This document shows, in pieces, positions 1 through 64,000 of a stretch of DNA of 64,000 nucleotides. The DNA is from Flavobacteriales bacterium (GTDB lineage Bacteria > Bacteroidota > Bacteroidia > Flavobacteriales_F > PHOS-HE28). Where the stretch lies: positions 34,898 through 98,897 of the forward strand of contig JADJOG010000045.1 in NCBI GenBank assembly GCA_016713865.1, written 5' to 3'. Made by a program: the position numbers and the translations under genes. Under the pieces are notes generated by a model. That model saw only the letters and a program-made list of their open reading frames with translations, searched no databases and was not told the origin of the DNA. Every line of letters starts with the position of its first letter. Position 1 is the stretch's first letter.

Positions 1-47
1 CTACTAAGCGCTTGGTGCTTTCGAGGCTGCGGCTACCTTTACCCCGC

Positions 48-302
48 ATGGGCAGGTATGCACTCCTTTTCCTTCTGGCGCTCGGCGTCACGCTTCTGCC
101 AGTTGAAGCATGGGCGCAGGGCTGTGCCATGTGCAAGGCCGTAGCGCAAGGCGAAGGTGTTTTCGGTGGTGAGCAGGCCATTGGTCGCGGGCTCAACCGC
201 GGCATCCTCTTCTTGATGGCGGTTCCCTACCTGCTGCTCTTCCTGCTCTTCCGGAAGCGCATTGTGGGCTTCTTCAAGGAGTTCGCTGGAGCGCAGGGGT
301 GA
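48..302 (+). CDS. hypothetical small membrane protein (N-terminal signal/TM, C-terminal TM helix)
   Basis: ORF 12..302 with the likely ATG at 48 (MGRYALLFLLALGV...). Hydrophobic N- and C-terminal segments. No family recognised. Confidence 0.35.
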   Translation: MGRYALLFLLALGVTLLPVEAWAQGCAMCKAVAQGEGVFGGEQAIGRGLNRGILFLMAVPYLLLFLLFRKRIVGFFKEFAGAQG

Positions 303-309
303 TTCCTCT

Positions 310-645
310 TCATCGCGTCTCCCTCCGGAACACCAGCAAGGTGATCGAGATAGGATTCCGTTGAGCTCTCGAGCTCTGGATCATCGCGTATCCCTTGGCG
401 TGCATGGTGCCGATCAGCCGAGTGAAGGTCTGCTGATTCTGAAGCATGGTTGAGGCGATCGTGCCTGCACCAGCGAATGTGGCCCAATCCTGAAGGTCGA
501 TGCTCTCATGCTCACCGTTATCGTAAACGAGGTGGATGAAGGAGGCTCTCTTCATGCGCGATTCCATGATGCGCGCAGTGGCGTATTCCTGGGCCAATGC
601 CAGGAAGGAAAGCGAGGCTAGGATCAAGGTGAGGGCGTAACGCAT
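310..645 (-). CDS. hypothetical secreted protein
   Basis: ORF 310..696 with an internal ATG at 645 giving MRYALTLILASLSFLALAQE, a signal-peptide-like start. Confidence 0.4.
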   Translation of the reverse strand: MRYALTLILASLSFLALAQEYATARIMESRMKRASFIHLVYDNGEHESIDLQDWATFAGAGTIASTMLQNQQTFTRLIGTMHAKGYAMIQSSRAQRNPISITLLVFRRETR

Positions 646-714
646 GTTGCGGACGGTTTGCCCACAAGATAGTCCAGCACCTTGCGAGGCGATCATCTCG
701 ATTACTTTGTCGCG

Positions 715-2799
715 ATGAAACAGATTTCACTTCGTTTCGCAGCCGTGTTGCTGCTCCTGACTGCCGGTCGTATTGAATCGGCTACGGCCCAATCACGAGC
801 TCCGTTCACCTACCAGGACATGCTCATGCTCGACCGCATTAGCGGCCTGGCCGTGAACCCAGCGGGCACCATTGCGCTCTTCACCGTGCGCGCCACCGAC
901 ATGGAGAAGAACCGCGGCGTGAGCACATTGTGGATGAAGGATCTGGTTGATCCGAAGAAGCCCGAGGTGAAGGTGCCTGCGGGTGAGGGCGGCGCAGGGG
1001 ATGTTCAGTGGCTGGCGGATGGCAGTGCGTTCTACTTCCTCAGCGGTCGCGGCGAAGGCGGCACCAGCCAGGTTTGGAGGGCCGATGCGAAGGGCATGAC
1101 CGCCACGCAGGTGACTCGACTGCCGCTGGATGTGCAGGCTTACAACATTGCACCCGATGGCTCCGGTGTGGTGGTGGCGCTGTCCGTTTTCCCCGACTGC
1201 CCCACGCTCCCCTGCACCGCGGAGCGACTGGAAGGAGAACCCAAGGGGAAGGCCACCGGCCAGGTGTATGACCGCATCTTCATGCGCCACTGGGACACGT
1301 GGAAGGACGGCACGCGCAACCACCTCTACTACGTGTCGCTGAAGGAGGCCAACGCCCAGCCCGTGCCGCTGATGGCCGGCTTTGACGGCGACTGCCCCAC
1401 AATGCCCTTCGGCGGCAGCGAGGATTTCACGATGTCGAAGGATGGTCGCACGGTCTATTTCAGTGCACGCGTGGCAGGCAAGACCGAGCCTTGGAGCACC
1501 AACTTCGATCTCTACAGCGTGCCCGTGAGCGGCGGCGCCCCGAAGAATCTCACAGCCAGTAATCCTGCGTGGGATGCGCAGCCGGTGATCTCGCCGGATG
1601 GAACCAAGCTCGCCTACAAGGCCATGATGCGCCCCGGATACGAGGCCGATCGCTTCCAGCTGAAGGTGATGGACATCGCCACCGGGGCCGTCACCGACGT
1701 GGCGTCCACCTGGGACCGCAGTTCGAGCAGCCTCGCCTGGAGCCGCGATGGCAAGAGCCTGCTCGTTACCGCCGATGACATTGGCAAGCACCGCCTCTTC
1801 CGCATCGACGTCAAGACCAGCGCGGTCACGCCTCTGAGCACCGACGGCCACCTCGATGCCTTCGCGGAAACCCCCAAGGCCTTCGTGTTCCAGAAGAGCG
1901 GCTTGCACGGCCCAGCGCAGTTGTATGCGAGCGCGCCCAAAGCGAAGGCCATCGATCTAGGCGGAACAGCTCTCACGCAGGTGAATGCATCGCTCAAGGA
2001 GAAAGCCTTCGGCGCGTATGAGCAATTCAGCTTCCCCGGCTGGAACAACGAGACCGTTTACGGCTATGTGCTGAAGCCCGCCAACTACACCGAAGGGAAG
2101 AAGTACCCCGTGGCTTTCCTCATCCATGGTGGTCCGCAGGGCAGCTTCGGTGATGGTTGGAGCTACCGCTGGAACCCGCAGACCTACGCTGGGCAAGGCT
2201 ATGCGGTGGTGATGATCGACTTCCATGGCAGCACCGGCTACGGCCAGGCCTTCACCGATGCCATCAACGAGCACTGGGGCGACCGTCCGCTGGAGGATTT
2301 GCAGAAGGGTCTGGCCTTCGCGCTAGGCAAGTACCCCTTCCTCGATGGCGAGAACGTGGCGGCGCTCGGCGCGAGCTACGGCGGTTTCATGGTCAACTGG
2401 ATCGCCGGTGTATGGAACACGCCCTTCAAGGCGCTCGTGTCGCACTGTGGCATCTTCGATGCGCGTGCCATGGGCTACAGCACCGAGGAGCTCTGGTTCA
2501 CCGACTGGGAGAACGGCGGTAGCGTGTTCGCCAAACCCGCCAACTACGAGACCTTCAACCCGCTGCTGCACGCCGACAAATGGCGCGCTCCGATGCTCGT
2601 GATCCATGGCGACAAGGACTTCCGCGTGCCGCTCACTCAGGGCATCGGCAGCTTCACCGCTTGTCAGGCTAAGGGCATCGAGAGCAAGTACCTGCGCTTC
2701 CCCGACGAGAACCATTGGGTGCTGAAGCCGCAGAACTCCATGCAATGGCACCGCGAGGTATTCGGCTGGCTGGAGAAGCACATCGGCAAAGGGCGCTGA
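715..2799 (+). CDS. S9 family serine peptidase (prolyl oligopeptidase / acylaminoacyl-peptidase-like), secreted
   Basis: A 705-aa ORF with a signal peptide starting at the ATG at 715 (MKQISLRFAAVLLLL). The C-terminal alpha/beta-hydrolase region carries the G-x-S-x-G nucleophile motif (LGASYGGFM), and a beta-propeller-like N-terminal half is typical of S9 peptidases. Confidence 0.85.
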   Translation: MKQISLRFAAVLLLLTAGRIESATAQSRAPFTYQDMLMLDRISGLAVNPAGTIALFTVRATDMEKNRGVSTLWMKDLVDPKKPEVKVPAGEGGAGDVQWLADGSAFYFLSGRGEGGTSQVWRADAKGMTATQVTRLPLDVQAYNIAPDGSGVVVALSVFPDCPTLPCTAERLEGEPKGKATGQVYDRIFMRHWDTWKDGTRNHLYYVSLKEANAQPVPLMAGFDGDCPTMPFGGSEDFTMSKDGRTVYFSARVAGKTEPWSTNFDLYSVPVSGGAPKNLTASNPAWDAQPVISPDGTKLAYKAMMRPGYEADRFQLKVMDIATGAVTDVASTWDRSSSSLAWSRDGKSLLVTADDIGKHRLFRIDVKTSAVTPLSTDGHLDAFAETPKAFVFQKSGLHGPAQLYASAPKAKAIDLGGTALTQVNASLKEKAFGAYEQFSFPGWNNETVYGYVLKPANYTEGKKYPVAFLIHGGPQGSFGDGWSYRWNPQTYAGQGYAVVMIDFHGSTGYGQAFTDAINEHWGDRPLEDLQKGLAFALGKYPFLDGENVAALGASYGGFMVNWIAGVWNTPFKALVSHCGIFDARAMGYSTEELWFTDWENGGSVFAKPANYETFNPLLHADKWRAPMLVIHGDKDFRVPLTQGIGSFTACQAKGIESKYLRFPDENHWVLKPQNSMQWHREVFGWLEKHIGKGR

Positions 2800-2835
2800 C
2801 GATCACACTTCTATATTCGCCCCGCGTTCATTCCA

Positions 2836-2950
2836 TCGCTTATCCAGAAAGGCAGAGGGACTGGCCCTGTGAAGCCTTGGCAACCGTCCGGTGGTGATTC
2901 ATCGGGTAGGTGCTAAATCCAGCCCCGACTTCGTCGGGGAGAGATGAGCC
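2836..2950 (+). promoter_or_regulatory. SAM-I (S-box) riboswitch upstream of the metH homocysteine-binding module gene
   Basis: The sequence cgCTTATCCAGAAAGGCAGAGGGACTGGCCCTGTGAAGCCTTGGCAACC...GGTGCTAAATCCAGCC...GAGAGATGAGc matches the conserved SAM-I cores (AGAGGGA, GGCCC, GCAACC, GGUGCUAAAUCCAGC, GAGAGAU-AG closing P1). A GC-rich stem followed by a T-run (ggggctttttcattt) comes just before the ATG at 3050. Confidence 0.75.
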
Positions 2951-3049
2951 GCGATCAGGAAGCAAGTCCCGCAAGGGAACATTGATGCCTCATCCGGTCC
3001 CTCGGGTGGGGCTTTTTCATTTCTGGGAGCGAGGGGAGAACGGCGAAGC

Positions 3050-4051
3050 ATGAAAACGATCGAACAACTCGCCCAAGAGCGCATCCTCGTCCTCGACGGC
3101 GCCATGGGCACCATGATCCAGAAGCTCGGCCTCACCGAGGAGGACTTCCATCCGCCCGGCATGGAGGACCACAAGATCCTGCTGAAGGGCAACAACGAGC
3201 TGCTCTCGCTTTCGCGGCCCGATGCCATCCGCACCATCCACGAGCAATACCTCGCGGCCGGCGCCGACATCGTGGAGACGAACACCTTCTCCGCCACCAC
3301 CATCGCGCAGGCCGAGCACGAATGCAGCCACCTCGCGCGTGAGCTGAACCTCGCCTCCGTGCGCCTCGCCAAAGAAGCTTGCGCGAAGTACACCGCCATG
3401 GATCCGAGCAAACCGCGCTTCGTGGCCGGCGCCATCGGGCCCATGAACAAGACCGCCTCGCTCAGTCCCGATGTGAACGACCCCGGCTACCGCGCCGTCA
3501 CCTTCGATCAACTTGTTGCTGCATACAAAGAGCAGGTGGAGGCCATGCTCGATGCCGACGTGGACATCCTGCTGGTGGAGACCATCTTCGACACGCTCAA
3601 CGCCAAGGCCGCCTTCTTCGCCATCGACGAGGTATTCCGAGGGCAGGGCACGCGCGTGCCGCTCATGTGCAGCGTCACCATCACCGATGCCAGCGGGCGC
3701 ACCCTCAGCGGCCAGACCATCGAGGCCTTCCTCATCAGCATGCAGCATGTGCCGCTCTTCAGCATGGGCCTCAACTGCGCGCTGGGCGCGGCCCAGATGC
3801 GGCCCTACCTGGAGGTGATCGCCGAGCAGAGCCCCTGCCGCGTGAGCGTTTACCCCAACGCCGGCCTGCCCGACCAGATGGGCGAGTACCGCGAAACGCC
3901 CGAGGTCACCGCGCGTCTCGTGGGCGAGTTCATGGCCAACGGCTGGGTGAACGTGGTGGGCGGATGCTGCGGGACGACGCCGGAGCATATCGCGGCACTG
4001 GCGAAGGAGGCGGGGAAACATGCGCCGCGGACAACACCGGTGCTGGCATGA
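3050..4051 (+). CDS. metH: methionine synthase homocysteine-binding module (Hcy S-methyltransferase domain) as a separate gene
   Basis: MKTIEQLAQERILVLDGAMGTMIQ... aligns to the MetH N-terminal Hcy-binding barrel over its whole length. It ends ...PEHIAALAKEAGKHAPR, the usual Hcy-module boundary. Confidence 0.85.
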   Translation: MKTIEQLAQERILVLDGAMGTMIQKLGLTEEDFHPPGMEDHKILLKGNNELLSLSRPDAIRTIHEQYLAAGADIVETNTFSATTIAQAEHECSHLARELNLASVRLAKEACAKYTAMDPSKPRFVAGAIGPMNKTASLSPDVNDPGYRAVTFDQLVAAYKEQVEAMLDADVDILLVETIFDTLNAKAAFFAIDEVFRGQGTRVPLMCSVTITDASGRTLSGQTIEAFLISMQHVPLFSMGLNCALGAAQMRPYLEVIAEQSPCRVSVYPNAGLPDQMGEYRETPEVTARLVGEFMANGWVNVVGGCCGTTPEHIAALAKEAGKHAPRTTPVLA

Positions 4052-4196
4052 ACGCTTCTTTCTTGGGTTGTTTGGGCGTGCCCCCTCGCAAAGCCTTGGG
4101 GTCGCGCTTTCCGCTGTACTCCTCGCTCGTTCCTCGCTGCGGGGTGCCGCTCCAATCGCTCACGCAATTTCGGCTCTGACCTGAAGTGATCGTCAC

Positions 4197-4640
4197 ATGA
4201 AGAAGGGCACACACGAGAAGAGCATCAGTGAACTCGAAGGCTGGACTTGGACGGACCCAATTCCCTCCGCTGATGACTCGTCCGGTACCGTGCTCCGCTT
4301 CTACCGACTCCACCGAACGCCGATCAAGGATCTGGATCTCGGTGATCTGAGGTTTCTGATCGGTCAGAACGCCGCGTTGGAGCACCTCGTGCCCATGGCA
4401 TTGGATCAACTGAGGAAGAACCTGTTCGTCGAAACAGACTACTACCCTGGTGACCTTCTTCAAGCTCTGTTCTCGATCAACGACGAACCGAGTTATTGGA
4501 CCGCACATCCGGATCATCGCCAGATATTGATCCGACTTTACGAGGACAACATGAGACAAACTCCAACTGTGGAGATGTCCTCAGGTGACTTGAAGAAGAT
4601 CGAACGTGAGTATGAGAAGTTCAAAGCACAGTTAGTCTGA
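4197..4640 (+). CDS. hypothetical 147-aa protein, lower-GC insertion between the two metH genes
   Basis: Intact ORF at about 52% GC in a ~65% GC background. It sits exactly between the Hcy-module gene and the pterin/B12 module gene. No confident family match; a small acidic helical protein. Confidence 0.55.
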
Positions 4641-4641
4641 C

Positions 4642-7176
<2,535 letters not shown>

Positions 7177-7208
7177 ACCCCAATAGCCCTTTCCCGTATG
7201 AACGGGCC

Positions 7209-8450
7209 GTGAAATTGGCCCGCATTCTCTTCTTGCTGGTCGTTGCTGCTAGTGCGTTGCCCGCGCTGGCGCAGCGCACCGCCGCTCCGCTCACGCAGGA
7301 GAACGGCGATTGCATGGGCGCCATCTTCATCGCCGATTCGGTCTTACACCAGCCGCAGGCCGTGCGCGGTTTCGGCAACAAGCTCGAGATCAAGGAGAAC
7401 CCCAGCGACCACACCCAGTGGTTCGAGCGCGAGCATCACAGCACCTGGTACAAGTTCCGCAGCCCCGCCACCACCACGCTCAGCTTCAGCATCATCCCCG
7501 ACAACATCGAGGACGACATCGACTTCCTAGTTTTCGAGGGCGCCATACCCGGCATCTGCGACAAGATTATGGGCAAGCAGGTGCAGCCCATCCGCAGCAA
7601 CATCTCGCGCAACGACAAGAGCAACCGCTCCATCTGCGGCTTGCGCAAGGATGCCCCCGACAACTATGTGCGCAGCGGTGTGGGCAGCAGCTTCAGCCGC
7701 GCCATAGAGGTGAAGCAAGGCGACCTCTTCTATATCGCGATCGATTACCAAGACCGTCCAATCGCTGGTTACACGATCAAGTTCCACTACGACCCTCCGC
7801 CACCGCCGCCCGAGCCGGAGCCCGAGGAGGACAAGAAGAAGAAACAACAACTGCTGATCACCGTGGTGGATGGCAAGACCGGCAAACCCGTGGATGCCAA
7901 CCTCACCATCGATGGCATGCGCTTCAACGAAGTGGTGGAGGCCAAGGGCAAGAGCAGCTACCAGTTCGAGATGGACATGTACCGCAACCTGAAGATCGGC
8001 TGCGTGCGCCAAGGCTATATGTTCCAGACCGTGCGCGTGAAGGGCAGCACCGAGCCAGAAGTGAAGGTTGAGGTGAGGTTGAACCCAGTAGGCGCGGGCG
8101 AGCGCGTGGTGCTCGATGATATCCGCTTCGTGGGCAATGAGGACAAGGTGATGCGCCAGAGCGAGGCCAGCTTGCTGCTCCTATTGCGCTTCCTGCAACT
8201 CAATCCCAAGGTGCGCATCGAGATCGAGGGCCACGTGAACGGCCCCACCTTCAAGAACAAGAAGGAGTTCATCGACCTGAGCACATCGCGATCAAAGACC
8301 GTTTATGACTTCCTCGTGGTGAACGACGTGGAGCCGAACCGCCTATCCTACGTGGGCCTCGGTAACTCCCAGATGCTCTATCCCAGCCCGAAAAACAAGG
8401 AAGAGAGCGAGGCCAACCGCCGCGTAGAGATCAAGGTGCTGGGTAATTAG
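7209..8450 (+). CDS. OmpA family protein (signal peptide, N-terminal beta-rich domain, Pro/Glu/Lys linker, C-terminal OmpA-like peptidoglycan-binding domain)
   Basis: Signal peptide MKLARILFLLVVAASALPALAQ, a linker PPPPPPEPEPEEDKKKKQQ, and a C-terminal OmpA_C-like region (VVLDDIRFVGNEDKV...NRRVEIKVLGN). Confidence 0.8.
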   Translation: MKLARILFLLVVAASALPALAQRTAAPLTQENGDCMGAIFIADSVLHQPQAVRGFGNKLEIKENPSDHTQWFEREHHSTWYKFRSPATTTLSFSIIPDNIEDDIDFLVFEGAIPGICDKIMGKQVQPIRSNISRNDKSNRSICGLRKDAPDNYVRSGVGSSFSRAIEVKQGDLFYIAIDYQDRPIAGYTIKFHYDPPPPPPEPEPEEDKKKKQQLLITVVDGKTGKPVDANLTIDGMRFNEVVEAKGKSSYQFEMDMYRNLKIGCVRQGYMFQTVRVKGSTEPEVKVEVRLNPVGAGERVVLDDIRFVGNEDKVMRQSEASLLLLLRFLQLNPKVRIEIEGHVNGPTFKNKKEFIDLSTSRSKTVYDFLVVNDVEPNRLSYVGLGNSQMLYPSPKNKEESEANRRVEIKVLGN

Positions 8451-8642
8451 CGCTGGCGCAGTTGAGCCTTTTGCATTTTTAATTCTTCTCCGAAGTTTCC
8501 TTCCCATCCCTCACCATCCGTTCGCCCTTCCCGCCGCTCATCACAGCCCTCCTCCCAGGCTGAGGCTCCCCGGTACTTTTGGTCCGTTCCCGCATTCCCA
8601 GCGGGAGAACCGGAACATGAGAGCCTTCTTTTCCTCGCGGCC

Positions 8643-10034
8643 TTGCTTTGCGGAGCCACCGCCTTCGCCCAGCAAGCCTGGACCCTTGAGCAATGCGTGA
8701 AGCGCGCCGAGGAGCGCAGCTTGGCGGTGCTCAATGCCCAGCTCGATGCCGACCTGGCCGACAAGACCAAGGACCAAGGCTATTGGGCTTTGGCCCCCGA
8801 CCTGAACGGCGGCGCCACGCACGGTTACAACTACGGCCGTGTGATCGATCGCTTCACCAACACCTTCGCGAACGACCGGGTGCAGACGAACAACTTCTAC
8901 CTGAGCAGCACGCTGAGCTTGTTCGAGGGCTTCCGCAAGCAAGGGGTGATCAAGCGGAACGAGGTTGATGCGAAGGCCGCGCGTTTGGGCATTGAAGCTG
9001 CCCGCAATCAAGCGCGGCTCGAAACGGTGCAAGCCTTCCTCGATGTGGTGGCGCTGCGCGAACGCAAGGCCGCCGCTGAAGCACAAGCGGCAAGCACGCG
9101 CGAACAGATCGCGCGCACCGATGCTTTGGTTGAGGCGGGCCGTGTGGCGCGCGCCGATCTGCTCGCGATTGAATCGCAATTGGCACAAGAGGAATTCACC
9201 ATCGTGGATCTCGGCAACCAAGCCGATCAGCGCATGCTCGCTTTGGGCCGCGCACTTCAATTGGAGCCGCAAGAGATGCTCAGCTTCAACATCCAAGCAC
9301 CTGCCATCAGCGGGCTGCGCATCACGGAACCGACGGTCGATCCAAGTGAAGTGCTCGGGAACGTGCTGCGCACCAATCCCAGTTTCGCGCAGGCAGAGAC
9401 GCAGGTGGAAAGCGCCGAGAAAGGTATTGGGATCGCACGGGCGGGCAGTTTGCCCACGCTCGGCGTGAACGGCTCTCTCGGAACTGGATATAGCGGTCGC
9501 AACTTCCAGCAAGTGGGAGAGCCCATCCTCGGCAATCCGGTGGTCATCGGCAGTACGCTCGGTGGAGATCTGGTGTACGCGCCGACCTTCGATGTGAACA
9601 CCGAGCTCACACCGTTCGGCACCCAACTGGATCAGAACCTGAACCAGAGCATTCTCTTCCAACTCAACGTGCCGCTCTTCAATCAGAAGCAGAACCGCTT
9701 GGCCATCGACCGTGCGCGGGTGCAGCACGAGCGCGCGCGCAATAGCCTCACCGCTGTTCGCAATGACTTGCAGCGCAATGTGCTCGACGCCATTGTGGCG
9801 CAGCGCTCGGCCTACAAGCAGTTCCTGGCCGCGCAAAAGGCCGTGGATGCCGCAACACTCAACGAGGCCTACGCCACCGAGCGCTTCACGCAGGGCGTGA
9901 TCACCAGCATGGAGCTGGCCACCGTGAAGGCCACCGTGAACCGCTCACAGGCAGACCAGATCGCCGCCAAGTACCAGTACCTGATGGCGCAGAAGTACCT
10001 CGAGATCCTGCAAGGGATACCCGTTTCTTTGTAA
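8643..10034 (+). CDS. TolC family outer membrane efflux protein (start region frameshifted or TTG start)
   Basis: 463-aa ORF with TolC-like alpha-helical repeats. An ATG at 8617 is out of frame by one base; restoring a single A (atgaAgagc) would give MKSLLFLAALLCGATAFAQQ, a clean signal peptide. Confidence 0.75.
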   Translation: MLCGATAFAQQAWTLEQCVKRAEERSLAVLNAQLDADLADKTKDQGYWALAPDLNGGATHGYNYGRVIDRFTNTFANDRVQTNNFYLSSTLSLFEGFRKQGVIKRNEVDAKAARLGIEAARNQARLETVQAFLDVVALRERKAAAEAQAASTREQIARTDALVEAGRVARADLLAIESQLAQEEFTIVDLGNQADQRMLALGRALQLEPQEMLSFNIQAPAISGLRITEPTVDPSEVLGNVLRTNPSFAQAETQVESAEKGIGIARAGSLPTLGVNGSLGTGYSGRNFQQVGEPILGNPVVIGSTLGGDLVYAPTFDVNTELTPFGTQLDQNLNQSILFQLNVPLFNQKQNRLAIDRARVQHERARNSLTAVRNDLQRNVLDAIVAQRSAYKQFLAAQKAVDAATLNEAYATERFTQGVITSMELATVKATVNRSQADQIAAKYQYLMAQKYLEILQGIPVSL

Positions 10035-10036
10035 GC

Positions 10037-10708
10037 GTGCCGCTGATCCTCTGCATCGAGACCGCCACCAAGCTCTGCTCCGTTGCGCTTGGTCGCAACG
10101 GCGTGCTGCTCGCGGAACGCGACCTCGAAAGCGAGAAGCACATCCATGCGGAGAAGGTGAATGTCTTCATCGACGAGGTGCTGCGCGAAGCGGGTATCGC
10201 CATGAATGAACTGAATGCGGTCGCCGTGGGCATCGGCCCGGGCAGCTACACGGGGCTGCGCATCGGGCTCAGCGCTGCGAAGGGCCTTTGCTTCGCCCTA
10301 CGCATCCCCATCATCGGCATTGGCACCTTGGAAACGCTGGTGAGCGCGAGTGGCATCCGTGATGGTGTGCTCTTCCCTATGATCGATGCGCGGCGCATGG
10401 AGGTGTTCACGCAGCGCTACGCGGAAGGCATGGCAGGAGAAGAGCACCCGCTTGTGCTCGATGAGGCATGGGCGCAACAGGTCGGCGCATGTTCGGTCTT
10501 CGGCGATGGCGCCGACAAGGCTGAAGCGCTATGGATGAAGCACGTTGGCATCACGCATCTGCGCGATATCCGTCCGCATGCGCGCGCCATGGTTGCTTTG
10601 GCAGAGCAGCGATTGCTCGAAGGCCTGATCGATGACCTGGCCTACTTGGTGCCGCGCTATGGCAAGGAAGCCAAGGTGACGCAACCGAAGAAGGCGCAAC
10701 GACCTTGA
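10037..10708 (+). CDS. tsaB: tRNA threonylcarbamoyladenosine biosynthesis protein TsaB (YeaZ)
   Basis: MPLILCIETATKLCSVALG...GIGPGSYTGLRIGLSAAKG is the typical inactive-Kae1-like TsaB pattern; the start is a GTG. Confidence 0.8.
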   Translation: MPLILCIETATKLCSVALGRNGVLLAERDLESEKHIHAEKVNVFIDEVLREAGIAMNELNAVAVGIGPGSYTGLRIGLSAAKGLCFALRIPIIGIGTLETLVSASGIRDGVLFPMIDARRMEVFTQRYAEGMAGEEHPLVLDEAWAQQVGACSVFGDGADKAEALWMKHVGITHLRDIRPHARAMVALAEQRLLEGLIDDLAYLVPRYGKEAKVTQPKKAQRP

Positions 10709-10714
10709 ATGTCC

Positions 10715-11623
10715 TCACCGCCGCGTGGCTGTGAGCTTCAGCACGTGGATGTTGCCCGTCGCGAGGTCCTTCCGCAAGCGCGCCTTGGGCAGCATGGTAG
10801 CTTCTTCATACACGTATTCGTCGCGGCTCACCTGTTTATCACCGAGCCAATACTCGCCAGCGATCACATTGCCAGCCGAATCATACTGCCAGCGATGGTG
10901 GGTGATCCGCGATTGCGCCAGATCAGGCTGCTCCGTGCGTTCCGCGAGGCGCCCATTTTCATCGTAGCTGAAGTCGATGCGGCCACGGCGACGGCTCACG
11001 AGGTATTCATCCTCGATGCGGAGCAAGTAGCCCTGCCTGTTGCTGATGAATACCTGATTCCGGTACGGCAGTTCGAGGTTGTTCAGGAACGACTTGCGCA
11101 AGGTGGTGTCGTTCAGCTGCGTGTAGCGGTAGCGCTCTGCGCTGATCTCGATGGTGGCGCCGGGAACCAGCTCATACCGGTTGGTTCCGCGGTTCTCGAT
11201 GCGCTGGTACACCTCCCTCGTCACACGTCCGTGCTCATCGTGCTCCATGGCGAAGGCGAAATGCCCGCCGAGGTCGTTGCGCAAGCGGCGCATGGTGCGG
11301 CCCTGCGCATCGCGCTCGTAGGTCACGCTCGCCGTGTCGCGGCCGGTACCGGGCTGGCCATACGAGGTATTGCTGTACACCATGCGGCCATCGGCATCGA
11401 AGCGGAAGAGCAAGCGGTCGCGCTCGTTGCGCATGGGCTCGCCGTCACGCTTGACCATGCGCTCGCCCACGAAGCCGGCGATGCCGTTGCGCGCGATGAA
11501 GCGCTCATTGAACACCGGCACATCGGGATCATCCGTGCTGGGCAGAAGCAGCAAGGCCTGGCTCCTCGCGCTGGAAGCGAAGGCGAATGGAAGGAAGAGG
11601 AAGACGGAACGGGAGAGTCTCAT
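10715..11623 (-). CDS. secreted hypothetical protein with YD/RHS-repeat-like motifs
   Basis: Signal peptide [23 protein letters not shown] and repeated YDxxGR motifs ([39 protein letters not shown]). Confidence 0.55.
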
Positions 11624-13644
11624 CGCAATTGGGAGAGCGCTTCCTGCACGGTGGGCACCGGGAGATGGCAGCTCTTCTCAACGCAGACAAAGATCATGCT
11701 CCCTGGCAGCGATTTCTCCCGCAGCAGCGGCAGTTGCGAACGATTCAATGTGCCCACGAACAGCCGATTTGCGATGTGGTGCGGTGCGAATTCTTGCCGC
11801 AGTCGCAGGGCCTCGGGGCCGGTGATGGCGATCTCATGCAGCGGCCAAGCCATCGCCTGCGCGAGCTGGCCCCAATTGCTGAAGGCCATGGGCGCCGTGG
11901 CCAAGCGGGGCAGCATGCCCTCGAGCATGCGTTGCGCCATGTCCAGCAAGCGCGCATCGTCGTGCAGGGTGCCTAAGGCGAAGAGCCCGCGCGCCATGGC
12001 GGAGTTCGATGCGGGAATCACATTGTCCTCCAGCTCCATGGGCCGTGCGATCAGTGGCGCATCCAGATCGCTGGTGAAGTGGAAGAAGCCGGTACGCTCG
12101 TCGCGGAAGTGCCGGATGGCGTGCTCGGCGAGTGCGAGCGCCTCGTTGAGCCATCGTTCGTTGAAAGTGACACCGTAGAGCGCGGTCAGCGCCTCGATCA
12201 TGAAGGCGTGATCCTCCAAGTAGCCGTTGATGCTCGCGCGGCCATCCTTCCAACTGTGCCACAAGCCGCCGTTGGCTTGCCGGCAACTGGCGAGCAGATG
12301 CTCCATGCAACGCTCGGCGGAAGCAAGCCAGCGTTCTTCGCCGAAGATCTCATACGCATCGCAGAGACCGGTGATCATGAGTGCGTTCCAGCTCGTGAGG
12401 CATTTGTCGTCGAGGCCGGGACGCTCGCGTTCGTTGCGCGCTTGCAGCAGTCGTGAACGGATGGATGCGATCCGCTCGCCAAGCTCCGTCTCGCTGATGC
12501 CGAAGGCGCCGGCGAAGTCGGCATCGTGCATGCCGCGCCGCAGGATGTTGCGCCCATGCTCCCAAAGTGCCTGCCCGCCGATATCGTAGTAAGCTTTCGC
12601 GAGGTCGTAGTCTGCGCCAAGGGCATCCTGCAGCTCCGCTTCGGTCCACACGTAGAAGCGGCCCTCTTCACCCTCGGTGTCGGCGTCGAGCGCGCTGCAG
12701 AAGGCGCCTTCGGGCGTGGTCATCTCGCGGGCGATGAAATCGAGCGTGTGCTCCACCACCTCGCAGTAGAGCGGCTTCTTCAAGGCTTGGAATGCGGTGC
12801 TGTAAAGCGATACGAGCTGCGCATTGTCGTACAGCATCTTCTCGAAGTGCGGCACTTTCCAGAGCGCATCGGTGCTGTAACGCGCGAAGCCGCCGCCTAC
12901 TTGATCGAAGATGCCGCCCAGCGCCATGCGGTCGAGGGTGAGTTCCACATGCTGCATCACGGCCTGGTCGCTCGTGAGCGCCGCGTGCCGCAACAGCATC
13001 TGGTAGTTGTTCGGCATCGGGAACTTGGGCACTTTGTCCGGGCCGCCATGCTGCTGATCGAATCGCGGCACCCATTGCTCCACAATGCGCTCCACGGCGC
13101 GTTTCGCTTCGGCCAGTGGCGCCTGCTCTTCCGGCGCGATCATGGTGCTGGCCACGCCGCGCTGCAATTGCGTGGCCTGCCGCATCACGCGCTCGGGATC
13201 CTCAGCCCAGGTGCGGTGCAGGTCAACGAGCACGCGGCTCCACTGCGCCGGCGGGAAGTAGGTGCCGCCATAGACGGGCCGGCCATCGGGCAGGGCGAAG
13301 CAGTTCAAGGGCCAGCCGCCGCGACCGGTCATCAGTTGCACGGCCGTCATATAGACGTGGTCCACATCGGGCCGCTCCTCGCGATCCACCTTCACGCATA
13401 CATAGCGCTCGTTCATCAGCGCTGCGATAGCGTCATCCACGAAGCTCTCGCGTTCCATCACATGGCACCAATGGCAACTGCTGTAGCCGATGCTGATGAG
13501 CAGGAGCTTCTGCTCGTCGCGCGCCTTCGTGAAAGCCTCATCGCCCCACGGGAACCAATCCACCGGATTGTGCGCATGTTGGAGCAGGTATGGGCTGCTT
13601 TCCTTCGCGAGCCTGTTGGGCCGATTACTTTGTCCGTGCGCCAT
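11620..13644 (-). CDS. thioredoxin domain-containing protein (DUF255 / YyaL-like, N-acylglucosamine 2-epimerase-like fold)
   Basis: ...[52 protein letters not shown]... is the DUF255 thioredoxin signature, followed by a long six-hairpin-glycosidase-like region. The chosen start is the ATG at 13644 ([12 protein letters not shown]); the ORF track extends to 13689. Confidence 0.8.
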
Positions 13645-13768
13645 GGATGCTTCAAAGAAAACCGCTCTCGGGTTGACCGTGCGTGCCAAAGCGCATCGGG
13701 ATCAACCGCGCAACGTGGGATCGCACGTCCAGCCGCAGGTGCGCGACCGCCGCTGGCCGGGCACCCTC

Positions 13769-14227
13769 ATGGCCATCGGCGTTTTCGTTGGGCTGTTGAG
13801 CGCGCTCACCGTAGTGCCGTGGACGCTCATTGAGCACGGCCTGCTGCTGCGCTTCTTCATCGGCCTATGCTTCGTGGGCAATCTGCTGCCTTACGCGCGC
13901 TCCGGCCTGCGCATGGGCATGGAACGGCTCGAGTGGTTCCTGTTCAATCTGCTTGCGATCGGACCGTTGGTCACCTGCTCGCTCTTATGGGCGAACTTCA
14001 TCTTCCACGGACCGGTCGTCAGCGGCACGCATGCGGTTGTGACGATTGATGATCATGGCACCTACCTCACGTACAATTTCAGCGATGATTATCTCGCGGA
14101 GCATTGGATGGCGCGCAGCAATTACCGTGACTGGCCCGATGCGCACGGTCGCCGCTTGAACGTGAGTACCGCCACGGGCCTGCTCGGTTTCGAAGTTGTT
14201 GTGAAGAAGGTGCGCGCGACCGATTAA
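13769..14227 (+). CDS. hypothetical integral membrane protein
   Basis: ORF 13490..14227. The ATG at 13769 gives MAIGVFVGLLSALTVVPW..., which avoids the overlap with the divergent thioredoxin-protein gene. An alternative ATG at 13643 would share CCATGG with that gene start. Confidence 0.4.
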   Translation: MAIGVFVGLLSALTVVPWTLIEHGLLLRFFIGLCFVGNLLPYARSGLRMGMERLEWFLFNLLAIGPLVTCSLLWANFIFHGPVVSGTHAVVTIDDHGTYLTYNFSDDYLAEHWMARSNYRDWPDAHGRRLNVSTATGLLGFEVVVKKVRATD

Positions 14228-14239
14228 TGGCGAGCGCAA

Positions 14240-14698
14240 CTATTGGTCGTTGAAGTCGATCACTTGCTCCAGCTCGAAGGGGAATCGCTTCTTGAGGGCG
14301 CCGTTGCGGCCGGCAATCGTGCCCTTGGCGCCCACTTTCACTTTCCCGCTCAGCGCGCTGGTGATCAGCATGATCATAACCGGTCCACCTTGCAGGTCGG
14401 CGTGCAGGTAAACGGGATAGACCTGCGCCTGCTTTCGCTCGAGCACCAAGGCTGAATCGAGCACGCCCTTGCCGATGAACTTGTCGTTGAGGAAGAGGTC
14501 CACGTCAGGTTCTGCCACTTCGATCCGGAAGCCGTTCGGATTATCGATCCGTGCATCCACCCGAATGGCTACTGCCTTTTGGGTCAGGCTGATCAGCTCA
14601 ACGTTGGTGATGTCGGTGAGCTCCACTTCCTTGAACGGCGAGCATGCTGCGAACGTGAGCGCGAGCAATGCGATCGATGCTTGCTTCTTCATGCGCAT
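14240..14698 (-). CDS. LEA14-like lipoprotein (Late embryogenesis abundant type-2 / WHy-like domain)
   Basis: Lipoprotein signal MRMKKQASIALLALTFAACS, followed by a ~130-aa beta domain resembling LEA_2/WHy proteins. Confidence 0.55.
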   Translation of the reverse strand: MRMKKQASIALLALTFAACSPFKEVELTDITNVELISLTQKAVAIRVDARIDNPNGFRIEVAEPDVDLFLNDKFIGKGVLDSALVLERKQAQVYPVYLHADLQGGPVMIMLITSALSGKVKVGAKGTIAGRNGALKKRFPFELEQVIDFNDQ

Positions 14699-14785
14699 GG
14701 CTTTGCCATTTCAGTGCCAACTCCCTGATCCAAGTTCGTAGTTGGCACGATGCAGTAAGCTTGTAATCCGCTTACTGCCAACTGA

Positions 14786-16159
14786 TTATCGCCTCCCGGT
14801 CGCAGCGAAATGCTGGAAGAAGCGAGGGATGGTGCGGATGCCTTGGAAGTAGTTGAATACGCCGTACTTCTCGTTGGGGCTGTGGATGTTGTCGCTGTCC
14901 AAGCCGAAGCCGAACAGAACGGTCTTGAGCCCCAGTTCAGCTTCGAAGAGCGCAACTATGGGGATGCTGCCGCCGCCGCGAGTGGGGATGGGCTTCTTGC
15001 AGAAGGTCTCCTCCATGGCTTTGCTCGCCGCGAGGTAAGCAGGGCTGTCAATCGGTGTAACGGCCGCTTCGCCACCATGGTGCGGGCGCACTTCCACTTT
15101 CACGCCCGGAGGCGCGATTTTCTCGAAGTGATTCTTGAAGAGCTTGGTGATGGCGTCGCTCTTCTGGTTGGGCACCAGGCGCATGCTGAGCTTCGCGAAG
15201 GCCTTCGAGGGAAGCACGGTCTTGGCGCCCTCGCCGATGTATCCGGCCCAGATGCCGTTCACATCGAGGGTCGGGCGGATGCTGCTGCGCTCCTCGCTGG
15301 TGTAGCCCTTCTCGCCGCGCACAGCTTCGATGTTGAGGTCTTTCTTGTACTCCTCTTCGTTGAATGGCGCCTCGGCCAAAGCCTTGCGTTCAGCAGCACT
15401 CAACTCTTGAACCGCATCATAGAAGCCTGGGATGGTGATGCGGCGGTCGGCGTCGTGCAGGCTGGCGATCATTTCGCAGAGCGCGTTGATCGGGTTGGCC
15501 ACGGCGCCGCCATAAACGCCGCTGTGCAGGTCGCGGTTGGGACCGGTCACTTCCACCTCCACGTAACTGAGCCCGCGCAGGCCGGTGTTGATGCTCGGGC
15601 AATCGTTGGCGATCATGGCCGTGTCGCTGATCAGCACCACATCGGCTTTTAAACGATCCTTGTTGGCTGCCACGAAGAGGCCGAGATTGTCGCTTCCCAC
15701 TTCCTCTTCGCCCTCGATCATCACCTTCACATTGCAGGGCAGACCGCCACTCTTCATCATGGCCTCGATGGCCTTCACGTGCATGTAGAACTGGCCTTTG
15801 TCGTCGGCGCTGCCGCGAGCGTAAATGAGGTCATCCTTGATCACCGGGTCGAAGGGGCCGCTATGCCAGAGCTCGAGCGGGTCGGGCGGCTGCACATCGT
15901 AATGGCCATAGACCAGCACGGTGGGCTTGGCGGGGTCCACAATCTTCTCGCCGTACACGATCGGGTGGCCTTTGGTGGGGCACACTTCAACCTTCTCCAA
16001 GCCAGCCTCAACCATGCGCTGCTTCACGGCATCGGCGCAGCGTGCCACATCGCTTTTGTATTTGGGGTCGGCGCTCACGCTAGGGATGCGCAGCAGGTCG
16101 AGCAACTCGTTGAGGAAGCGGTCCTTATGGGCGTCGATGTAGGCGTCGGTGGCGTTCAC
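14786..16159 (-). CDS. M20 family dipeptidase (ArgE/DapE/ACY1/CPG2/YscS family)
   Basis: Full-length similarity to M20 dipeptidases (HYDVQPP, GSADDKGQ, EGEEEVGS metal-binding motifs). The start is the GTG at 16159, giving MNATDAYIDAHKDRF; the longer ORF to 16315 has no family support. Confidence 0.85.
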   Translation of the reverse strand: MNATDAYIDAHKDRFLNELLDLLRIPSVSADPKYKSDVARCADAVKQRMVEAGLEKVEVCPTKGHPIVYGEKIVDPAKPTVLVYGHYDVQPPDPLELWHSGPFDPVIKDDLIYARGSADDKGQFYMHVKAIEAMMKSGGLPCNVKVMIEGEEEVGSDNLGLFVAANKDRLKADVVLISDTAMIANDCPSINTGLRGLSYVEVEVTGPNRDLHSGVYGGAVANPINALCEMIASLHDADRRITIPGFYDAVQELSAAERKALAEAPFNEEEYKKDLNIEAVRGEKGYTSEERSSIRPTLDVNGIWAGYIGEGAKTVLPSKAFAKLSMRLVPNQKSDAITKLFKNHFEKIAPPGVKVEVRPHHGGEAAVTPIDSPAYLAASKAMEETFCKKPIPTRGGGSIPIVALFEAELGLKTVLFGFGLDSDNIHSPNEKYGVFNYFQGIRTIPRFFQHFAATGRR

Positions 16160-16439
16160 GAGCAGGTGGTTTTTATAGCCGCCGAATATAGGTGCAGTGC
16201 GCTGGGCAACCTTGGATGGGGGGATGCGGTCTTCGATTGGCGCCGAAGACCTATTTTTCAACGCGTTTCGGCACTCCATGATGCCACTACGGCGGCTTGT
16301 TTGCTTGGCCTCCATGCCTCCGCGGTCGCGGTGTTTCGGTCAACTGGCGGTGACCACCAGCCAGTCACCCCTGGTAGATGGTGCAGAATGTCCTTTCGGG
16401 AACGGGGTTTCAGCGACGAATATCACCTAAACACCTGAC

Positions 16440-18821
16440 CCTGGTGCCCGAATGGCCATTCACCGCGACCAACTCGAACCTGGGATTGGACGCAGGCGTG
16501 ATTCTTTAGTGGGCTTGGGCTCGATGCGGGGAGGATTCAGCATCCGGAACCTGGTGAGCAATGGCTTCGATTTCTTGCCGAACACCATTGGCGATGCTGA
16601 TTTGCCGCCATTTCCGGTTTCGATGTTTATGATAAGGCCGTGCTTGAGTTCGATTTCATTCCAACAGGCGATACGCTGCGATTCAGATACGTTTTCGGCA
16701 GTGAAGAGTATCCGAATTACACCTGCGGTTCGGTAAATGATGTTTTCGGTTTCTTCTTGAGTGGCCGGGCATCAGTGGGCCATTCCAGAACAATGCAATG
16801 AACCTCGCATTGGTCCCCGGCACGAAACATCCCCATCTGCATCAACACGGTTAATTCAGGGGTGGCAAGCCGGATTTGACGATACGAATTGCTTCAAGCC
16901 GATCCGAATTGGCAAGCGAACAGCATTTACTTCGTTGATAATGCCGGTCAAAGCGGCGGCACCGTGACCTACGATGGCATGACGGTGGTGCTCACCGCTT
17001 TCGCACTGGTGCAATGTGGGACACAGTACCACATCAAAATCGCTATCGGGGATGGCACTGATCCGGTTCTCGATAGCGGCGTTTTCTTGAAGGCAGGCTC
17101 CTTCGCCAGCACCGGCCAAGTGATTCCCTGCCCTTGCACAGGATACCGGTGATTATAGGGAACACGATGCTCGAAGGCTGCAATCCGGTTGAGCTGAGCT
17201 TCACGCGCTTGGGCGATACCACCACGGTCGATACCGTGGACATCACGGTTTCCGGCACCTCAACCCCGGGAGTCGACTACAGCATCATATTCCCCGAGTC
17301 AGCTCATTTATCCCCGTTGGCATTGAGACAATCGTCTTCACCTTCGATGTGCCCATCGACGCCGACGGCCCTGAGACCATCGTATTCACCATCCAACAGC
17401 TCGTTGAATGCGCCGGACAGGTGATTCAGACCGAGTTCACCTTCAACATCGACAGCCCGCCTCCATTAGTAGTTCAATCGAACAACATCAACGGCGTGTG
17501 TGGCCAAACGCACCTGCTTGCACCCAGTGTGAGCGGGGGCATGGGCCAGTACACATATGCTTGGAGCACAGGACAAACCACGTCATCGATAAGCGTCAAC
17601 CCTGCTGTAACCACCACCTACTCCGTCACTGTAACCGATGTGTGCGGTATCGCGCCAATCACGGTCGATTTCACCGTGACCCTTCCGGTGTATTTGCCGC
17701 TTACGCTGAATGTCACAAACGATACGCTGATTAACTGCTTAGGTACTGGGCCGATCTCAGCGTTCGGGGTAACTGGCGGCAACAATGTGTACCTGTACCA
17801 ATGGACCTTGAACGGAGCAGTGGTTGGCAATACAGCAACGATCAATGTGCCGGCAGCCTCGCCGCCCCTCACTTATGTGGTCACGGTCACCGAAGGTTGC
17901 GGCAGCAGCATCCAGGACAGTGTGGTGGTTGGCACGGTGCCATTGGATCCGATCGTAATCTCAACAGACGGTGATCAGACGCCGATCTGCACTGGAGATA
18001 CGGTCACGCTCACGATTACAGGCATCACGGGTGGCAATGGCGTTTATTCATGGCGCTGGTATGATCCGGATGGACTTCTCGTGGGCAATGGCTGGACGAT
18101 CGATGTGCCGGTGCTTGGAAATCAACCATACACCATCGATGCCATTGACCAATGCGGCAACACGGGCAGCACGGTCGTGAGCGCATTGTTGCCGATCTAC
18201 GCGCCCTTCACGCTCGACCTTGGCGACGACAAGCTCCTTTGCGCCGGCGACAGCACCACTATCCATGCGCTTGTGACAGGAGGCAGTGGTTTCTACCACA
18301 TCCTTTGGGCGGGCCCCGATAGTCTCACAGACCCGCTGTACTGGGTGAAGCCGGATGATGAGACCACCTATTCCGTGATGGTGCGCGACCAATGCGGCGA
18401 GGAATTGACCGACGCGATCACCATCGAGGTGGAGCACATCCACATCGACATCCTCGTGAACAATCTGGGCCAAGATGATTGGTACCTGCAGGCCCAGACG
18501 TTGCCGTACGCGCGCACTTGGATCTGGGACATGGGCGATGGCACACGCTACCGGTATGATGAGGTACGGCACAGCTACCTCGACCTCGATGAGCACCTGG
18601 TGCGCCTGAAGATCGTGACCCCAAACGGATGCTTGGCTGAGGATTCCGTGCTGATCCGCCCTCCTGCGCACATCTACTTCCCGAACGCCTTCACCCCCGA
18701 TGGCGATGGCCGCAACGATCTGTTCGGCCCAGCAGGGCATTACATCGATAAGTTCGGCATGACGATATTCGACCGCTGGGGCCAGGTGGTGTTCACCACT
18801 GAAGATGTGAATATCCAATGA
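16440..18821 (+). pseudogene. T9SS type-B cargo protein, paralog of the next gene, with a decayed N-terminal region
   Basis: 16440..17350 translates in at least four frames to a recognisable copy of the N-terminal domain of the 18969 protein (KAVLEFDF..RFRYVFGSEEYP..ADPNWQANSIYFVDNAGQSGGTVTYDGMTVVLTA..QCGTQYHIKIAIGDGTD..DSGVFLKAGSF), interrupted by stops. 17349..18821 is an intact 490-aa ORF ending in the gliding-motility C-terminal domain ([16 protein letters not shown]...DRWGQVVF). Confidence 0.6.
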
Positions 18822-18968
18822 GATGGCTCCGTGAACGGAAGCGGCGAAGCGATGACAGGTGTGTACGTTTACCGCTACTTCGCAGAAGGCCATTACTTCC
18901 CACCCGTTGACGGCGTTGGGCATGTTACATTGATCAGGGGCAGCCAGGATTAGAAAACAACAAGAGCA

Positions 18969-21191
18969 ATGAAGACTCGAATCATCGTGACGGGGGCGGC
19001 GGGCATATTGCTGGGCGCGGCACAGGCTCAATTGGCGATCGATCAAAGCCTCACTCCCACGCAGCTCGTGCAGAATGTGCTGCTGGGATCCGGCGTCACT
19101 GTGAGCAATGTGAGCTTCAATGGGGTTCTGAACCCTGCGACTGCGCAGCCTGGCAGCGGATCCTTCACGGCCACGGGAAGCAATCTCGGGCTCTCGGCAG
19201 GCGTGCTGCTCACAAGCGGCGAGGTGCAGCAGGTGGCAGGGGCAGCCTCTTATTTCGCGAGCGGCTTCAACAGCACAGGTAGTGACCCTGACCTCGCGAT
19301 ACTGGCCAATCAGACCATCAACGACCGTGCGGTGCTCGAATTCGACTTCGTGCCCGTTGGCGACACGGTGAAGTTCCGCTACGTGTTCGGTTCTGAGGAA
19401 TACCCGGAGTATGTATGCACCACTTTCAATGATGCGTTCGGGTTCTTTCTCAGTGGCCCCGGCATAGCGGGCCCGTTCCAGAATGGCGCAATCAATATAG
19501 CCCGCGTACCGAATTCGAACATCCCGATCGCGATCAATACGGTGAACCCCGGCACTCCGGGCTCCTCTGGCGGTCAGGCATCCGTGTGCGCCGCGGCCGA
19601 TCCCAACTGGCAGAGCAATAGCCAGTACTATGTGAACAACGGTGCAGGGGCTAGCGTGTGCTACGATGGCTTCACCGTGGTGCTCACGGCGCGGCATCCG
19701 GTGCAATGCGGCCAGACCTATCACATCAAGATGGCCATTGGCGATGGCTCGGACAGCTCGTTCGATAGTGGTGTGTTCCTCGAGGCCGGTAGCTTCACCA
19801 GCACACCGTTCGTTCCATCGCTCACTCCGGGTCCGGGCATCATTGGCAACAATACGATCCAAGAGAGCTGCTACCCGGTAACGATCAATTTCTCGCAGAC
19901 CGGTGCTGCGAGCGACACAAGCGTAGTCTATATCGTGGTCGGAGGCACGGCAACGCCCGGTGTCGATTACGTGCCTGCATTCCCCGATTCGCTGGTTTTC
20001 TACCCAGGCGATACCATGATCACGTTCGTCTTCACGGTGCCTATCGATGCAGATGGCACCGAGACCATCGAACTCACGCTGATCTCTGAATCGCCTTGCG
20101 CGGGAGTCACAATAACGAACACGTTCATCTTCAACATCATCCAATCGCCGCAACTGGTGATCGTAGGCAATACCCAAGTGATCCCTTGCGGAGGATCAGC
20201 CACTCTCACGCCAACGGTATCCGGTGGCTATCCGCCATACACCATCAGCTGGCCAGGCGGGTTGACAGGGCCGAGCATCACGGTTTCACCATTGGACAAC
20301 ACGGTGTATACCGCAACCGTGACCGATGATTGCGGAACAACTGCTGTCGCGCAGTTCTTCGTTGAGCTCGACCCCTTGCCACCGATCAACATGAGCATCA
20401 TCGGGCCTAGTACGGTCATGGAGGCCTGCGATCGATCCGCAGTGAACATCATCCGGCCGCAAGGCGTGCCGGGCGATGTGACCATCACATTCTCATTCAC
20501 CGGCAATGCCACGCCCGGCCAGGATTTCCAGTGGCCCGCCAGCGCCTTGATACCTGATGGCGTGCTGAACATCACCTTGCCCTTCGAACCGGGAGAGGAT
20601 GGCATCGCAGACGATGGCGAGACGACCACCATTACTGCCACGTTCACCGACGATTGCGGCCGCACGACTTCTGCAAGTGTCACATTCACCATCATCGATG
20701 CGCCTTTCCTGGGCGTGGAAACGGGCGACTTCGTTGTGGAGTGCCAGCCCGATAGCATGCTGCTGGTTGCTCAGGGAATCGGCGGAGTTGGCAACCTCAG
20801 CTATTCGTGGTCGAATGGTACGGCCGGTCCTGCCACCTACGTGACGATACAGATTCCGGGCACCTATACGGTGACGGTCACCGACGAATGTGGTCGCACC
20901 GCCCAGGACATCGCGCAAGTGATCACCATCTGCGATGTGGTTATCCCGAACGTGATCACGCCCAACGGCGACGGCAGCAACGATCGCTTCGAGATTGAAG
21001 GCATCCTGTACGTGAGCAACACCGTGAAGATCTACAACCGTTGGGGCCAGGAAGTGTTCTTCTCGAAGAACTACAAGAACCAATGGGATGGTGACGATCT
21101 TCCGGATGGCACCTATTTCTACGAGGTGACCGTTTCCCGAAGGGAAGAGCCTTACACAGGTCATTTGACGATCCTGCGTAACGGCTGGTAG
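18969..21191 (+). CDS. T9SS type B sorting domain-containing secreted protein (N-terminal choice-of-anchor-L-like domain, Ig-like middle, C-terminal gliding motility-associated domain)
   Basis: Signal peptide MKTRIIVTGAAGILLGAAQA, an N-terminal domain with the VLEFDFVP...YVFGSEEYPEYV...DSGVFLEAGSF motifs, and a C-terminal TIGR04131-like domain (VIPNVITPNGDGSNDRFEI...IYNRWGQEVF...DGTYFYEV). Confidence 0.8.
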   Translation: MKTRIIVTGAAGILLGAAQAQLAIDQSLTPTQLVQNVLLGSGVTVSNVSFNGVLNPATAQPGSGSFTATGSNLGLSAGVLLTSGEVQQVAGAASYFASGFNSTGSDPDLAILANQTINDRAVLEFDFVPVGDTVKFRYVFGSEEYPEYVCTTFNDAFGFFLSGPGIAGPFQNGAINIARVPNSNIPIAINTVNPGTPGSSGGQASVCAAADPNWQSNSQYYVNNGAGASVCYDGFTVVLTARHPVQCGQTYHIKMAIGDGSDSSFDSGVFLEAGSFTSTPFVPSLTPGPGIIGNNTIQESCYPVTINFSQTGAASDTSVVYIVVGGTATPGVDYVPAFPDSLVFYPGDTMITFVFTVPIDADGTETIELTLISESPCAGVTITNTFIFNIIQSPQLVIVGNTQVIPCGGSATLTPTVSGGYPPYTISWPGGLTGPSITVSPLDNTVYTATVTDDCGTTAVAQFFVELDPLPPINMSIIGPSTVMEACDRSAVNIIRPQGVPGDVTITFSFTGNATPGQDFQWPASALIPDGVLNITLPFEPGEDGIADDGETTTITATFTDDCGRTTSASVTFTIIDAPFLGVETGDFVVECQPDSMLLVAQGIGGVGNLSYSWSNGTAGPATYVTIQIPGTYTVTVTDECGRTAQDIAQVITICDVVIPNVITPNGDGSNDRFEIEGILYVSNTVKIYNRWGQEVFFSKNYKNQWDGDDLPDGTYFYEVTVSRREEPYTGHLTILRNGW

Positions 21192-21310
21192 AGCTCGATC
21201 GTATTCGTGCTCAAGTCAGTTGCAATGGTTGTTCGCAGTGCCTGAGATTTCGTTGCGGGGTGCGTCTTCGCTGAAGTGAACCGTATGCCTATGGTGGGTG
21301 TTTCACCATT

Positions 21311-22000
21311 GTGTCAGATCCATTTCTTGTCATCGGCGGCACGCGAGGCATTGGCCGCAGTTTAGCCGAACAGCTCATCGCGAAAGGCAATTCGGTTATT
21401 ACGGTTGCCCGCTCCAATGGCGCTCCAGCTGGTGTGCTACGGCATATGCAGCGCGATATCCTTGCTGAAGGTTTGTCTTCCGAAGAACTGCCAGAAGCGC
21501 TGAGCGGTCTCGTTTACTGCCCCGGCAGCATCGACCTTAAGCCCCTGCGCTCGCTGATGGCCGATGATCTAAGAGCATCATTCGAGCTCAATGTGATCGC
21601 GGCCTTCAGCGCCATACAGGCTTGCGCAGAACGGCTGAGGAAGAATCCTGGCTCTGGTGTGGTGCTCTTCAGTACCGTTGCCGTTCAGCGGGGAATGGCC
21701 TTTCATGCTTCAGTTGCTTCCGCCAAAGGCGCCGTGGAAGGATTAACGCGCGCCTTGGCCGCGGAGCTAGCACCGAACGTGCGTGTGAACTGCATCGCAC
21801 CGAGCCTGACGCGCACTTCGCTCGCTGAGAAGCTCCTGAGCACGCCCGAACGCGAAGCGGCCAGTGTGGAACGTCACCCGCTTAAGCGTGTGGGCGAAGC
21901 GCAGGAGGTAGCGGCAATGGCGGCTTTCCTTTTGAGTGACAACGCACGCTGGATAACCGGACAAGTGATAGGAGTGGATGGCGGCATGAGCGCTATTTGA
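21311..22000 (+). CDS. SDR family oxidoreductase (short-chain dehydrogenase/reductase)
   Basis: GTG start; the Rossmann motif IGGTRGIGRS and the SDR catalytic region. Confidence 0.8.
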   Translation: MSDPFLVIGGTRGIGRSLAEQLIAKGNSVITVARSNGAPAGVLRHMQRDILAEGLSSEELPEALSGLVYCPGSIDLKPLRSLMADDLRASFELNVIAAFSAIQACAERLRKNPGSGVVLFSTVAVQRGMAFHASVASAKGAVEGLTRALAAELAPNVRVNCIAPSLTRTSLAEKLLSTPEREAASVERHPLKRVGEAQEVAAMAAFLLSDNARWITGQVIGVDGGMSAI

Positions 22001-22002
22001 TC

Positions 22003-22575
22003 ATGACGGAACACATTGGCATCGACTTCGGAGCACGTTATAGTGCTAACACCGCCCTGTGTCGCCGTGAGCGCGGCCTCTTCGTGTTCGAGCGGATCAA
22101 CAGGGGTGACGATGGCGATGAGTGGCTGGAGCAGCGTGTGCTTGAGCTGGCACCAAGAGCGGTATACATCGATGCACCGTTGAGTTTGCCAGGCGCCTAT
22201 TATGGGCGTGGCAGCGATCACTTCTACCGCGAGGCCGATCGGCTCGCGGGAGGCATGAGCCCCATGTTCCTCGGTGGGCTTACCGCGCGTGCTATCCGTT
22301 TGGCGGAGCGCTGGCGGAAATCCGGGATCGCCGTGCATGAGGCTTATCCCTCAGCCTTCATCCGACGCTCTTGGGAATTCCTTGAGCTATCCGCTGGCAA
22401 AGCGATTCCGAAGCAGGCGCTGCGCCTTATGGCTGGAATGTGCCTGCTTCCGCCGCCGGATCCGAAGGACCGCCACGAAGCGGATGCCTGGCTCTGTTGG
22501 GTGATCGGCCAGCGGCACATGCAAGGTGAAGCAAAGGAGCTAGGGCGCGCCGATGAAGGATTGATCCTCGCATGA
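22003..22575 (+). CDS. DUF429 domain-containing protein (predicted RNase H-like)
   Basis: [20 protein letters not shown]... is a typical DUF429 N-terminus. The ORF track has a TTG at 21997; the ATG at 22003 is preferred. Confidence 0.6.
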
Positions 22576-22576
22576 T

Positions 22577-22744
22577 ATGCCGCGTCACCGCACTCCCGCT
22601 CTGCGAGCATCGAAGACCTGCATGTCCTGCGGCCTTCCATTCCAATGGCGCAAGAAATGGGAGCGGGTCTGGGATGAAGTGAAGTACTGCAGCGACCGAT
22701 GCCGACAGCACAAGAGCCGCGCGCAGCGCATACTGTCCGCCTGA
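22577..22744 (+). CDS. DUF2256 domain-containing small protein
   Basis: A 55-aa ORF absent from the supplied track: [55 protein letters not shown]. Its CxxC...W.KKWE..W..VKYCS..CR pattern matches DUF2256, which is classically found beside FeS-BCP/CryPro photolyase genes. Confidence 0.65.
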
Positions 22745-24278
22745 TCCTGGGCGATCAACTCAATTCCGAGCATAGCTGGTTCCAGCATGCGAGCGGGGAT
22801 GTGCTGCATGTCATCATGGAGGTGCGGCAGGAAACTGACTATGCATGGCATCACATCCAGAAGGTGCTGGGCTTCTTCGGTGCGATGCGCCGTTACGCGG
22901 ATGAGCTGCGCGCTCAGGGCCATCGTGTGCTATACCTCTCGCTCGACGACGAGCGCAATACGCAATCCATCTCAGGGAATCTGACGTGGGTGATAGCGGC
23001 ATGTGGCGCGGAACGGTTCGGTTATCAATTGCCCGACGAGCATCGGCTGGATGAGCAGTTGAAGGCTTTCGCATCAGCATGCGGCTGCGTTGTGGAGTTG
23101 TCCGATACCGAGCACTTCATCATCGACCGTCATGAGCTCACCGCGCTTTTCAAAGGCAAGAAGCAATACCTGATGGAGCGTTTCTATCGCGTGATGCGCG
23201 AACGCACCGGTCTGCTCATGGATGGCACGCAACCGTCAGGCGGGCGCTGGAACTACGATGCGGAGAACCGAGGCCGGCCACCGAAGGGTCATCTGGCGCC
23301 GCCGCCGCTGCTCTTCCAGCACGACCTGAGCGGTATTGAAGCCATGGTGATGGCGCATGGCGTGACGTCCATCGGTACGGTGGAAGCCGCGCGCTTCTCC
23401 TGGCCAATTTCGCGCGCTGAAGGCCTGGAGCTGCTCACGTATTTCTGCGAGCACCTGCTGCCCCTCTTCGGCACCTATCAGGATGCGCTCATGCCCGGCC
23501 AATGGGCCTTGTACCATTCGCGCATCAGCTTCGCGATGAACGTGAAGATGATCGGCCCACTGGAGGTGTGCCGCGCCGTGGAAGCCGCGTGGCGTGCTGA
23601 TCCCAAGGGCATAAGCATCGCGCAGGCCGAGGGCTTCATTCGGCGATCATCGGTTGGCGCGAGTACATGCGCGGGGTGTATTGGGCACAGATGCCGCGCT
23701 TCGCTTCGCTCAACTTCTTCGGGCACGAACGTCCGTTGCCTTCGTGGTACTGGACCGGCGAAACGCGCATGGCCTGCTTGCGCGATGCGATCAAGGGTAG
23801 CCTCACCAACGCTTACGCGCACCACATCCAGCGCCTCATGGTCACCGGCAACTTCGCACTGCTCGCCGGCGTGCATCCCGACGAAGTCGATCAGTGGTAC
23901 CTCGGCATCTACATCGATGCGCTGGAATGGGTGGAGATCACCAATACGCGTGGCATGAGTCAGTTCGCCGATGGCGGCATCGTGGGCACGAAGCCTTATG
24001 TGAGCAGCGGCGCTTACCTGAATAAGATGGGCCACCACTGCGGTAGCTGCTATTACAAGGTGAGTGAGCGAACAGGTGAGCGTGCCTGTCCGTTCAATTC
24101 GTTGTACTGGCACTTCCTCGCGCGCAACCGTGCAAGGCTCGAAGCCCCGGATGCACGTCCAGGGCTGATGGCGCGCATGGCGATGCCCTTCCGCATCTGG
24201 GACGGCATGGCATCGCATGCGCGCGAGGAGCTGCTCACGAAGGGAGAAGAATTGCTGAAACGAATCGAAGAGCTATGA
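22699..24278 (+). CDS. cryptochrome/photolyase family protein of the FeS-BCP / CryPro type ((6-4) photolyase PhrB-like, COG3046), one frameshift
   Basis: The N-terminal part [11 protein letters not shown]... and the C-terminal part with the Fe-S cysteine cluster [27 protein letters not shown] are both present. A single A missing in cggcaGatc near 23655 explains the split between ORFs 22699..23958 and 23667..24278. Confidence 0.75.
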
Positions 24279-25549
24279 GCAGAGCGATCATCTGGTTCCG
24301 GAACGATTTGCGTTTGGCGGATAATCCCGCACTGATCGCGGCGCTGGCTGCGCATGATGAAGTGTTGCCGGTCTATGTGCTCGACCCGAGGCAGCATGGC
24401 CCATCGCCATTCGGTTTCGAGCGCAGCGGCCCGCATCGTCGGAAATTCTTGCATGAAGGTCTTGCAGACCTTGATGAGCAGTTGCTCGCCAAAGGCAGCG
24501 CGCTCCATGCTTTCGCGGGACAACCGGCGGATGTGCTTCGGCGAGTCGCGCGGATGTGGGATGCCTCATTCGTTTACACTCAAGGGCTGAACGCACGCGA
24601 GGAAGTGCTTCAGGAATTGGAGGTGTCGCGCGAACTGCCGCTTCTGCTGCATGGAGCGTCCACCATGCTGCTGCCAGGCGATCTGCCCTTCGGCCTGCGT
24701 GAGCTGCCCGAAGTCTTCACCGACTTCCGCAAAGCCGTGGAGAAAGGCAGCCCGGTGCGCGACACGCTTCCTGAACCAGTGAGCATTCCCACACCGCGCG
24801 AATGGCGTACCCGACCGCTCACGGTGGAGGAGCTCCCGATTGGCAAGCCTCGAATCGATCGCCGCGTCGTGCTCGATTTCCAAGGCGGGAGAGCTGCGGC
24901 ACTGGCGCGCTTGCGCCACTATTTATGGGATACCCGTGCCATCGCGTTTTACAAGGAGACGCGCAACGGGCTCATCGGAGCCGATTACAGCAGCAAGCTG
25001 AGCCCTTGGCTGGCATCGGGAGCGCTATCTCCACGCGAGGTCTTCCACGAGGTGAAGCGATTCGAGTCGATCCACGGCGGCAACGAGAGCACGTATTGGA
25101 TGATTTTCGAGCTGCTCTGGCGCGATTACTTCCAATTCATCGCGGCCAAGCACAAGAGCGCGCTGTTCGCCGCGGGCGGAATACGGGGCTCGGCGCTAAG
25201 GGGCAAGAAGGAGGTTGAGCTGTTTGAGCGATGGATCAATGGGCGGACCGGCCAGCCCTTCATCGATGCGAACATGCGCGAGCTTGCAGGAACCGGTTGG
25301 ATGAGCAATCGCGGCCGACAGTGCGTGGCAAGCTTCCTCGCGCACGACCTCGGGCTCGATTGGCGCATGGGTGCGTGGTGGTTCGAGCGCAAGCTCATCG
25401 ACTACGATCCGTGCAGCAACTGGGGCAACTGGCAATACGTGGCAGGCGTTGGCAACGATCCGCGCCAAGGCCGCCGCTTCGATCCCGAACGGCAAGCGAA
25501 CACTTATGATTCGGATGGTGCATTCACGCGGCTGTGGAATGCCGATTGA
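24275..25549 (+). CDS. DASH-family cryptochrome (Cry-DASH, photolyase/cryptochrome family)
   Basis: [20 protein letters not shown]...; the FAD-binding C-terminal motifs WREF/YF-like (LWRDYFQF) and GWMSNRGRQCVASFL. Confidence 0.85.
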   Translation: MSRAIIWFRNDLRLADNPALIAALAAHDEVLPVYVLDPRQHGPSPFGFERSGPHRRKFLHEGLADLDEQLLAKGSALHAFAGQPADVLRRVARMWDASFVYTQGLNAREEVLQELEVSRELPLLLHGASTMLLPGDLPFGLRELPEVFTDFRKAVEKGSPVRDTLPEPVSIPTPREWRTRPLTVEELPIGKPRIDRRVVLDFQGGRAAALARLRHYLWDTRAIAFYKETRNGLIGADYSSKLSPWLASGALSPREVFHEVKRFESIHGGNESTYWMIFELLWRDYFQFIAAKHKSALFAAGGIRGSALRGKKEVELFERWINGRTGQPFIDANMRELAGTGWMSNRGRQCVASFLAHDLGLDWRMGAWWFERKLIDYDPCSNWGNWQYVAGVGNDPRQGRRFDPERQANTYDSDGAFTRLWNAD

Positions 25550-25916
25550 GAAATGGATCAACGAACAAGGCAGCAGCAACTCCCAAAACGTACATCACCA
25601 GATCCATCGATTGGAAGGTGTCGCCCAGCAGCAGCTTCGCCCAAGTGGTGTGCGATAGACCGAGGTGATTGATCAACCCGGCTGCTTGCGCGCTTTCAAC
25701 CGCAAAGGCGAATAGCAGCGCACCGGTGGCCACGCGCTTCGCTGGCCAGCTGAAAAGCGCACGCACGCTGAAGTGCATCAGGCACACAACGAGCAGGTCG
25801 CCGAGATGGAAGCGGATGAAAGGCTGTCGAACATGAAAGGCGATGTACAGCTCGCCGCCGAGTAGCAGCAACGCCACAAGCGCATGCTTCGGGCTGAACC
25901 GAATTGGCAACTTCAC
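25524..25916 (-). CDS. small integral membrane protein (DUF2809-like)
   Basis: 130 aa with three to four predicted TM segments. It converges on, and overlaps by 26 nt, the Cry-DASH 3' end, and is 3' of the NuoF-like gene. Confidence 0.45.
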   Translation of the reverse strand: MKLPIRFSPKHALVALLLLGGELYIAFHVRQPFIRFHLGDLLVVCLMHFSVRALFSWPAKRVATGALLFAFAVESAQAAGLINHLGLSHTTWAKLLLGDTFQSMDLVMYVLGVAAALFVDPFLNRHSTAA

Positions 25917-27106
25917 GCGAAGTACTCGTCGAGCTCCGTGCGGAAATACTGCATGGCATTCTTCACACCCAGCGGAAGGCCGCCGCCCAACGCGCAGAGC
26001 GATCCGATCTCCATGGTCTCGATCAGGTCGTTGAAGAGCGCGCGATCGATCTTCTTGCCGTCCTGAGCGCTAAGGATGAGCTCCTTGCCGCGCGTGCTGC
26101 CGATGCGGCACGGGAAGCACTTGCCGCAGCTCTCCAGCGCGGTGAACTCGAAGAGGTGCTCGAGGTACTTCACCATGGGGAAGTCCTGCGGGATGCTGAG
26201 CACGCTCGCGTGGCCAAGCAGGAAACCCTCACGCTGGAAGCTCTCGAAGTCGATGCTGAGCGCGTTGATCTTCTGTAGCGGCACAATGCCGCCGAGCGGG
26301 CCGCCAATGTGCAGTGCTTTCGTAGGTCTCGCGAATCCGCCGCCGAGCTCATCGATCACCTTCGCGAGCGGGGTGCCGCACTCCACCTCATAGATGCCGG
26401 GACGTTTGAAGCCGCTGTCGAGGCACACGAGCTTGCTGCCGTTGCTCTTCTCGCTGCCAAGTTTGGCGAAGGCCGCCCCGCCGTTGGTGATCACCCAAGG
26501 CACGCACGCCAATGTCTCAACGTTGTTCACCACGGTTGGACGATTGAACAGGCCCTGCTGCGCGGGGTAGGGCGGCCTCGTGCGCACCTCGCCACGTTTG
26601 CCTTCGATGCTGTTCAGCAGCGCGGTCTCTTCGCCGCACACATAAGCGCCTGCGGCCTTGATCACTTTGAAGCGGTAGTTGAAGCCACTGCCCTTGATGT
26701 TGTTGCCGATCCAACCTTGTGCTTCCAGATCGCGCACGGCTTGCTTCACGATCTCCACCGCTTCGGGATACTCCGCGCGGATGTATAGCACACCCGTGTC
26801 GGCACCCACGCAATAGCCCGCGATCATCATTCCGAGCAGCACGCGGTGCGGGCGCTGTTCTAAGAGGTATCGATCACTGTACGCGGCGGGGTCGCCCTCG
26901 TCGGCGTTGCACACGATGTATTTGCGAGGCGTGCCATTGCCGGTTGTGTCTTCCGCGTTGCGACAAGCCTCCAGCTTGAAACCCATTGGGAAGCCCGCAC
27001 CTCCGCGTCCACGGATGGTCGCCACTTTTATTTCGTTCAGCACATCCGCGCTGTTGCTTTTCAGCACCTGCTCCCAAACGGCGTAGAATTCCTCCAATCG
27101 CGGCAT
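25913..27106 (-). CDS. NuoF-like NADH-binding flavoprotein (51-kDa subunit family, SLBB and 4Fe-4S domains)
   Basis: IRGRGGAGFPMGFK, the FMN/NADH-binding region, and the C-terminal ESCGKCFPCRIG 4Fe-4S motif. Confidence 0.8.
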   Translation of the reverse strand: MPRLEEFYAVWEQVLKSNSADVLNEIKVATIRGRGGAGFPMGFKLEACRNAEDTTGNGTPRKYIVCNADEGDPAAYSDRYLLEQRPHRVLLGMMIAGYCVGADTGVLYIRAEYPEAVEIVKQAVRDLEAQGWIGNNIKGSGFNYRFKVIKAAGAYVCGEETALLNSIEGKRGEVRTRPPYPAQQGLFNRPTVVNNVETLACVPWVITNGGAAFAKLGSEKSNGSKLVCLDSGFKRPGIYEVECGTPLAKVIDELGGGFARPTKALHIGGPLGGIVPLQKINALSIDFESFQREGFLLGHASVLSIPQDFPMVKYLEHLFEFTALESCGKCFPCRIGSTRGKELILSAQDGKKIDRALFNDLIETMEIGSLCALGGGLPLGVKNAMQYFRTELDEYFA

Positions 27107-27624
27107 CGGTGCGGTGAGGATGGGGAGGCCATGGAACTCGCGACATGGTAGGTGTCCATGTTGGGGAAGGAAGAGGCTGCACCAACCCCCAACCCCTCAA
27201 CCCTCAACCCACGACCAACAACTTCCGCTAATCGTTCAATCGCATCACCACTGAAATTCAATCCGCCCACATTGAACGCGCTGTTCTCGTGGCAGCGCCC
27301 CAAGCAGCACATGTGGCCGATCTCTTCCGGCTTGAAGTGCTTCGCCAGCGCGTGATGCACTTTGTCTTGTGTTCCCGCTACCAGGCAGGCGCTTCCGTTG
27401 CACACGTATGCCTTCTTGCCTTGGTTCTCCTTCTTCAGGAAATCATAGAAGGAGCTCGTGCCGTAGGTGATGGCCTCGCCGATGAGGAAGTCATCGGCAA
27501 TTTGCGTGAGCGCACGATCTTCTGGAGAGCCATCGATTGAGGCGGCTTTCTGCAGGCGTTCCCAAAGTGGATCCTCGAGTTCCTTGCCATCCCGGCCGGA
27601 AAGTGATGAGATGTTCTTCGACAT
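27061..27624 (-). CDS. NuoE-like thioredoxin-fold [2Fe-2S] protein, probably fused to or frameshifted into the NuoF-like gene
   Basis: The ATG at 27624 (MSKNISSLSGRDGK); the 2Fe-2S pattern YVCNGSACLVAG...CCLGRCHENSAF (C-x4-C...C-x3-C). The C-terminal Gly-rich linker is encoded by a G-run tract. The ORF overlaps the NuoF-like start by 45 nt in another frame. Confidence 0.65.
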   Translation of the reverse strand: MSKNISSLSGRDGKELEDPLWERLQKAASIDGSPEDRALTQIADDFLIGEAITYGTSSFYDFLKKENQGKKAYVCNGSACLVAGTQDKVHHALAKHFKPEEIGHMCCLGRCHENSAFNVGGLNFSGDAIERLAEVVGRGLRVEGLGVGAASSFPNMDTYHVASSMASPSSPHRCRDWRNSTPFGSRC

Positions 27625-27718
27625 GCGGTTCCAAGGTAGGGATGCGGTGGAATGCACGTGCATGAACGGATGAGCCGGGCTTAATGCCCGGCTCATCCGT
27701 TGAAGGAGATGCGTGCTG

Positions 27719-28696
27719 CTACCTCTTTGTCGGAGCGCGTTGTGGAGGCTGCGAGGGTGGTGCGGTCGGGCTGCTGCGCGAGGGCTTGGGGGCGGGCGCA
27801 GTGCGATGCGGAGATCGGTTAGGTGCGGTGCGCTCGGCCGGTTTCCGCTCGGGCTTGCCTGGGGTCCTCACGGGCGGCGTCGGCTGTTTACCGCGATCAA
27901 TGCCGGGTGCGCGATCATCCCTTTCCATCGGGCGGGTGCTCGGCGCACGCTGCGCGGGGCGCACATCGTTCCTGCGCTGCACCGTGCCCGACATGCTGCG
28001 ACGGTGCATGTAAACGCTGTTGGCGTGATTCACGCGGCAGAAGTGAACCGGCTGGTACCACCCCCAATAGGGTCGAGGGTAGCCCCACCACATGCTCCAG
28101 CCCCATGGGCGCCATGGGTTCCACCATCCGGGGTAGTAGCCCCAGTACCAGGGCGATGACCATTCCCACCAACCTGGTCCGTAGCACCACTGCACACAAG
28201 GCCACGCCCATACGTTCATCCAAACCGTGACCTGTGCAGCAGGACCGAGCGGTCCTCCTCGTTTCCCTTCTTGCTCTTTTATCGATTCCGAAGGCTCTAC
28301 GATGGTGTTCTCCGGGTAGAGCATGGCATCGCCAAGGATCTGAAGCGTAACCGTTGCTTCTGCGCCACGCTCCATCTGAATAGTGGCTATGTCCTGCTGG
28401 TCGTCCTTGCCGAATGCGGCTTGAAGCACCACTACGCGCGATTCAGCATCGGCGCTAGCGCGCACATGGATGAAATCGACTTCACCATTTCCGTCAAGGT
28501 CCAGATTGTTCACCCCATTGCCGGTGGCGTTAATGGACTTTTCGAAGGCATCGAGGTCCTTGCTCTGCCGGAAAAGCTCCAATGCGCCGCGAAGGCTGAA
28601 CTGATCACCGGCGAGTCCGGTGCTATCTGCTTGTTGCGGCGTGGCCACAGCGGCGAGGCCAGCGCTCATGCTGGCGAGGAGAAGGAGGGTCTTCAT
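27719..28696 (-). CDS. secreted hypothetical protein with a Trp/Gly/Tyr-rich aromatic region and a Pro/Arg-rich C-terminal tail
   Basis: Signal peptide MKTLLLLASMSAGLAAVA, the block VWMNVWAWPCVQWCYGPGWWEWSSPWYWGYYPGWWNPWRPWGWSMWWGYPRPYWGWY, then a low-complexity P/R/A/T tail. Confidence 0.6.
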   Translation of the reverse strand: MKTLLLLASMSAGLAAVATPQQADSTGLAGDQFSLRGALELFRQSKDLDAFEKSINATGNGVNNLDLDGNGEVDFIHVRASADAESRVVVLQAAFGKDDQQDIATIQMERGAEATVTLQILGDAMLYPENTIVEPSESIKEQEGKRGGPLGPAAQVTVWMNVWAWPCVQWCYGPGWWEWSSPWYWGYYPGWWNPWRPWGWSMWWGYPRPYWGWYQPVHFCRVNHANSVYMHRRSMSGTVQRRNDVRPAQRAPSTRPMERDDRAPGIDRGKQPTPPVRTPGKPERKPAERTAPNRSPHRTAPAPKPSRSSPTAPPSQPPQRAPTKR

Positions 28697-28729
28697 GGCA
28701 TTTGGTGTCAGGTTTCGCTTGAGCAATGA

Positions 28730-29560
28730 TCATACCGGCGACACCGCTTTGGTGAGCATTGGGCATCGAATTCGGCGAAGCACACGCTCCGTGGTGCTGC
28801 CACGAAGGGCGTCCAGGAAGCCGTCGTGCCCCTGCGTGGGCATCACGATCAAGTCGGGTTTCCATTCAAGAGCCGCGTGGAGGATGCCGTCCACCACCTC
28901 GCCTTCGCGTTGCACTAGGCTCCATTCCCAACCGGGTCGTTGCGGGGCATGGTCAATCACATGTCCAAAGTCATCCCCTCCGATGCTGAGGAGCATGAAT
29001 CGCGCATCATCCACCTTCAGCACCTCAGCGATCCATGACGCCAGTGCGATGGCTTCGCTTGGTGATGGAGTGCTGGCGATGGGCAGGAGGATGCGTTGCA
29101 TTCTCATGACGCCCGACGATGGATCGAAGAAGCCCTGTGCATTGCTGGGGACGATAAGCGTTGGCAAGTGTGCCTCCCGCATGAGCGGCTCAGCCACGCG
29201 GCGCCCGAGCCAATCCATGGCTTCATCGCGCTGGTGGGTGTGAAGCACCACGAGGTCGGCGCGGTGATCCTTGAGGTAGGCTAGGCAGGCTTGGAGCGGA
29301 TCGCCGCCTTCCAGGATCTTGCGCACGCCGATGCCCATGTCGCGCAGTTCCTTGGATCCGTGCGCTTCGGTGATCACGCCCCAGCGCTTCAACGTGCTCC
29401 GCACTTGTGGCAACTCTTGCACGGATGTTTCGGCGCTTGAGCCTACATGCATCAATGTAAGAGTGGCGGATGCCGCCACCGTTAGGCCTAGCGCATGATA
29501 GAATGCAGGCATGGCCTCTTCTTCCAGATTGGTGGGGTGGAAGATGCGTTTGATCTCCAT
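28730..29560 (-). CDS. universal stress protein family protein (tandem UspA domains)
   Basis: Two Usp-like halves (VVLHTHQRD...LIVP and DLIVMPTQGHDGFLDALRGSTTERVLRRIRCPML). Start chosen at MEIKRIF. Confidence 0.75.
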   Translation of the reverse strand: MEIKRIFHPTNLEEEAMPAFYHALGLTVAASATLTLMHVGSSAETSVQELPQVRSTLKRWGVITEAHGSKELRDMGIGVRKILEGGDPLQACLAYLKDHRADLVVLHTHQRDEAMDWLGRRVAEPLMREAHLPTLIVPSNAQGFFDPSSGVMRMQRILLPIASTPSPSEAIALASWIAEVLKVDDARFMLLSIGGDDFGHVIDHAPQRPGWEWSLVQREGEVVDGILHAALEWKPDLIVMPTQGHDGFLDALRGSTTERVLRRIRCPMLTKAVSPV

Positions 29561-29905
29561 TGGCTTGTGCATGCTGCTAAGGTTTGGTCGGCTTTCATGC
29601 GCTAAGGTGATGCCCGTCATTCAATCGGCAGAGTTGGATTCAAATGGCATGTCTTGCGGGGGAAGCACGAAGGGGATGGACGGTCGTGCGCTACACACGC
29701 GCGTGTTGACAAGTGCGCACCGCTGCGAACAGCATCCCAAGAATGCCCCGATACGTTTGCCCGGCACCCTACCTGAACGCGCGTGCGCTTCTGCGCCATG
29801 GTGCATCGGTGGCTCTCCACACCGGTCATCGGGGACTGAAGCGTCCATTGGAGAAGTCCTCCATTGGTTTCGAGCCGAGGGCGGTGCTCACAAGCCGTTC
29901 GGCAC

Positions 29906-32900
29906 ATGATGGAACATCGACCCCTTGCCCTGGTGAGCAGCGCATCGCGCTCAATCCTTTCCCGGTTCATTAAGCCTCTGATCGCGTCGCTGGCCGCATT
30001 GCTGCTTTGGCAAGGCGAAGCGCGCGCCACCCACGCCATGGGCGGCGAGCTCACCTATGCTGGCATCTATCGCGTGCGCCTGAATTTCTATCGCGACTGC
30101 AATGGTGTGGAGGCGCCAACGAATTGCAGCAACGGCCGGCAATTCCGGTTGCGCAGCACGGCATGCGGGAACATCACGCTTAATCCATGCTTCGGTCTGG
30201 ATGGCGTCGACGTGGTTACTCCGCTATGTTTCGGAGCAGCCGACCGCTGCACCAATTCCAGCGCGCAGTACGGAATCCAGCGGTACCGCTACAGCGCGGT
30301 AGTGAACCTGAGCGCCTACGCGGCATGCGGCAGCGACTGGGTGATCGATTGGGACCTATGCTGTCGCAACAACGCGATCACCTCGCTCAACAATCCCGGT
30401 TCGCGCAACTTGTACCTGTACGCTAATCTGCGCCAGACCGTAACACCCTGCAATAACTCACCTAGCTTCCTGAACACGCCCACCCCGTTCGCCTGCGTGG
30501 GCCAGCAAGTGAGCTATAACCACGGCTTCAACGATGTGGATGGCGATTCACTCTCCTTCTCCCTGGTTGGCGCTTTAGGCTCGAATGGCAGCGCGATCCC
30601 CTACAATGCAGGGTACTCGGCCACGCAGCCGGTGGTTACCAGCGGCGGCGCCAATGCTGTGCAGATCAACCCGGTGACGGGGACCATCACCTTCGTTCCC
30701 AGCATCCAGCAGTTCGCTGTGGTGACCGTGCGCGTGCGCGAGTTCCGCAACGGCGTGCAGATCGGCGAACTGCTCCGCGACGTTCAGTTCGCGATCATCG
30801 CTTGCAGCAACAGCCTGCCACAAGCCACCGGCGTGAATGGCACTGGCACCTATACCTATAATGTGTGCGCAGGGGAGACTTTCTGCTTCACCGTGAACAG
30901 CAGTGATGCCGATGCCGCGCAGGTTGTGACCATGGCTTGGAACAATGGTATTCCGGGCGCCACCTTCACGACAACTAACGCTCCGCGTCCCGTTGGCACG
31001 TTCTGCTGGACACCTGGTGTCGGCGACATCGGCCAGAATCTGTTCAGCGTGAATGTGCAGGACAATGCCTGCCCGCTGGTTGGCCAGAACAATTTCGGCT
31101 TCGCGGTTCAGGTTACGCCGCCTTTCACGCCTGCTAATGCTGGCCCGGATCAGAATGTATGCGGCGCAACAGCGACGCTTGCAGGGCTGTTGCCATGGCC
31201 CGTGCAAGGTACTTGGTCCGTCATTAACGGTACCGGCACCTTCGCCAATGCGAATAGCCCGACCACCACGGTGAGCGGGTTGAGCCCGGGCACGAACACC
31301 TTACGATGGACCGTGAACTATGGCACCTGCGGCACCACGAGCGACGATGTGGTGATCATGAGCTTCAACCCTGCGCAGCCCGTGGCGAACGCTGGCCCCA
31401 ACCAGAGCCTTTGCCTGCCCAGCACCAGCACCGCATTGGCGGCGAATACCGCAGCCGCACCCGCTACGGGCCAATGGACCTTGGTGAGTGGCACGGGCAG
31501 TTTCGTGAATGCGAACAGCCCAACGACTCAAGTGAACGGTCTCAGTGTAGGTGCCAATGTCTTCCGCTGGACCATCAATAACGGGCCCTGTGGCGCACCC
31601 ACGAGCAGCAATGTCACGGTTTTCGTTTTCAGCAACGTGCAGCCTGCGGCGAATGCAGGCCCAGACCAGCAATTGTGCGCGCCTACGACCAGTGCCACGC
31701 TAGCTGGTAACGGCGTCATATTCCCTGCAACCGGAACTTGGACGGTTGCGAATGGCACGGGCACCTTCGTGAATGCGAACAGCCCATCCACCCAAGTGAG
31801 CGGGCTCAGCATCGGGGTGAATACATTCCGATGGACCATCAGCAACGGCCCTTGCCTGCCACCTACCACGCAGGATGAAGTGAACGTGGTGGTCTTCAAC
31901 CCGGCCAGCCCCAACGCGAATGCCGGACCCAACCAGCAGGTGTGCAGCAGCAGCACAACGCTTGCGGGCAATGCGCCATTGGCGCCGGCCACGGGGACCT
32001 GGAGCGTGATCAGCGGCACCGGCACATTCGCCAATGCGAATAGCCCAACCACTTCGGTGAGCGGGCTCTCCTTCGGCAACAACGTTTTCCAATGGACCTT
32101 GAGCAATGGTCCTTGCGCCAACGGCATCACCAATTCGCAGGTGACCATCACGCGCTTCGATCCCAATACGCCCGCTGCCGATGCAGGACCCGACCAGGAG
32201 CTCTGCACGATAGGCGCCACCGGATTCGCATCGGCTACCATGGCGGCGAGCGCAGCATCTGCACCGGCAACCGGCTCGTGGAGCATCATCAGCGGTCCTG
32301 CGGGAGCATTGATCACCACGCCTTCGAGCGCTGCGACCACAATCACCAACCTCGCGGTAGGCACCCACACCTTCCGCTGGACGGTGAACAATGGCCCTTG
32401 CATTCCGCCGACCTCCACGGACGATGTGGTGATCCGCGTGTACGACCGTAACGCACCCGTTGCGAACGCTGGCCCCAACCAGAACCTGTGCGCGCCTGTT
32501 GCAAGCGTGACGCTCGCCGCCAACGCAGCAACGGCACCTGCGATCGGCACATGGACGCTGGTGAGCGGTCAAGGAGTATTCGCCAATGCCAACAGCCCAA
32601 CCACCACGGTAACGGGCATGGCGATCGGCACGAACGTTTACCGGTGGACCATCGTGAATGGCCCATGCCCCGGAGCTATCACGTCAAGCACGGTTACCAT
32701 CACGCTCTTCGATCCCTCTGTTGCGGCGGCCAATGCCGGTCCGGATCAATCGCTCTGCGGCGCCACAAGCACTGTTATGGCGGCCAACGCCGTTGCGGCG
32801 CCTGCCGTTGGCACATGGAGCGTGGTGAGCGGCACCGCCACCATCAGCAATCCGAATAGCGCCACCACCGCCATCACGGGGCTGGGTACGGGCAGCGTCA

Positions 32901-35900
32901 CCTTGCGCTGGACGATCAGCAACGGGCCTTGCGGAAGCACGAACGACGATGTGGTGATCCTGAATTTCGACCCGAACAATCCTGTCGCCAACGCTGGCCC
33001 GGATCAGGAGATCTGTGTTCCTGTTGCGCCGAACGTGGTGTTCATGGCGGGTAGCCCGGTCACCTTCCCTGCGGTAGGCACATGGAGCGTTGTAAGCGGT
33101 CCGCCCGGCGCGGCCATCGCGAATGTGAATAGCCCGACAACGCAGATCGGGAACCTCACGGTTGGAACCTATGTGTTCAGCTGGACGGTTGACAACGGTC
33201 CATGCCCGAGCGGTATCACGACAGACAACATGACGGTGCGCGTGTTCGACTTCGGCAATCCCGCAGCGGATGCAGGCCCGGACATCTCGCTGTGCACCAC
33301 TGATGGTACAGTGACCATGGCGGGCAGCAACCTGATCAGCCCGGCTACCGGCCAATGGACCTTGGTGAGCGGCACTGGTGTGATCACGAGCCCTGGCAGC
33401 CCCACCACGACAGTTATCGGCCTGCAAGTGGGCCAAAGCATTTTCCAATGGACCGTTAGCAACGGACCCTGCAGTGGTGTGACCACGGATCAGATGAGCA
33501 TCTTCATCTACGATCCGAACAACCCGAACGCGAGCGCTGGACCGAACCAGGCTTTCTGCACACCGATCACCAGCACCACTATGGCCGGCAGCGCGGTCAC
33601 ATTCCCCGCGCAAGGCACATGGTCGCAAAGCGGCGGACCAGCAGCCACGATCGCCAGCCCCAACAGCCCCACCACGGCGATCACGGGATTGCAAGTAGGC
33701 GTGAGCCAATTCACCTGGACAGTGAACAATGGCGTGTGCCCCAACGGTGTCACCAGCAGCAGCATGACCATTACGCTGGCCGATGGTGATGCGCAGGCCG
33801 CCGCTGCCGGACCCGACCAGAGCGTTTGCGGCACGAGCAGCAGCGTGTTGATGGCGGCCAATGCGCCCACGGGTGTAGCTACCGCTAGTTGGAGCGTGGT
33901 TGCAGGAACCGGTTTCTTCAGCAACATCAACAGCCCCACCGCCACGGTAACGGGGATGAGCATTGGCTTGAACACATTCCGTTGGAGCATCGACAATGGC
34001 GCGTGCGGCATCACATCGGATCTGGTCGACATCTATGTGTACGATCCGAACAACCCAGTCGCGAATGCAGGTGCGGACCAGCAGCTGTGCACGCCCACCA
34101 CGAGCACCACGCTCACGGGCAGCAATTTGATTTTCCCCGCAGTGGGCCAATGGACCTTGGTGAGCGGCAGCGGCACTATTGCCAACCCCACCAGCCCCAG
34201 CACGGGCGTGAGCGGCTTGAGCATCGGCGCGAACGTGTTCCAATGGCAGGTGAACAATGGCGCTTGCCCCAGCCCCATCACCACCGATCAGGTAACGGTG
34301 TTCGTTTACGATAACGATGCGGCCGCGGCGAATGCCGGACCCGATATCGATGTGTGCACACCCACTAACAGCGTGAGCATGGCTGCCAACAGTCCGGTTG
34401 GCGTAGCGGTTGGGACTTGGACGCTCACCGGCGGCGCGGGCGGCACGGTAACCAATCCGAACAACCCGAACACCACGATCACCAACCTGCCCGTGGGCAC
34501 GCATACCTACGCTTGGACCATCGTGAACGGCAACTGCGCCACTACCAGCGATGAAATGGTTATTCGTGTGTTCAGCGCGCTGAACCCGAACGCCAACGCG
34601 GGCAACGATCAGCAGCTCTGCTTGCCTGCCACCACCACGACGCTGCAAGGCAGCAACGTGATAAGCCCGGCAACCGGGACGTGGACGCTGGTGAGCGGAA
34701 GCGGCACGCCCACCAACCCGGCTAACCCGAACAGCTTCGTGATCGGCTTGGCCGTTGGCGAGAACGTGTTCCAGTGGAACGTGAGCAATGGCCCTTGCGC
34801 CAACTCGCTCACAACGGATCTGGTGAGCGTATTCCTCTTCGATGATCAGCAGCCGCCTGCAGATGCTGGCGCCGACATTGAGATCTGCACGCCTGAGAGC
34901 GAAGTGACGCTCAGCGGCAACGATGTGATCTTCCCGGCAGAGGGCTTCTGGTTCCAAGTGAGCGGCTTCGGCACCATCACCGATCCGAGCGATCCCAACA
35001 CCACAGTTACCGGTCTGCCTGTTGGCGAGCACATTTTCCGGTGGGAGATCAGCAATGGTCCTTGCGGCGTGACGAATGATGATGTCGCCGTGCGTGTGTA
35101 CGATGTGAACAATCCTGTCGCGGATGCAGGGGCCGGATCAGGAGCTCTGCTTGCCGCAGACCAGCACCACCATGGCAGGCAGCAGCTTGATCTTCCCTGC
35201 CACGGGCCTATGGACGCTCGTGAGCGGACAAGGATCCATCGGCAGCCCCGGTTCGCCCACTACGGATATCACCAACCTGGCCGTTGGCGAGAACGTGTTC
35301 CAGTGGACGGTATTCAATGGCCCATGCAACGAGCCCACTGTTGATGTGGTGAGCATCTTCGTATTCGACGACCAGCAGCTTGATGCAGATGCTGGCGCGG
35401 ATCAGAGCCTATGCACGCCAACGAACGTCACCACGCTGTTCGGCAATGCGCTCACCTTCCCCGCCACGGGCACATGGACCTTGGTGAGTGGGCAGGGCAC
35501 CATCACTGATCCCGCTTCGCCGGTCACCACGGTTACCGATCTCGGTGTAGGCATCAATGTGTTCCGCTGGACGATCAGTAACGGACCGTGCCCCAACGGC
35601 CTCACGCAGGATGATGTGACCATCTTCCTGTTCGACCTGAACAATCCGCCCGCGAACGCAGGTCCGGATCAAGAGCTCTGCACGCCGCAGACCAGCACCA
35701 ACCTCGCGGGCAATACGCCCACGGTGCCTGCTATCGGCACCTGGTCGCTGATCAGCGGGCAGGGCGATATCACTGATCCGAACGATCCGAACACGCTGGT
35801 GACGAACCTGGCCGTGGGTGAGAACATCTTCCAATGGATCTTCGACAACGGGCCTTGTGAGACCAGCGGCAGCAGCGATCTGGTGAGCATCTTCGTTTAT

Positions 35901-38900
35901 CTCGATGAGAATCCTCTCGCGAACGCAGGACCAGATCAAGAGCTCTGCACGCCGAACATCACCAGCACCTTCCTGCAGGGCAGCGCCGTCACTTTCCCTG
36001 CGGTGGGCACATGGACATTGGTGAGCGGCACGGGCACCATCGCTCAGCCGAACAACCCCAACACGCAGGTATTCGATCTGGAGATCGGTTCCAGCGTATT
36101 CGAGTGGTCGGTTGACAACGGGCCTTGCGCAAGCGGCATCACCACCGATCAAGTGCTCATCGAGATCTTCGATGAGAACAATCCGAGCGCGAATGCAGGC
36201 GCTGATCAGAACCTGTGCACCAGCGATGGAACAACGGCTCAGTTGAGCGCCAGCGCGGTCACCTCGCCCGCGATCGGCACATGGACCCTTGTGCAGGGCC
36301 AAGGCACCTTCACGGATCCTAACGACCCCAACACCACGCTCACCAACATGGGCGTTGGCGTGATCGTGCTCGAGTGGTCCGTTGACAACGGCGCCTGCCC
36401 CAACGGTCTCACCAGCGACCAGCTCATCATCAACCTGTTCGACGAGAACAATCCGGTGGCCGATGCGGGTCCGGATCAAGAGCTATGCACGCCCACCGGA
36501 ACAACGATCGCCACCAACCTGCAAGGCAGCGCGATCATTGTTCCGGCATCCGGCACATGGACCGTTGTGAGCAGCACTGGCATTGTCCTGAACCCGAATG
36601 ACCCGAGCAGCGCTGTGGTCGGCCTTGGTGTCGGCGAGCACATCTTCCAATGGAGCGTGTTCAATGGCCCCTGCGACCCAAGCAGCACCACCGACATCGT
36701 GACCATCCGTGTTTATGATGAGAACAACCTCGATTCCGATGCGGGCCCTGATCAGCAAGTATGCACGCCGCTCACCAGCGCGACCATGGCTGGCAGCCCC
36801 ATCATCTTCCCTGCTGTTGGAACATGGACGCTGATCAGCGGGCAAGGCGACATCGCCGACCCCAACGATCCGAACACGGACATCACCAACCTCGGCCTCG
36901 GGGTGAACGAGTTCCAGTGGGAAGTGTACAACGGCAGCTGCCCCAACAGCCTCACGAGCGACCTGGTGACCATCACCTTGTTCGATGCCCAAGCACCTGC
37001 GGCTGATGCCGGGCCCGATCAAGAGCTCTGCTTCCCGATGATGCAGCAACCATCACGGGTAATGCACCGGTTGGAGCCGCCGTTGGCACATGGACGATCG
37101 TGAGCGGGCCAGGCAACATCACCGATGCGGCCTCGCCAGTGACCACTGTGACCAACCTGCTCGTTGGCGAGACCATCGTGCGCTGGACCATCACCAGCGG
37201 CGTGTGCGTGACCACCGACGACGAGGTGAGCATCCGTGTGTACGACCCGAACAATCCGCCGGCTTTCGCGGGCCTCGATCAAGAGCTGTGCGTGCCGCAG
37301 GACAGCGTGTTCATGGCAGGCAGCTCGTTGATCTTCCCCGCGGTGGGCACATGGAGCGTGATCGCTGGTGCGGGCACGCCGGTGAATCCGAACGATCCGC
37401 TCACGCTGATCGAGCAGATCGCCATCGGTGTGAATACTTACCAGTGGAGCGTCTATAACGGTCCCTGCGGAAGCAGTCTCGATGAAGTGAGCATCACGCT
37501 CTACGATGACACCACTGCTGCGGCCAATGCTGGTCCGGATATCGAGCTGTGCCTTCCCATCACCGACACCTTCCTGCAGGGCGAGCAGCCACCTGCTCCG
37601 GCCGAAGGGACTTGGACCTTGATCGCGGGCACGGGCTTCATTGTGAATCCCAACGATCCCAACACGCAGGTCACCGGACTTTCGCAGGGAACCAACGTGT
37701 TCGTGTGGACCCTTGAATGGGACCCCTGCCCCAACAACGGCATACTCACCGATACGATGGAGGTGCGCGTGTACAACCCGAACGCGCCATTGGCCGATGC
37801 CGGTCCGGACCAAGCGCTCTGCGATGCAACCAGCACCACGATGGTGGGCAATGTGCCCGAGGTTCCCGGTGTTGGAACTTGGACTCAGGTGCTCGGCGCC
37901 CCTGCAACCATCGTATCGCCTAACGATGCCGCAACGGCGATCACCGGCCTAGGTGTTGGCAGCTATCAGTTCGTGTGGGAGATCTACAACGGCCTTTGCG
38001 GCTTCGGACCGCCTAGCCGCGACACCGTGCAGGTTGATATCTACGACGGCGACGCTCCTGCAGCGCAAGCCGGCAACGACATCAGCTGGTGCACGCCCAC
38101 CAACAGCGCCGTACTCGTGGCCAATGATCCGGTATTCCCTGCGGTTGGCACCTGGACCTCGCTCTCCGGAACCGGCACCATTGCCGACCCGAACGACCCG
38201 AATACGGCTGTATTCAACCTCGGAGTGGGCCAGCACGATTTCCTGTGGACTATCGACAACGGCCCTTGCGGCAGCAGCAGCGACCAGATCAGCGTGTTCA
38301 TCTACGACGGTGATCAGGCTGCAGCCAATGCAGGTCCCGATCAACAGTTGTGCACGCCCACGACGAGCTCGACCCTGGCCGGCAACAGCGTCACCTTCCC
38401 CGGAACGGGTCAATGGAGCGTGATCGCGGGCACGGGCGCATTCGCCGATGCGAGCAACCCCAATACGGGCGTCAGCGGCCTTAGCATCGGCACCAACACC
38501 TTCCGCTGGAGCATCACGAATGGTCCGTGCGGCGATACGCAGGACGATGTGACGATCACGGTGTACAACGATGCGCAACCATCGGCGAATGCCGGTGCGG
38601 ATCAGCAGCTGTGCACGCCAACGAGCAGCACCAACTTGCAAGGCAGCGCGGTGACCTTCCCGGCAACCGGCAACTGGGTGTTCGTGCAGGGCAGTGCTAC
38701 CCTCAGCAGCTCCAGGCAGTCCCAATGCAACACTCAGCGGTCTCACCGTTGGAACCTATGTGCTGCAATGGGTGGTCGATAACGGACCGTGCGGCACCAG
38801 CACCGACAACGTGACCATTGAGGTCTTCGACGGAACAGCGGCTCCGGCGGCGGCTGGTCCGGATCAATCGTATTGCACGCCCATCACGCAGCAAGTGAGC

Positions 38901-39641
38901 ATGCTCGCCAGCGCGGTTGCTGCACCCGGCGTGGGTACATGGTCAATCGTAAGCGGCTCTGCAACCATCGCGCAGGACACCGATCCCTTCACTGTGATCA
39001 CCAACCTGGGCCTTGGGGCCAACGTGTTCCAATGGACCGTTGACAATGGCGCATGCGGCACCACCAGCGATCAGATCACGATCATGGTGTACGACCACAC
39101 CGTGCCTGCGGCGAATGCCGGTCCGAGCCAGCAGTTCTGCCAGGATGTGAGCACCACGACCCTCGGCGCAGTGCCCGCCACCAGCACCGCGAGCGGAAGC
39201 TGGAGCCTGTTGAGCGGCAGCGGCAACATTGAGCAGCCCGGCAACCCGAACAGCGCGGTCAACGGCCTTGCGCTTGGCTACAACGTGTTCCTGTGGACGC
39301 TGAACAACGGCGACTGCGGCACCACCACCGATACGATGACGGTGTATATCAAGGACTGCCTCACGATCAAGATCCCCGATGCCTTCTCACCCAACGGCGA
39401 TGGCACCAACGACGAGTTCGTGATCACCAACATCGAGAGCTATCCGAACAACACCTTCCAGGTATTCAACCGCTGGGGCAACAAGGTGTACGAGGCATCG
39501 CCTTACACCAACAAGTGGGACGGCACCAGCCAGTTCGGATCGGCATTCAAGGAAGGACTGCCGGAGAGCACCTACTACTACATCCTGGACCTCGGCAACG
39601 GCAGCGATGCCTACACCGGATTCATCTACCTGCGACGCTAA
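29906..39641 (+). CDS. giant cell-surface adhesin (SprB-like organisation) of ~3240 aa with about 32 tandem ~85-aa repeats and a C-terminal T9SS type B (gliding motility-associated) sorting domain, carrying 3 single-base frameshifts
   Basis: Signal peptide (IKPLIASLAALLLWQGEARA), a Cys-rich N-terminal domain, and repeats of consensus NAGPDQxLCxPxTSxTLAGN..FPAxGTWTLVSGxGTxxNPNSPTTxVTGLxVGxNVFxWTVxNGPC...TTDxVTIxVFD. The C-terminus is IPDAFSPNGDGTNDEFVI...VFNRWGNKVY...STYYYIL. Four ORF-track pieces (29864..35344, 35124..37103, 37100..38782, 38694..39641) are contiguous in homology, with 1-nt indels near 35128, about 37045 and about 38705. Confidence 0.75.
31120..39350 (+). repeat. in-frame tandem array of ~255-nt (about 85-aa) coding repeats inside the giant adhesin gene
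   Basis: The NAGPDQ / GTW(T/S)(L/V)VSG / NGPC landmarks recur at a period of about 255 nt. The copies differ at the nucleotide level by roughly 30-50%. Confidence 0.7.
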
Positions 39642-39684
39642 ATCATGCACGGGTGCGCGGTAACGTGCTCCAACAGATACACCG

Positions 39685-40620
39685 ATGAAGATGAGAACCG
39701 CCAAACGATGGATCGGCAGCGCGCTGGGGATGCTCCTGGGCACCGTGCTCCTGGCCCAGCAGGACCCGCAGTTCACCCAGTACATGTTCAACATGCTGGC
39801 GCTGAACCCGGCCTACGCTGGAAGCAGCGACCGCATCAGCTTGAAGGCGCTGAGCCGCCACCAATGGGTGGGCTTCGAGGGCGCGCCCACCACGCAGACG
39901 CTCACCATACACAGCCCGGTATTCAACGAGAGCTTCGCGCTGGGCGGCACCATCATGCGCGATGCGCACGGACCCATCACGCAATACACCTTCATGGTCG
40001 ATGCGGCCTATCGCATCTTCATGGGTGATCAGAAGCTCGCCTTCGGCCTCAAAGGCGGCCTCAACCTCTTCCAAGGGAAGTTCGCCGAGCTGAATCCGCA
40101 GACCGCGGGCGATCAAGTGTTCCAGCAGAACGTGAACTCGAAGCTCGATCCGCAATTCGGCTTCGGCATGATGTGGTACAGCGACCGCCACTATTTGGGC
40201 CTGAGCACTCCGAAGCTCCTGCGGACGGAATTCTTCAAGGAAGACTCCCTCGCCTTCGTGAGCTCGCCAGGGCAGCGCCCGCACTATTTCCTCACCGGCG
40301 GCTACGTGTTCGATCTCGGTCTCTACCACAAGTTCAAGCCCACCTTCCTCCTGAAAGCCGTGCAGGGCGCGCCCATGAGCTTCGACCTGAGCGCGAACGT
40401 GCTCTTCTATGAGAAGTTCTGGCTCGGCGCCATGTATCGTCACAAGGACAGCGTGGGCCTGATGGCGCAATACCACATCACCGACGATTTCACCGCGGGC
40501 TATGCCTACGACATCACGCTCTCGCCGCTGCGCAACTATAGCGGCGGCAGCCACGAGATCATGCTCGGGTATGAGTTCGGCAAGCGCGCCAAAGGAATCC
40601 GTTCACCACGCTACTTCTGA
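39685..40620 (+). CDS. PorP/SprF family type IX secretion system membrane protein
   Basis: The signal peptide then QQDPQFTQYMFNMLALNPAYAGS is the hallmark PorP/SprF N-terminus, and the ~310-aa beta-barrel size fits. It lies immediately 3' of the type-B CTD adhesin, as sprF does in the sprB operon. Confidence 0.8.
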   Translation: MKMRTAKRWIGSALGMLLGTVLLAQQDPQFTQYMFNMLALNPAYAGSSDRISLKALSRHQWVGFEGAPTTQTLTIHSPVFNESFALGGTIMRDAHGPITQYTFMVDAAYRIFMGDQKLAFGLKGGLNLFQGKFAELNPQTAGDQVFQQNVNSKLDPQFGFGMMWYSDRHYLGLSTPKLLRTEFFKEDSLAFVSSPGQRPHYFLTGGYVFDLGLYHKFKPTFLLKAVQGAPMSFDLSANVLFYEKFWLGAMYRHKDSVGLMAQYHITDDFTAGYAYDITLSPLRNYSGGSHEIMLGYEFGKRAKGIRSPRYF

Positions 40621-40622
40621 TC

Positions 40623-42800
40623 ATGAAGCAACGCATCCACATCCGGCTCGCCCTACTTGTACTGGCACTGGTGGCCGCACCAGCGCTGCGCGCGCAGAAG
40701 CTGCAGCAGCGCATGGCCGACCGTTACGCCGACGTTTTCGACTACAGCAGGGTGGCCGCCATATATGAGGACCTTGATGGCAAAGGCAAGAGCGACGCGG
40801 CCAGCCTGCGCCGTTTGGCTTTGGCTTACCGCAAGCTCGGCAACGCCCCCGCTGCTGAAGGCGCCTATCGCCGATTGATGATCACGCCCGGCCGCAATGC
40901 CGATGACATCCTCAACTTCGCTGATCAGCTGCGCGCCAATGGCAAGTACGGTGAAGCACTGGAGCAATATGCCATCTATGCGAAGGAGCGTCCGGACGAT
41001 ATGCGGGCACAAGGCTACCTGCGCAGTGAGAACCTCTTTTATAGGTTGAAGCGCGACAGCACCAGCGCTACCATCCGCCAACTCCCCATCAATAGCGCGG
41101 ATGCCGATCTGGGCGCTACCGTGATGGAGGAGCTGCTTGTCTTCAGCAGCGCGCGCGGCGATGGCGCCGGCGGCCGCCGCATGTACGCTTGGGACGATCA
41201 GCCCTTCCTGAACCTGCACACGGCGCTGCTGAAAGGGGAGACCGCTGAAGACCCGATCGTGATGCGCAATGATGTGAACAGCCGCTACCACGATGGCATC
41301 GCCAGCTTCGATTCACTGGCCAAGCGCATGTACTTCACCCGCAACCAGTATTACTACGGAGAGGTGAAGCGGAGCGAGCGCGGCGAGCTCAATCTGGGCA
41401 TCTACTTCACCGACGTTGTGAACGGCGAGTTCGGCCAGCTCGAATGGAGCAACCTCGTGCCCTTCGAGCATAACGATGAGAACTTCAGCACCGGTCATCC
41501 GCGCGTGAGCCCCGATGGCCGCCGACTCTATTTCGTGAGCGACCGTCCCGGCGGGATCGGCGGCACCGACATCTGGTTCTGCGACAACCTCGGCAACCAA
41601 TGGGGCGTGCCGCAGAATCTCGGCCCCAAGGTGAATACGCCGGGCGATGAGCTGCATCCGTACATCGCCGCGAACAACACGCTCTACTTCGCCAGCACGG
41701 GCCATCCGGGCCTCGGCGGTCTCGACCTCTTCTACACGCGCATCGGCGTGAACGGCCCGGGCAACGTGTTCAACATGGGCTATCCCATGAGCACGCGCTT
41801 CAATGATCACGGCCTACTGCTCATCAACGACAGCACGGGCTTCTTCAGCAGCGATCGAGCCGGCGGCCAAGGCAGCGACGACATCTATGGCTGCACCATC
41901 AGGCCGCCCATGATCCACCTCGCGGGCATCGTGATCGACAAGAACACACGCGAGCCCATCGAGGGCGCCACCATCCTGCTCAAGGATGAGAAGGGCCAGC
42001 ATGTGAAGCGCGCGCAGCTCGAGACCCTCGCTGGCGGCAAGTTCCGCATGGAGGCCGAGTACCACGAGAAGTACCTGCTGGTGGCCACGGCCAGCGGCTA
42101 CTACCAGACCGAGCTGGCGATCAGCACCAACGAGGATCCGCTGGAGGATATCGTGGTGGAAATGGTGAAGTACGACTATGCCGCCGAGGGCACCGTGTTC
42201 GACGGCGAGACGAATGCTCCGTTGGCCGGGGCCACCGTGGTGCTCACCGATGCCAAGGGCGAAGAAGTCGGCCGCGTGACCACCGATGCCACCGGCACTT
42301 ACCACTTCCCCTTGCTGAAGGACAGCGACTACAAATTGCAGGCGGAGAAGGATGGCTACTTCAAGCAGAGCGCTCGCATAACGACCAAGGGCAAGCCCAG
42401 CGCGATCATCGTGACGGATTTCCGCCTCTTCCCGCTGAAGGTGGATCAAGTGGTGCGCCTGGAGAACATCTTCTACGACTACAATAAGTCGAACATCAGG
42501 CCCGATGCAGCGGTGGAACTGGATAAGCTGGTTCAGACGCTCAACGACAACCCGACGGTTCGCATTGAGCTGAGCAGCCACACCGATTGCCGCGGCAAGG
42601 ACGCATACAACCTGAACCTCTCCGAGAAACGCGCGAAGAGCGCCGTGGAATACTTGATCAGCCAAGGCATCGCGAAGGGCCGCTTGGTGAGCAAGGGCTA
42701 CGGCGAGAGCAAGCCGAGCGAGACCTGCGTTTGCGAGAAGTGCAGCGAGGATCAGCACCAGAACAACCGTCGCACCGAGTTCAAGGTGCTGAGCAAATAG
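40623..42800 (+). CDS. PorE-like outer-membrane protein (TPR, TolB-like beta-propeller, carboxypeptidase-regulatory-like domain and OmpA_C domain)
   Basis: Signal peptide, TPR helices (AYRKLGNAPAAEGAYRRL), WD40/TolB-like repeats (DGRRLYFVSDRPGGIGGTDIWF, LYFASTGHPGLGGLDLFY), a carboxypeptidase-regulatory-like beta domain (AGIVIDKNTREPIEGATILL), and a C-terminal OmpA domain (ELSSHTDCRGKDAYNLNLSEKRAKSAVEYL...NRRTEFKVL). Confidence 0.75.
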   Translation: MKQRIHIRLALLVLALVAAPALRAQKLQQRMADRYADVFDYSRVAAIYEDLDGKGKSDAASLRRLALAYRKLGNAPAAEGAYRRLMITPGRNADDILNFADQLRANGKYGEALEQYAIYAKERPDDMRAQGYLRSENLFYRLKRDSTSATIRQLPINSADADLGATVMEELLVFSSARGDGAGGRRMYAWDDQPFLNLHTALLKGETAEDPIVMRNDVNSRYHDGIASFDSLAKRMYFTRNQYYYGEVKRSERGELNLGIYFTDVVNGEFGQLEWSNLVPFEHNDENFSTGHPRVSPDGRRLYFVSDRPGGIGGTDIWFCDNLGNQWGVPQNLGPKVNTPGDELHPYIAANNTLYFASTGHPGLGGLDLFYTRIGVNGPGNVFNMGYPMSTRFNDHGLLLINDSTGFFSSDRAGGQGSDDIYGCTIRPPMIHLAGIVIDKNTREPIEGATILLKDEKGQHVKRAQLETLAGGKFRMEAEYHEKYLLVATASGYYQTELAISTNEDPLEDIVVEMVKYDYAAEGTVFDGETNAPLAGATVVLTDAKGEEVGRVTTDATGTYHFPLLKDSDYKLQAEKDGYFKQSARITTKGKPSAIIVTDFRLFPLKVDQVVRLENIFYDYNKSNIRPDAAVELDKLVQTLNDNPTVRIELSSHTDCRGKDAYNLNLSEKRAKSAVEYLISQGIAKGRLVSKGYGESKPSETCVCEKCSEDQHQNNRRTEFKVLSK

Positions 42801-42916
42801 CCTTCACCGTTATGGTCCGGGGTTAGGGGACCAAAGGGGGACGGACGGGTTGAGGCGTAAGCCGAGGCCCGTTCGTCGTTTTCAGGAGGTAGCGAAAGAT
42901 CCGCCTCGAAAAGATG

Positions 42917-43951
42917 CTACGCCCAAACTGGCGATCCCTCGGAGCAATTCCTGCACATCTCGATGCTGCTTCGTGAATGAAGCAGCGAGCGGCGGAACGT
43001 GTTGTAGGCATCGCTGCGCCACAGCTCGTTGAAACCATGCGTGCGCAGATCGCCAAGCACATGGTGCGCGTCCTTGTCGAAGCAGCAAGGGACCACGCGG
43101 CCATCCCAAGTGATCACGCAACTGTGCCACATCTTCCAGCAATTGTCCTCCAATCTGCTCTTCACTTCCCACACGCCCTGCGCATTGCGGCGGTAGCGCG
43201 CGTACTTGTCCTGCACGGGTATGAGCGGATGATCGTCCTTGGGGTCGTAGATCTGCGCGGTCTTCAGCCATAGCTCATCCACGCCCAGTTCGCGCCAGTT
43301 TGCGCGCCTCGGAATCTGGTGCTCGTTGGGTTTCACCACCAGGAACTGGAACACCACATGCGGCGTGCGGCTCTTCAGCCTGCGCTTCCACGCCACGATC
43401 CTGCGCGTGCCCTCGATCACTTTGGCGAGCTCGCCTTCGCGGCGGTACTGCTCGTAGGTCTCCTGTGTTGTGCCATCGAGCGAGATGATGAGTCGCGATA
43501 GGCCGCTGCGCACGGTGGCTTCGGCGCTGGCGTCGTCGATGAAGTGCGCATTGGTGCTGGTGGCGGTGTAGAGGCCGCGGTCGTGGGCATGCCGCACCAT
43601 GTCGAGGAAGCGCGGGTTGATGTAGGGCTCACCCTGGAAATAGAAGGTGAGGGCCCAGAGGTCGGGCGCCAGCTCATCGATCACGCGCGTGAAGAGCTCC
43701 TGTTTCAGGTTGCCGGTGGGGCGTGTGAAGCTGCGCAGACCGCTCGGGCATTCGGGGCAGCGCAGGTTGCAGGCCGTGGTGGGCTCGAAGCTGATGCTGA
43801 AGGGCATGCCGCCGATGCGCGGCTCCTTGCTCCGCTTGGCACGTTGGAAGCTGGTCCATAAGGCGGCGGCGTTGCGCAGGCGGCGCGGCGTGGCGTACCG
43901 GCTCCATTCGTAGGCATCACGCGCGCGTGCAAGCATCTGTCTAGGCCCCAT
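42917..43951 (-). CDS. radical SAM/SPASM domain protein
   Basis: FEPTTACNLRCPECPSG (CxxxCxxC) and a C-terminal Cys-rich SPASM-like region (CWKMWHSCVITWDGRVVPCCFDKD...CRNCSEG). The start is uncertain between the ATGs at 43951 and 43936. Confidence 0.7.
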   Translation of the reverse strand: MGPRQMLARARDAYEWSRYATPRRLRNAAALWTSFQRAKRSKEPRIGGMPFSISFEPTTACNLRCPECPSGLRSFTRPTGNLKQELFTRVIDELAPDLWALTFYFQGEPYINPRFLDMVRHAHDRGLYTATSTNAHFIDDASAEATVRSGLSRLIISLDGTTQETYEQYRREGELAKVIEGTRRIVAWKRRLKSRTPHVVFQFLVVKPNEHQIPRRANWRELGVDELWLKTAQIYDPKDDHPLIPVQDKYARYRRNAQGVWEVKSRLEDNCWKMWHSCVITWDGRVVPCCFDKDAHHVLGDLRTHGFNELWRSDAYNTFRRSLLHSRSSIEMCRNCSEGSPVWA

Positions 43952-44131
43952 GGGCTGGTGGGGCAAGGTATAGGCGGTGCGCCTCCAGCCTTTGCATTGA
44001 TCACATCCGTTCGTGGTGCAGGGCGCCTCTTTATCGACCAAACATCGACTGCCCGGGTCAACGGTCCACACGACTCGGGGGCATTCGTGCATTCATCCGC
44101 GAACACGCATCTTTAGCCTTTCACATCATCC

Positions 44132-45383
44132 ATGATCGCGTCCCGGACTTTGCTGAGTGCCCGAGCATTCGTCCTTTTCGTGTTGCTGTGCGGCTCGGTC
44201 CCTTCGATGCACGCTCAGCCATACACCGTCAAGGCGGTTTACGATTCGCTCGACACGCGCCACGACTTGAAGCGGCCCTTGATCGAGCGTTACTTCATCA
44301 CAAGCAATCATCACTGGGCCTGTTTCAATCGGGGACTGATCGCTGAGGCGAGGATCACCTCCAAGGAAGAGCTTGAGCTGGCTGAGCAGCTCGGCATCGA
44401 TAGTCTGCTCGCGACCGCCTCGCACCATGTGGGCGATGCCTTCAACGGGTCGGCGGATGCGGCTTTGCAGTTGAAGTATTTCTATCAAGGCCTGGAGTAT
44501 GCGCAACGCTCCGGCATTCCGAACTATATCGGCACCGCGCAGAAGCAGATCGCCACCGTACGCCTATGCCCGTTCCTATTACATGTTGGGATCAGCATAC
44601 GCGGCGAAGCGCGAACGCCAGCTGGCCGATGTCCATTTCGCACGCGCGATCGAGGTGGCGGATTCCTTCCAGGTGATGATCCCGCTCTTTGGTTCCTTGT
44701 TGGGCCGGGGCCAGATGCAATTGGAGGCGGGCGACATCCCCGCTGCCATTGCTGACGGTAGGCGTGCCTTGCTCGTGAGCAGCAACGGGGGCAACCTCGA
44801 AGGCTTGGTGGGTGCATCAGACCTCTTGCGCCGATCCTTCAAGGCGCTTGGGGAAACCGACAGCGCGTACCACTACTTCGAGCTGCGCGTGATGTACGCC
44901 GACAGCCTGATCAACGCCACCAACCTGAACAAGCTGCAGAACATGGCTTTCGCGCAGGAGCTGAAAGAGCGCGAGGTGGCTAAGGCGAAAGAGGATGAAC
45001 AGGCGACCCGCTCCCGCAACATCCAGTTCGGGATCATCGCCCTCATTGTGATCACCCTCGGCATTTTCCTGCTCGTGCTCAGCCGCACCGCTATTGTAGG
45101 TGCGAGGACCATCAAGAACCTCTCGCTCATCGCGCTGCTGCTCTTCTTCGAGTTCATCAACCTGCTGGTGCATCCGTTCCTCGGCGAACTGACGCACCAC
45201 TCACCGCTGCTCCTGCTGTTGTGCATGGCGGCAATCGCCGGTTTGCTCATTCCGCTGCACCATCGCATGGAGCACTGGATCACCAACATGCTCGTGAGTA
45301 AGAACAACCGCGTGCGGTTGGAGGCGGCAAGGAGGACGATCGAGGAATTGGAATCGCGAACGGAAGAGCGCCCAACGAACTAG
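44132..45383 (+). pseudogene. paralog A of the TPR-like membrane protein family, with an internal deletion/frameshift
   Basis: The N-terminus resembles paralog E (YDSLDTRHD...), and the C-terminal TM module is intact. About 85 aa are missing relative to E, with a frame change near 44560-44600, so the track splits it into ORFs 44132..44755 and 44499..45383. Confidence 0.55.
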
Positions 45384-45386
45384 CGC

Positions 45387-46826
45387 ATGCAAGCCACAAG
45401 GGACCGAATGAAGTCACTGCGGATCGGGCTGGTCGCCGTCATGCTCGGCATGTTGCCGTCGGTGGGCCACGCTCAATTCGTTATCGCCCAATTGGACACG
45501 CTCGATGTGCGGCATGACAAGTCGCAGTCCATAGACGTCCGCCTCGAAGCAGCAAAGGACCACGCCATCGCTTGTTTGTACGCCGGGCGCGCCGAAGAAC
45601 TGCGGAGCACAGCACTGTTCATGCTGGATCTGGTGCCCGAAGCGAAGGAGGACTCGACGCTGGGCCAGACCTACCTGATGGTGAGCTACTCGTGCAAAGA
45701 GAGTGACCCCGGCAAGGGCCTGGAATACATGCACAAGGGGCTGGAGCATGCGGAGCGGAGCGCGATGCCCGGCCTGATCGGCTGGGTGGAGAAGGAGATC
45801 GGCGTCTTGTACAAACAGATGGGGCAGTTCCGCGAAGCGATCAACTGGATGAAGCGTGCAGAGGGGCATGTGAAGGGCTGGGTGGAAGTGAACCGCACGC
45901 ATTGCCATTTGAGCGAGGCGTATGCAGCCATCGGCCTGTTGGACTCTGCCATGTTCCATGCGCAGGCGTCCAACATCATTACCTCCGCGGCGATGGATCC
46001 ATACGGCTACGCCCGTTCGCAGCTGGTGCTGGGCAAAGCCTACACTGCCAAGAATGAGTTGGACATGGCCGAGCTCTTCTTCCGGAAGGCGATCGCCGTT
46101 TGCGATTCGTTCGGCGTGGTGCGGGTGATGCCTGTTGCGCTAGTGGGTGCGGCCCATGTGCGGCTTTCCGCCGGCGACCCTAACACTGCGGTCGGTCTTG
46201 GCCAGCGTGCCCTGGCTGTTGCCGAGCGCTCGGAGAACCTGCCCTCCTCCATCGAGGCCACTCACCTGTTGGAACGAGCCTATCACGCCGCAGGCAAGCC
46301 AGACAGCGCTTACCTCATCCTGAAACTGCATGCCACCTTGCAGGACAGCCTGGTGAGCGCCGAGAAGCTGAGCAAGGTGGAGAACATGCGCTTCGGCCAG
46401 CAGTTGAAAGCCAAGGAAGAGGAACAAGCGCGCATAGAGGCCGAGCAGGAACGCTCCCGCAACATCCAGTTCGGGATCATCGCGCTCATCGTCATTACGC
46501 TCGGCATCTTCCTGCTCATCTTCAGTCGCACGGCGGTTGTTGGCGCCAAGGCCATCAAGAACCTCTCGCTCATCGCGCTGCTGCTCTTCTTCGAGTTCAT
46601 CAACCTGTTGGTGCATCCGTTCCTTGGAGAACTTACACATCACTCGCCGATCCTCATGTTGCTGTGCATGGCCGCGATCGCCGGGCTGCTGATCCCGCTG
46701 CACCACCGCATGGAGAAGCTGATCACCAACATGCTTGTATCGAAGAACAACCGCGTGCGCTTGGAAGCGGCGCGGAAGACGATCGAGGAGTTGGAGGGAA
46801 GTCGCGGAGAAACGAACGCAAGCTGA
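45387..46826 (+). CDS. paralog B of the TPR-like triple-TM membrane protein family
   Basis: Signal peptide, TPR-like helical repeats, a coiled-coil (EKLSKVENMRFGQQLKAKEEEQARIEAE), then the conserved module RSRNIQFGIIALIVITLGIFLL..AIKNLSLIALLLFFEFINLLVHPFL..LLCMAAIAGLLIPLHHRME..NMLVSKNNRVRLEAARKTIEELE. Confidence 0.7.
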   Translation: MQATRDRMKSLRIGLVAVMLGMLPSVGHAQFVIAQLDTLDVRHDKSQSIDVRLEAAKDHAIACLYAGRAEELRSTALFMLDLVPEAKEDSTLGQTYLMVSYSCKESDPGKGLEYMHKGLEHAERSAMPGLIGWVEKEIGVLYKQMGQFREAINWMKRAEGHVKGWVEVNRTHCHLSEAYAAIGLLDSAMFHAQASNIITSAAMDPYGYARSQLVLGKAYTAKNELDMAELFFRKAIAVCDSFGVVRVMPVALVGAAHVRLSAGDPNTAVGLGQRALAVAERSENLPSSIEATHLLERAYHAAGKPDSAYLILKLHATLQDSLVSAEKLSKVENMRFGQQLKAKEEEQARIEAEQERSRNIQFGIIALIVITLGIFLLIFSRTAVVGAKAIKNLSLIALLLFFEFINLLVHPFLGELTHHSPILMLLCMAAIAGLLIPLHHRMEKLITNMLVSKNNRVRLEAARKTIEELEGSRGETNAS

Positions 46827-46831
46827 TCGCC

Positions 46832-48307
46832 ATGAATGCAAGGAAACTTCAGCAACGAACCGTATCCATGGTGTTCAGACCACTCGTTCTGCTAATCGGC
46901 ATCGGTTGTATAGGACAACTGCGCGCCCAACCGCTCGACACGCTCTTTGTCAGGCTGCGCGGCCTGCCGGTCGATTCACTGGAAGCACGCGAGCGGGCAG
47001 CGACCGACCCCCGGATGAAGATGGTTGCCATCAACAGGCTTACCGGTCAGTACGCTTTTCTCGGTCGCACGGAGGACTGCATGAAGGCAGCGATGCGCGG
47101 ACTTGAGTTGGCAGAAACGACCAAGAACGACACGCTGCTCGCCCTGGCCCACTTCGGTATCGGAGTGGCGTTCACCAGGCTCAGCGATGTGAACGGGGCG
47201 CTGAGGCACTTCAACATCGCCTTCGATGGCTACCAGCAGATCGGGGACAGCATGCGCATGAGCCTGACCTGCAAGGAGACCGCGATCGTGTACCAGCAGG
47301 TCGGGGATATCGATGGCACCTTGCGCTACATGCGGAAGGCACAGGCCTATGGCTTGGGTCAAGGGATCCACGGGCGTTCGATGACGATCCTGGCAAGGTG
47401 CCACATGGATCGCGGCGATCTGGACTCCGCGCTCTACTATGCCCGCCTGGCTGATGTCATGAAGGCGCCCGGCACGGATCCGTACGGCTACGCCGGCTAC
47501 AAGCTCATCATGGCTAATGTGCATGCTGCGCGTGGTGAGGGCGATGTGGCCGAACCCTACTACAAGAGAGCATTGGCGGTGGCGGATTCAGCTAGAACGC
47601 TGGATGCGCTGATAGGTGGTTCGGCCGGGTATGCGAAGCTGCTCATTGGCCAGGGGCGCGCTGCTGAGGCGCTTGACTGGGCGCGCAAGGGATTCTCGGC
47701 CACCGACGAAGTGCGGCTGCCAGTTCTCATGATCAAGTCCACCACGGCCTTGTCGGAAGCCTTTGCCGCGAATGGCATGACTGATAGCGCGCTGGTGTAT
47801 TCTCGGATCGCTCATGCCTGGCGCGATTCGCTCACGGCCTTGCAGAACAGGAGCCAGCTTCAGAACCAGTTGTTCACGCAGGAACTGAAGGACCGTGAGG
47901 ATGCGAAGGCCCGCGAGGAAGCCAAAGAAGAACGCTCCCGCAACATCCAGTTCGGCATCATTGCGCTCATCGTCATCACGCTCGGGATCTTCCTGTTGGT
48001 CTTCAGCCGCACAGCGGTGGTTGGAGCCAAGGCGATCAAAAACCTCTCGCTCATCGCGCTGCTGCTCTTCTTCGAGTTCATCAACCTGCTGGTGCATCCG
48101 TTCCTCGGTGAACTGACGCACCACTCACCGCTGCTTCTGCTGCTCTGCATGGCCGCCATCGCAGGCTTGCTTATTCCGCTCCATCACCGCATGGAGCACT
48201 GGATCACCAACATGCTCGTGAGCAAGAACAACCGGGTGCGGTTGGAAGCGGCGCGGAAGACGATAGAAGAACTGGAGGCGAGGCCAAATAACACCAATCC
48301 GAGCTGA
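46832..48307 (+). CDS. paralog C of the TPR-like triple-TM membrane protein family
   Basis: The ATG at 46832 gives MNARKLQQRTVSMVFRPLVLLIGIGCIGQLRAQP; the same architecture and the conserved C-terminal module. Confidence 0.7.
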   Translation: MNARKLQQRTVSMVFRPLVLLIGIGCIGQLRAQPLDTLFVRLRGLPVDSLEARERAATDPRMKMVAINRLTGQYAFLGRTEDCMKAAMRGLELAETTKNDTLLALAHFGIGVAFTRLSDVNGALRHFNIAFDGYQQIGDSMRMSLTCKETAIVYQQVGDIDGTLRYMRKAQAYGLGQGIHGRSMTILARCHMDRGDLDSALYYARLADVMKAPGTDPYGYAGYKLIMANVHAARGEGDVAEPYYKRALAVADSARTLDALIGGSAGYAKLLIGQGRAAEALDWARKGFSATDEVRLPVLMIKSTTALSEAFAANGMTDSALVYSRIAHAWRDSLTALQNRSQLQNQLFTQELKDREDAKAREEAKEERSRNIQFGIIALIVITLGIFLLVFSRTAVVGAKAIKNLSLIALLLFFEFINLLVHPFLGELTHHSPLLLLLCMAAIAGLLIPLHHRMEHWITNMLVSKNNRVRLEAARKTIEELEARPNNTNPS

Positions 48308-49785
48308 TGGGAATGATGAGGAGTACCCTTCAAGAACGATCGGTCAGGAGACTGTTCATGCTGTTCTGCGCGGTTGTCAACATGACCGCCATCGGGCGCT
48401 TGCATGCCCAGCCGTTCGATACGCTCGTCGCCCGGATCAGTGACCTTCCAGTGGACACCTTGATCATCCGCGAGAAGGCCACGGAAGATCCCCGCATGAA
48501 GGTCGCGTTGCTCGCACGGCTGGCCGTGAAACTCCTCTACGTCAATCGTCAGGATGAATGCATGTCCACCGCGCTCCGGATGTTCGAGATAGCGGGACCG
48601 ACCGGTAACGATACACTTATCGGAAGGGCGCAGCTATCCATCGGGTTCTCCTTCGTGATCGCCAATGAGGTGAACGGCGCATTGAAGCACTTCAACCTTG
48701 CGCTCGATCACTTTACGAGCGCGCGTGATAGCATCTGGATGGGTGCGACCTGCAAGGAGCTCGCCGTGCTCTATCAACGTGTGGGCGACAACGATGGTGC
48801 CATGCGCTACATGCGCAAAGCGCTGGCTTTTGGCATGCCCCCTGGGATACGTTCGCGAGGGCTGTCAACAATAGCCCGGGTCTTCATGGACCGAGGCGAA
48901 CTCGATTCCGCGCTCTACTACACCAAGCAAGTGGAAATGGTCAATACGCCCGGCGAGGACCCTTGGACCTACGCCTTTTCCAACGGTGCGCTTGCAGCGG
49001 TTTATGCCGCCCGGCATGAGGCCGATCTAGCCGAACTGCATTTCAAGCGCGCGATCGCCGCCGCGGATTCCTTCCAACTGCCGCTTCCCCTTGTTCAGTT
49101 CGCCGCGGGGTATTCTTCCTTGCTCTTGGAGCAGGGCCGCACAGCGGAGGCGCAAGCCATTGCGCAGTTGGGTTTCCGCTCTGCGAATGGGGTTCGCAAT
49201 CCGAACATCCTGGAGAAAGCCGCTGAAGCCTTGGCGGATGCGTTCAAGGCGGACGGCTTGGCCGATAGCGCATTCTACTACGCGAAGTTGTGCATCGCCT
49301 ACCGCGACAGTGTGATCGCCACACAGAACCGCAGTCAGCTGAAGACCCAGCTCTTCGCGCAGCAGCTCAAGGACATGGAGGATGCGAAGTTGCGAGCGGA
49401 GAAAGTTGCCGCCCGTTCCCGCAACATCCAGTTCGGCATCATCACGCTCATCGTCATCACGCTGGGGATCTTCCTGCTTGTGCTCAGCCGCACGGCTTTG
49501 GTAGGCGCTCGAGCCATCAAGAACCTCTCGCTCATCGCGCTGCTCTTGTTCTTCGAGTTCATCAATCTACTGGTGCATCCGTTCCTTGATCGCATCACCG
49601 ACCACTCACCGATCCTGACGCTGTTGTGTATGGCTGCCATCGCAGGTTTGCTGATCCCGCTGCACCACCGCATGGAGAAGCTGATAACCAACATGCTGGT
49701 GAGCAAGAACAACCGGGTAAGGTTGGAGGCGGCGAGAAGGACGATAGAGGAGTTGGAATCAACCAACGCAAAGTCAGAAGGATGA
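48307..49785 (+). CDS. paralog D of the TPR-like triple-TM membrane protein family
   Basis: Its start overlaps the paralog C stop (TGATG); the conserved C-terminal module is present. Confidence 0.7.
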   Translation: MGMMRSTLQERSVRRLFMLFCAVVNMTAIGRLHAQPFDTLVARISDLPVDTLIIREKATEDPRMKVALLARLAVKLLYVNRQDECMSTALRMFEIAGPTGNDTLIGRAQLSIGFSFVIANEVNGALKHFNLALDHFTSARDSIWMGATCKELAVLYQRVGDNDGAMRYMRKALAFGMPPGIRSRGLSTIARVFMDRGELDSALYYTKQVEMVNTPGEDPWTYAFSNGALAAVYAARHEADLAELHFKRAIAAADSFQLPLPLVQFAAGYSSLLLEQGRTAEAQAIAQLGFRSANGVRNPNILEKAAEALADAFKADGLADSAFYYAKLCIAYRDSVIATQNRSQLKTQLFAQQLKDMEDAKLRAEKVAARSRNIQFGIITLIVITLGIFLLVLSRTALVGARAIKNLSLIALLLFFEFINLLVHPFLDRITDHSPILTLLCMAAIAGLLIPLHHRMEKLITNMLVSKNNRVRLEAARRTIEELESTNAKSEG

Positions 49786-51215
49786 AGCTCTTTCAGATGA
49801 TCCGGGCTCTGATGCTCGTGCTCACTTTGTTGATACGAGGAGAAGTCGGTGCTCAGAAACTCGGCATCGAGTCACGATACGATTCTCTCGACACCCGGCA
49901 CGACATGTCACGCCCGATGCTCGAGCGATTCTGGATCACGGTGAACCATGCTTGGGCGTGTTACTACAGAGGTGAACGGACGGCCTCAACACGGGCTGGC
50001 ATGGATGCACTTGGATTGGCCGATTCCCTTGGCGTGGATACCCTGGGAGCTGAAGCGTATCTGGTCCTTGGCAATTCGACCGGTGGATCCGCCGACCCCG
50101 AGGTCGCGATGAAGCACTTTTACCGGGCACGCGCCCTTGCCGAGAAGGCAGGCAGCCGGGAGTATTCAGGTGTGGCGGACAAGGAGATCGGCGTTGTATA
50201 CAGGCTGATGGAGGACTATCCACGTAGTCTTGAGCTGCTGAAGAAGGCGATTGTGAACGTGCGCTCGATGCTGGAGGTGAACCGCACCTACTGTCAATTG
50301 AGCGACACCTATCGTTTCATGGGTCAGGCCGACTCGGCCCTGTACTACGCCCATCGATCGAACACCATCCGGGAGCCTGAGGAGGATCCCTATGGCTATG
50401 CGCGATCCTACTACACCTTGGGTGCGGCCTATGCGGCCAAGGGCGACCGCGTTCTTGCCGAGGTGCATTTCACGCGTGCGATCGAAGTGGCGGATTCCTT
50501 TGAAGTGGTGATACCGCTGATCCAAGCCCTCGGGGGGCGAGGGCGTATGCGCCTGGAGATCCAGGATCTCCCCGGAGCCATCACCGACGGGCGGCGGGCC
50601 CTGGCGGTTAGCCTTGCCTTCGGTCATTTAAGCTTGACGGCCAGGTCTGCTGATCTCTTGCGTGCGGCCTACAAGGCGCAGGGTCGCCTGGATAGTGCCT
50701 TTCATTACTCGGAGATGAAAGCGCTGTTCAACGACAGCCTGAAGACCACCGGGAACATGATCAAGCTTCAGAATATGACCTTCGAGCAGGACCTTAAAGA
50801 GCGGGAGGAGGCTAGGCTCCTGGAAGTAGCCGCCACAGAACGCTCCCGCAACCTCCAGTTCGGCATCATCGCCCTCATTGTGCTCACGCTGGGCATCTTC
50901 CTGTTGGTGTTCAGTCGCACAGCGGTGGTGGGAGCCAAGGCCATCAAGAACCTCTCGCTCATCGCGCTGTTGTTGTTCTTCGAGTTCATCAACCTGCTGG
51001 TGCATCCGTTCCTTGATCGCATCACCAACCACTCGCCGATCCTGATGCTGTTGTGTATGGCTACCATCGCAGGTTTGCTGATCCCGCTGCACCACCGCAT
51101 GGAGAAGCTGATCACCAACATGCTCGTGAGTAAGAACAACCGGGTAAGGTTGGAAGCGGCAAGAAGGACGATCGAGGAGTTGGAGGGAGCAGGAAAGACG
51201 GATCCTGTGGGTTAG
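49782..51215 (+). CDS. paralog E of the TPR-like triple-TM membrane protein family
   Basis: The ATG at 49782 overlaps the paralog D stop (ATGA). It begins MKLFQMIRALMLVLTLLIRGEVGAQ, and the conserved C-terminal module is present. Confidence 0.7.
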   Translation: MKLFQMIRALMLVLTLLIRGEVGAQKLGIESRYDSLDTRHDMSRPMLERFWITVNHAWACYYRGERTASTRAGMDALGLADSLGVDTLGAEAYLVLGNSTGGSADPEVAMKHFYRARALAEKAGSREYSGVADKEIGVVYRLMEDYPRSLELLKKAIVNVRSMLEVNRTYCQLSDTYRFMGQADSALYYAHRSNTIREPEEDPYGYARSYYTLGAAYAAKGDRVLAEVHFTRAIEVADSFEVVIPLIQALGGRGRMRLEIQDLPGAITDGRRALAVSLAFGHLSLTARSADLLRAAYKAQGRLDSAFHYSEMKALFNDSLKTTGNMIKLQNMTFEQDLKEREEARLLEVAATERSRNLQFGIIALIVLTLGIFLLVFSRTAVVGAKAIKNLSLIALLLFFEFINLLVHPFLDRITNHSPILMLLCMATIAGLLIPLHHRMEKLITNMLVSKNNRVRLEAARRTIEELEGAGKTDPVG

Positions 51216-51616
51216 GCCCGCTTCAGCTCCTTCATCGCCGCCTTGATGAAGCCTTCTTTGTCCATCTTCACCTCCTTCAGCATGGCCTTGCGGTCGGCGG
51301 GGATCGGGAAGTACTTCTCCGCCCAGAGGTTGATCTCGATCATGATGGGAAGCAGGTCCACACCCATCGGGGTCAGCTTGTACAGCACCTTGGCCTTGCT
51401 GTCCGGGTGGTCCAGTTTCTCTATCAGCCCGCTCTGCTCCAATAGCTGCAACCGTGCGGCGAGGATGTTGGTGGCGATACCCTCGGGCGCTTTCAGGAGT
51501 TCGCCGTAGGTGAGCTGCTTCGCGAGGAACAGGTCACGGATGATCAATAGGGACCACTTGTCCCCCCAGATGTCCAGGGAGCGGCTCACAGGGCAGTCGG
51601 AACGCAGGGTCTTCAT
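51212..51616 (-). CDS. HxlR family transcriptional regulator (winged helix, DUF24)
   Basis: CPVSRSLDIWGDKWSLLIIRDL...GELLKAPEGIATNILAARLQLLEQSGLIEK is the HxlR signature. It is divergent from an MDR quinone oxidoreductase, a common pairing. Confidence 0.8.
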   Translation of the reverse strand: MKTLRSDCPVSRSLDIWGDKWSLLIIRDLFLAKQLTYGELLKAPEGIATNILAARLQLLEQSGLIEKLDHPDSKAKVLYKLTPMGVDLLPIMIEINLWAEKYFPIPADRKAMLKEVKMDKEGFIKAAMKELKRA

Positions 51617-51726
51617 CGGCTCGAAGTATCGATGGCGAAGATAGTACTTGCAAAGAGCAAGTAAAGCAGTACGTTTGCGCTTGCAAAAGACAAGTGACAT
51701 TCCGACGAACCATCGAACAAGGAACC

Positions 51727-52728
51727 ATGAAGGCTTACATCATCGACAAATACAAGAGCGCCGACGGCGGGCGCATCGCCGATATGCCGGAACCCGAACT
51801 GCGGCCCGGAGATGTACTGGTGAAGGTCCACGCAGCTGGCCTGAACGTGCTGGACTCGAAGATCAGGACCGGCGAGTTCAAGCTCATGCTGCCTTACCGG
51901 TTCCCGCTGATCATGGGCAACGATGTGGCCGGCGTGGTGGTGAAGGTGGGGGCCATGGCGAAGCGGTTCAAGGTCGGTGATGAAGTGTACGCGCGGCCGG
52001 ACAAGGACAGGATCGGCACGTTCGCCGAGTTCATCGCCATGGACGAGGCCGATGTCGCTTTGAAACCGAAGTCGCTCACCATGGAAGAAGCGGCGTCCAT
52101 TCCGTTGGTCGGCTTAACGGCCTGGCAAGCACTGGTGGAAATGGCCAACGTGAAGAAGGGACAGAAGGTCTTCATCCAAGCGGGCTCGGGTGGCGTGGGC
52201 ACCTTCGCGATCCAACTGGCCAAACACCTGGGTGCAACCGTGGCCACTACCGCCAGTGCAGCGAATGCCGCGTTGGTCAAGAGCCTCGGCGCCGATGTGG
52301 TGATCGACTACAAGACGCAAGACTTCGAGACCACCCTGCGCGACTACGACGTGGTGCTGAACAGCCAGGACGGAAAGACACTGGAGAAGTCGCTGCGCAT
52401 CCTCAAGCCGGGCGGGAAGCTTATCTCCATCACAGGCCCACCCGATGCCGCGTTCGCGAAGGAGCTTGGTGCGCCTTGGTATGTGGAGTTGCTCATGAGC
52501 GCGCTGAGCGCAGGCGTGCGGAAGAAGGCGAAGCGTTTGAAGGTCGGCTACCGATTCCTCTTCATGAAGGCGAGTGGTGCCCAGCTGGAGCGGATAACTG
52601 CGCTCATCGATGCCGGCACCATCCGGCCGGTCATGGACAAGGTGTTCCCGTTTGCGGAGACCAAGGAAGCACTGGCCTACATCGAGACGGGTCGTGCGAA
52701 AGGGAAGGTGGTGGTGAAGGTGCAGTAG
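51727..52728 (+). CDS. NADPH:quinone oxidoreductase / zinc-type alcohol dehydrogenase-like (MDR superfamily)
   Basis: MKAYIIDKYK...VLVKVHAAGLNVLDSKIRTG...GSGGVGTFAIQLAKHLGATV, the MDR Rossmann motif. Confidence 0.8.
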   Translation: MKAYIIDKYKSADGGRIADMPEPELRPGDVLVKVHAAGLNVLDSKIRTGEFKLMLPYRFPLIMGNDVAGVVVKVGAMAKRFKVGDEVYARPDKDRIGTFAEFIAMDEADVALKPKSLTMEEAASIPLVGLTAWQALVEMANVKKGQKVFIQAGSGGVGTFAIQLAKHLGATVATTASAANAALVKSLGADVVIDYKTQDFETTLRDYDVVLNSQDGKTLEKSLRILKPGGKLISITGPPDAAFAKELGAPWYVELLMSALSAGVRKKAKRLKVGYRFLFMKASGAQLERITALIDAGTIRPVMDKVFPFAETKEALAYIETGRAKGKVVVKVQ

Positions 52729-52758
52729 ACAACAGCAAGCAGCACAACACGATGCACA

Positions 52759-53610
52759 ATGGACACGCGATCACACACCACCTACGCCACCGTCCCAACG
52801 CAGTTCATCACTGCTGCCAACGGGGTCAAATTCGCTTACCGCAGGCAAGGCGAGCGACAAGCCGTACCCATCATTTACTTCAATCACCTCACCGCCAACC
52901 TGGACAACTGCGATCCGCGCGTCATGGATGGCTTGGCCGCCAAGCATGAGATCATCTCCTTCGACTATCGCGGCGTGGGATCCACCTCGGGCACCGATGC
53001 AACGTCCATTCAGGACATGGCCAAGGACAGCCTCGCTTTCATCAAGGCGTTGGGCTACACACAAGTGGACATCATCAGCTTCTCCATGGGCGGCTTCATC
53101 GCGCAGGAACTGATGGAAATGGAACCGACATTGGTGCGAAGGATCGTGCTCGCCGGCACCGGCCCACGCGGCGGTAAAGGAATCAGCGATGTCGTGGGCC
53201 TTACCTATTGGGACATCGTCAAGGGCCTTTTCACCTTTCGCGATCCCAAGTTCTATTTGTTCTTCACCACCACGACGAACGGAAAGAAAGCGGCGCGCAA
53301 CTTCCTCGCTCGCTTGAAAGAGCGCACCAAGGACCTCGACATTCCTGTTGGTGTCCGATCGCTGCGCGCACAACTCAACGCGATCCGCACGTGGGGACAC
53401 GAACAGCCCGCCGATCTCTCCGTGTTCAAGCTGCCGGTGCTCGTCATCAACGGCGACAACGACCGCATGGTGCCCACACCGAACTCGTACGACATGGCGA
53501 AGCGCTTCCCGAACGCTAAGCTCCACATCTATGAAGAGGCCGCGCATGGCGCCGTGTTCCAGCACCATGAGGATTTCGTGAAGCGGGCTTTGGGGTTCTT
53601 CGCTGCCTGA
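52759..53610 (+). CDS. alpha/beta fold hydrolase
   Basis: An IISFSMGGFIAQ nucleophile elbow (G-x-S-x-G) and a C-terminal GDNDRMVP...H pattern. Confidence 0.75.
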   Translation: MDTRSHTTYATVPTQFITAANGVKFAYRRQGERQAVPIIYFNHLTANLDNCDPRVMDGLAAKHEIISFDYRGVGSTSGTDATSIQDMAKDSLAFIKALGYTQVDIISFSMGGFIAQELMEMEPTLVRRIVLAGTGPRGGKGISDVVGLTYWDIVKGLFTFRDPKFYLFFTTTTNGKKAARNFLARLKERTKDLDIPVGVRSLRAQLNAIRTWGHEQPADLSVFKLPVLVINGDNDRMVPTPNSYDMAKRFPNAKLHIYEEAAHGAVFQHHEDFVKRALGFFAA

Positions 53611-53643
53611 AGCGATTAAAGAAACGGTTAGGGCGTTACTGGT

Positions 53644-54432
53644 CTAGGCGGCCACCCCAACAACACTCACCATCGCCGCCTTCGCCGCATCCACAGCCAG
53701 CTCCGCGCTAGCGAGGTTTTGCGAAGCGATGGCAGGGTTCTTCGCATCCAGCAGCACGCTGATCATCAACGTCCCCTGCTTCGCTTGCACCGTGAACCGC
53801 CTCGGGTGCGCTCCATCAGTATTGCAAGTGTGAATGAACCGGCAGGCTTCACCGTCGGATCTCGAATCCCGTCTCCGTCGATACTGTGTCAACCATTGGC
53901 GCAAGGCGATCCGATCCGTCCGGGTAAAGACGGTGTCAACTCCCAATTCGCCCAACTCACCGGTATTCATCGAAACAACGAGCGTGTCGTTGGTCTCCAC
54001 CAGAAAGGCGCTGCGTTCATACACGCCGCCGTGGTGGTCGTTCTCGGCAAGGGAGAACCAATGGGGCAGCTTCGAGCATCCATCGAAGAGGGTGAGCGTT
54101 AGATACCGCACCGCATGGTCGCACTCGGGAGAACTGTTCAGGACAAGGAGCCCCAAGCGAGATTCCCTTATCAAGATCTTGCCTATGACCCACGCAGAAT
54201 CACTTTCCGTCATTCTCCTGTCGTGAAGGGCTTGGAAACCTTCCGCATCCAAGCTGATCCAATTCGGATCAATCGTCTTTTCAACGTAGTTCAGGTCGAA
54301 CTGGCGTTCCGTTATCACAGGAGCGCTTCCAATGACCTCGCACAGATCAGAAGGGGATGAGGGCAGGCGAGGATAACCAAGTTGACTCAGCACGAGCGGC
54401 ACACAGGTCAACAAGGTCAGGGAGGGCTTCAT
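53644..54432 (-). CDS. hypothetical secreted/lipoprotein whose 3' end is a diverged copy of the mfd 3' end
   Basis: Signal peptide MKPSLTLLTCVPLVLS. Its last ~100 nt are homologous to the last ~90 nt of mfd: both contain caccatcgccgccttcgc and gcacgctgatc...gtcccc, and the proteins share a C-terminal ...AKAAM(V/E)SVVGV..AA tail. Confidence 0.45.
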   Translation of the reverse strand: MKPSLTLLTCVPLVLSQLGYPRLPSSPSDLCEVIGSAPVITERQFDLNYVEKTIDPNWISLDAEGFQALHDRRMTESDSAWVIGKILIRESRLGLLVLNSSPECDHAVRYLTLTLFDGCSKLPHWFSLAENDHHGGVYERSAFLVETNDTLVVSMNTGELGELGVDTVFTRTDRIALRQWLTQYRRRRDSRSDGEACRFIHTCNTDGAHPRRFTVQAKQGTLMISVLLDAKNPAIASQNLASAELAVDAAKAAMVSVVGVAA

Positions 54433-54477
54433 GCCAATTGGTTCAGGTGTTGGTTGAACGATCTACGGACCAAGTTC

Positions 54478-57400
54478 TTATGCTGCAACGTTCACCCCCA
54501 CAACGGATTCCATCGCCGCCTTCGCACCCTGAACGTTCTTCACATCCTGCACGCTGATCCGCAAAGTCCCCGCCTTCTCGTACACCTTGAAGCGTCGTGG
54601 TTGCGCTTGCACGGCGCGAAGTACTGCGTTGAAGCCATCGCCCTCGAAGAACGGGTGCTTTTGATCCGCGATGAAGGTGCCGATGAGCGTGCCCTTCTTC
54701 AGCACCATCTTCTCCAGGCCCATGCGTTGCCCCAGCCAGCGCAGGCGGATGCCTTCGAGCAGTTCGTTCACCAGCGGTGGGATCGGGCCGAATCGGTCGG
54801 TGACCTCCGTGGTGAACTTCTGCAGTTCCGCTTCGTCCTTGATGTCGTCCAGCCTGCGGTAGAGCGCAAGGCGTTCGGCGGTCTCGCTCACGTAGCTGTT
54901 GGGAATCAGCATGGTGAGATCGGTCTCGATGATGCAGTCGTCGCTCTGGTCGCGGCGTGATCCGCGGGCGAGTGCGTGGCTGCCTTCCTGGGCATCGTCG
55001 AAGAGGTCCTTAAAGTGCTGGTCCTTCAATTCGCGCACGGCCTCCTCCAGGATCTTGTGGTAGGTCTCGAAGCCGATGTCGTTGATGAAGCCGCTCTGCT
55101 CCGCGCCGAGCAGATCGCCCGCACCGCGGATGTCGAGGTCTTTCATCGCGATGTGGATGCCGCTGCCCAGGTCGCTGAACTGCTCGATGGCTTGCAGGCG
55201 TTTGCGGCTGAGGTCGGGGAGCAGGTGCGGGCTCGGCGCGAGCAGGTAGCAGTAGGCCTTTTTGTTGCTGCGCCCCACGCGACCGCGCAATTGGTGCAGA
55301 TCGCTCAGACCGAAGTTCTGTGCCTCGTTCACGATGATCGTGTTGGCGTTCGGGATGTCGAGGCCGTTCTCCACGATGGTGGTGCAGACGAGAATGTCGG
55401 TGTTGCCTTCGATGAAGTCCATCATCACTTCCTCCAACTTGTGGCCTTCCAGTTGACCATGACCAACGCCCACGCGAGAACCGGGTACGAGCTTCCGGAT
55501 CATGTCGGCGATGAACTCGATGTTCTTCACCTTGTCGTGCAGGAAGTACACCTGGCCGCCGCGTGAGAGTTCATACTCGATCGCACCGCGTATCGTCACT
55601 TCATCGTACGGCTGCAACATCGTGCTCACCGGATACCGGTTCGGCGGCGGCGTGCTGATAATGCTCAGGTCACGCGCGCCCATGAGGCTGAATTGCAAGG
55701 TGCGCGGAATCGGTGTGGCGGTCAGTGTCAGCGTGTCCACCGTCGCGCGCAACGTCTTCAATTTGTCCTTCACGTTCACGCCGAACTTCTGCTCTTCGTC
55801 GATGATCAGCAGGCCGAGGTCCTTGTACACAACATCCTTGCTCACCAAGCGGTGTGTGCCGATGAGGATATCGATCTTTCCTTCCTTCAGGTCCTTGAGG
55901 ATCTGCGTCTGCTGCGCGCTGCTGCGAAAACGGTTGATGTAGTCCACGCGCACGGGTAGCCCTTTCATGCGGGCCGAGAAGCTCTTCCAGTGCTGCAACG
56001 CGAGGATCGTGGTTGGCACGAGCACTGCTGCCTGCTTGCCATCGCACACCGCTTTGAACGCGGCACGTATCGCCACTTCCGTCTTTCCGAAACCGACATC
56101 GCCGCAGACCAGTCGATCCATCGGCGTGCTCTTCTCCATGTCGCGCTTCACGTCCTGCGTGGCCTTCAGCTGGTCGGGTGTGTCTTCGTAGATGAAGCTC
56201 GCCTCGAGTTCGTGCTGCAGGTAGTTGTCCGGCTGGAACGCGAAGCCCGGTTTGCTTTTGCGTTGCGCGTACAGCTTAATCAGGTCGAAGGCGAGCGCCT
56301 TCACCTTGGCCTTGGTCTTCTCCTTCAGGTTCTTCCACGCGGGCGTGCCGAGCTTGCTGATGTTCGGTGCCTTGCCGCTTTCCTCGCCGCTGTACTTGCT
56401 CACGCGGTGCAGACTGTGGATGCCCACGTATAGGATGTCGTTGTCGCGGTACTTCAGGCGGATGGCTTCTTGCATGGAGCCGCCCGCGTCGATGGTCTCC
56501 AATCCGCTGAAGACACCGATGCCATGGTCGATGTGTACCACCAGGTCGCCGGGCTTCAGTTGCGTGAGCTCCTTCAGCGTGAGCGCCTGCGAGTTCTTGC
56601 GGAAACCCTCTTTCAACCGATAGCGGTGGTAGCGCTCGAATATCTGGTGGTCGGTGTACAGTGCCAGCTTCAGCTCGGGGTCGATGAAGCCTTCGTGCAG
56701 ATCAAGAACAAGAGGCGTGAAGGCCACCTCATGCTCCATATCATTGAAGATCGTGTAGAGCCGTTCGCTCTGCTTCGCGCTGTTGCAGGCGATCAGGTTG
56801 GTGTAGCCCGCGTTCTGCTTGTTGTGCAGGTCGCCGCTGAGGACCTTGAACTCTTTGGCGAACGTTGGTTGCGGCCTCTGCTGGAAGTCAACGATTACAG
56901 AGGATTGCTGATTCGCTGATTCCTGATTCGCGCTGCGGAGGAAGACCTTGCGGAAGCCGAGTGTGCTCTTGATCGATTCCGTGTCGGTCGCAAGCAATTC
57001 GCTTGGCGTTGGATGTTTGTCCTTCTCCGAGAGCTTCTCATACACCTCGTTCAACAACTTCAACTGCTTCGTTGCTGCATCGCCGATGGCTTGCAGATCG
57101 CGCAGCCAGATCACCGCATCCTCCGGCAGTTGCGCGAAGAAGTTCTGTTGGCGCGCGGCATCCTCATCCTGCAGGTCAGGCACGATTACAGCTTCCGCAA
57201 GGAACTCCACGGTCAATTGGTCCTGCGGATCGAAGCGGCGCACGCTCTCCACGTTGTCGCCGAACAACTCGATGCGGTAGGGCTTGTCGCTGCCGTAACT
57301 GAACACGTCCACGATACCGCCGCGGATGCTGTACTGCCCCGGCTCGTACACGAACTCCACGCGGCTGAAGCCCGTTTCCTCCAACCACTCTTGCAGCGTG

Positions 57401-57891
57401 TCGATGGGCAGCTCCTCGTGGCGCTTCACCGTGAGCGTGTTGCTCTTCATCTCCTCCTGGCCCATCACGAGCGGCACCAGCGCTTCCGGGTAGGTGACGA
57501 GTATGAGCCGCTCCGGCTTCTTCATCAGCGCTTCCAGGACTTCCGTGCGGCTCATACGCTCGCCGTCGTGATGGCCTTCTGGGTCGTAAGGCGAACGGGA
57601 AGGAGCGGGGAAGAAGAAGGTGTCCTCATCCTTCGCCTTGCGACTCTCCTTGTCCTTCCCGCGAAGCGCTTCGAGGTCGTTAAGGAAGTAGGCGGCCTCC
57701 TCGCGGTCAGTGAGCACGAACACATGCACGCCGCCCATCCGCTCCATCACGGATGCGGCAATGAGCGCCTGCGCCGAACCGATGGTGCCGGCGATCTGCA
57801 CGCGGGCAGCTTTTTCGCGTAAGCCTTCAGCCACGCGGGCTATGCGGGCATCGGAGCGGTAGAGGGAGAGGAGGTCGGGGAGGGATGTCAC
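54478..57891 (-). CDS. mfd: transcription-repair coupling factor Mfd
   Basis: Full-length Mfd: the UvrB-homology N-terminus, a CarD/TRCF RNA polymerase-interacting domain, DEAD/H helicase motifs (GDVGFGKTEVAIRAAF, DEEQKFG, and HQLRGRVGRS in the helicase C-terminal domain), and a TRCF C-terminus. The start is the GTG at 57891 (MTSLPDLLSLYRSD). Confidence 0.85.
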   Translation of the reverse strand: MTSLPDLLSLYRSDARIARVAEGLREKAARVQIAGTIGSAQALIAASVMERMGGVHVFVLTDREEAAYFLNDLEALRGKDKESRKAKDEDTFFFPAPSRSPYDPEGHHDGERMSRTEVLEALMKKPERLILVTYPEALVPLVMGQEEMKSNTLTVKRHEELPIDTLQEWLEETGFSRVEFVYEPGQYSIRGGIVDVFSYGSDKPYRIELFGDNVESVRRFDPQDQLTVEFLAEAVIVPDLQDEDAARQQNFFAQLPEDAVIWLRDLQAIGDAATKQLKLLNEVYEKLSEKDKHPTPSELLATDTESIKSTLGFRKVFLRSANQESANQQSSVIVDFQQRPQPTFAKEFKVLSGDLHNKQNAGYTNLIACNSAKQSERLYTIFNDMEHEVAFTPLVLDLHEGFIDPELKLALYTDHQIFERYHRYRLKEGFRKNSQALTLKELTQLKPGDLVVHIDHGIGVFSGLETIDAGGSMQEAIRLKYRDNDILYVGIHSLHRVSKYSGEESGKAPNISKLGTPAWKNLKEKTKAKVKALAFDLIKLYAQRKSKPGFAFQPDNYLQHELEASFIYEDTPDQLKATQDVKRDMEKSTPMDRLVCGDVGFGKTEVAIRAAFKAVCDGKQAAVLVPTTILALQHWKSFSARMKGLPVRVDYINRFRSSAQQTQILKDLKEGKIDILIGTHRLVSKDVVYKDLGLLIIDEEQKFGVNVKDKLKTLRATVDTLTLTATPIPRTLQFSLMGARDLSIISTPPPNRYPVSTMLQPYDEVTIRGAIEYELSRGGQVYFLHDKVKNIEFIADMIRKLVPGSRVGVGHGQLEGHKLEEVMMDFIEGNTDILVCTTIVENGLDIPNANTIIVNEAQNFGLSDLHQLRGRVGRSNKKAYCYLLAPSPHLLPDLSRKRLQAIEQFSDLGSGIHIAMKDLDIRGAGDLLGAEQSGFINDIGFETYHKILEEAVRELKDQHFKDLFDDAQEGSHALARGSRRDQSDDCIIETDLTMLIPNSYVSETAERLALYRRLDDIKDEAELQKFTTEVTDRFGPIPPLVNELLEGIRLRWLGQRMGLEKMVLKKGTLIGTFIADQKHPFFEGDGFNAVLRAVQAQPRRFKVYEKAGTLRISVQDVKNVQGAKAAMESVVGVNVAA

Positions 57892-57931
57892 TGTGCCGGT
57901 GTGGTTATGCGTTGACAGCAAGGGCAAGTGT

Positions 57932-58792
57932 TTAATTGGCTGGAGGGGCGACCCAGTCCCATATCCCTCTCTTATGATTGAATGTCCAGTGCACAGCTTT
58001 TGTAAAGTTCTGGCTGGGGTTTGTGCAACGTATTTCCAACCCTCGGCCCAAGGCAAGTGCGTCCTGTCTTTTTGCTCTATCGTTCAAGCGACGCTGGTGC
58101 CGAAGCAACTCATTGTAGAAGAGAACGACTCGATGGAAGATCTCTTCCCACCAGGGATATCGTTCTTGAGTGTGGGGTGCGTGTCTCTTCGGGTCATAGT
58201 TCGTGAAGCCGATGCTGTTGTCTGTTATGTAGAACTGACTGTGAGCGACGGCATTACGCACTTGAGACCGATATATGCTCTTCAAGAGGTTGTAGTACTT
58301 GGGACATGTTGACTGAAGCGGGTCACGTATCTGAAGTCTGATTAGTTCTTGTCTAGAATCGTCGGGGCCAATTGTGTACTGCCAATTGAATGGCTGGCCT
58401 AAAGCAAGCTGGGTATAGTGGTAGAGCTTCTTCAGAATGCGATCTGCTTCCCAGAACCTCAGATAAACCATCATCTCGAACTGAATTGTCTGCCGAATTG
58501 CCTTTGCGACGTCGGGGTCCTTCTCCGCTTTATCGAATGTCTCCTTTCGCGACTCGTTTGCTAAGAAGGCCTTTCGATACATGTCGTAGAACTCGTATTG
58601 GGTGTGCTCTGCTTCATGATCCCAACCACCCAGTCCAGGGCCGAATCCGTTGTCGATTTCAGTGAATTGCCCGATTTCTGTCAACAAGAGATCCTGAGGG
58701 TGATCTAAGTTCCGATAGATGGTCTGAAACAGTTCGGCGACGGCCTCTTCCACCTCCGGTCGAAGCCTTTCGAGAATTTCTTCGAATAGCAT
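57932..58792 (-). CDS. hypothetical protein with a canonical HEPN-type R-N-x3-H motif (candidate defence/abortive-infection RNase), in a low-GC islet
   Basis: 286 aa at about 50% GC in a ~65% GC background. It carries the motif SQVRNAVAHSQFYI (R-N-x-x-x-H), is largely alpha-helical, and has no signal peptide. Confidence 0.45.
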   Translation of the reverse strand: MLFEEILERLRPEVEEAVAELFQTIYRNLDHPQDLLLTEIGQFTEIDNGFGPGLGGWDHEAEHTQYEFYDMYRKAFLANESRKETFDKAEKDPDVAKAIRQTIQFEMMVYLRFWEADRILKKLYHYTQLALGQPFNWQYTIGPDDSRQELIRLQIRDPLQSTCPKYYNLLKSIYRSQVRNAVAHSQFYITDNSIGFTNYDPKRHAPHTQERYPWWEEIFHRVVLFYNELLRHQRRLNDRAKRQDALALGRGLEIRCTNPSQNFTKAVHWTFNHKRGIWDWVAPPAN

Positions 58793-58920
58793 GTTTCGGT
58801 GATATGGTCACACAAACGCCCGAAACCCGGTGCCGCACATCGCGGGCATCGGGTTCGGGTGGTCAAATGTACCGTCATGGGTTCGCTCAGTATGTAGCTT
58901 TTGTCGTATAGCTTTCCGAC

Positions 58921-59490
58921 ATGGGGTACGCCTTTTCTCACTCATGGGCAATGACGCGACGTTCTTGTATGCAGGGCGATCGTTTGGAAGGATTTCTACT
59001 GCATGAGTTCTTCGTTCAGCACTTACCCTATCGCCTGTCTCAATTGCTCGCATTGAGGAGGTGGGAGGAAGAGCGCCGACAATTAATTCCCTGCGCACAA
59101 CATCGACGCTTTGCTCCTGCACACGTCGAGGCCACTGCTCTGATGGCTAGAGCTTTCCTTAATCTTCTCGGAGTGTCCTACGCTCCGAACTCCAATCAAT
59201 TGGTCACGACCAGGTTTAAGGATGATGATTTACGCGCTACCGACTTGGGTGGCAGAATGGTTGACCTCAATAGCTTGAATGAGGCTGACCAGGATATCCT
59301 GAAACGTGTCTTGTATCAAGCGAATAAGGCGACCGCCCACATCACTTTCGGCGATTACATGATGGACGGTTGGCAGTGTCTTCCCCGTGGAGTCGATATT
59401 GTCTACGAGTTGCTCCGAACACATCTGTATGAACCCGCCGGCTACCCGATGCTGGAGGTGTGGAAGAATCCTGAAGAGGAAGTGGGGTAA
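58921..59490 (+). CDS. hypothetical protein divergent from the HEPN-motif gene, with a degenerate copy of the same motif
   Basis: 189 aa at about 50% GC. QANKATAHITF parallels QVRNAVAHSQF of the neighbouring protein, with R-N replaced by N-K. It is flanked by ~27-bp imperfect direct repeats. Confidence 0.35.
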   Translation: MGYAFSHSWAMTRRSCMQGDRLEGFLLHEFFVQHLPYRLSQLLALRRWEEERRQLIPCAQHRRFAPAHVEATALMARAFLNLLGVSYAPNSNQLVTTRFKDDDLRATDLGGRMVDLNSLNEADQDILKRVLYQANKATAHITFGDYMMDGWQCLPRGVDIVYELLRTHLYEPAGYPMLEVWKNPEEEVG

Positions 59491-59601
59491 TTCCCTGCTC
59501 ACGTTTCCCGCGTCGAGGTGCCTCGTTTCTTGCTGCACATTGAGCCCAACGCCGCGCATTCCGGGCATCGGGTTCGGGAACGGGTGCGAAGCTACGTGTA
59601 G

Positions 59602-61824
59602 CTATTCCTTGATCAGCCGTGCGCTTTCCATTGCTGTCGTGGAAGCGATCTGAACGATGTAGATGCCAGGAGGAAGGTTGCTGATATCGATGTGCGCCAC
59701 ACCCGCCACCTGCGCGCCACGGACGATACGACCCTGTGCATCGAAGATGGTGAGCCTGGCGGGTGCAGGGTCCGTGCGTTCGATGCGCACGTTATCCGTG
59801 GCCGGATTCGGGAAGATGCGTGTGCCCGATGTTGGCGCGGCAGTTAGTCCCGTGACGATGACTTGGATCGGTGCCGATGGCGCCGATACGCAACCAGGCC
59901 CTTCGGTAACGACCACATGGTAGTTGCCCGGTGCGATGGCCTCCAAGCACAGGTTGTTTCCATCAGGAATGGGTTCGCCGTTAAGGAACCATTGCACAGT
60001 GCCGAAGGTGTGGGTGCAGAGGTAGGAGCCGACCTGCTGGATCGCTGGCACGAACGCCATTTGTGGGCAGCCGATCTGCGCCCGGAAAATGTCGCCGTCG
60101 TTCGCAGCACCGATCAATGTGCCATCCACGAAGGCCGCATCGCTGAAGGACGAATTCAGAACTTCGGAGATGAAGTTGTTCTCCCAGCTTATTCCACCAT
60201 CCACGCTGCGCACGGTCTGCCCGGATGATGCGACCGCATAGCCTGTATCGGCATCGGTGAAGAAGATGGCCCGTGTCGATTGTGGCGTTCCACTCATGAT
60301 CGTCCATGTTTGCCCGCCATCCGTGGTTCTATGAAGTCCTGTCCATCCGCGCTCTTCATCCAGGAAGAAGACCGTGACCTGTCCTGCACTCACCAATGGC
60401 CCAAGGTCGGCCCAGGTGATCCCCGCATCCGTTGTTTTGTACAAGCTGGTTCCTTCGCCCACGGCGTATCCGGTGGTTTCCGTCGGGAAGTACATGTCGT
60501 ACGGGTTGCCAGCCGGTGTGTAGGTCCAGCTGCTGCCACCGTTGGTGGTCCGATAGAACCCGCCGTTCAAATTGCCGCCTGCCACGATATAGGTGGTGGG
60601 CGAGAAGGAATGCGTGCAGCGGATCACCACTTGCGGCCGTGATCCAGCAGGTCCATTCTGAACAGTTGCAAAGAAATCGCCGGTATGCGCATTCACTCCT
60701 TGGCCACCACCCGATGAACCAGCGCCATCGGACCTGAGATGCACACCGAGACCAATCACATCCGATGCGGCCCAGTGCCTTCCGCCATCGATCGTTCGCA
60801 CGCCTTCCGTGCTGCCGGCAACAACCCCGATCTGATCATTCGCGAAGCTCATTTTAGTCAAGCCGTTCGGAGTGCCCACGTGTACGATGCTCCACGTTGC
60901 ACCCATATCCTGCGAACGGTAAACGATCCCGGAAGCACCCATGAGCCCGACGCCCGCCGGTGTGAAACTGAGCGAATGCCGTTCGCGATTGTCGGAGGTT
61001 TGCACCGTCCAAGTGGCTCCACCATCGGTGCTGCGAATGATGCGGCTCAATGCACCACAGGCGATCAACGTGTTGCCTTGTACTTCAAGGTCGTTCATGG
61101 TGGATGTGGTCGGAGAATTGATCAAGGACCAGGTGTCGCCACCATTCACGGTGCGCAGGATCACGCCCACCGCGCCCACTCCGATCCCATTCATGGCATC
61201 CCAGAAATGGAGGTCCTTGATGTTCACCAGTTGCGGAGTGGGCAATTGCTCCCATGTGCTTCCGCCATCAGTGCTGCGCAGGATGTACTGTGCGGCCACT
61301 GCGAAGCCGAGTTGATCATCCACGAAGAAGAAGCGTTCGAGCTGAGAGGTGATGCCGCTGTTCTGCAAGGACCATGTAAAGCCCGCATCCTCGGTGCGAA
61401 AGATCTTTCCGGTGGAAGTTCCAGCGAATCCAAGCGTGTCGTTCACGAAATGGATCGCGGTGCAATTGCCGATCGACACACCGATGATCGTCACAAGGGG
61501 CAGGAAGCTATCAAAGCCATCGATGGTGCGATAGATTTTGCCATTGTTCGCAGCGATCACCCCGCGTTGTGCGTCCCACATCCACAAAGCCCGAGGCATG
61601 CCACCAGTGCCCAGGTTATTCGCCTTGCGCTCCCAATGCATGCCGCCGTCACGCGTGGAAAAGATGCCGCCGTGCAGGTCATCGATCATGAAGCCTGTCA
61701 CCGGGTCGATCATTTTCATGTCTCCCAGACGGTCATCATCCCGAATGGGTGTGACCAAGTGCCATTGCTGGGCGTTGGCAACGGATCCGGACAAGAGGAG
61801 AAGGAGGGTTAGCGCGTGCTTCAT
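59602..61824 (-). CDS. BNR/Asp-box repeat protein (sortilin/Ycf48-like beta-propellers) with a T9SS type A C-terminal sorting domain
   Basis: The ATG at 61824 (MKHALTLLLLLSGSVANAQQ); repeated S/T-x-D-G-G-x-T-W boxes (STDGGSTW, TVNGGDTW, STDGGATW, TIDGGRHW, TTNGGSSW, TTDGGQTW, SVDGGISW); and the C-terminus IFPNPATDNVRIER...LTIFDAQGRIV...LPPGIYIVQI, which is TIGR04183-like. Confidence 0.75.
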   Translation of the reverse strand: MKHALTLLLLLSGSVANAQQWHLVTPIRDDDRLGDMKMIDPVTGFMIDDLHGGIFSTRDGGMHWERKANNLGTGGMPRALWMWDAQRGVIAANNGKIYRTIDGFDSFLPLVTIIGVSIGNCTAIHFVNDTLGFAGTSTGKIFRTEDAGFTWSLQNSGITSQLERFFFVDDQLGFAVAAQYILRSTDGGSTWEQLPTPQLVNIKDLHFWDAMNGIGVGAVGVILRTVNGGDTWSLINSPTTSTMNDLEVQGNTLIACGALSRIIRSTDGGATWTVQTSDNRERHSLSFTPAGVGLMGASGIVYRSQDMGATWSIVHVGTPNGLTKMSFANDQIGVVAGSTEGVRTIDGGRHWAASDVIGLGVHLRSDGAGSSGGGQGVNAHTGDFFATVQNGPAGSRPQVVIRCTHSFSPTTYIVAGGNLNGGFYRTTNGGSSWTYTPAGNPYDMYFPTETTGYAVGEGTSLYKTTDAGITWADLGPLVSAGQVTVFFLDEERGWTGLHRTTDGGQTWTIMSGTPQSTRAIFFTDADTGYAVASSGQTVRSVDGGISWENNFISEVLNSSFSDAAFVDGTLIGAANDGDIFRAQIGCPQMAFVPAIQQVGSYLCTHTFGTVQWFLNGEPIPDGNNLCLEAIAPGNYHVVVTEGPGCVSAPSAPIQVIVTGLTAAPTSGTRIFPNPATDNVRIERTDPAPARLTIFDAQGRIVRGAQVAGVAHIDISNLPPGIYIVQIASTTAMESARLIKE

Positions 61825-61877
61825 CGTGATGGATCGCGAAGTTGGGCCGATTCGGTACAACTCGGAAAGGCTTGGGT

Positions 61878-62207
61878 TCATTCCGCCTGCCACTCGAAGA
61901 CCCACTCCGTCCGCACCCACTTCTCGCCGGGCTTGGCGAAGGGCAGCGGTTGTTGGAAGGTGGACATGAGTTCCTCCCATTCCTGCACGCGCGGAGGCAG
62001 CGATGCCCCGCCACCATCCGTTGCGGCTCCGGTGCTGCTCTCCACGATCATGAATAGCCTGTTGCCTGCGCGATGGATGCTGCATTGCGTGATCCCGCTC
62101 GCGCGCAGATGGTCCAGCACCTCGGGCCACACGTTGCGGTGCCAGCGCTCGTACTCAGCGATCAACGCGGGGTCGTCCTTCAGGTCGAGGGCGTAGCAGG
62201 TGGTCAT
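61878..62207 (-). CDS. rhaM: L-rhamnose mutarotase
   Basis: 109 aa: MTTCYALDLKDDPALIAEYERWHRNVWPEVLDHLRASGITQCSIHRAGNRLFMIVE... is the typical RhaM pattern. The ORF-track 5' extension to 62738 is unsupported. Its start overlaps the fucP stop (ATGA). Confidence 0.8.
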   Translation of the reverse strand: MTTCYALDLKDDPALIAEYERWHRNVWPEVLDHLRASGITQCSIHRAGNRLFMIVESSTGAATDGGGASLPPRVQEWEELMSTFQQPLPFAKPGEKWVRTEWVFEWQAE

Positions 62208-63421
62208 GCGGATTCGACTTTTCGAGCGAAGATCAGCACGACTACGAAGCAGGCCTGCGGCGCGAGGTAGGCGAGCTGGATGCCGCTGCTGTCGCTTATG
62301 GCTCCCATGATCGGTGGAACAACTGCCCCGCCTACGATACTCATCACCAGCAATGAGCTGCCCAGCTTGGTGTCGCGTCCCAGTCCCGCGATGCTCAGCG
62401 AGAAGATCGTGGGGAACATGATGCTCATGAAGAGCTCCACGCCGAGCAATGCGCCCACGGCGATATAGCCACCTGCGGCGACCGCTATTGCGATGAGAAC
62501 AAGGTTCGCCACGGCGCACCATGCAAGGAGCCGCGCGGCAGTTATCCATTTCATCAACGCCGTTCCGATGAACCTGCCGGCCATGAAGAGCAGCAAGCCG
62601 ATGCTGAGCATGTAAGCCGCGTCCTTCTCGCCAACTCCGGCGACTTGTCCCGAGAACCGGATGAAGAAGCTGGCCACGCCCACCTGTGCGCCCACGTAGC
62701 AGAACTGCGCCACCACGCCGAGCCGCAATCTGCGCCAAGCAAGTGGATCACGATCCGTTGCGCCATCGTTCTCCTCCTTGATCTCCGGCAAGCGCACCAG
62801 CAGGAAGAGCAACGCGGCAAGCAGCACGATACCGCCGATGACCAAATAGGGCATGCGCACAGCAAGCGCCTCAGTGGTGAACCAGGCTTCAATGGCCTGC
62901 GGATCCATTGTGGCCATCTGCTCATCGGTGAGCGATGCGCCACTGAGGATGAAACGCCCGCCGAACCATGCTGCCAAGGCGGCGCCCAGTCCATTGAAGG
63001 CCTGCGCGAAATTCAAGCGACGCGGCGCGGTGGTCGGATCGCCCAGCACGCTGATGTACGGGTTGGCCGCCGTCTCCAGGAAGGTGAGCCCGCTGGCGAT
63101 CACGAAGAGCGCGCCCAGGAAGAAGGGATACGATTGCTGTGTGGCGGCAGGCCAGAAGAGGAAGGCGCCCGTGGCGAAGAGCAGCAAGCCGCCCACGATG
63201 CCCATGCGGTAGCCGAAGCGTTTCATCAGCGCACCGGCGGGCAATGCCATCACGAAGTAGGCGATGAAGAAGGCGCTGTCCACGAGCGCGCTGCGCATGT
63301 CGTTCAGATGAAGCGCCTTGCGCAGGTGAGGGATGAGGATGGGGTTGAGGTTGTGCGCCAGGGCCCAGAGGAAGAAGAGGCCCGTGACGAGGACAATGGC
63401 GATGCGAGATCCCTGTTGCAT
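62204..63421 (-). CDS. fucP: L-fucose:H+ symporter permease (MFS, FucP family)
   Basis: 405 aa with 12 predicted TM segments and the FucP-like N-terminus (LFFLWALAHNLNPILIPHLRKALHLNDMRSALVDSAFFIAYF). Confidence 0.85.
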   Translation of the reverse strand: MQQGSRIAIVLVTGLFFLWALAHNLNPILIPHLRKALHLNDMRSALVDSAFFIAYFVMALPAGALMKRFGYRMGIVGGLLLFATGAFLFWPAATQQSYPFFLGALFVIASGLTFLETAANPYISVLGDPTTAPRRLNFAQAFNGLGAALAAWFGGRFILSGASLTDEQMATMDPQAIEAWFTTEALAVRMPYLVIGGIVLLAALLFLLVRLPEIKEENDGATDRDPLAWRRLRLGVVAQFCYVGAQVGVASFFIRFSGQVAGVGEKDAAYMLSIGLLLFMAGRFIGTALMKWITAARLLAWCAVANLVLIAIAVAAGGYIAVGALLGVELFMSIMFPTIFSLSIAGLGRDTKLGSSLLVMSIVGGAVVPPIMGAISDSSGIQLAYLAPQACFVVVLIFARKVESA

Positions 63422-63423
63422 GG

Positions 63424-64000
63424 TCAGAGGTCTCCCCGGCGTATCGTGAGTTGCATCGCTTCATCCAACGGCTCTTCTCGAACTAGCACGAGATATCCCC
63501 CGCCTCCAGCGCCGCTCAACTTCCAACCGAGTGCATTCGGTGCGTGCTTGGTTATCGTCGCGCGGATGCCATCATCCACCATGCTCGGGAACATCGCCAC
63601 CTGCGCGTCGAAGGACCGGCGGAAGGCATTGCCGAACGCGACGATATCCTTCGCCATGATCGCATGCCAGCAATCGGCGGCGGCAGAGGCGAGGGCTTTC
63701 GCACCAGCTGCATCGATGCTCGTAGCGGACAGCACATTGAAGCCTTCCTGACTTGGACCGAGCGGGACGAGATGCAAGTGCTTCTCGATGAAGTTGAGCA
63801 CGTCGTCATCCAGCACGCTCTCGATCCTTGTGGGCCAATACCCGCCCTCGTAGTGCAGTCTGTTCAAGCCGGGAAACACGATGCCGATGCTGTCCTGCGA
63901 GCCGCTCACTTCCACGGTGCCGGGCGGATTCTCGTAGCTGAAGAGGATGCGAGCCTGCTGCTCGCGGTCGCCATCAGGCAGGTGCGTGCGCCAGAGTTCG
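63424..64000 (-). CDS. GHMP-family sugar kinase, partial (the N-terminus lies beyond the window end)
   Basis: The C-terminal GHMP motif GWKLSGAGGGGYLVLV. The reading frame is open to position 64000. Confidence 0.55.
   Translation of the reverse strand, partial: ELWRTHLPDGDREQQARILFSYENPPGTVEVSGSQDSIGIVFPGLNRLHYEGGYWPTRIESVLDDDVLNFIEKHLHLVPLGPSQEGFNVLSATSIDAAGAKALASAAADCWHAIMAKDIVAFGNAFRRSFDAQVAMFPSMVDDGIRATITKHAPNALGWKLSGAGGGGYLVLVREEPLDEAMQLTIRRGDL

Follow-up and report, generated by a model that had tools for sequence, protein, structure and literature searches.

Purifying selection and probable recombination in the conserved 3' module of a tandem array of membrane-anchored TPR paralogs from a Flavobacteriales bacterium

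A tandem array of five TPR paralogs with a common C-terminal module

The window, a 64,000-nucleotide stretch from an uncultured GC-rich Flavobacteriales bacterium, carries at positions 44132–51215 of its forward strand five paralogous genes, g1 to g5, which form an operon-like tandem array on the chromosome (Table 1). The first is a frameshifted pseudogene: alignment with g5 reveals an internal deletion of 194 nt in g1 that shifts the frame at ~44563/44564, and the reading frame is broken into two overlapping ORFs (44132–44755 and 44499–45383). All blastn matches between g1 and its orthologs at other loci start at gene position ~425–433, which is the deletion junction. The four other genes are complete, co-oriented ORFs with their own starts, and their stops and starts overlap or lie 2–5 nt apart. 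The flanking genes, including Mfd, are common to 12–16 loci, as expected of a chromosomal locus, and the ten adjacent genes that were scanned include T9SS cargo, PorP/SprF, OmpA, rSAM-SPASM, HxlR, ADH, and a hydrolase. Orthologs of g2 with 65–95% identity occur in Flavobacteriales MAGs. Within the array, the N part of g3 has 23% amino-acid identity to that of g2 and 47% to that of g4, and the N part of g5 is nearest to that of g1 (48%).

Table 1. Genes of the array and copies of the C-terminal (C) module, in window coordinates
Feature	Position	Strand	Description
g1	44132..45383	+	TPR/3-TM family pseudogene copy
C module copy 1 (in g1)	45009..45353	+	tblastn with the 115-aa module
g2	45387..46826	+	479 aa; ORF, Pfam TPR_12, TPR_7, TPR_8 and others
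C module copy 2 (in g2)	46452..46796	+	tblastn with the 115-aa module
g3	46832..48307	+	491 aa paralog
C module copy 3 (in g3)	47933..48277	+	tblastn with the 115-aa module
g4	48307..49785	+	492 aa paralog; ATG start overlaps g3 TGA stop
C module copy 4 (in g4)	49414..49758	+	tblastn with the 115-aa module
g5	49782..51215	+	477 aa paralog; ATG start overlaps g4 stop (ATGA)
C module copy 5 (in g5)	50841..51185	+	tblastn with the 115-aa module

Each paralog comprises a signal peptide, a TPR-repeat region of ~330 aa, a stalk helix, and, at the C-terminus, a 3-TM module of 115 codons. In g2, the signal peptide is followed by 7–8 TPR repeats, a long stalk helix, three TM helices, and a cytosolic helix; its AF2 model (pLDDT 85.3) has paired helices across residues 49–301 and further helices at 305–381, 387–417, and 421–471. 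Membership of the TPR family is supported by two Pfam TPR_12 matches of 57.9 and 55.0 bits (cutoff 30.1), and the Foldseek matches of the model are the TPR superhelices of LGN, Rap, and NprR. Each product is thus predicted to have a secreted TPR superhelix that faces the periplasm and varies from paralog to paralog; the common C module, modeled as three transmembrane helices and a basic helix in the cytosol, would anchor it in the inner membrane.

This combination of a periplasmic TPR superhelix with a 3-TM module constitutes an uncharacterised family, and the module matches no existing family. An exhaustive search retrieved 1110 cluster representatives with the module, among which the sole named member seen is from Pedobacter; the family therefore reaches beyond this Flavobacteriales clade, and the arrays represent its expansion in one clade of wastewater Flavobacteriales. 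The paralogs share a signal peptide, periplasmic TPR, coiled-coil stalk, and membrane span with the FimS-type Bacteroidota TPR sensor histidine kinases (NF053520). Identity with these kinases was ruled out: the profile gave weak matches over the TPR and stalk only (E 1e-5 to 3e-9), the best of them at 35.6 bits against a 600-bit cutoff. Furthermore, unlike FimS, the paralogs have no HisKA/HATPase or other output domain in Pfam and end in the 3-TM bundle and a cytosolic helix of ~30 aa.

The module (RSRNIQFG...TIEELE, 345 nt) is present in five direct copies, whose similarity at ~85% identity is far beyond chance. In register, pairwise nucleotide identity ranges from 81.7 to 89.6% (mean 84.6%), copies 4 and 5 being the closest pair of the window (89.6%, dS 0.35). 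The gene remainder outside the module has 41–57% nucleotide and 23–48% amino-acid identity, and the modules are the sole long stretches of DNA similarity within the array. The sequence-only reading had pointed to near-identical 3' modules across the paralogs and was right on this: both strings that it quoted occur once per module copy with 0–5 mismatches. The likeness it described holds, but its figure of 85–95% does not; its segments lie 3–20 nt off the module starts and up to 17 nt out of register with each other, and compared ungapped as written they are only 22–37% identical. Divergence is not uniform along the aligned genes, since identity rises in a sharp step in the codon alignment, from 34–62% up to codon column 340 through 66–69% in the coiled-coil linker to 80–90% in the module; it then falls to ~50% over the final 8–14 codons before the stop.

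Selection and recombination signals in the module

Among the window paralogs, dN is 0.03–0.10 in the module vs 0.48–0.99 upstream, module dN/dS is ~0.05–0.15, and the variable sites of the module are mostly synonymous, 62 of 96 being third codon positions. The same constraint is seen in a comparison set of 84 module copies from 40 loci in ~30 related Flavobacteriales MAGs, where module protein identity in tblastn is ~90% or more in nearly all copies (the lowest full-length values, 78–84%, are found in L012, L025, and L027) and many positions show no variation among 66 family members. Codon usage is very strongly biased (ATC 94%, TTC 99%, AAG 97%), and independent codon draws on the real proteins predict 75–79% nucleotide identity vs the 84.6% observed. 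Since conservation and codon bias alone reach 75–79%, purifying selection is the main cause of module identity; most of the nucleotide identity follows from it in combination with codon bias.

Several signals within the window depart from this simple picture. In the N part, informative sites group g3 with g4 (114 sites) and g1 with g5 (68 sites); in the module, they group g4 with g5 (16) and g1 with g3 (12), the N-part groupings receiving 3 and 5, and these sites are clustered by position. The PHI test in the window gives p=0.0005 with all sites and a marginal p=0.064 with synonymous-only codons. Module pS (0.28–0.50) lies below the saturation simulated with independent codon draws (0.56–0.70), module dS is 0.35–0.79 vs saturated upstream values of 1.3–2.4, and identical residues use the same codon at a frequency of 0.707 vs 0.524 expected. 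Candidate conversion tracts in the window are limited to shorter shared patches, GELTHH/MEHW in copies 1 and 3 (module nt ~174–269) and DRIT[DN]H in copies 4 and 5 (module nt ~176–222).

Longer tracts are found in the related genomes, all of which are MAGs in which chimeric assembly in repeats is possible. The modules of L001_1 and L001_2 share ~190 identical nt with N domains of only ~37% amino-acid identity, and L007_1 and L007_4 match at 82 consecutive polymorphic sites. Over the set, the longest run of matching polymorphic sites averages 21.5 vs 16.8 ± 0.5 after permutation, an excess of ~9 SD, with same-genome pairs over-represented among the longest runs. Conversely, orthologs with near-identical N domains carry mosaic modules differing by 10–12%; with an N-domain pS of 0.004–0.03, their module pS is 0.27–0.39. 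Indeed, module pS stays at ~0.36–0.40 regardless of whether paralogs, orthologs, or unrelated copies are paired. L007 and L009, two long-read assemblies of different GTDB species, have a common N cassette that is 99–100% identical between flanking modules of 78–90% identity, and species with such 99–100% identical N cassettes have flanking genes that are only ~80–84% identical. Whole units have also been gained or lost in related genomes with breakpoints within modules: L008_1 combines the 5' portion of L009_2 with the 3' portion of L009_3, one whole unit being absent. Array composition likewise differs beside the same HxlR flank, where the window has g1(pseudogene)-g2-g3-g4-g5 vs g3'-g2-g5'-remnant in L006. 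From the MAG comparison, it seems that module homology lets N-domain cassettes pass between lineages.

Other comparisons are less discriminating. Module nucleotide divergence is 11.75% within vs 13.63% between genomes (p<0.0005), a small effect; module pS is 0.357 within vs 0.376–0.405 between genomes, and 17 of the 84 copies have their nearest neighbour in the same genome vs 2.7 expected. Codon usage peculiar to each genome could be part of the reason for this same-genome likeness. Over the 84 copies, linkage between sites is lost within ~10–25 nt and most site pairs show all four gametes, for which recurrent mutation at two-state wobble sites could also be the source. For many ortholog pairs, plain vertical descent of the module may suffice, their mean module pS (0.41) equalling the species background given by Mfd (0.42). 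In six other genomes, PHI gave p=0.002 for L007 and was not significant for the five others, which have few informative sites. A metagenome scan for the window proteins returned one 1.5-kb contig only.

Explanations for the likeness of the modules

We consider it probable, at about 70%, that strong purifying selection on the module and recombination between its copies together explain the likeness seen in this array of periplasmic-TPR, membrane-anchored paralogs. Very strong purifying selection on the protein, with codon bias, would supply most of the nucleotide identity, and homologous recombination between modules would add to it, both as short gene-conversion patches and as unequal crossovers deleting, duplicating, or reordering whole units. 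Recombination of this kind would give the module a history separate from that of the attached N domain and keep it below synonymous saturation and mosaic in every copy. The module, held nearly constant by selection, would therefore be the site of recombination among otherwise diverged receptor-like genes. Concerted evolution or recombination of the 3' cassette, as proposed in the sequence-only reading, is in this sense supported by the reversed groupings, PHI, pS below saturation, and tracts in relatives; it does not stand as the main cause of the near-identity, given the mostly synonymous differences, the conserved protein, and the weak homogenisation.

Selection and codon bias could also act by themselves, the membrane module tolerating almost no amino-acid change, its codons being biased, and its mosaic pattern arising from wobble-site homoplasy, with no gene conversion. 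The excess of third-position changes and low dN/dS, the codon bias, the identity already reached by the model, the near-absent linkage between sites in the 84 copies, the agreement of ortholog module pS with the Mfd background, and the marginal synonymous-only PHI value all fit this explanation. We nevertheless regard it as unlikely: observed identity and pS fall outside the simulated ranges, specific sites keep non-preferred codons in every copy, across ancient paralogs, and neither the reversed groupings of N part and module, the ~190-nt identical tracts between paralogs with dissimilar N domains, the divergent modules of orthologs with near-identical N domains, nor the excess of matching-site runs would be expected from it. 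The retained codons also fit a constraint on the nucleotides themselves, under which synonymous sites would be fixed by a function that the module has as DNA or mRNA, such as an RNA structure, a binding site, or a pause in translation for membrane insertion. Rare codons are kept at specific sites (Leu104 TTG 90%, His55 CAT 93%, Asp59 GAT 97%), and codons 99–104 can form a 6-bp hairpin, CAACCG-nnnn-CGGTTG, with at least 5 pairs in 74 of the 84 copies. This hairpin, however, lacks covariation, an Rfam search of the module gave no match, and reversed groupings, identical tracts between paralogs, and unit deletions with module breakpoints are left unexplained; we find this explanation very improbable, and such a constraint could operate alongside recombination. 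The mosaic modules and shuffled units of the comparison genomes, all of them MAG contigs, might instead stem from chimeric assembly of metagenomes or from polishing across repeats, and two short-read loci, L008 and L024, do begin or end inside modules. We judge this very improbable, because the same pattern occurs in two long-read assemblies from different plants (L007, a 1.56-Mb contig, and L009) and within L007 between paralogs 1 and 4, because cross-mapping should homogenise modules that are yet 10–20% different beside 100% identical N cassettes, and because the window signals are independent of other assemblies.

The sequence-only reading had likened the array to contingency loci. In a contingency or antigenic-variation-type locus, frequent recombination would join a constant 3' cassette to one alternative 5' cassette after another and so switch the expressed protein. 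Conserved sequence does lie on both sides of the variable cassettes, and array composition does differ between close relatives such as the window and L006. In Helicobacter pylori, babA/babB and other Hop outer-membrane paralogs are much alike in their 3' regions and variable in the 5' or middle regions, and RecA-dependent conversion generates chimeras of them; the bab loci are dispersed, phase-variable via dinucleotide repeats, and involved in host adaptation. The array resembles them in its variable 5' and similar 3' parts and differs in having neither repeats nor on/off features. In Rhs and CdiA-CT orphan cassette arrays and in pilE/pilS-type systems, conserved bounding sequence likewise provides the homology for cassette replacement, and the donor cassettes of these arrays are truncated and lack promoters, being accompanied by immunity genes in Rhs/CDI. 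The present units, by contrast, are complete genes with the conserved part at the C-terminus, and they show neither toxin nor immunity signatures, the PADLOC matches being generic TPR ones only. Moreover, TRF detected no simple-sequence repeats at 43500–51800, the only inverted pairs were three of chance-level length (18–20 nt) with no invertible-element repeats, and a scan of ten flanking genes revealed neither a recombinase nor a reverse transcriptase. Donor cassettes of a silent, truncated, or promoterless type are likewise absent, the sole defective copy being the internal-deletion pseudogene g1, and the full, co-oriented, closely spaced ORFs fit co-expression rather than silent donors. 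Module variation is not adenine-specific and therefore does not look DGR-like. The N domains are stable, with conserved cross-species orthologs under purifying selection (pN/pS ~0.1–0.25). The contingency-locus analogy is thus not supported, and we hold programmed variation to be extremely improbable.

The module as a possible recombination arm, and comparison with known gene families

If selection and recombination do act together as proposed, the array would offer a clear bacterial case in which the two are separable within one gene. A more tentative extension, which we put forward as a speculation with less than even odds, is that the 345-nt module, besides anchoring the protein in the membrane, serves as a recombination arm that needs no integrase, through which TPR cassettes could be lost, duplicated, put in a new order, and passed between Flavobacteriales species that occur together. 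Each variable TPR cassette in a tandem array would have a module on both sides, and ordinary homologous recombination would suffice. This would explain the nearly identical N cassettes shared between species, the breakpoints in or at modules, and the flat synonymous divergence of the module (~0.38), independent of relationship; if true, these species would have in common a mobile stock of periplasmic binding domains, each mounted on the same unchanging membrane part. The level of module conservation suggests a membrane partner shared by all paralogs or their mutual oligomerisation, and the TPR parts may bind different, putative periplasmic ligands. In practice the consequence is modest: for these genes, orthology assignments and trees will be wrong unless both gene parts are analysed apart.

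Domain-restricted concerted evolution is a known kind of gene-family evolution, and what is new here is the unstudied protein family. In the tandem receptor paralogs TLR1 and TLR6 of mammals, domain-restricted interlocus gene conversion limits divergence (PMC2077338). As in the present array, one part is kept alike by conversion, the ligand-binding part diverges, and detection relied on incongruent histories along the gene. Unlike TLR1/TLR6, the bacterial arrays have 2–6 units, their homogenisation is weak and patchy with modules 10–18% apart, protein-level purifying selection dominates, and in the MAG set exchange appears to take place between species as well. Among prokaryotic paralogs, long-lasting gene conversion is documented for the mtrA duplicates (PMC4632066) and for RF1/RF2 (PMC4530459), in which, as here, recurrent conversion has long preserved partial similarity. 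These are two-copy, well-known enzymes and translation factors, whereas the present case concerns a multi-copy, uncharacterised family of membrane-anchored TPR proteins with turnover of whole units.

The TPR array and its 3' module

Five paralogous genes, g1 to g5, are packed end to end in the same orientation at window 44132-51215 of the forward strand (see table), with stop/start overlaps at g3/g4 and g4/g5 and gaps of 3-5 nt at the other junctions. Alignment of the pseudogene g1 with g5 reveals an internal deletion of 194 nt, which shifts the frame at the junction near 44563/44564 and takes out about two TPR repeats; its C module has nonetheless stayed intact and is conserved to the same degree as the other copies. 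The intact proteins carry a signal peptide and about 330 residues of TPR repeats (recognised by TPR_12 and further Pfam models), whose fold is similar to the superhelices of LGN, Rap and NprR in a PDB fold search. An AlphaFold2 model (pLDDT 85.3) predicts a long stalk helix continuous with the first membrane helix, then two membrane helices and a basic cytosolic helix. The module (RSRNIQFG...TIEELE) spans the final 115 codons ahead of a short variable tail and encodes this 3-TM anchor, an uncharacterised family with no match in Pfam, NCBIfam or PADLOC, with PDB sequence matches all at E>0.1, and with none in the PDB fold search, which returned TPR superhelices only. At g2 residues 403-443 (window ~46593-46715), polar residues of the membrane helices are invariant in 66 family members (E403, N406, P411, H439, H440, R441 and E443), a pattern of conservation that hints at more than a passive anchor, namely a specific function or contact inside the membrane.

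Coordinates of the array genes, their 3' modules and the features upstream of the array
Feature	Window position	Strand	Remark
g1	44132-45383	+	pseudogene
g2	45387-46826	+	paralog
g3	46832-48307	+	paralog
g4	48307-49785	+	paralog
g5	49782-51215	+	paralog
Module copy 1	45009-45353	+	g1
Module copy 2	46452-46796	+	g2
Module copy 3	47933-48277	+	g3
Module copy 4	49414-49758	+	g4
Module copy 5	50841-51185	+	g5
T9SS cargo/PorP/OmpA cluster	35124-42800	+	directly upstream of array
Radical-SAM/SPASM gene	42917-44092	-	divergent from array

The sequence-only reading had described near-identical 3' modules in the five paralogs, at 85-95% nucleotide identity. Their presence is borne out with small corrections, and both sequence strings quoted for them occur in all copies. 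The five segments then proposed fall on the right modules and are shifted against one another by as much as 17 nt, so that their literal ungapped identity is merely 22-37%; in register, the copies are 81.7-89.6% identical (mean 84.6%), slightly under the claimed range. The much greater divergence upstream also holds (41-57% identity at the nucleotide and 23-48% at the protein level). A profile over the codon alignment describes a sharp step, from 34-62% across the TPR part to 66-69% in the coiled-coil linker and 80-90% in the module, with about 50% in the final 8-14 codons, and divergence along the genes is therefore clearly non-uniform.

Selection and codon usage in the module

The near-identity of the modules stems mainly from purifying selection on the 3-TM anchor. 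Among the window copies, third codon positions account for 62 of the 96 variable sites and the differences are mostly silent, with a dN of 0.03-0.10 in the module versus 0.48-0.99 upstream. The 40 related loci that we fetched yielded 84 full-length modules, of which nearly all are about 90% or more identical in protein sequence (lowest 78-84%), and this conservation persists where the attached N domains are only 25-50% identical. Furthermore, an exhaustive profile-free search recovered 1110 cluster representatives with the module, nearly all of ~460-480 residues and of the same architecture.

Random redrawing of the codons behind the actual window proteins brought nucleotide identity to 75.3% with the codon usage of the N domains and to 78.6% (SD 2.2) with the module's own pooled usage, against the observed 84.6%. 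Purifying selection and codon bias thus explain most of the rise from ~45% to ~85% and leave roughly 6-9 percentage points unaccounted for. Certain non-preferred codons are retained site by site across almost the whole set of copies (Leu104 TTG, 90%; His55 CAT, 93%; Asp59 GAT, 97%), which we count with the evidence for recombination among the relatives.

Every window module also contains the palindrome CAACCG-nnnn-CGGTTG at codons 99-104, encoding N-N-R-V-R-L (for example at 45305-45320, 48229-48244, 49710-49725 and 51137-51152). The palindrome takes in a Leu codon, TTG, that is otherwise rare and occurs here in 90% of the 84 copies; at least five of the six pairs are kept in 74 of them, with no covariation; a search of the module for known RNA elements gave no Rfam match at E<=0.1.

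Recombination among modules and possible exchange of cassettes

The modules do recombine with one another, and their history is decoupled from that of the N domains. In the window, module pS (0.28-0.50) lies below simulated saturation (0.56-0.70). Informative sites of the N part support the pairs (g3,g4) with 114 and (g1,g5) with 68, whereas those of the module are positionally clustered and favour (g4,g5) with 16 and (g1,g3) with 12, the two pairs least supported upstream. Our own implementation of PHI gave p=0.0005 for all sites of the window modules and p=0.064 for codons with synonymous differences only, the weaker value indicating that part of the signal comes from two amino-acid patches, GELTHH/DRITNH in the periplasmic loop and MEKL/MEHW. 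Gene conversion or recombination of the 3' module, as proposed earlier, is thus upheld as to recombination by pS, the reversed groupings and PHI; the main cause of the near-identity is selection instead, and homogenisation of the module is weak.

Unexpectedly, the recombination picture is stronger across the relatives than in the window. Module pS is alike (~0.36-0.40) for same-genome paralogs, orthologs and unrelated copies and shows almost no correlation with N-domain pS (r=0.17); orthologs with almost identical N domains (pS 0.004-0.03) have a module pS of 0.27-0.39. Two loci from different GTDB species, L007 and L009, share an N cassette of ~1 kb at 99-100% identity, while the modules on either side are 78-90% identical and the DNA further out is non-homologous. 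Such cassettes, 99-100% identical across GTDB species, are seen in L007:9950-10975 versus L009:9950-10975 and also in L008 and L024 versus L009. Their flanking genes are only ~80-84% identical, and the identity breakpoints fall inside or adjoining conserved modules. These near-identical cassettes suggest recent interspecies exchange of cassettes or whole arrays. The module of the first array gene of L008 combines the 5' end of the L009_2 module with the 3' end of the L009_3 module; a third source supplies the patch between them, and one whole unit is absent. L001 is the relative whose g2 is most similar to that of the window; in it, adjacent paralogs share ~190 identical nt while their N domains are ~37% identical. 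Array content also varies despite a common HxlR flank, from g1(pseudogene)-g2-g3-g4-g5 in the window to g3'-g2-g5'-remnant in L006. Truncated C-module fragments at or near array ends of related genomes (L006:14855-15006, L011:16586-16654, L012:12654-12749, L035:2298-2417 and L003:8451-8537) look like scars of unit loss.

The longest run of matching polymorphic sites averages 21.5, versus 16.8 +/- 0.5 with site order permuted, and same-genome pairs are enriched among the longest runs. For 17 of the 84 copies, against 2.7 expected, the nearest-neighbour module belongs to the same genome. Module divergence is 11.75% within genomes versus 13.63% between them (p<0.0005), a slight but significant effect; simple concerted evolution inside each genome would predict a larger between-species excess. 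The shortfall points either to exchange of array segments across species or to a site-specific synonymous constraint behind part of the flatness. Site linkage over the 84 copies decays within ~10-25 nt, which fits very short patches as well as recurrent mutation. PHI computed over all 84 copies with a 60-nt window gave a non-significant p=0.22, incompatibility being near its maximum throughout, nor did PHI reach significance in five of six further genomes. With the flanking housekeeping gene mfd as a measure of species background (pS 0.30-0.60), the mean ortholog module pS of 0.41 equals the background of 0.42. Some N cassettes lie far under it (g2 versus L006_2, pS 0.19 against 0.41), which suggests movement of cassettes between lineages and not special behaviour of the module. 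The comparison genomes are all MAGs, and two key contigs are short-read and broken within modules; long-read assemblies underlie the cases of L007/L009 and L007_1/L007_4.

On a tentative and rather less likely reading, the module would act as a recombination arm through which TPR cassettes are swapped inside a species and across species. The analogy with contingency loci, drawn earlier, fails: the array locus is without simple repeats, meaningful inverted repeats or silent cassettes, and N-domain orthologs are stable across loci and under purifying selection. No recombinase was found in the ten neighbour genes scanned. DGR-like mutagenesis was likewise rejected because the variation is not adenine-specific, variable sites being chiefly C or G third positions and majority-A sites holding 16 of the 113 window changes. 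As for a defence system, PADLOC matches were to generic TPR only. The closest known cases are TLR1/TLR6 (PMC2077338), tandem paralogs with domain-restricted gene conversion, and prokaryotic paralogs in which conversion has been sustained over long periods (PMC4632066, PMC4530459).

Genomic neighbourhood and distribution

The locus is chromosomal and syntenic in many genomes. Its conserved flanking genes, named from sequence alone, encode a TonB-dependent receptor-like protein, a LOG-like protein and Mfd, the latter recognised via conservation across loci; further neighbours are an HxlR regulator, a dehydrogenase and a hydrolase. Functionally linked neighbours were considered and dismissed, as the conserved flanks resemble ordinary chromosomal context. 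The upstream flank of the array in the window is unlike that of the other loci: the T9SS cluster, composed of large PKD-domain proteins (one with a CHU_C sorting domain), then PorP/SprF and an OmpA-family protein with PD40 and CarboxypepD_reg, is absent beside their arrays, and no radical-SAM/SPASM gene was found next to the arrays in the 40 related loci.

Searches for population variants of the window gave no exact protein matches to g2, g3 and ADH and, in a single metagenome scan, one 1.5-kb contig only; the sole paper retrieved for 'BT3442' concerns an unrelated MACPF structure. Homologs occur only in MAGs of uncultured, GC-rich 'Flavobacteriales bacterium', chiefly of wastewater origin, to which the exhaustive module search adds Pedobacter, where the homolog is a single-copy gene, so tandem arrays are not general to the family. 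Within the window, GC dips to 0.555-0.585 at 16001-22000 and to 0.530 at 58001-60000, against ~0.61 elsewhere, and these stretches may be islands or differently composed genes.
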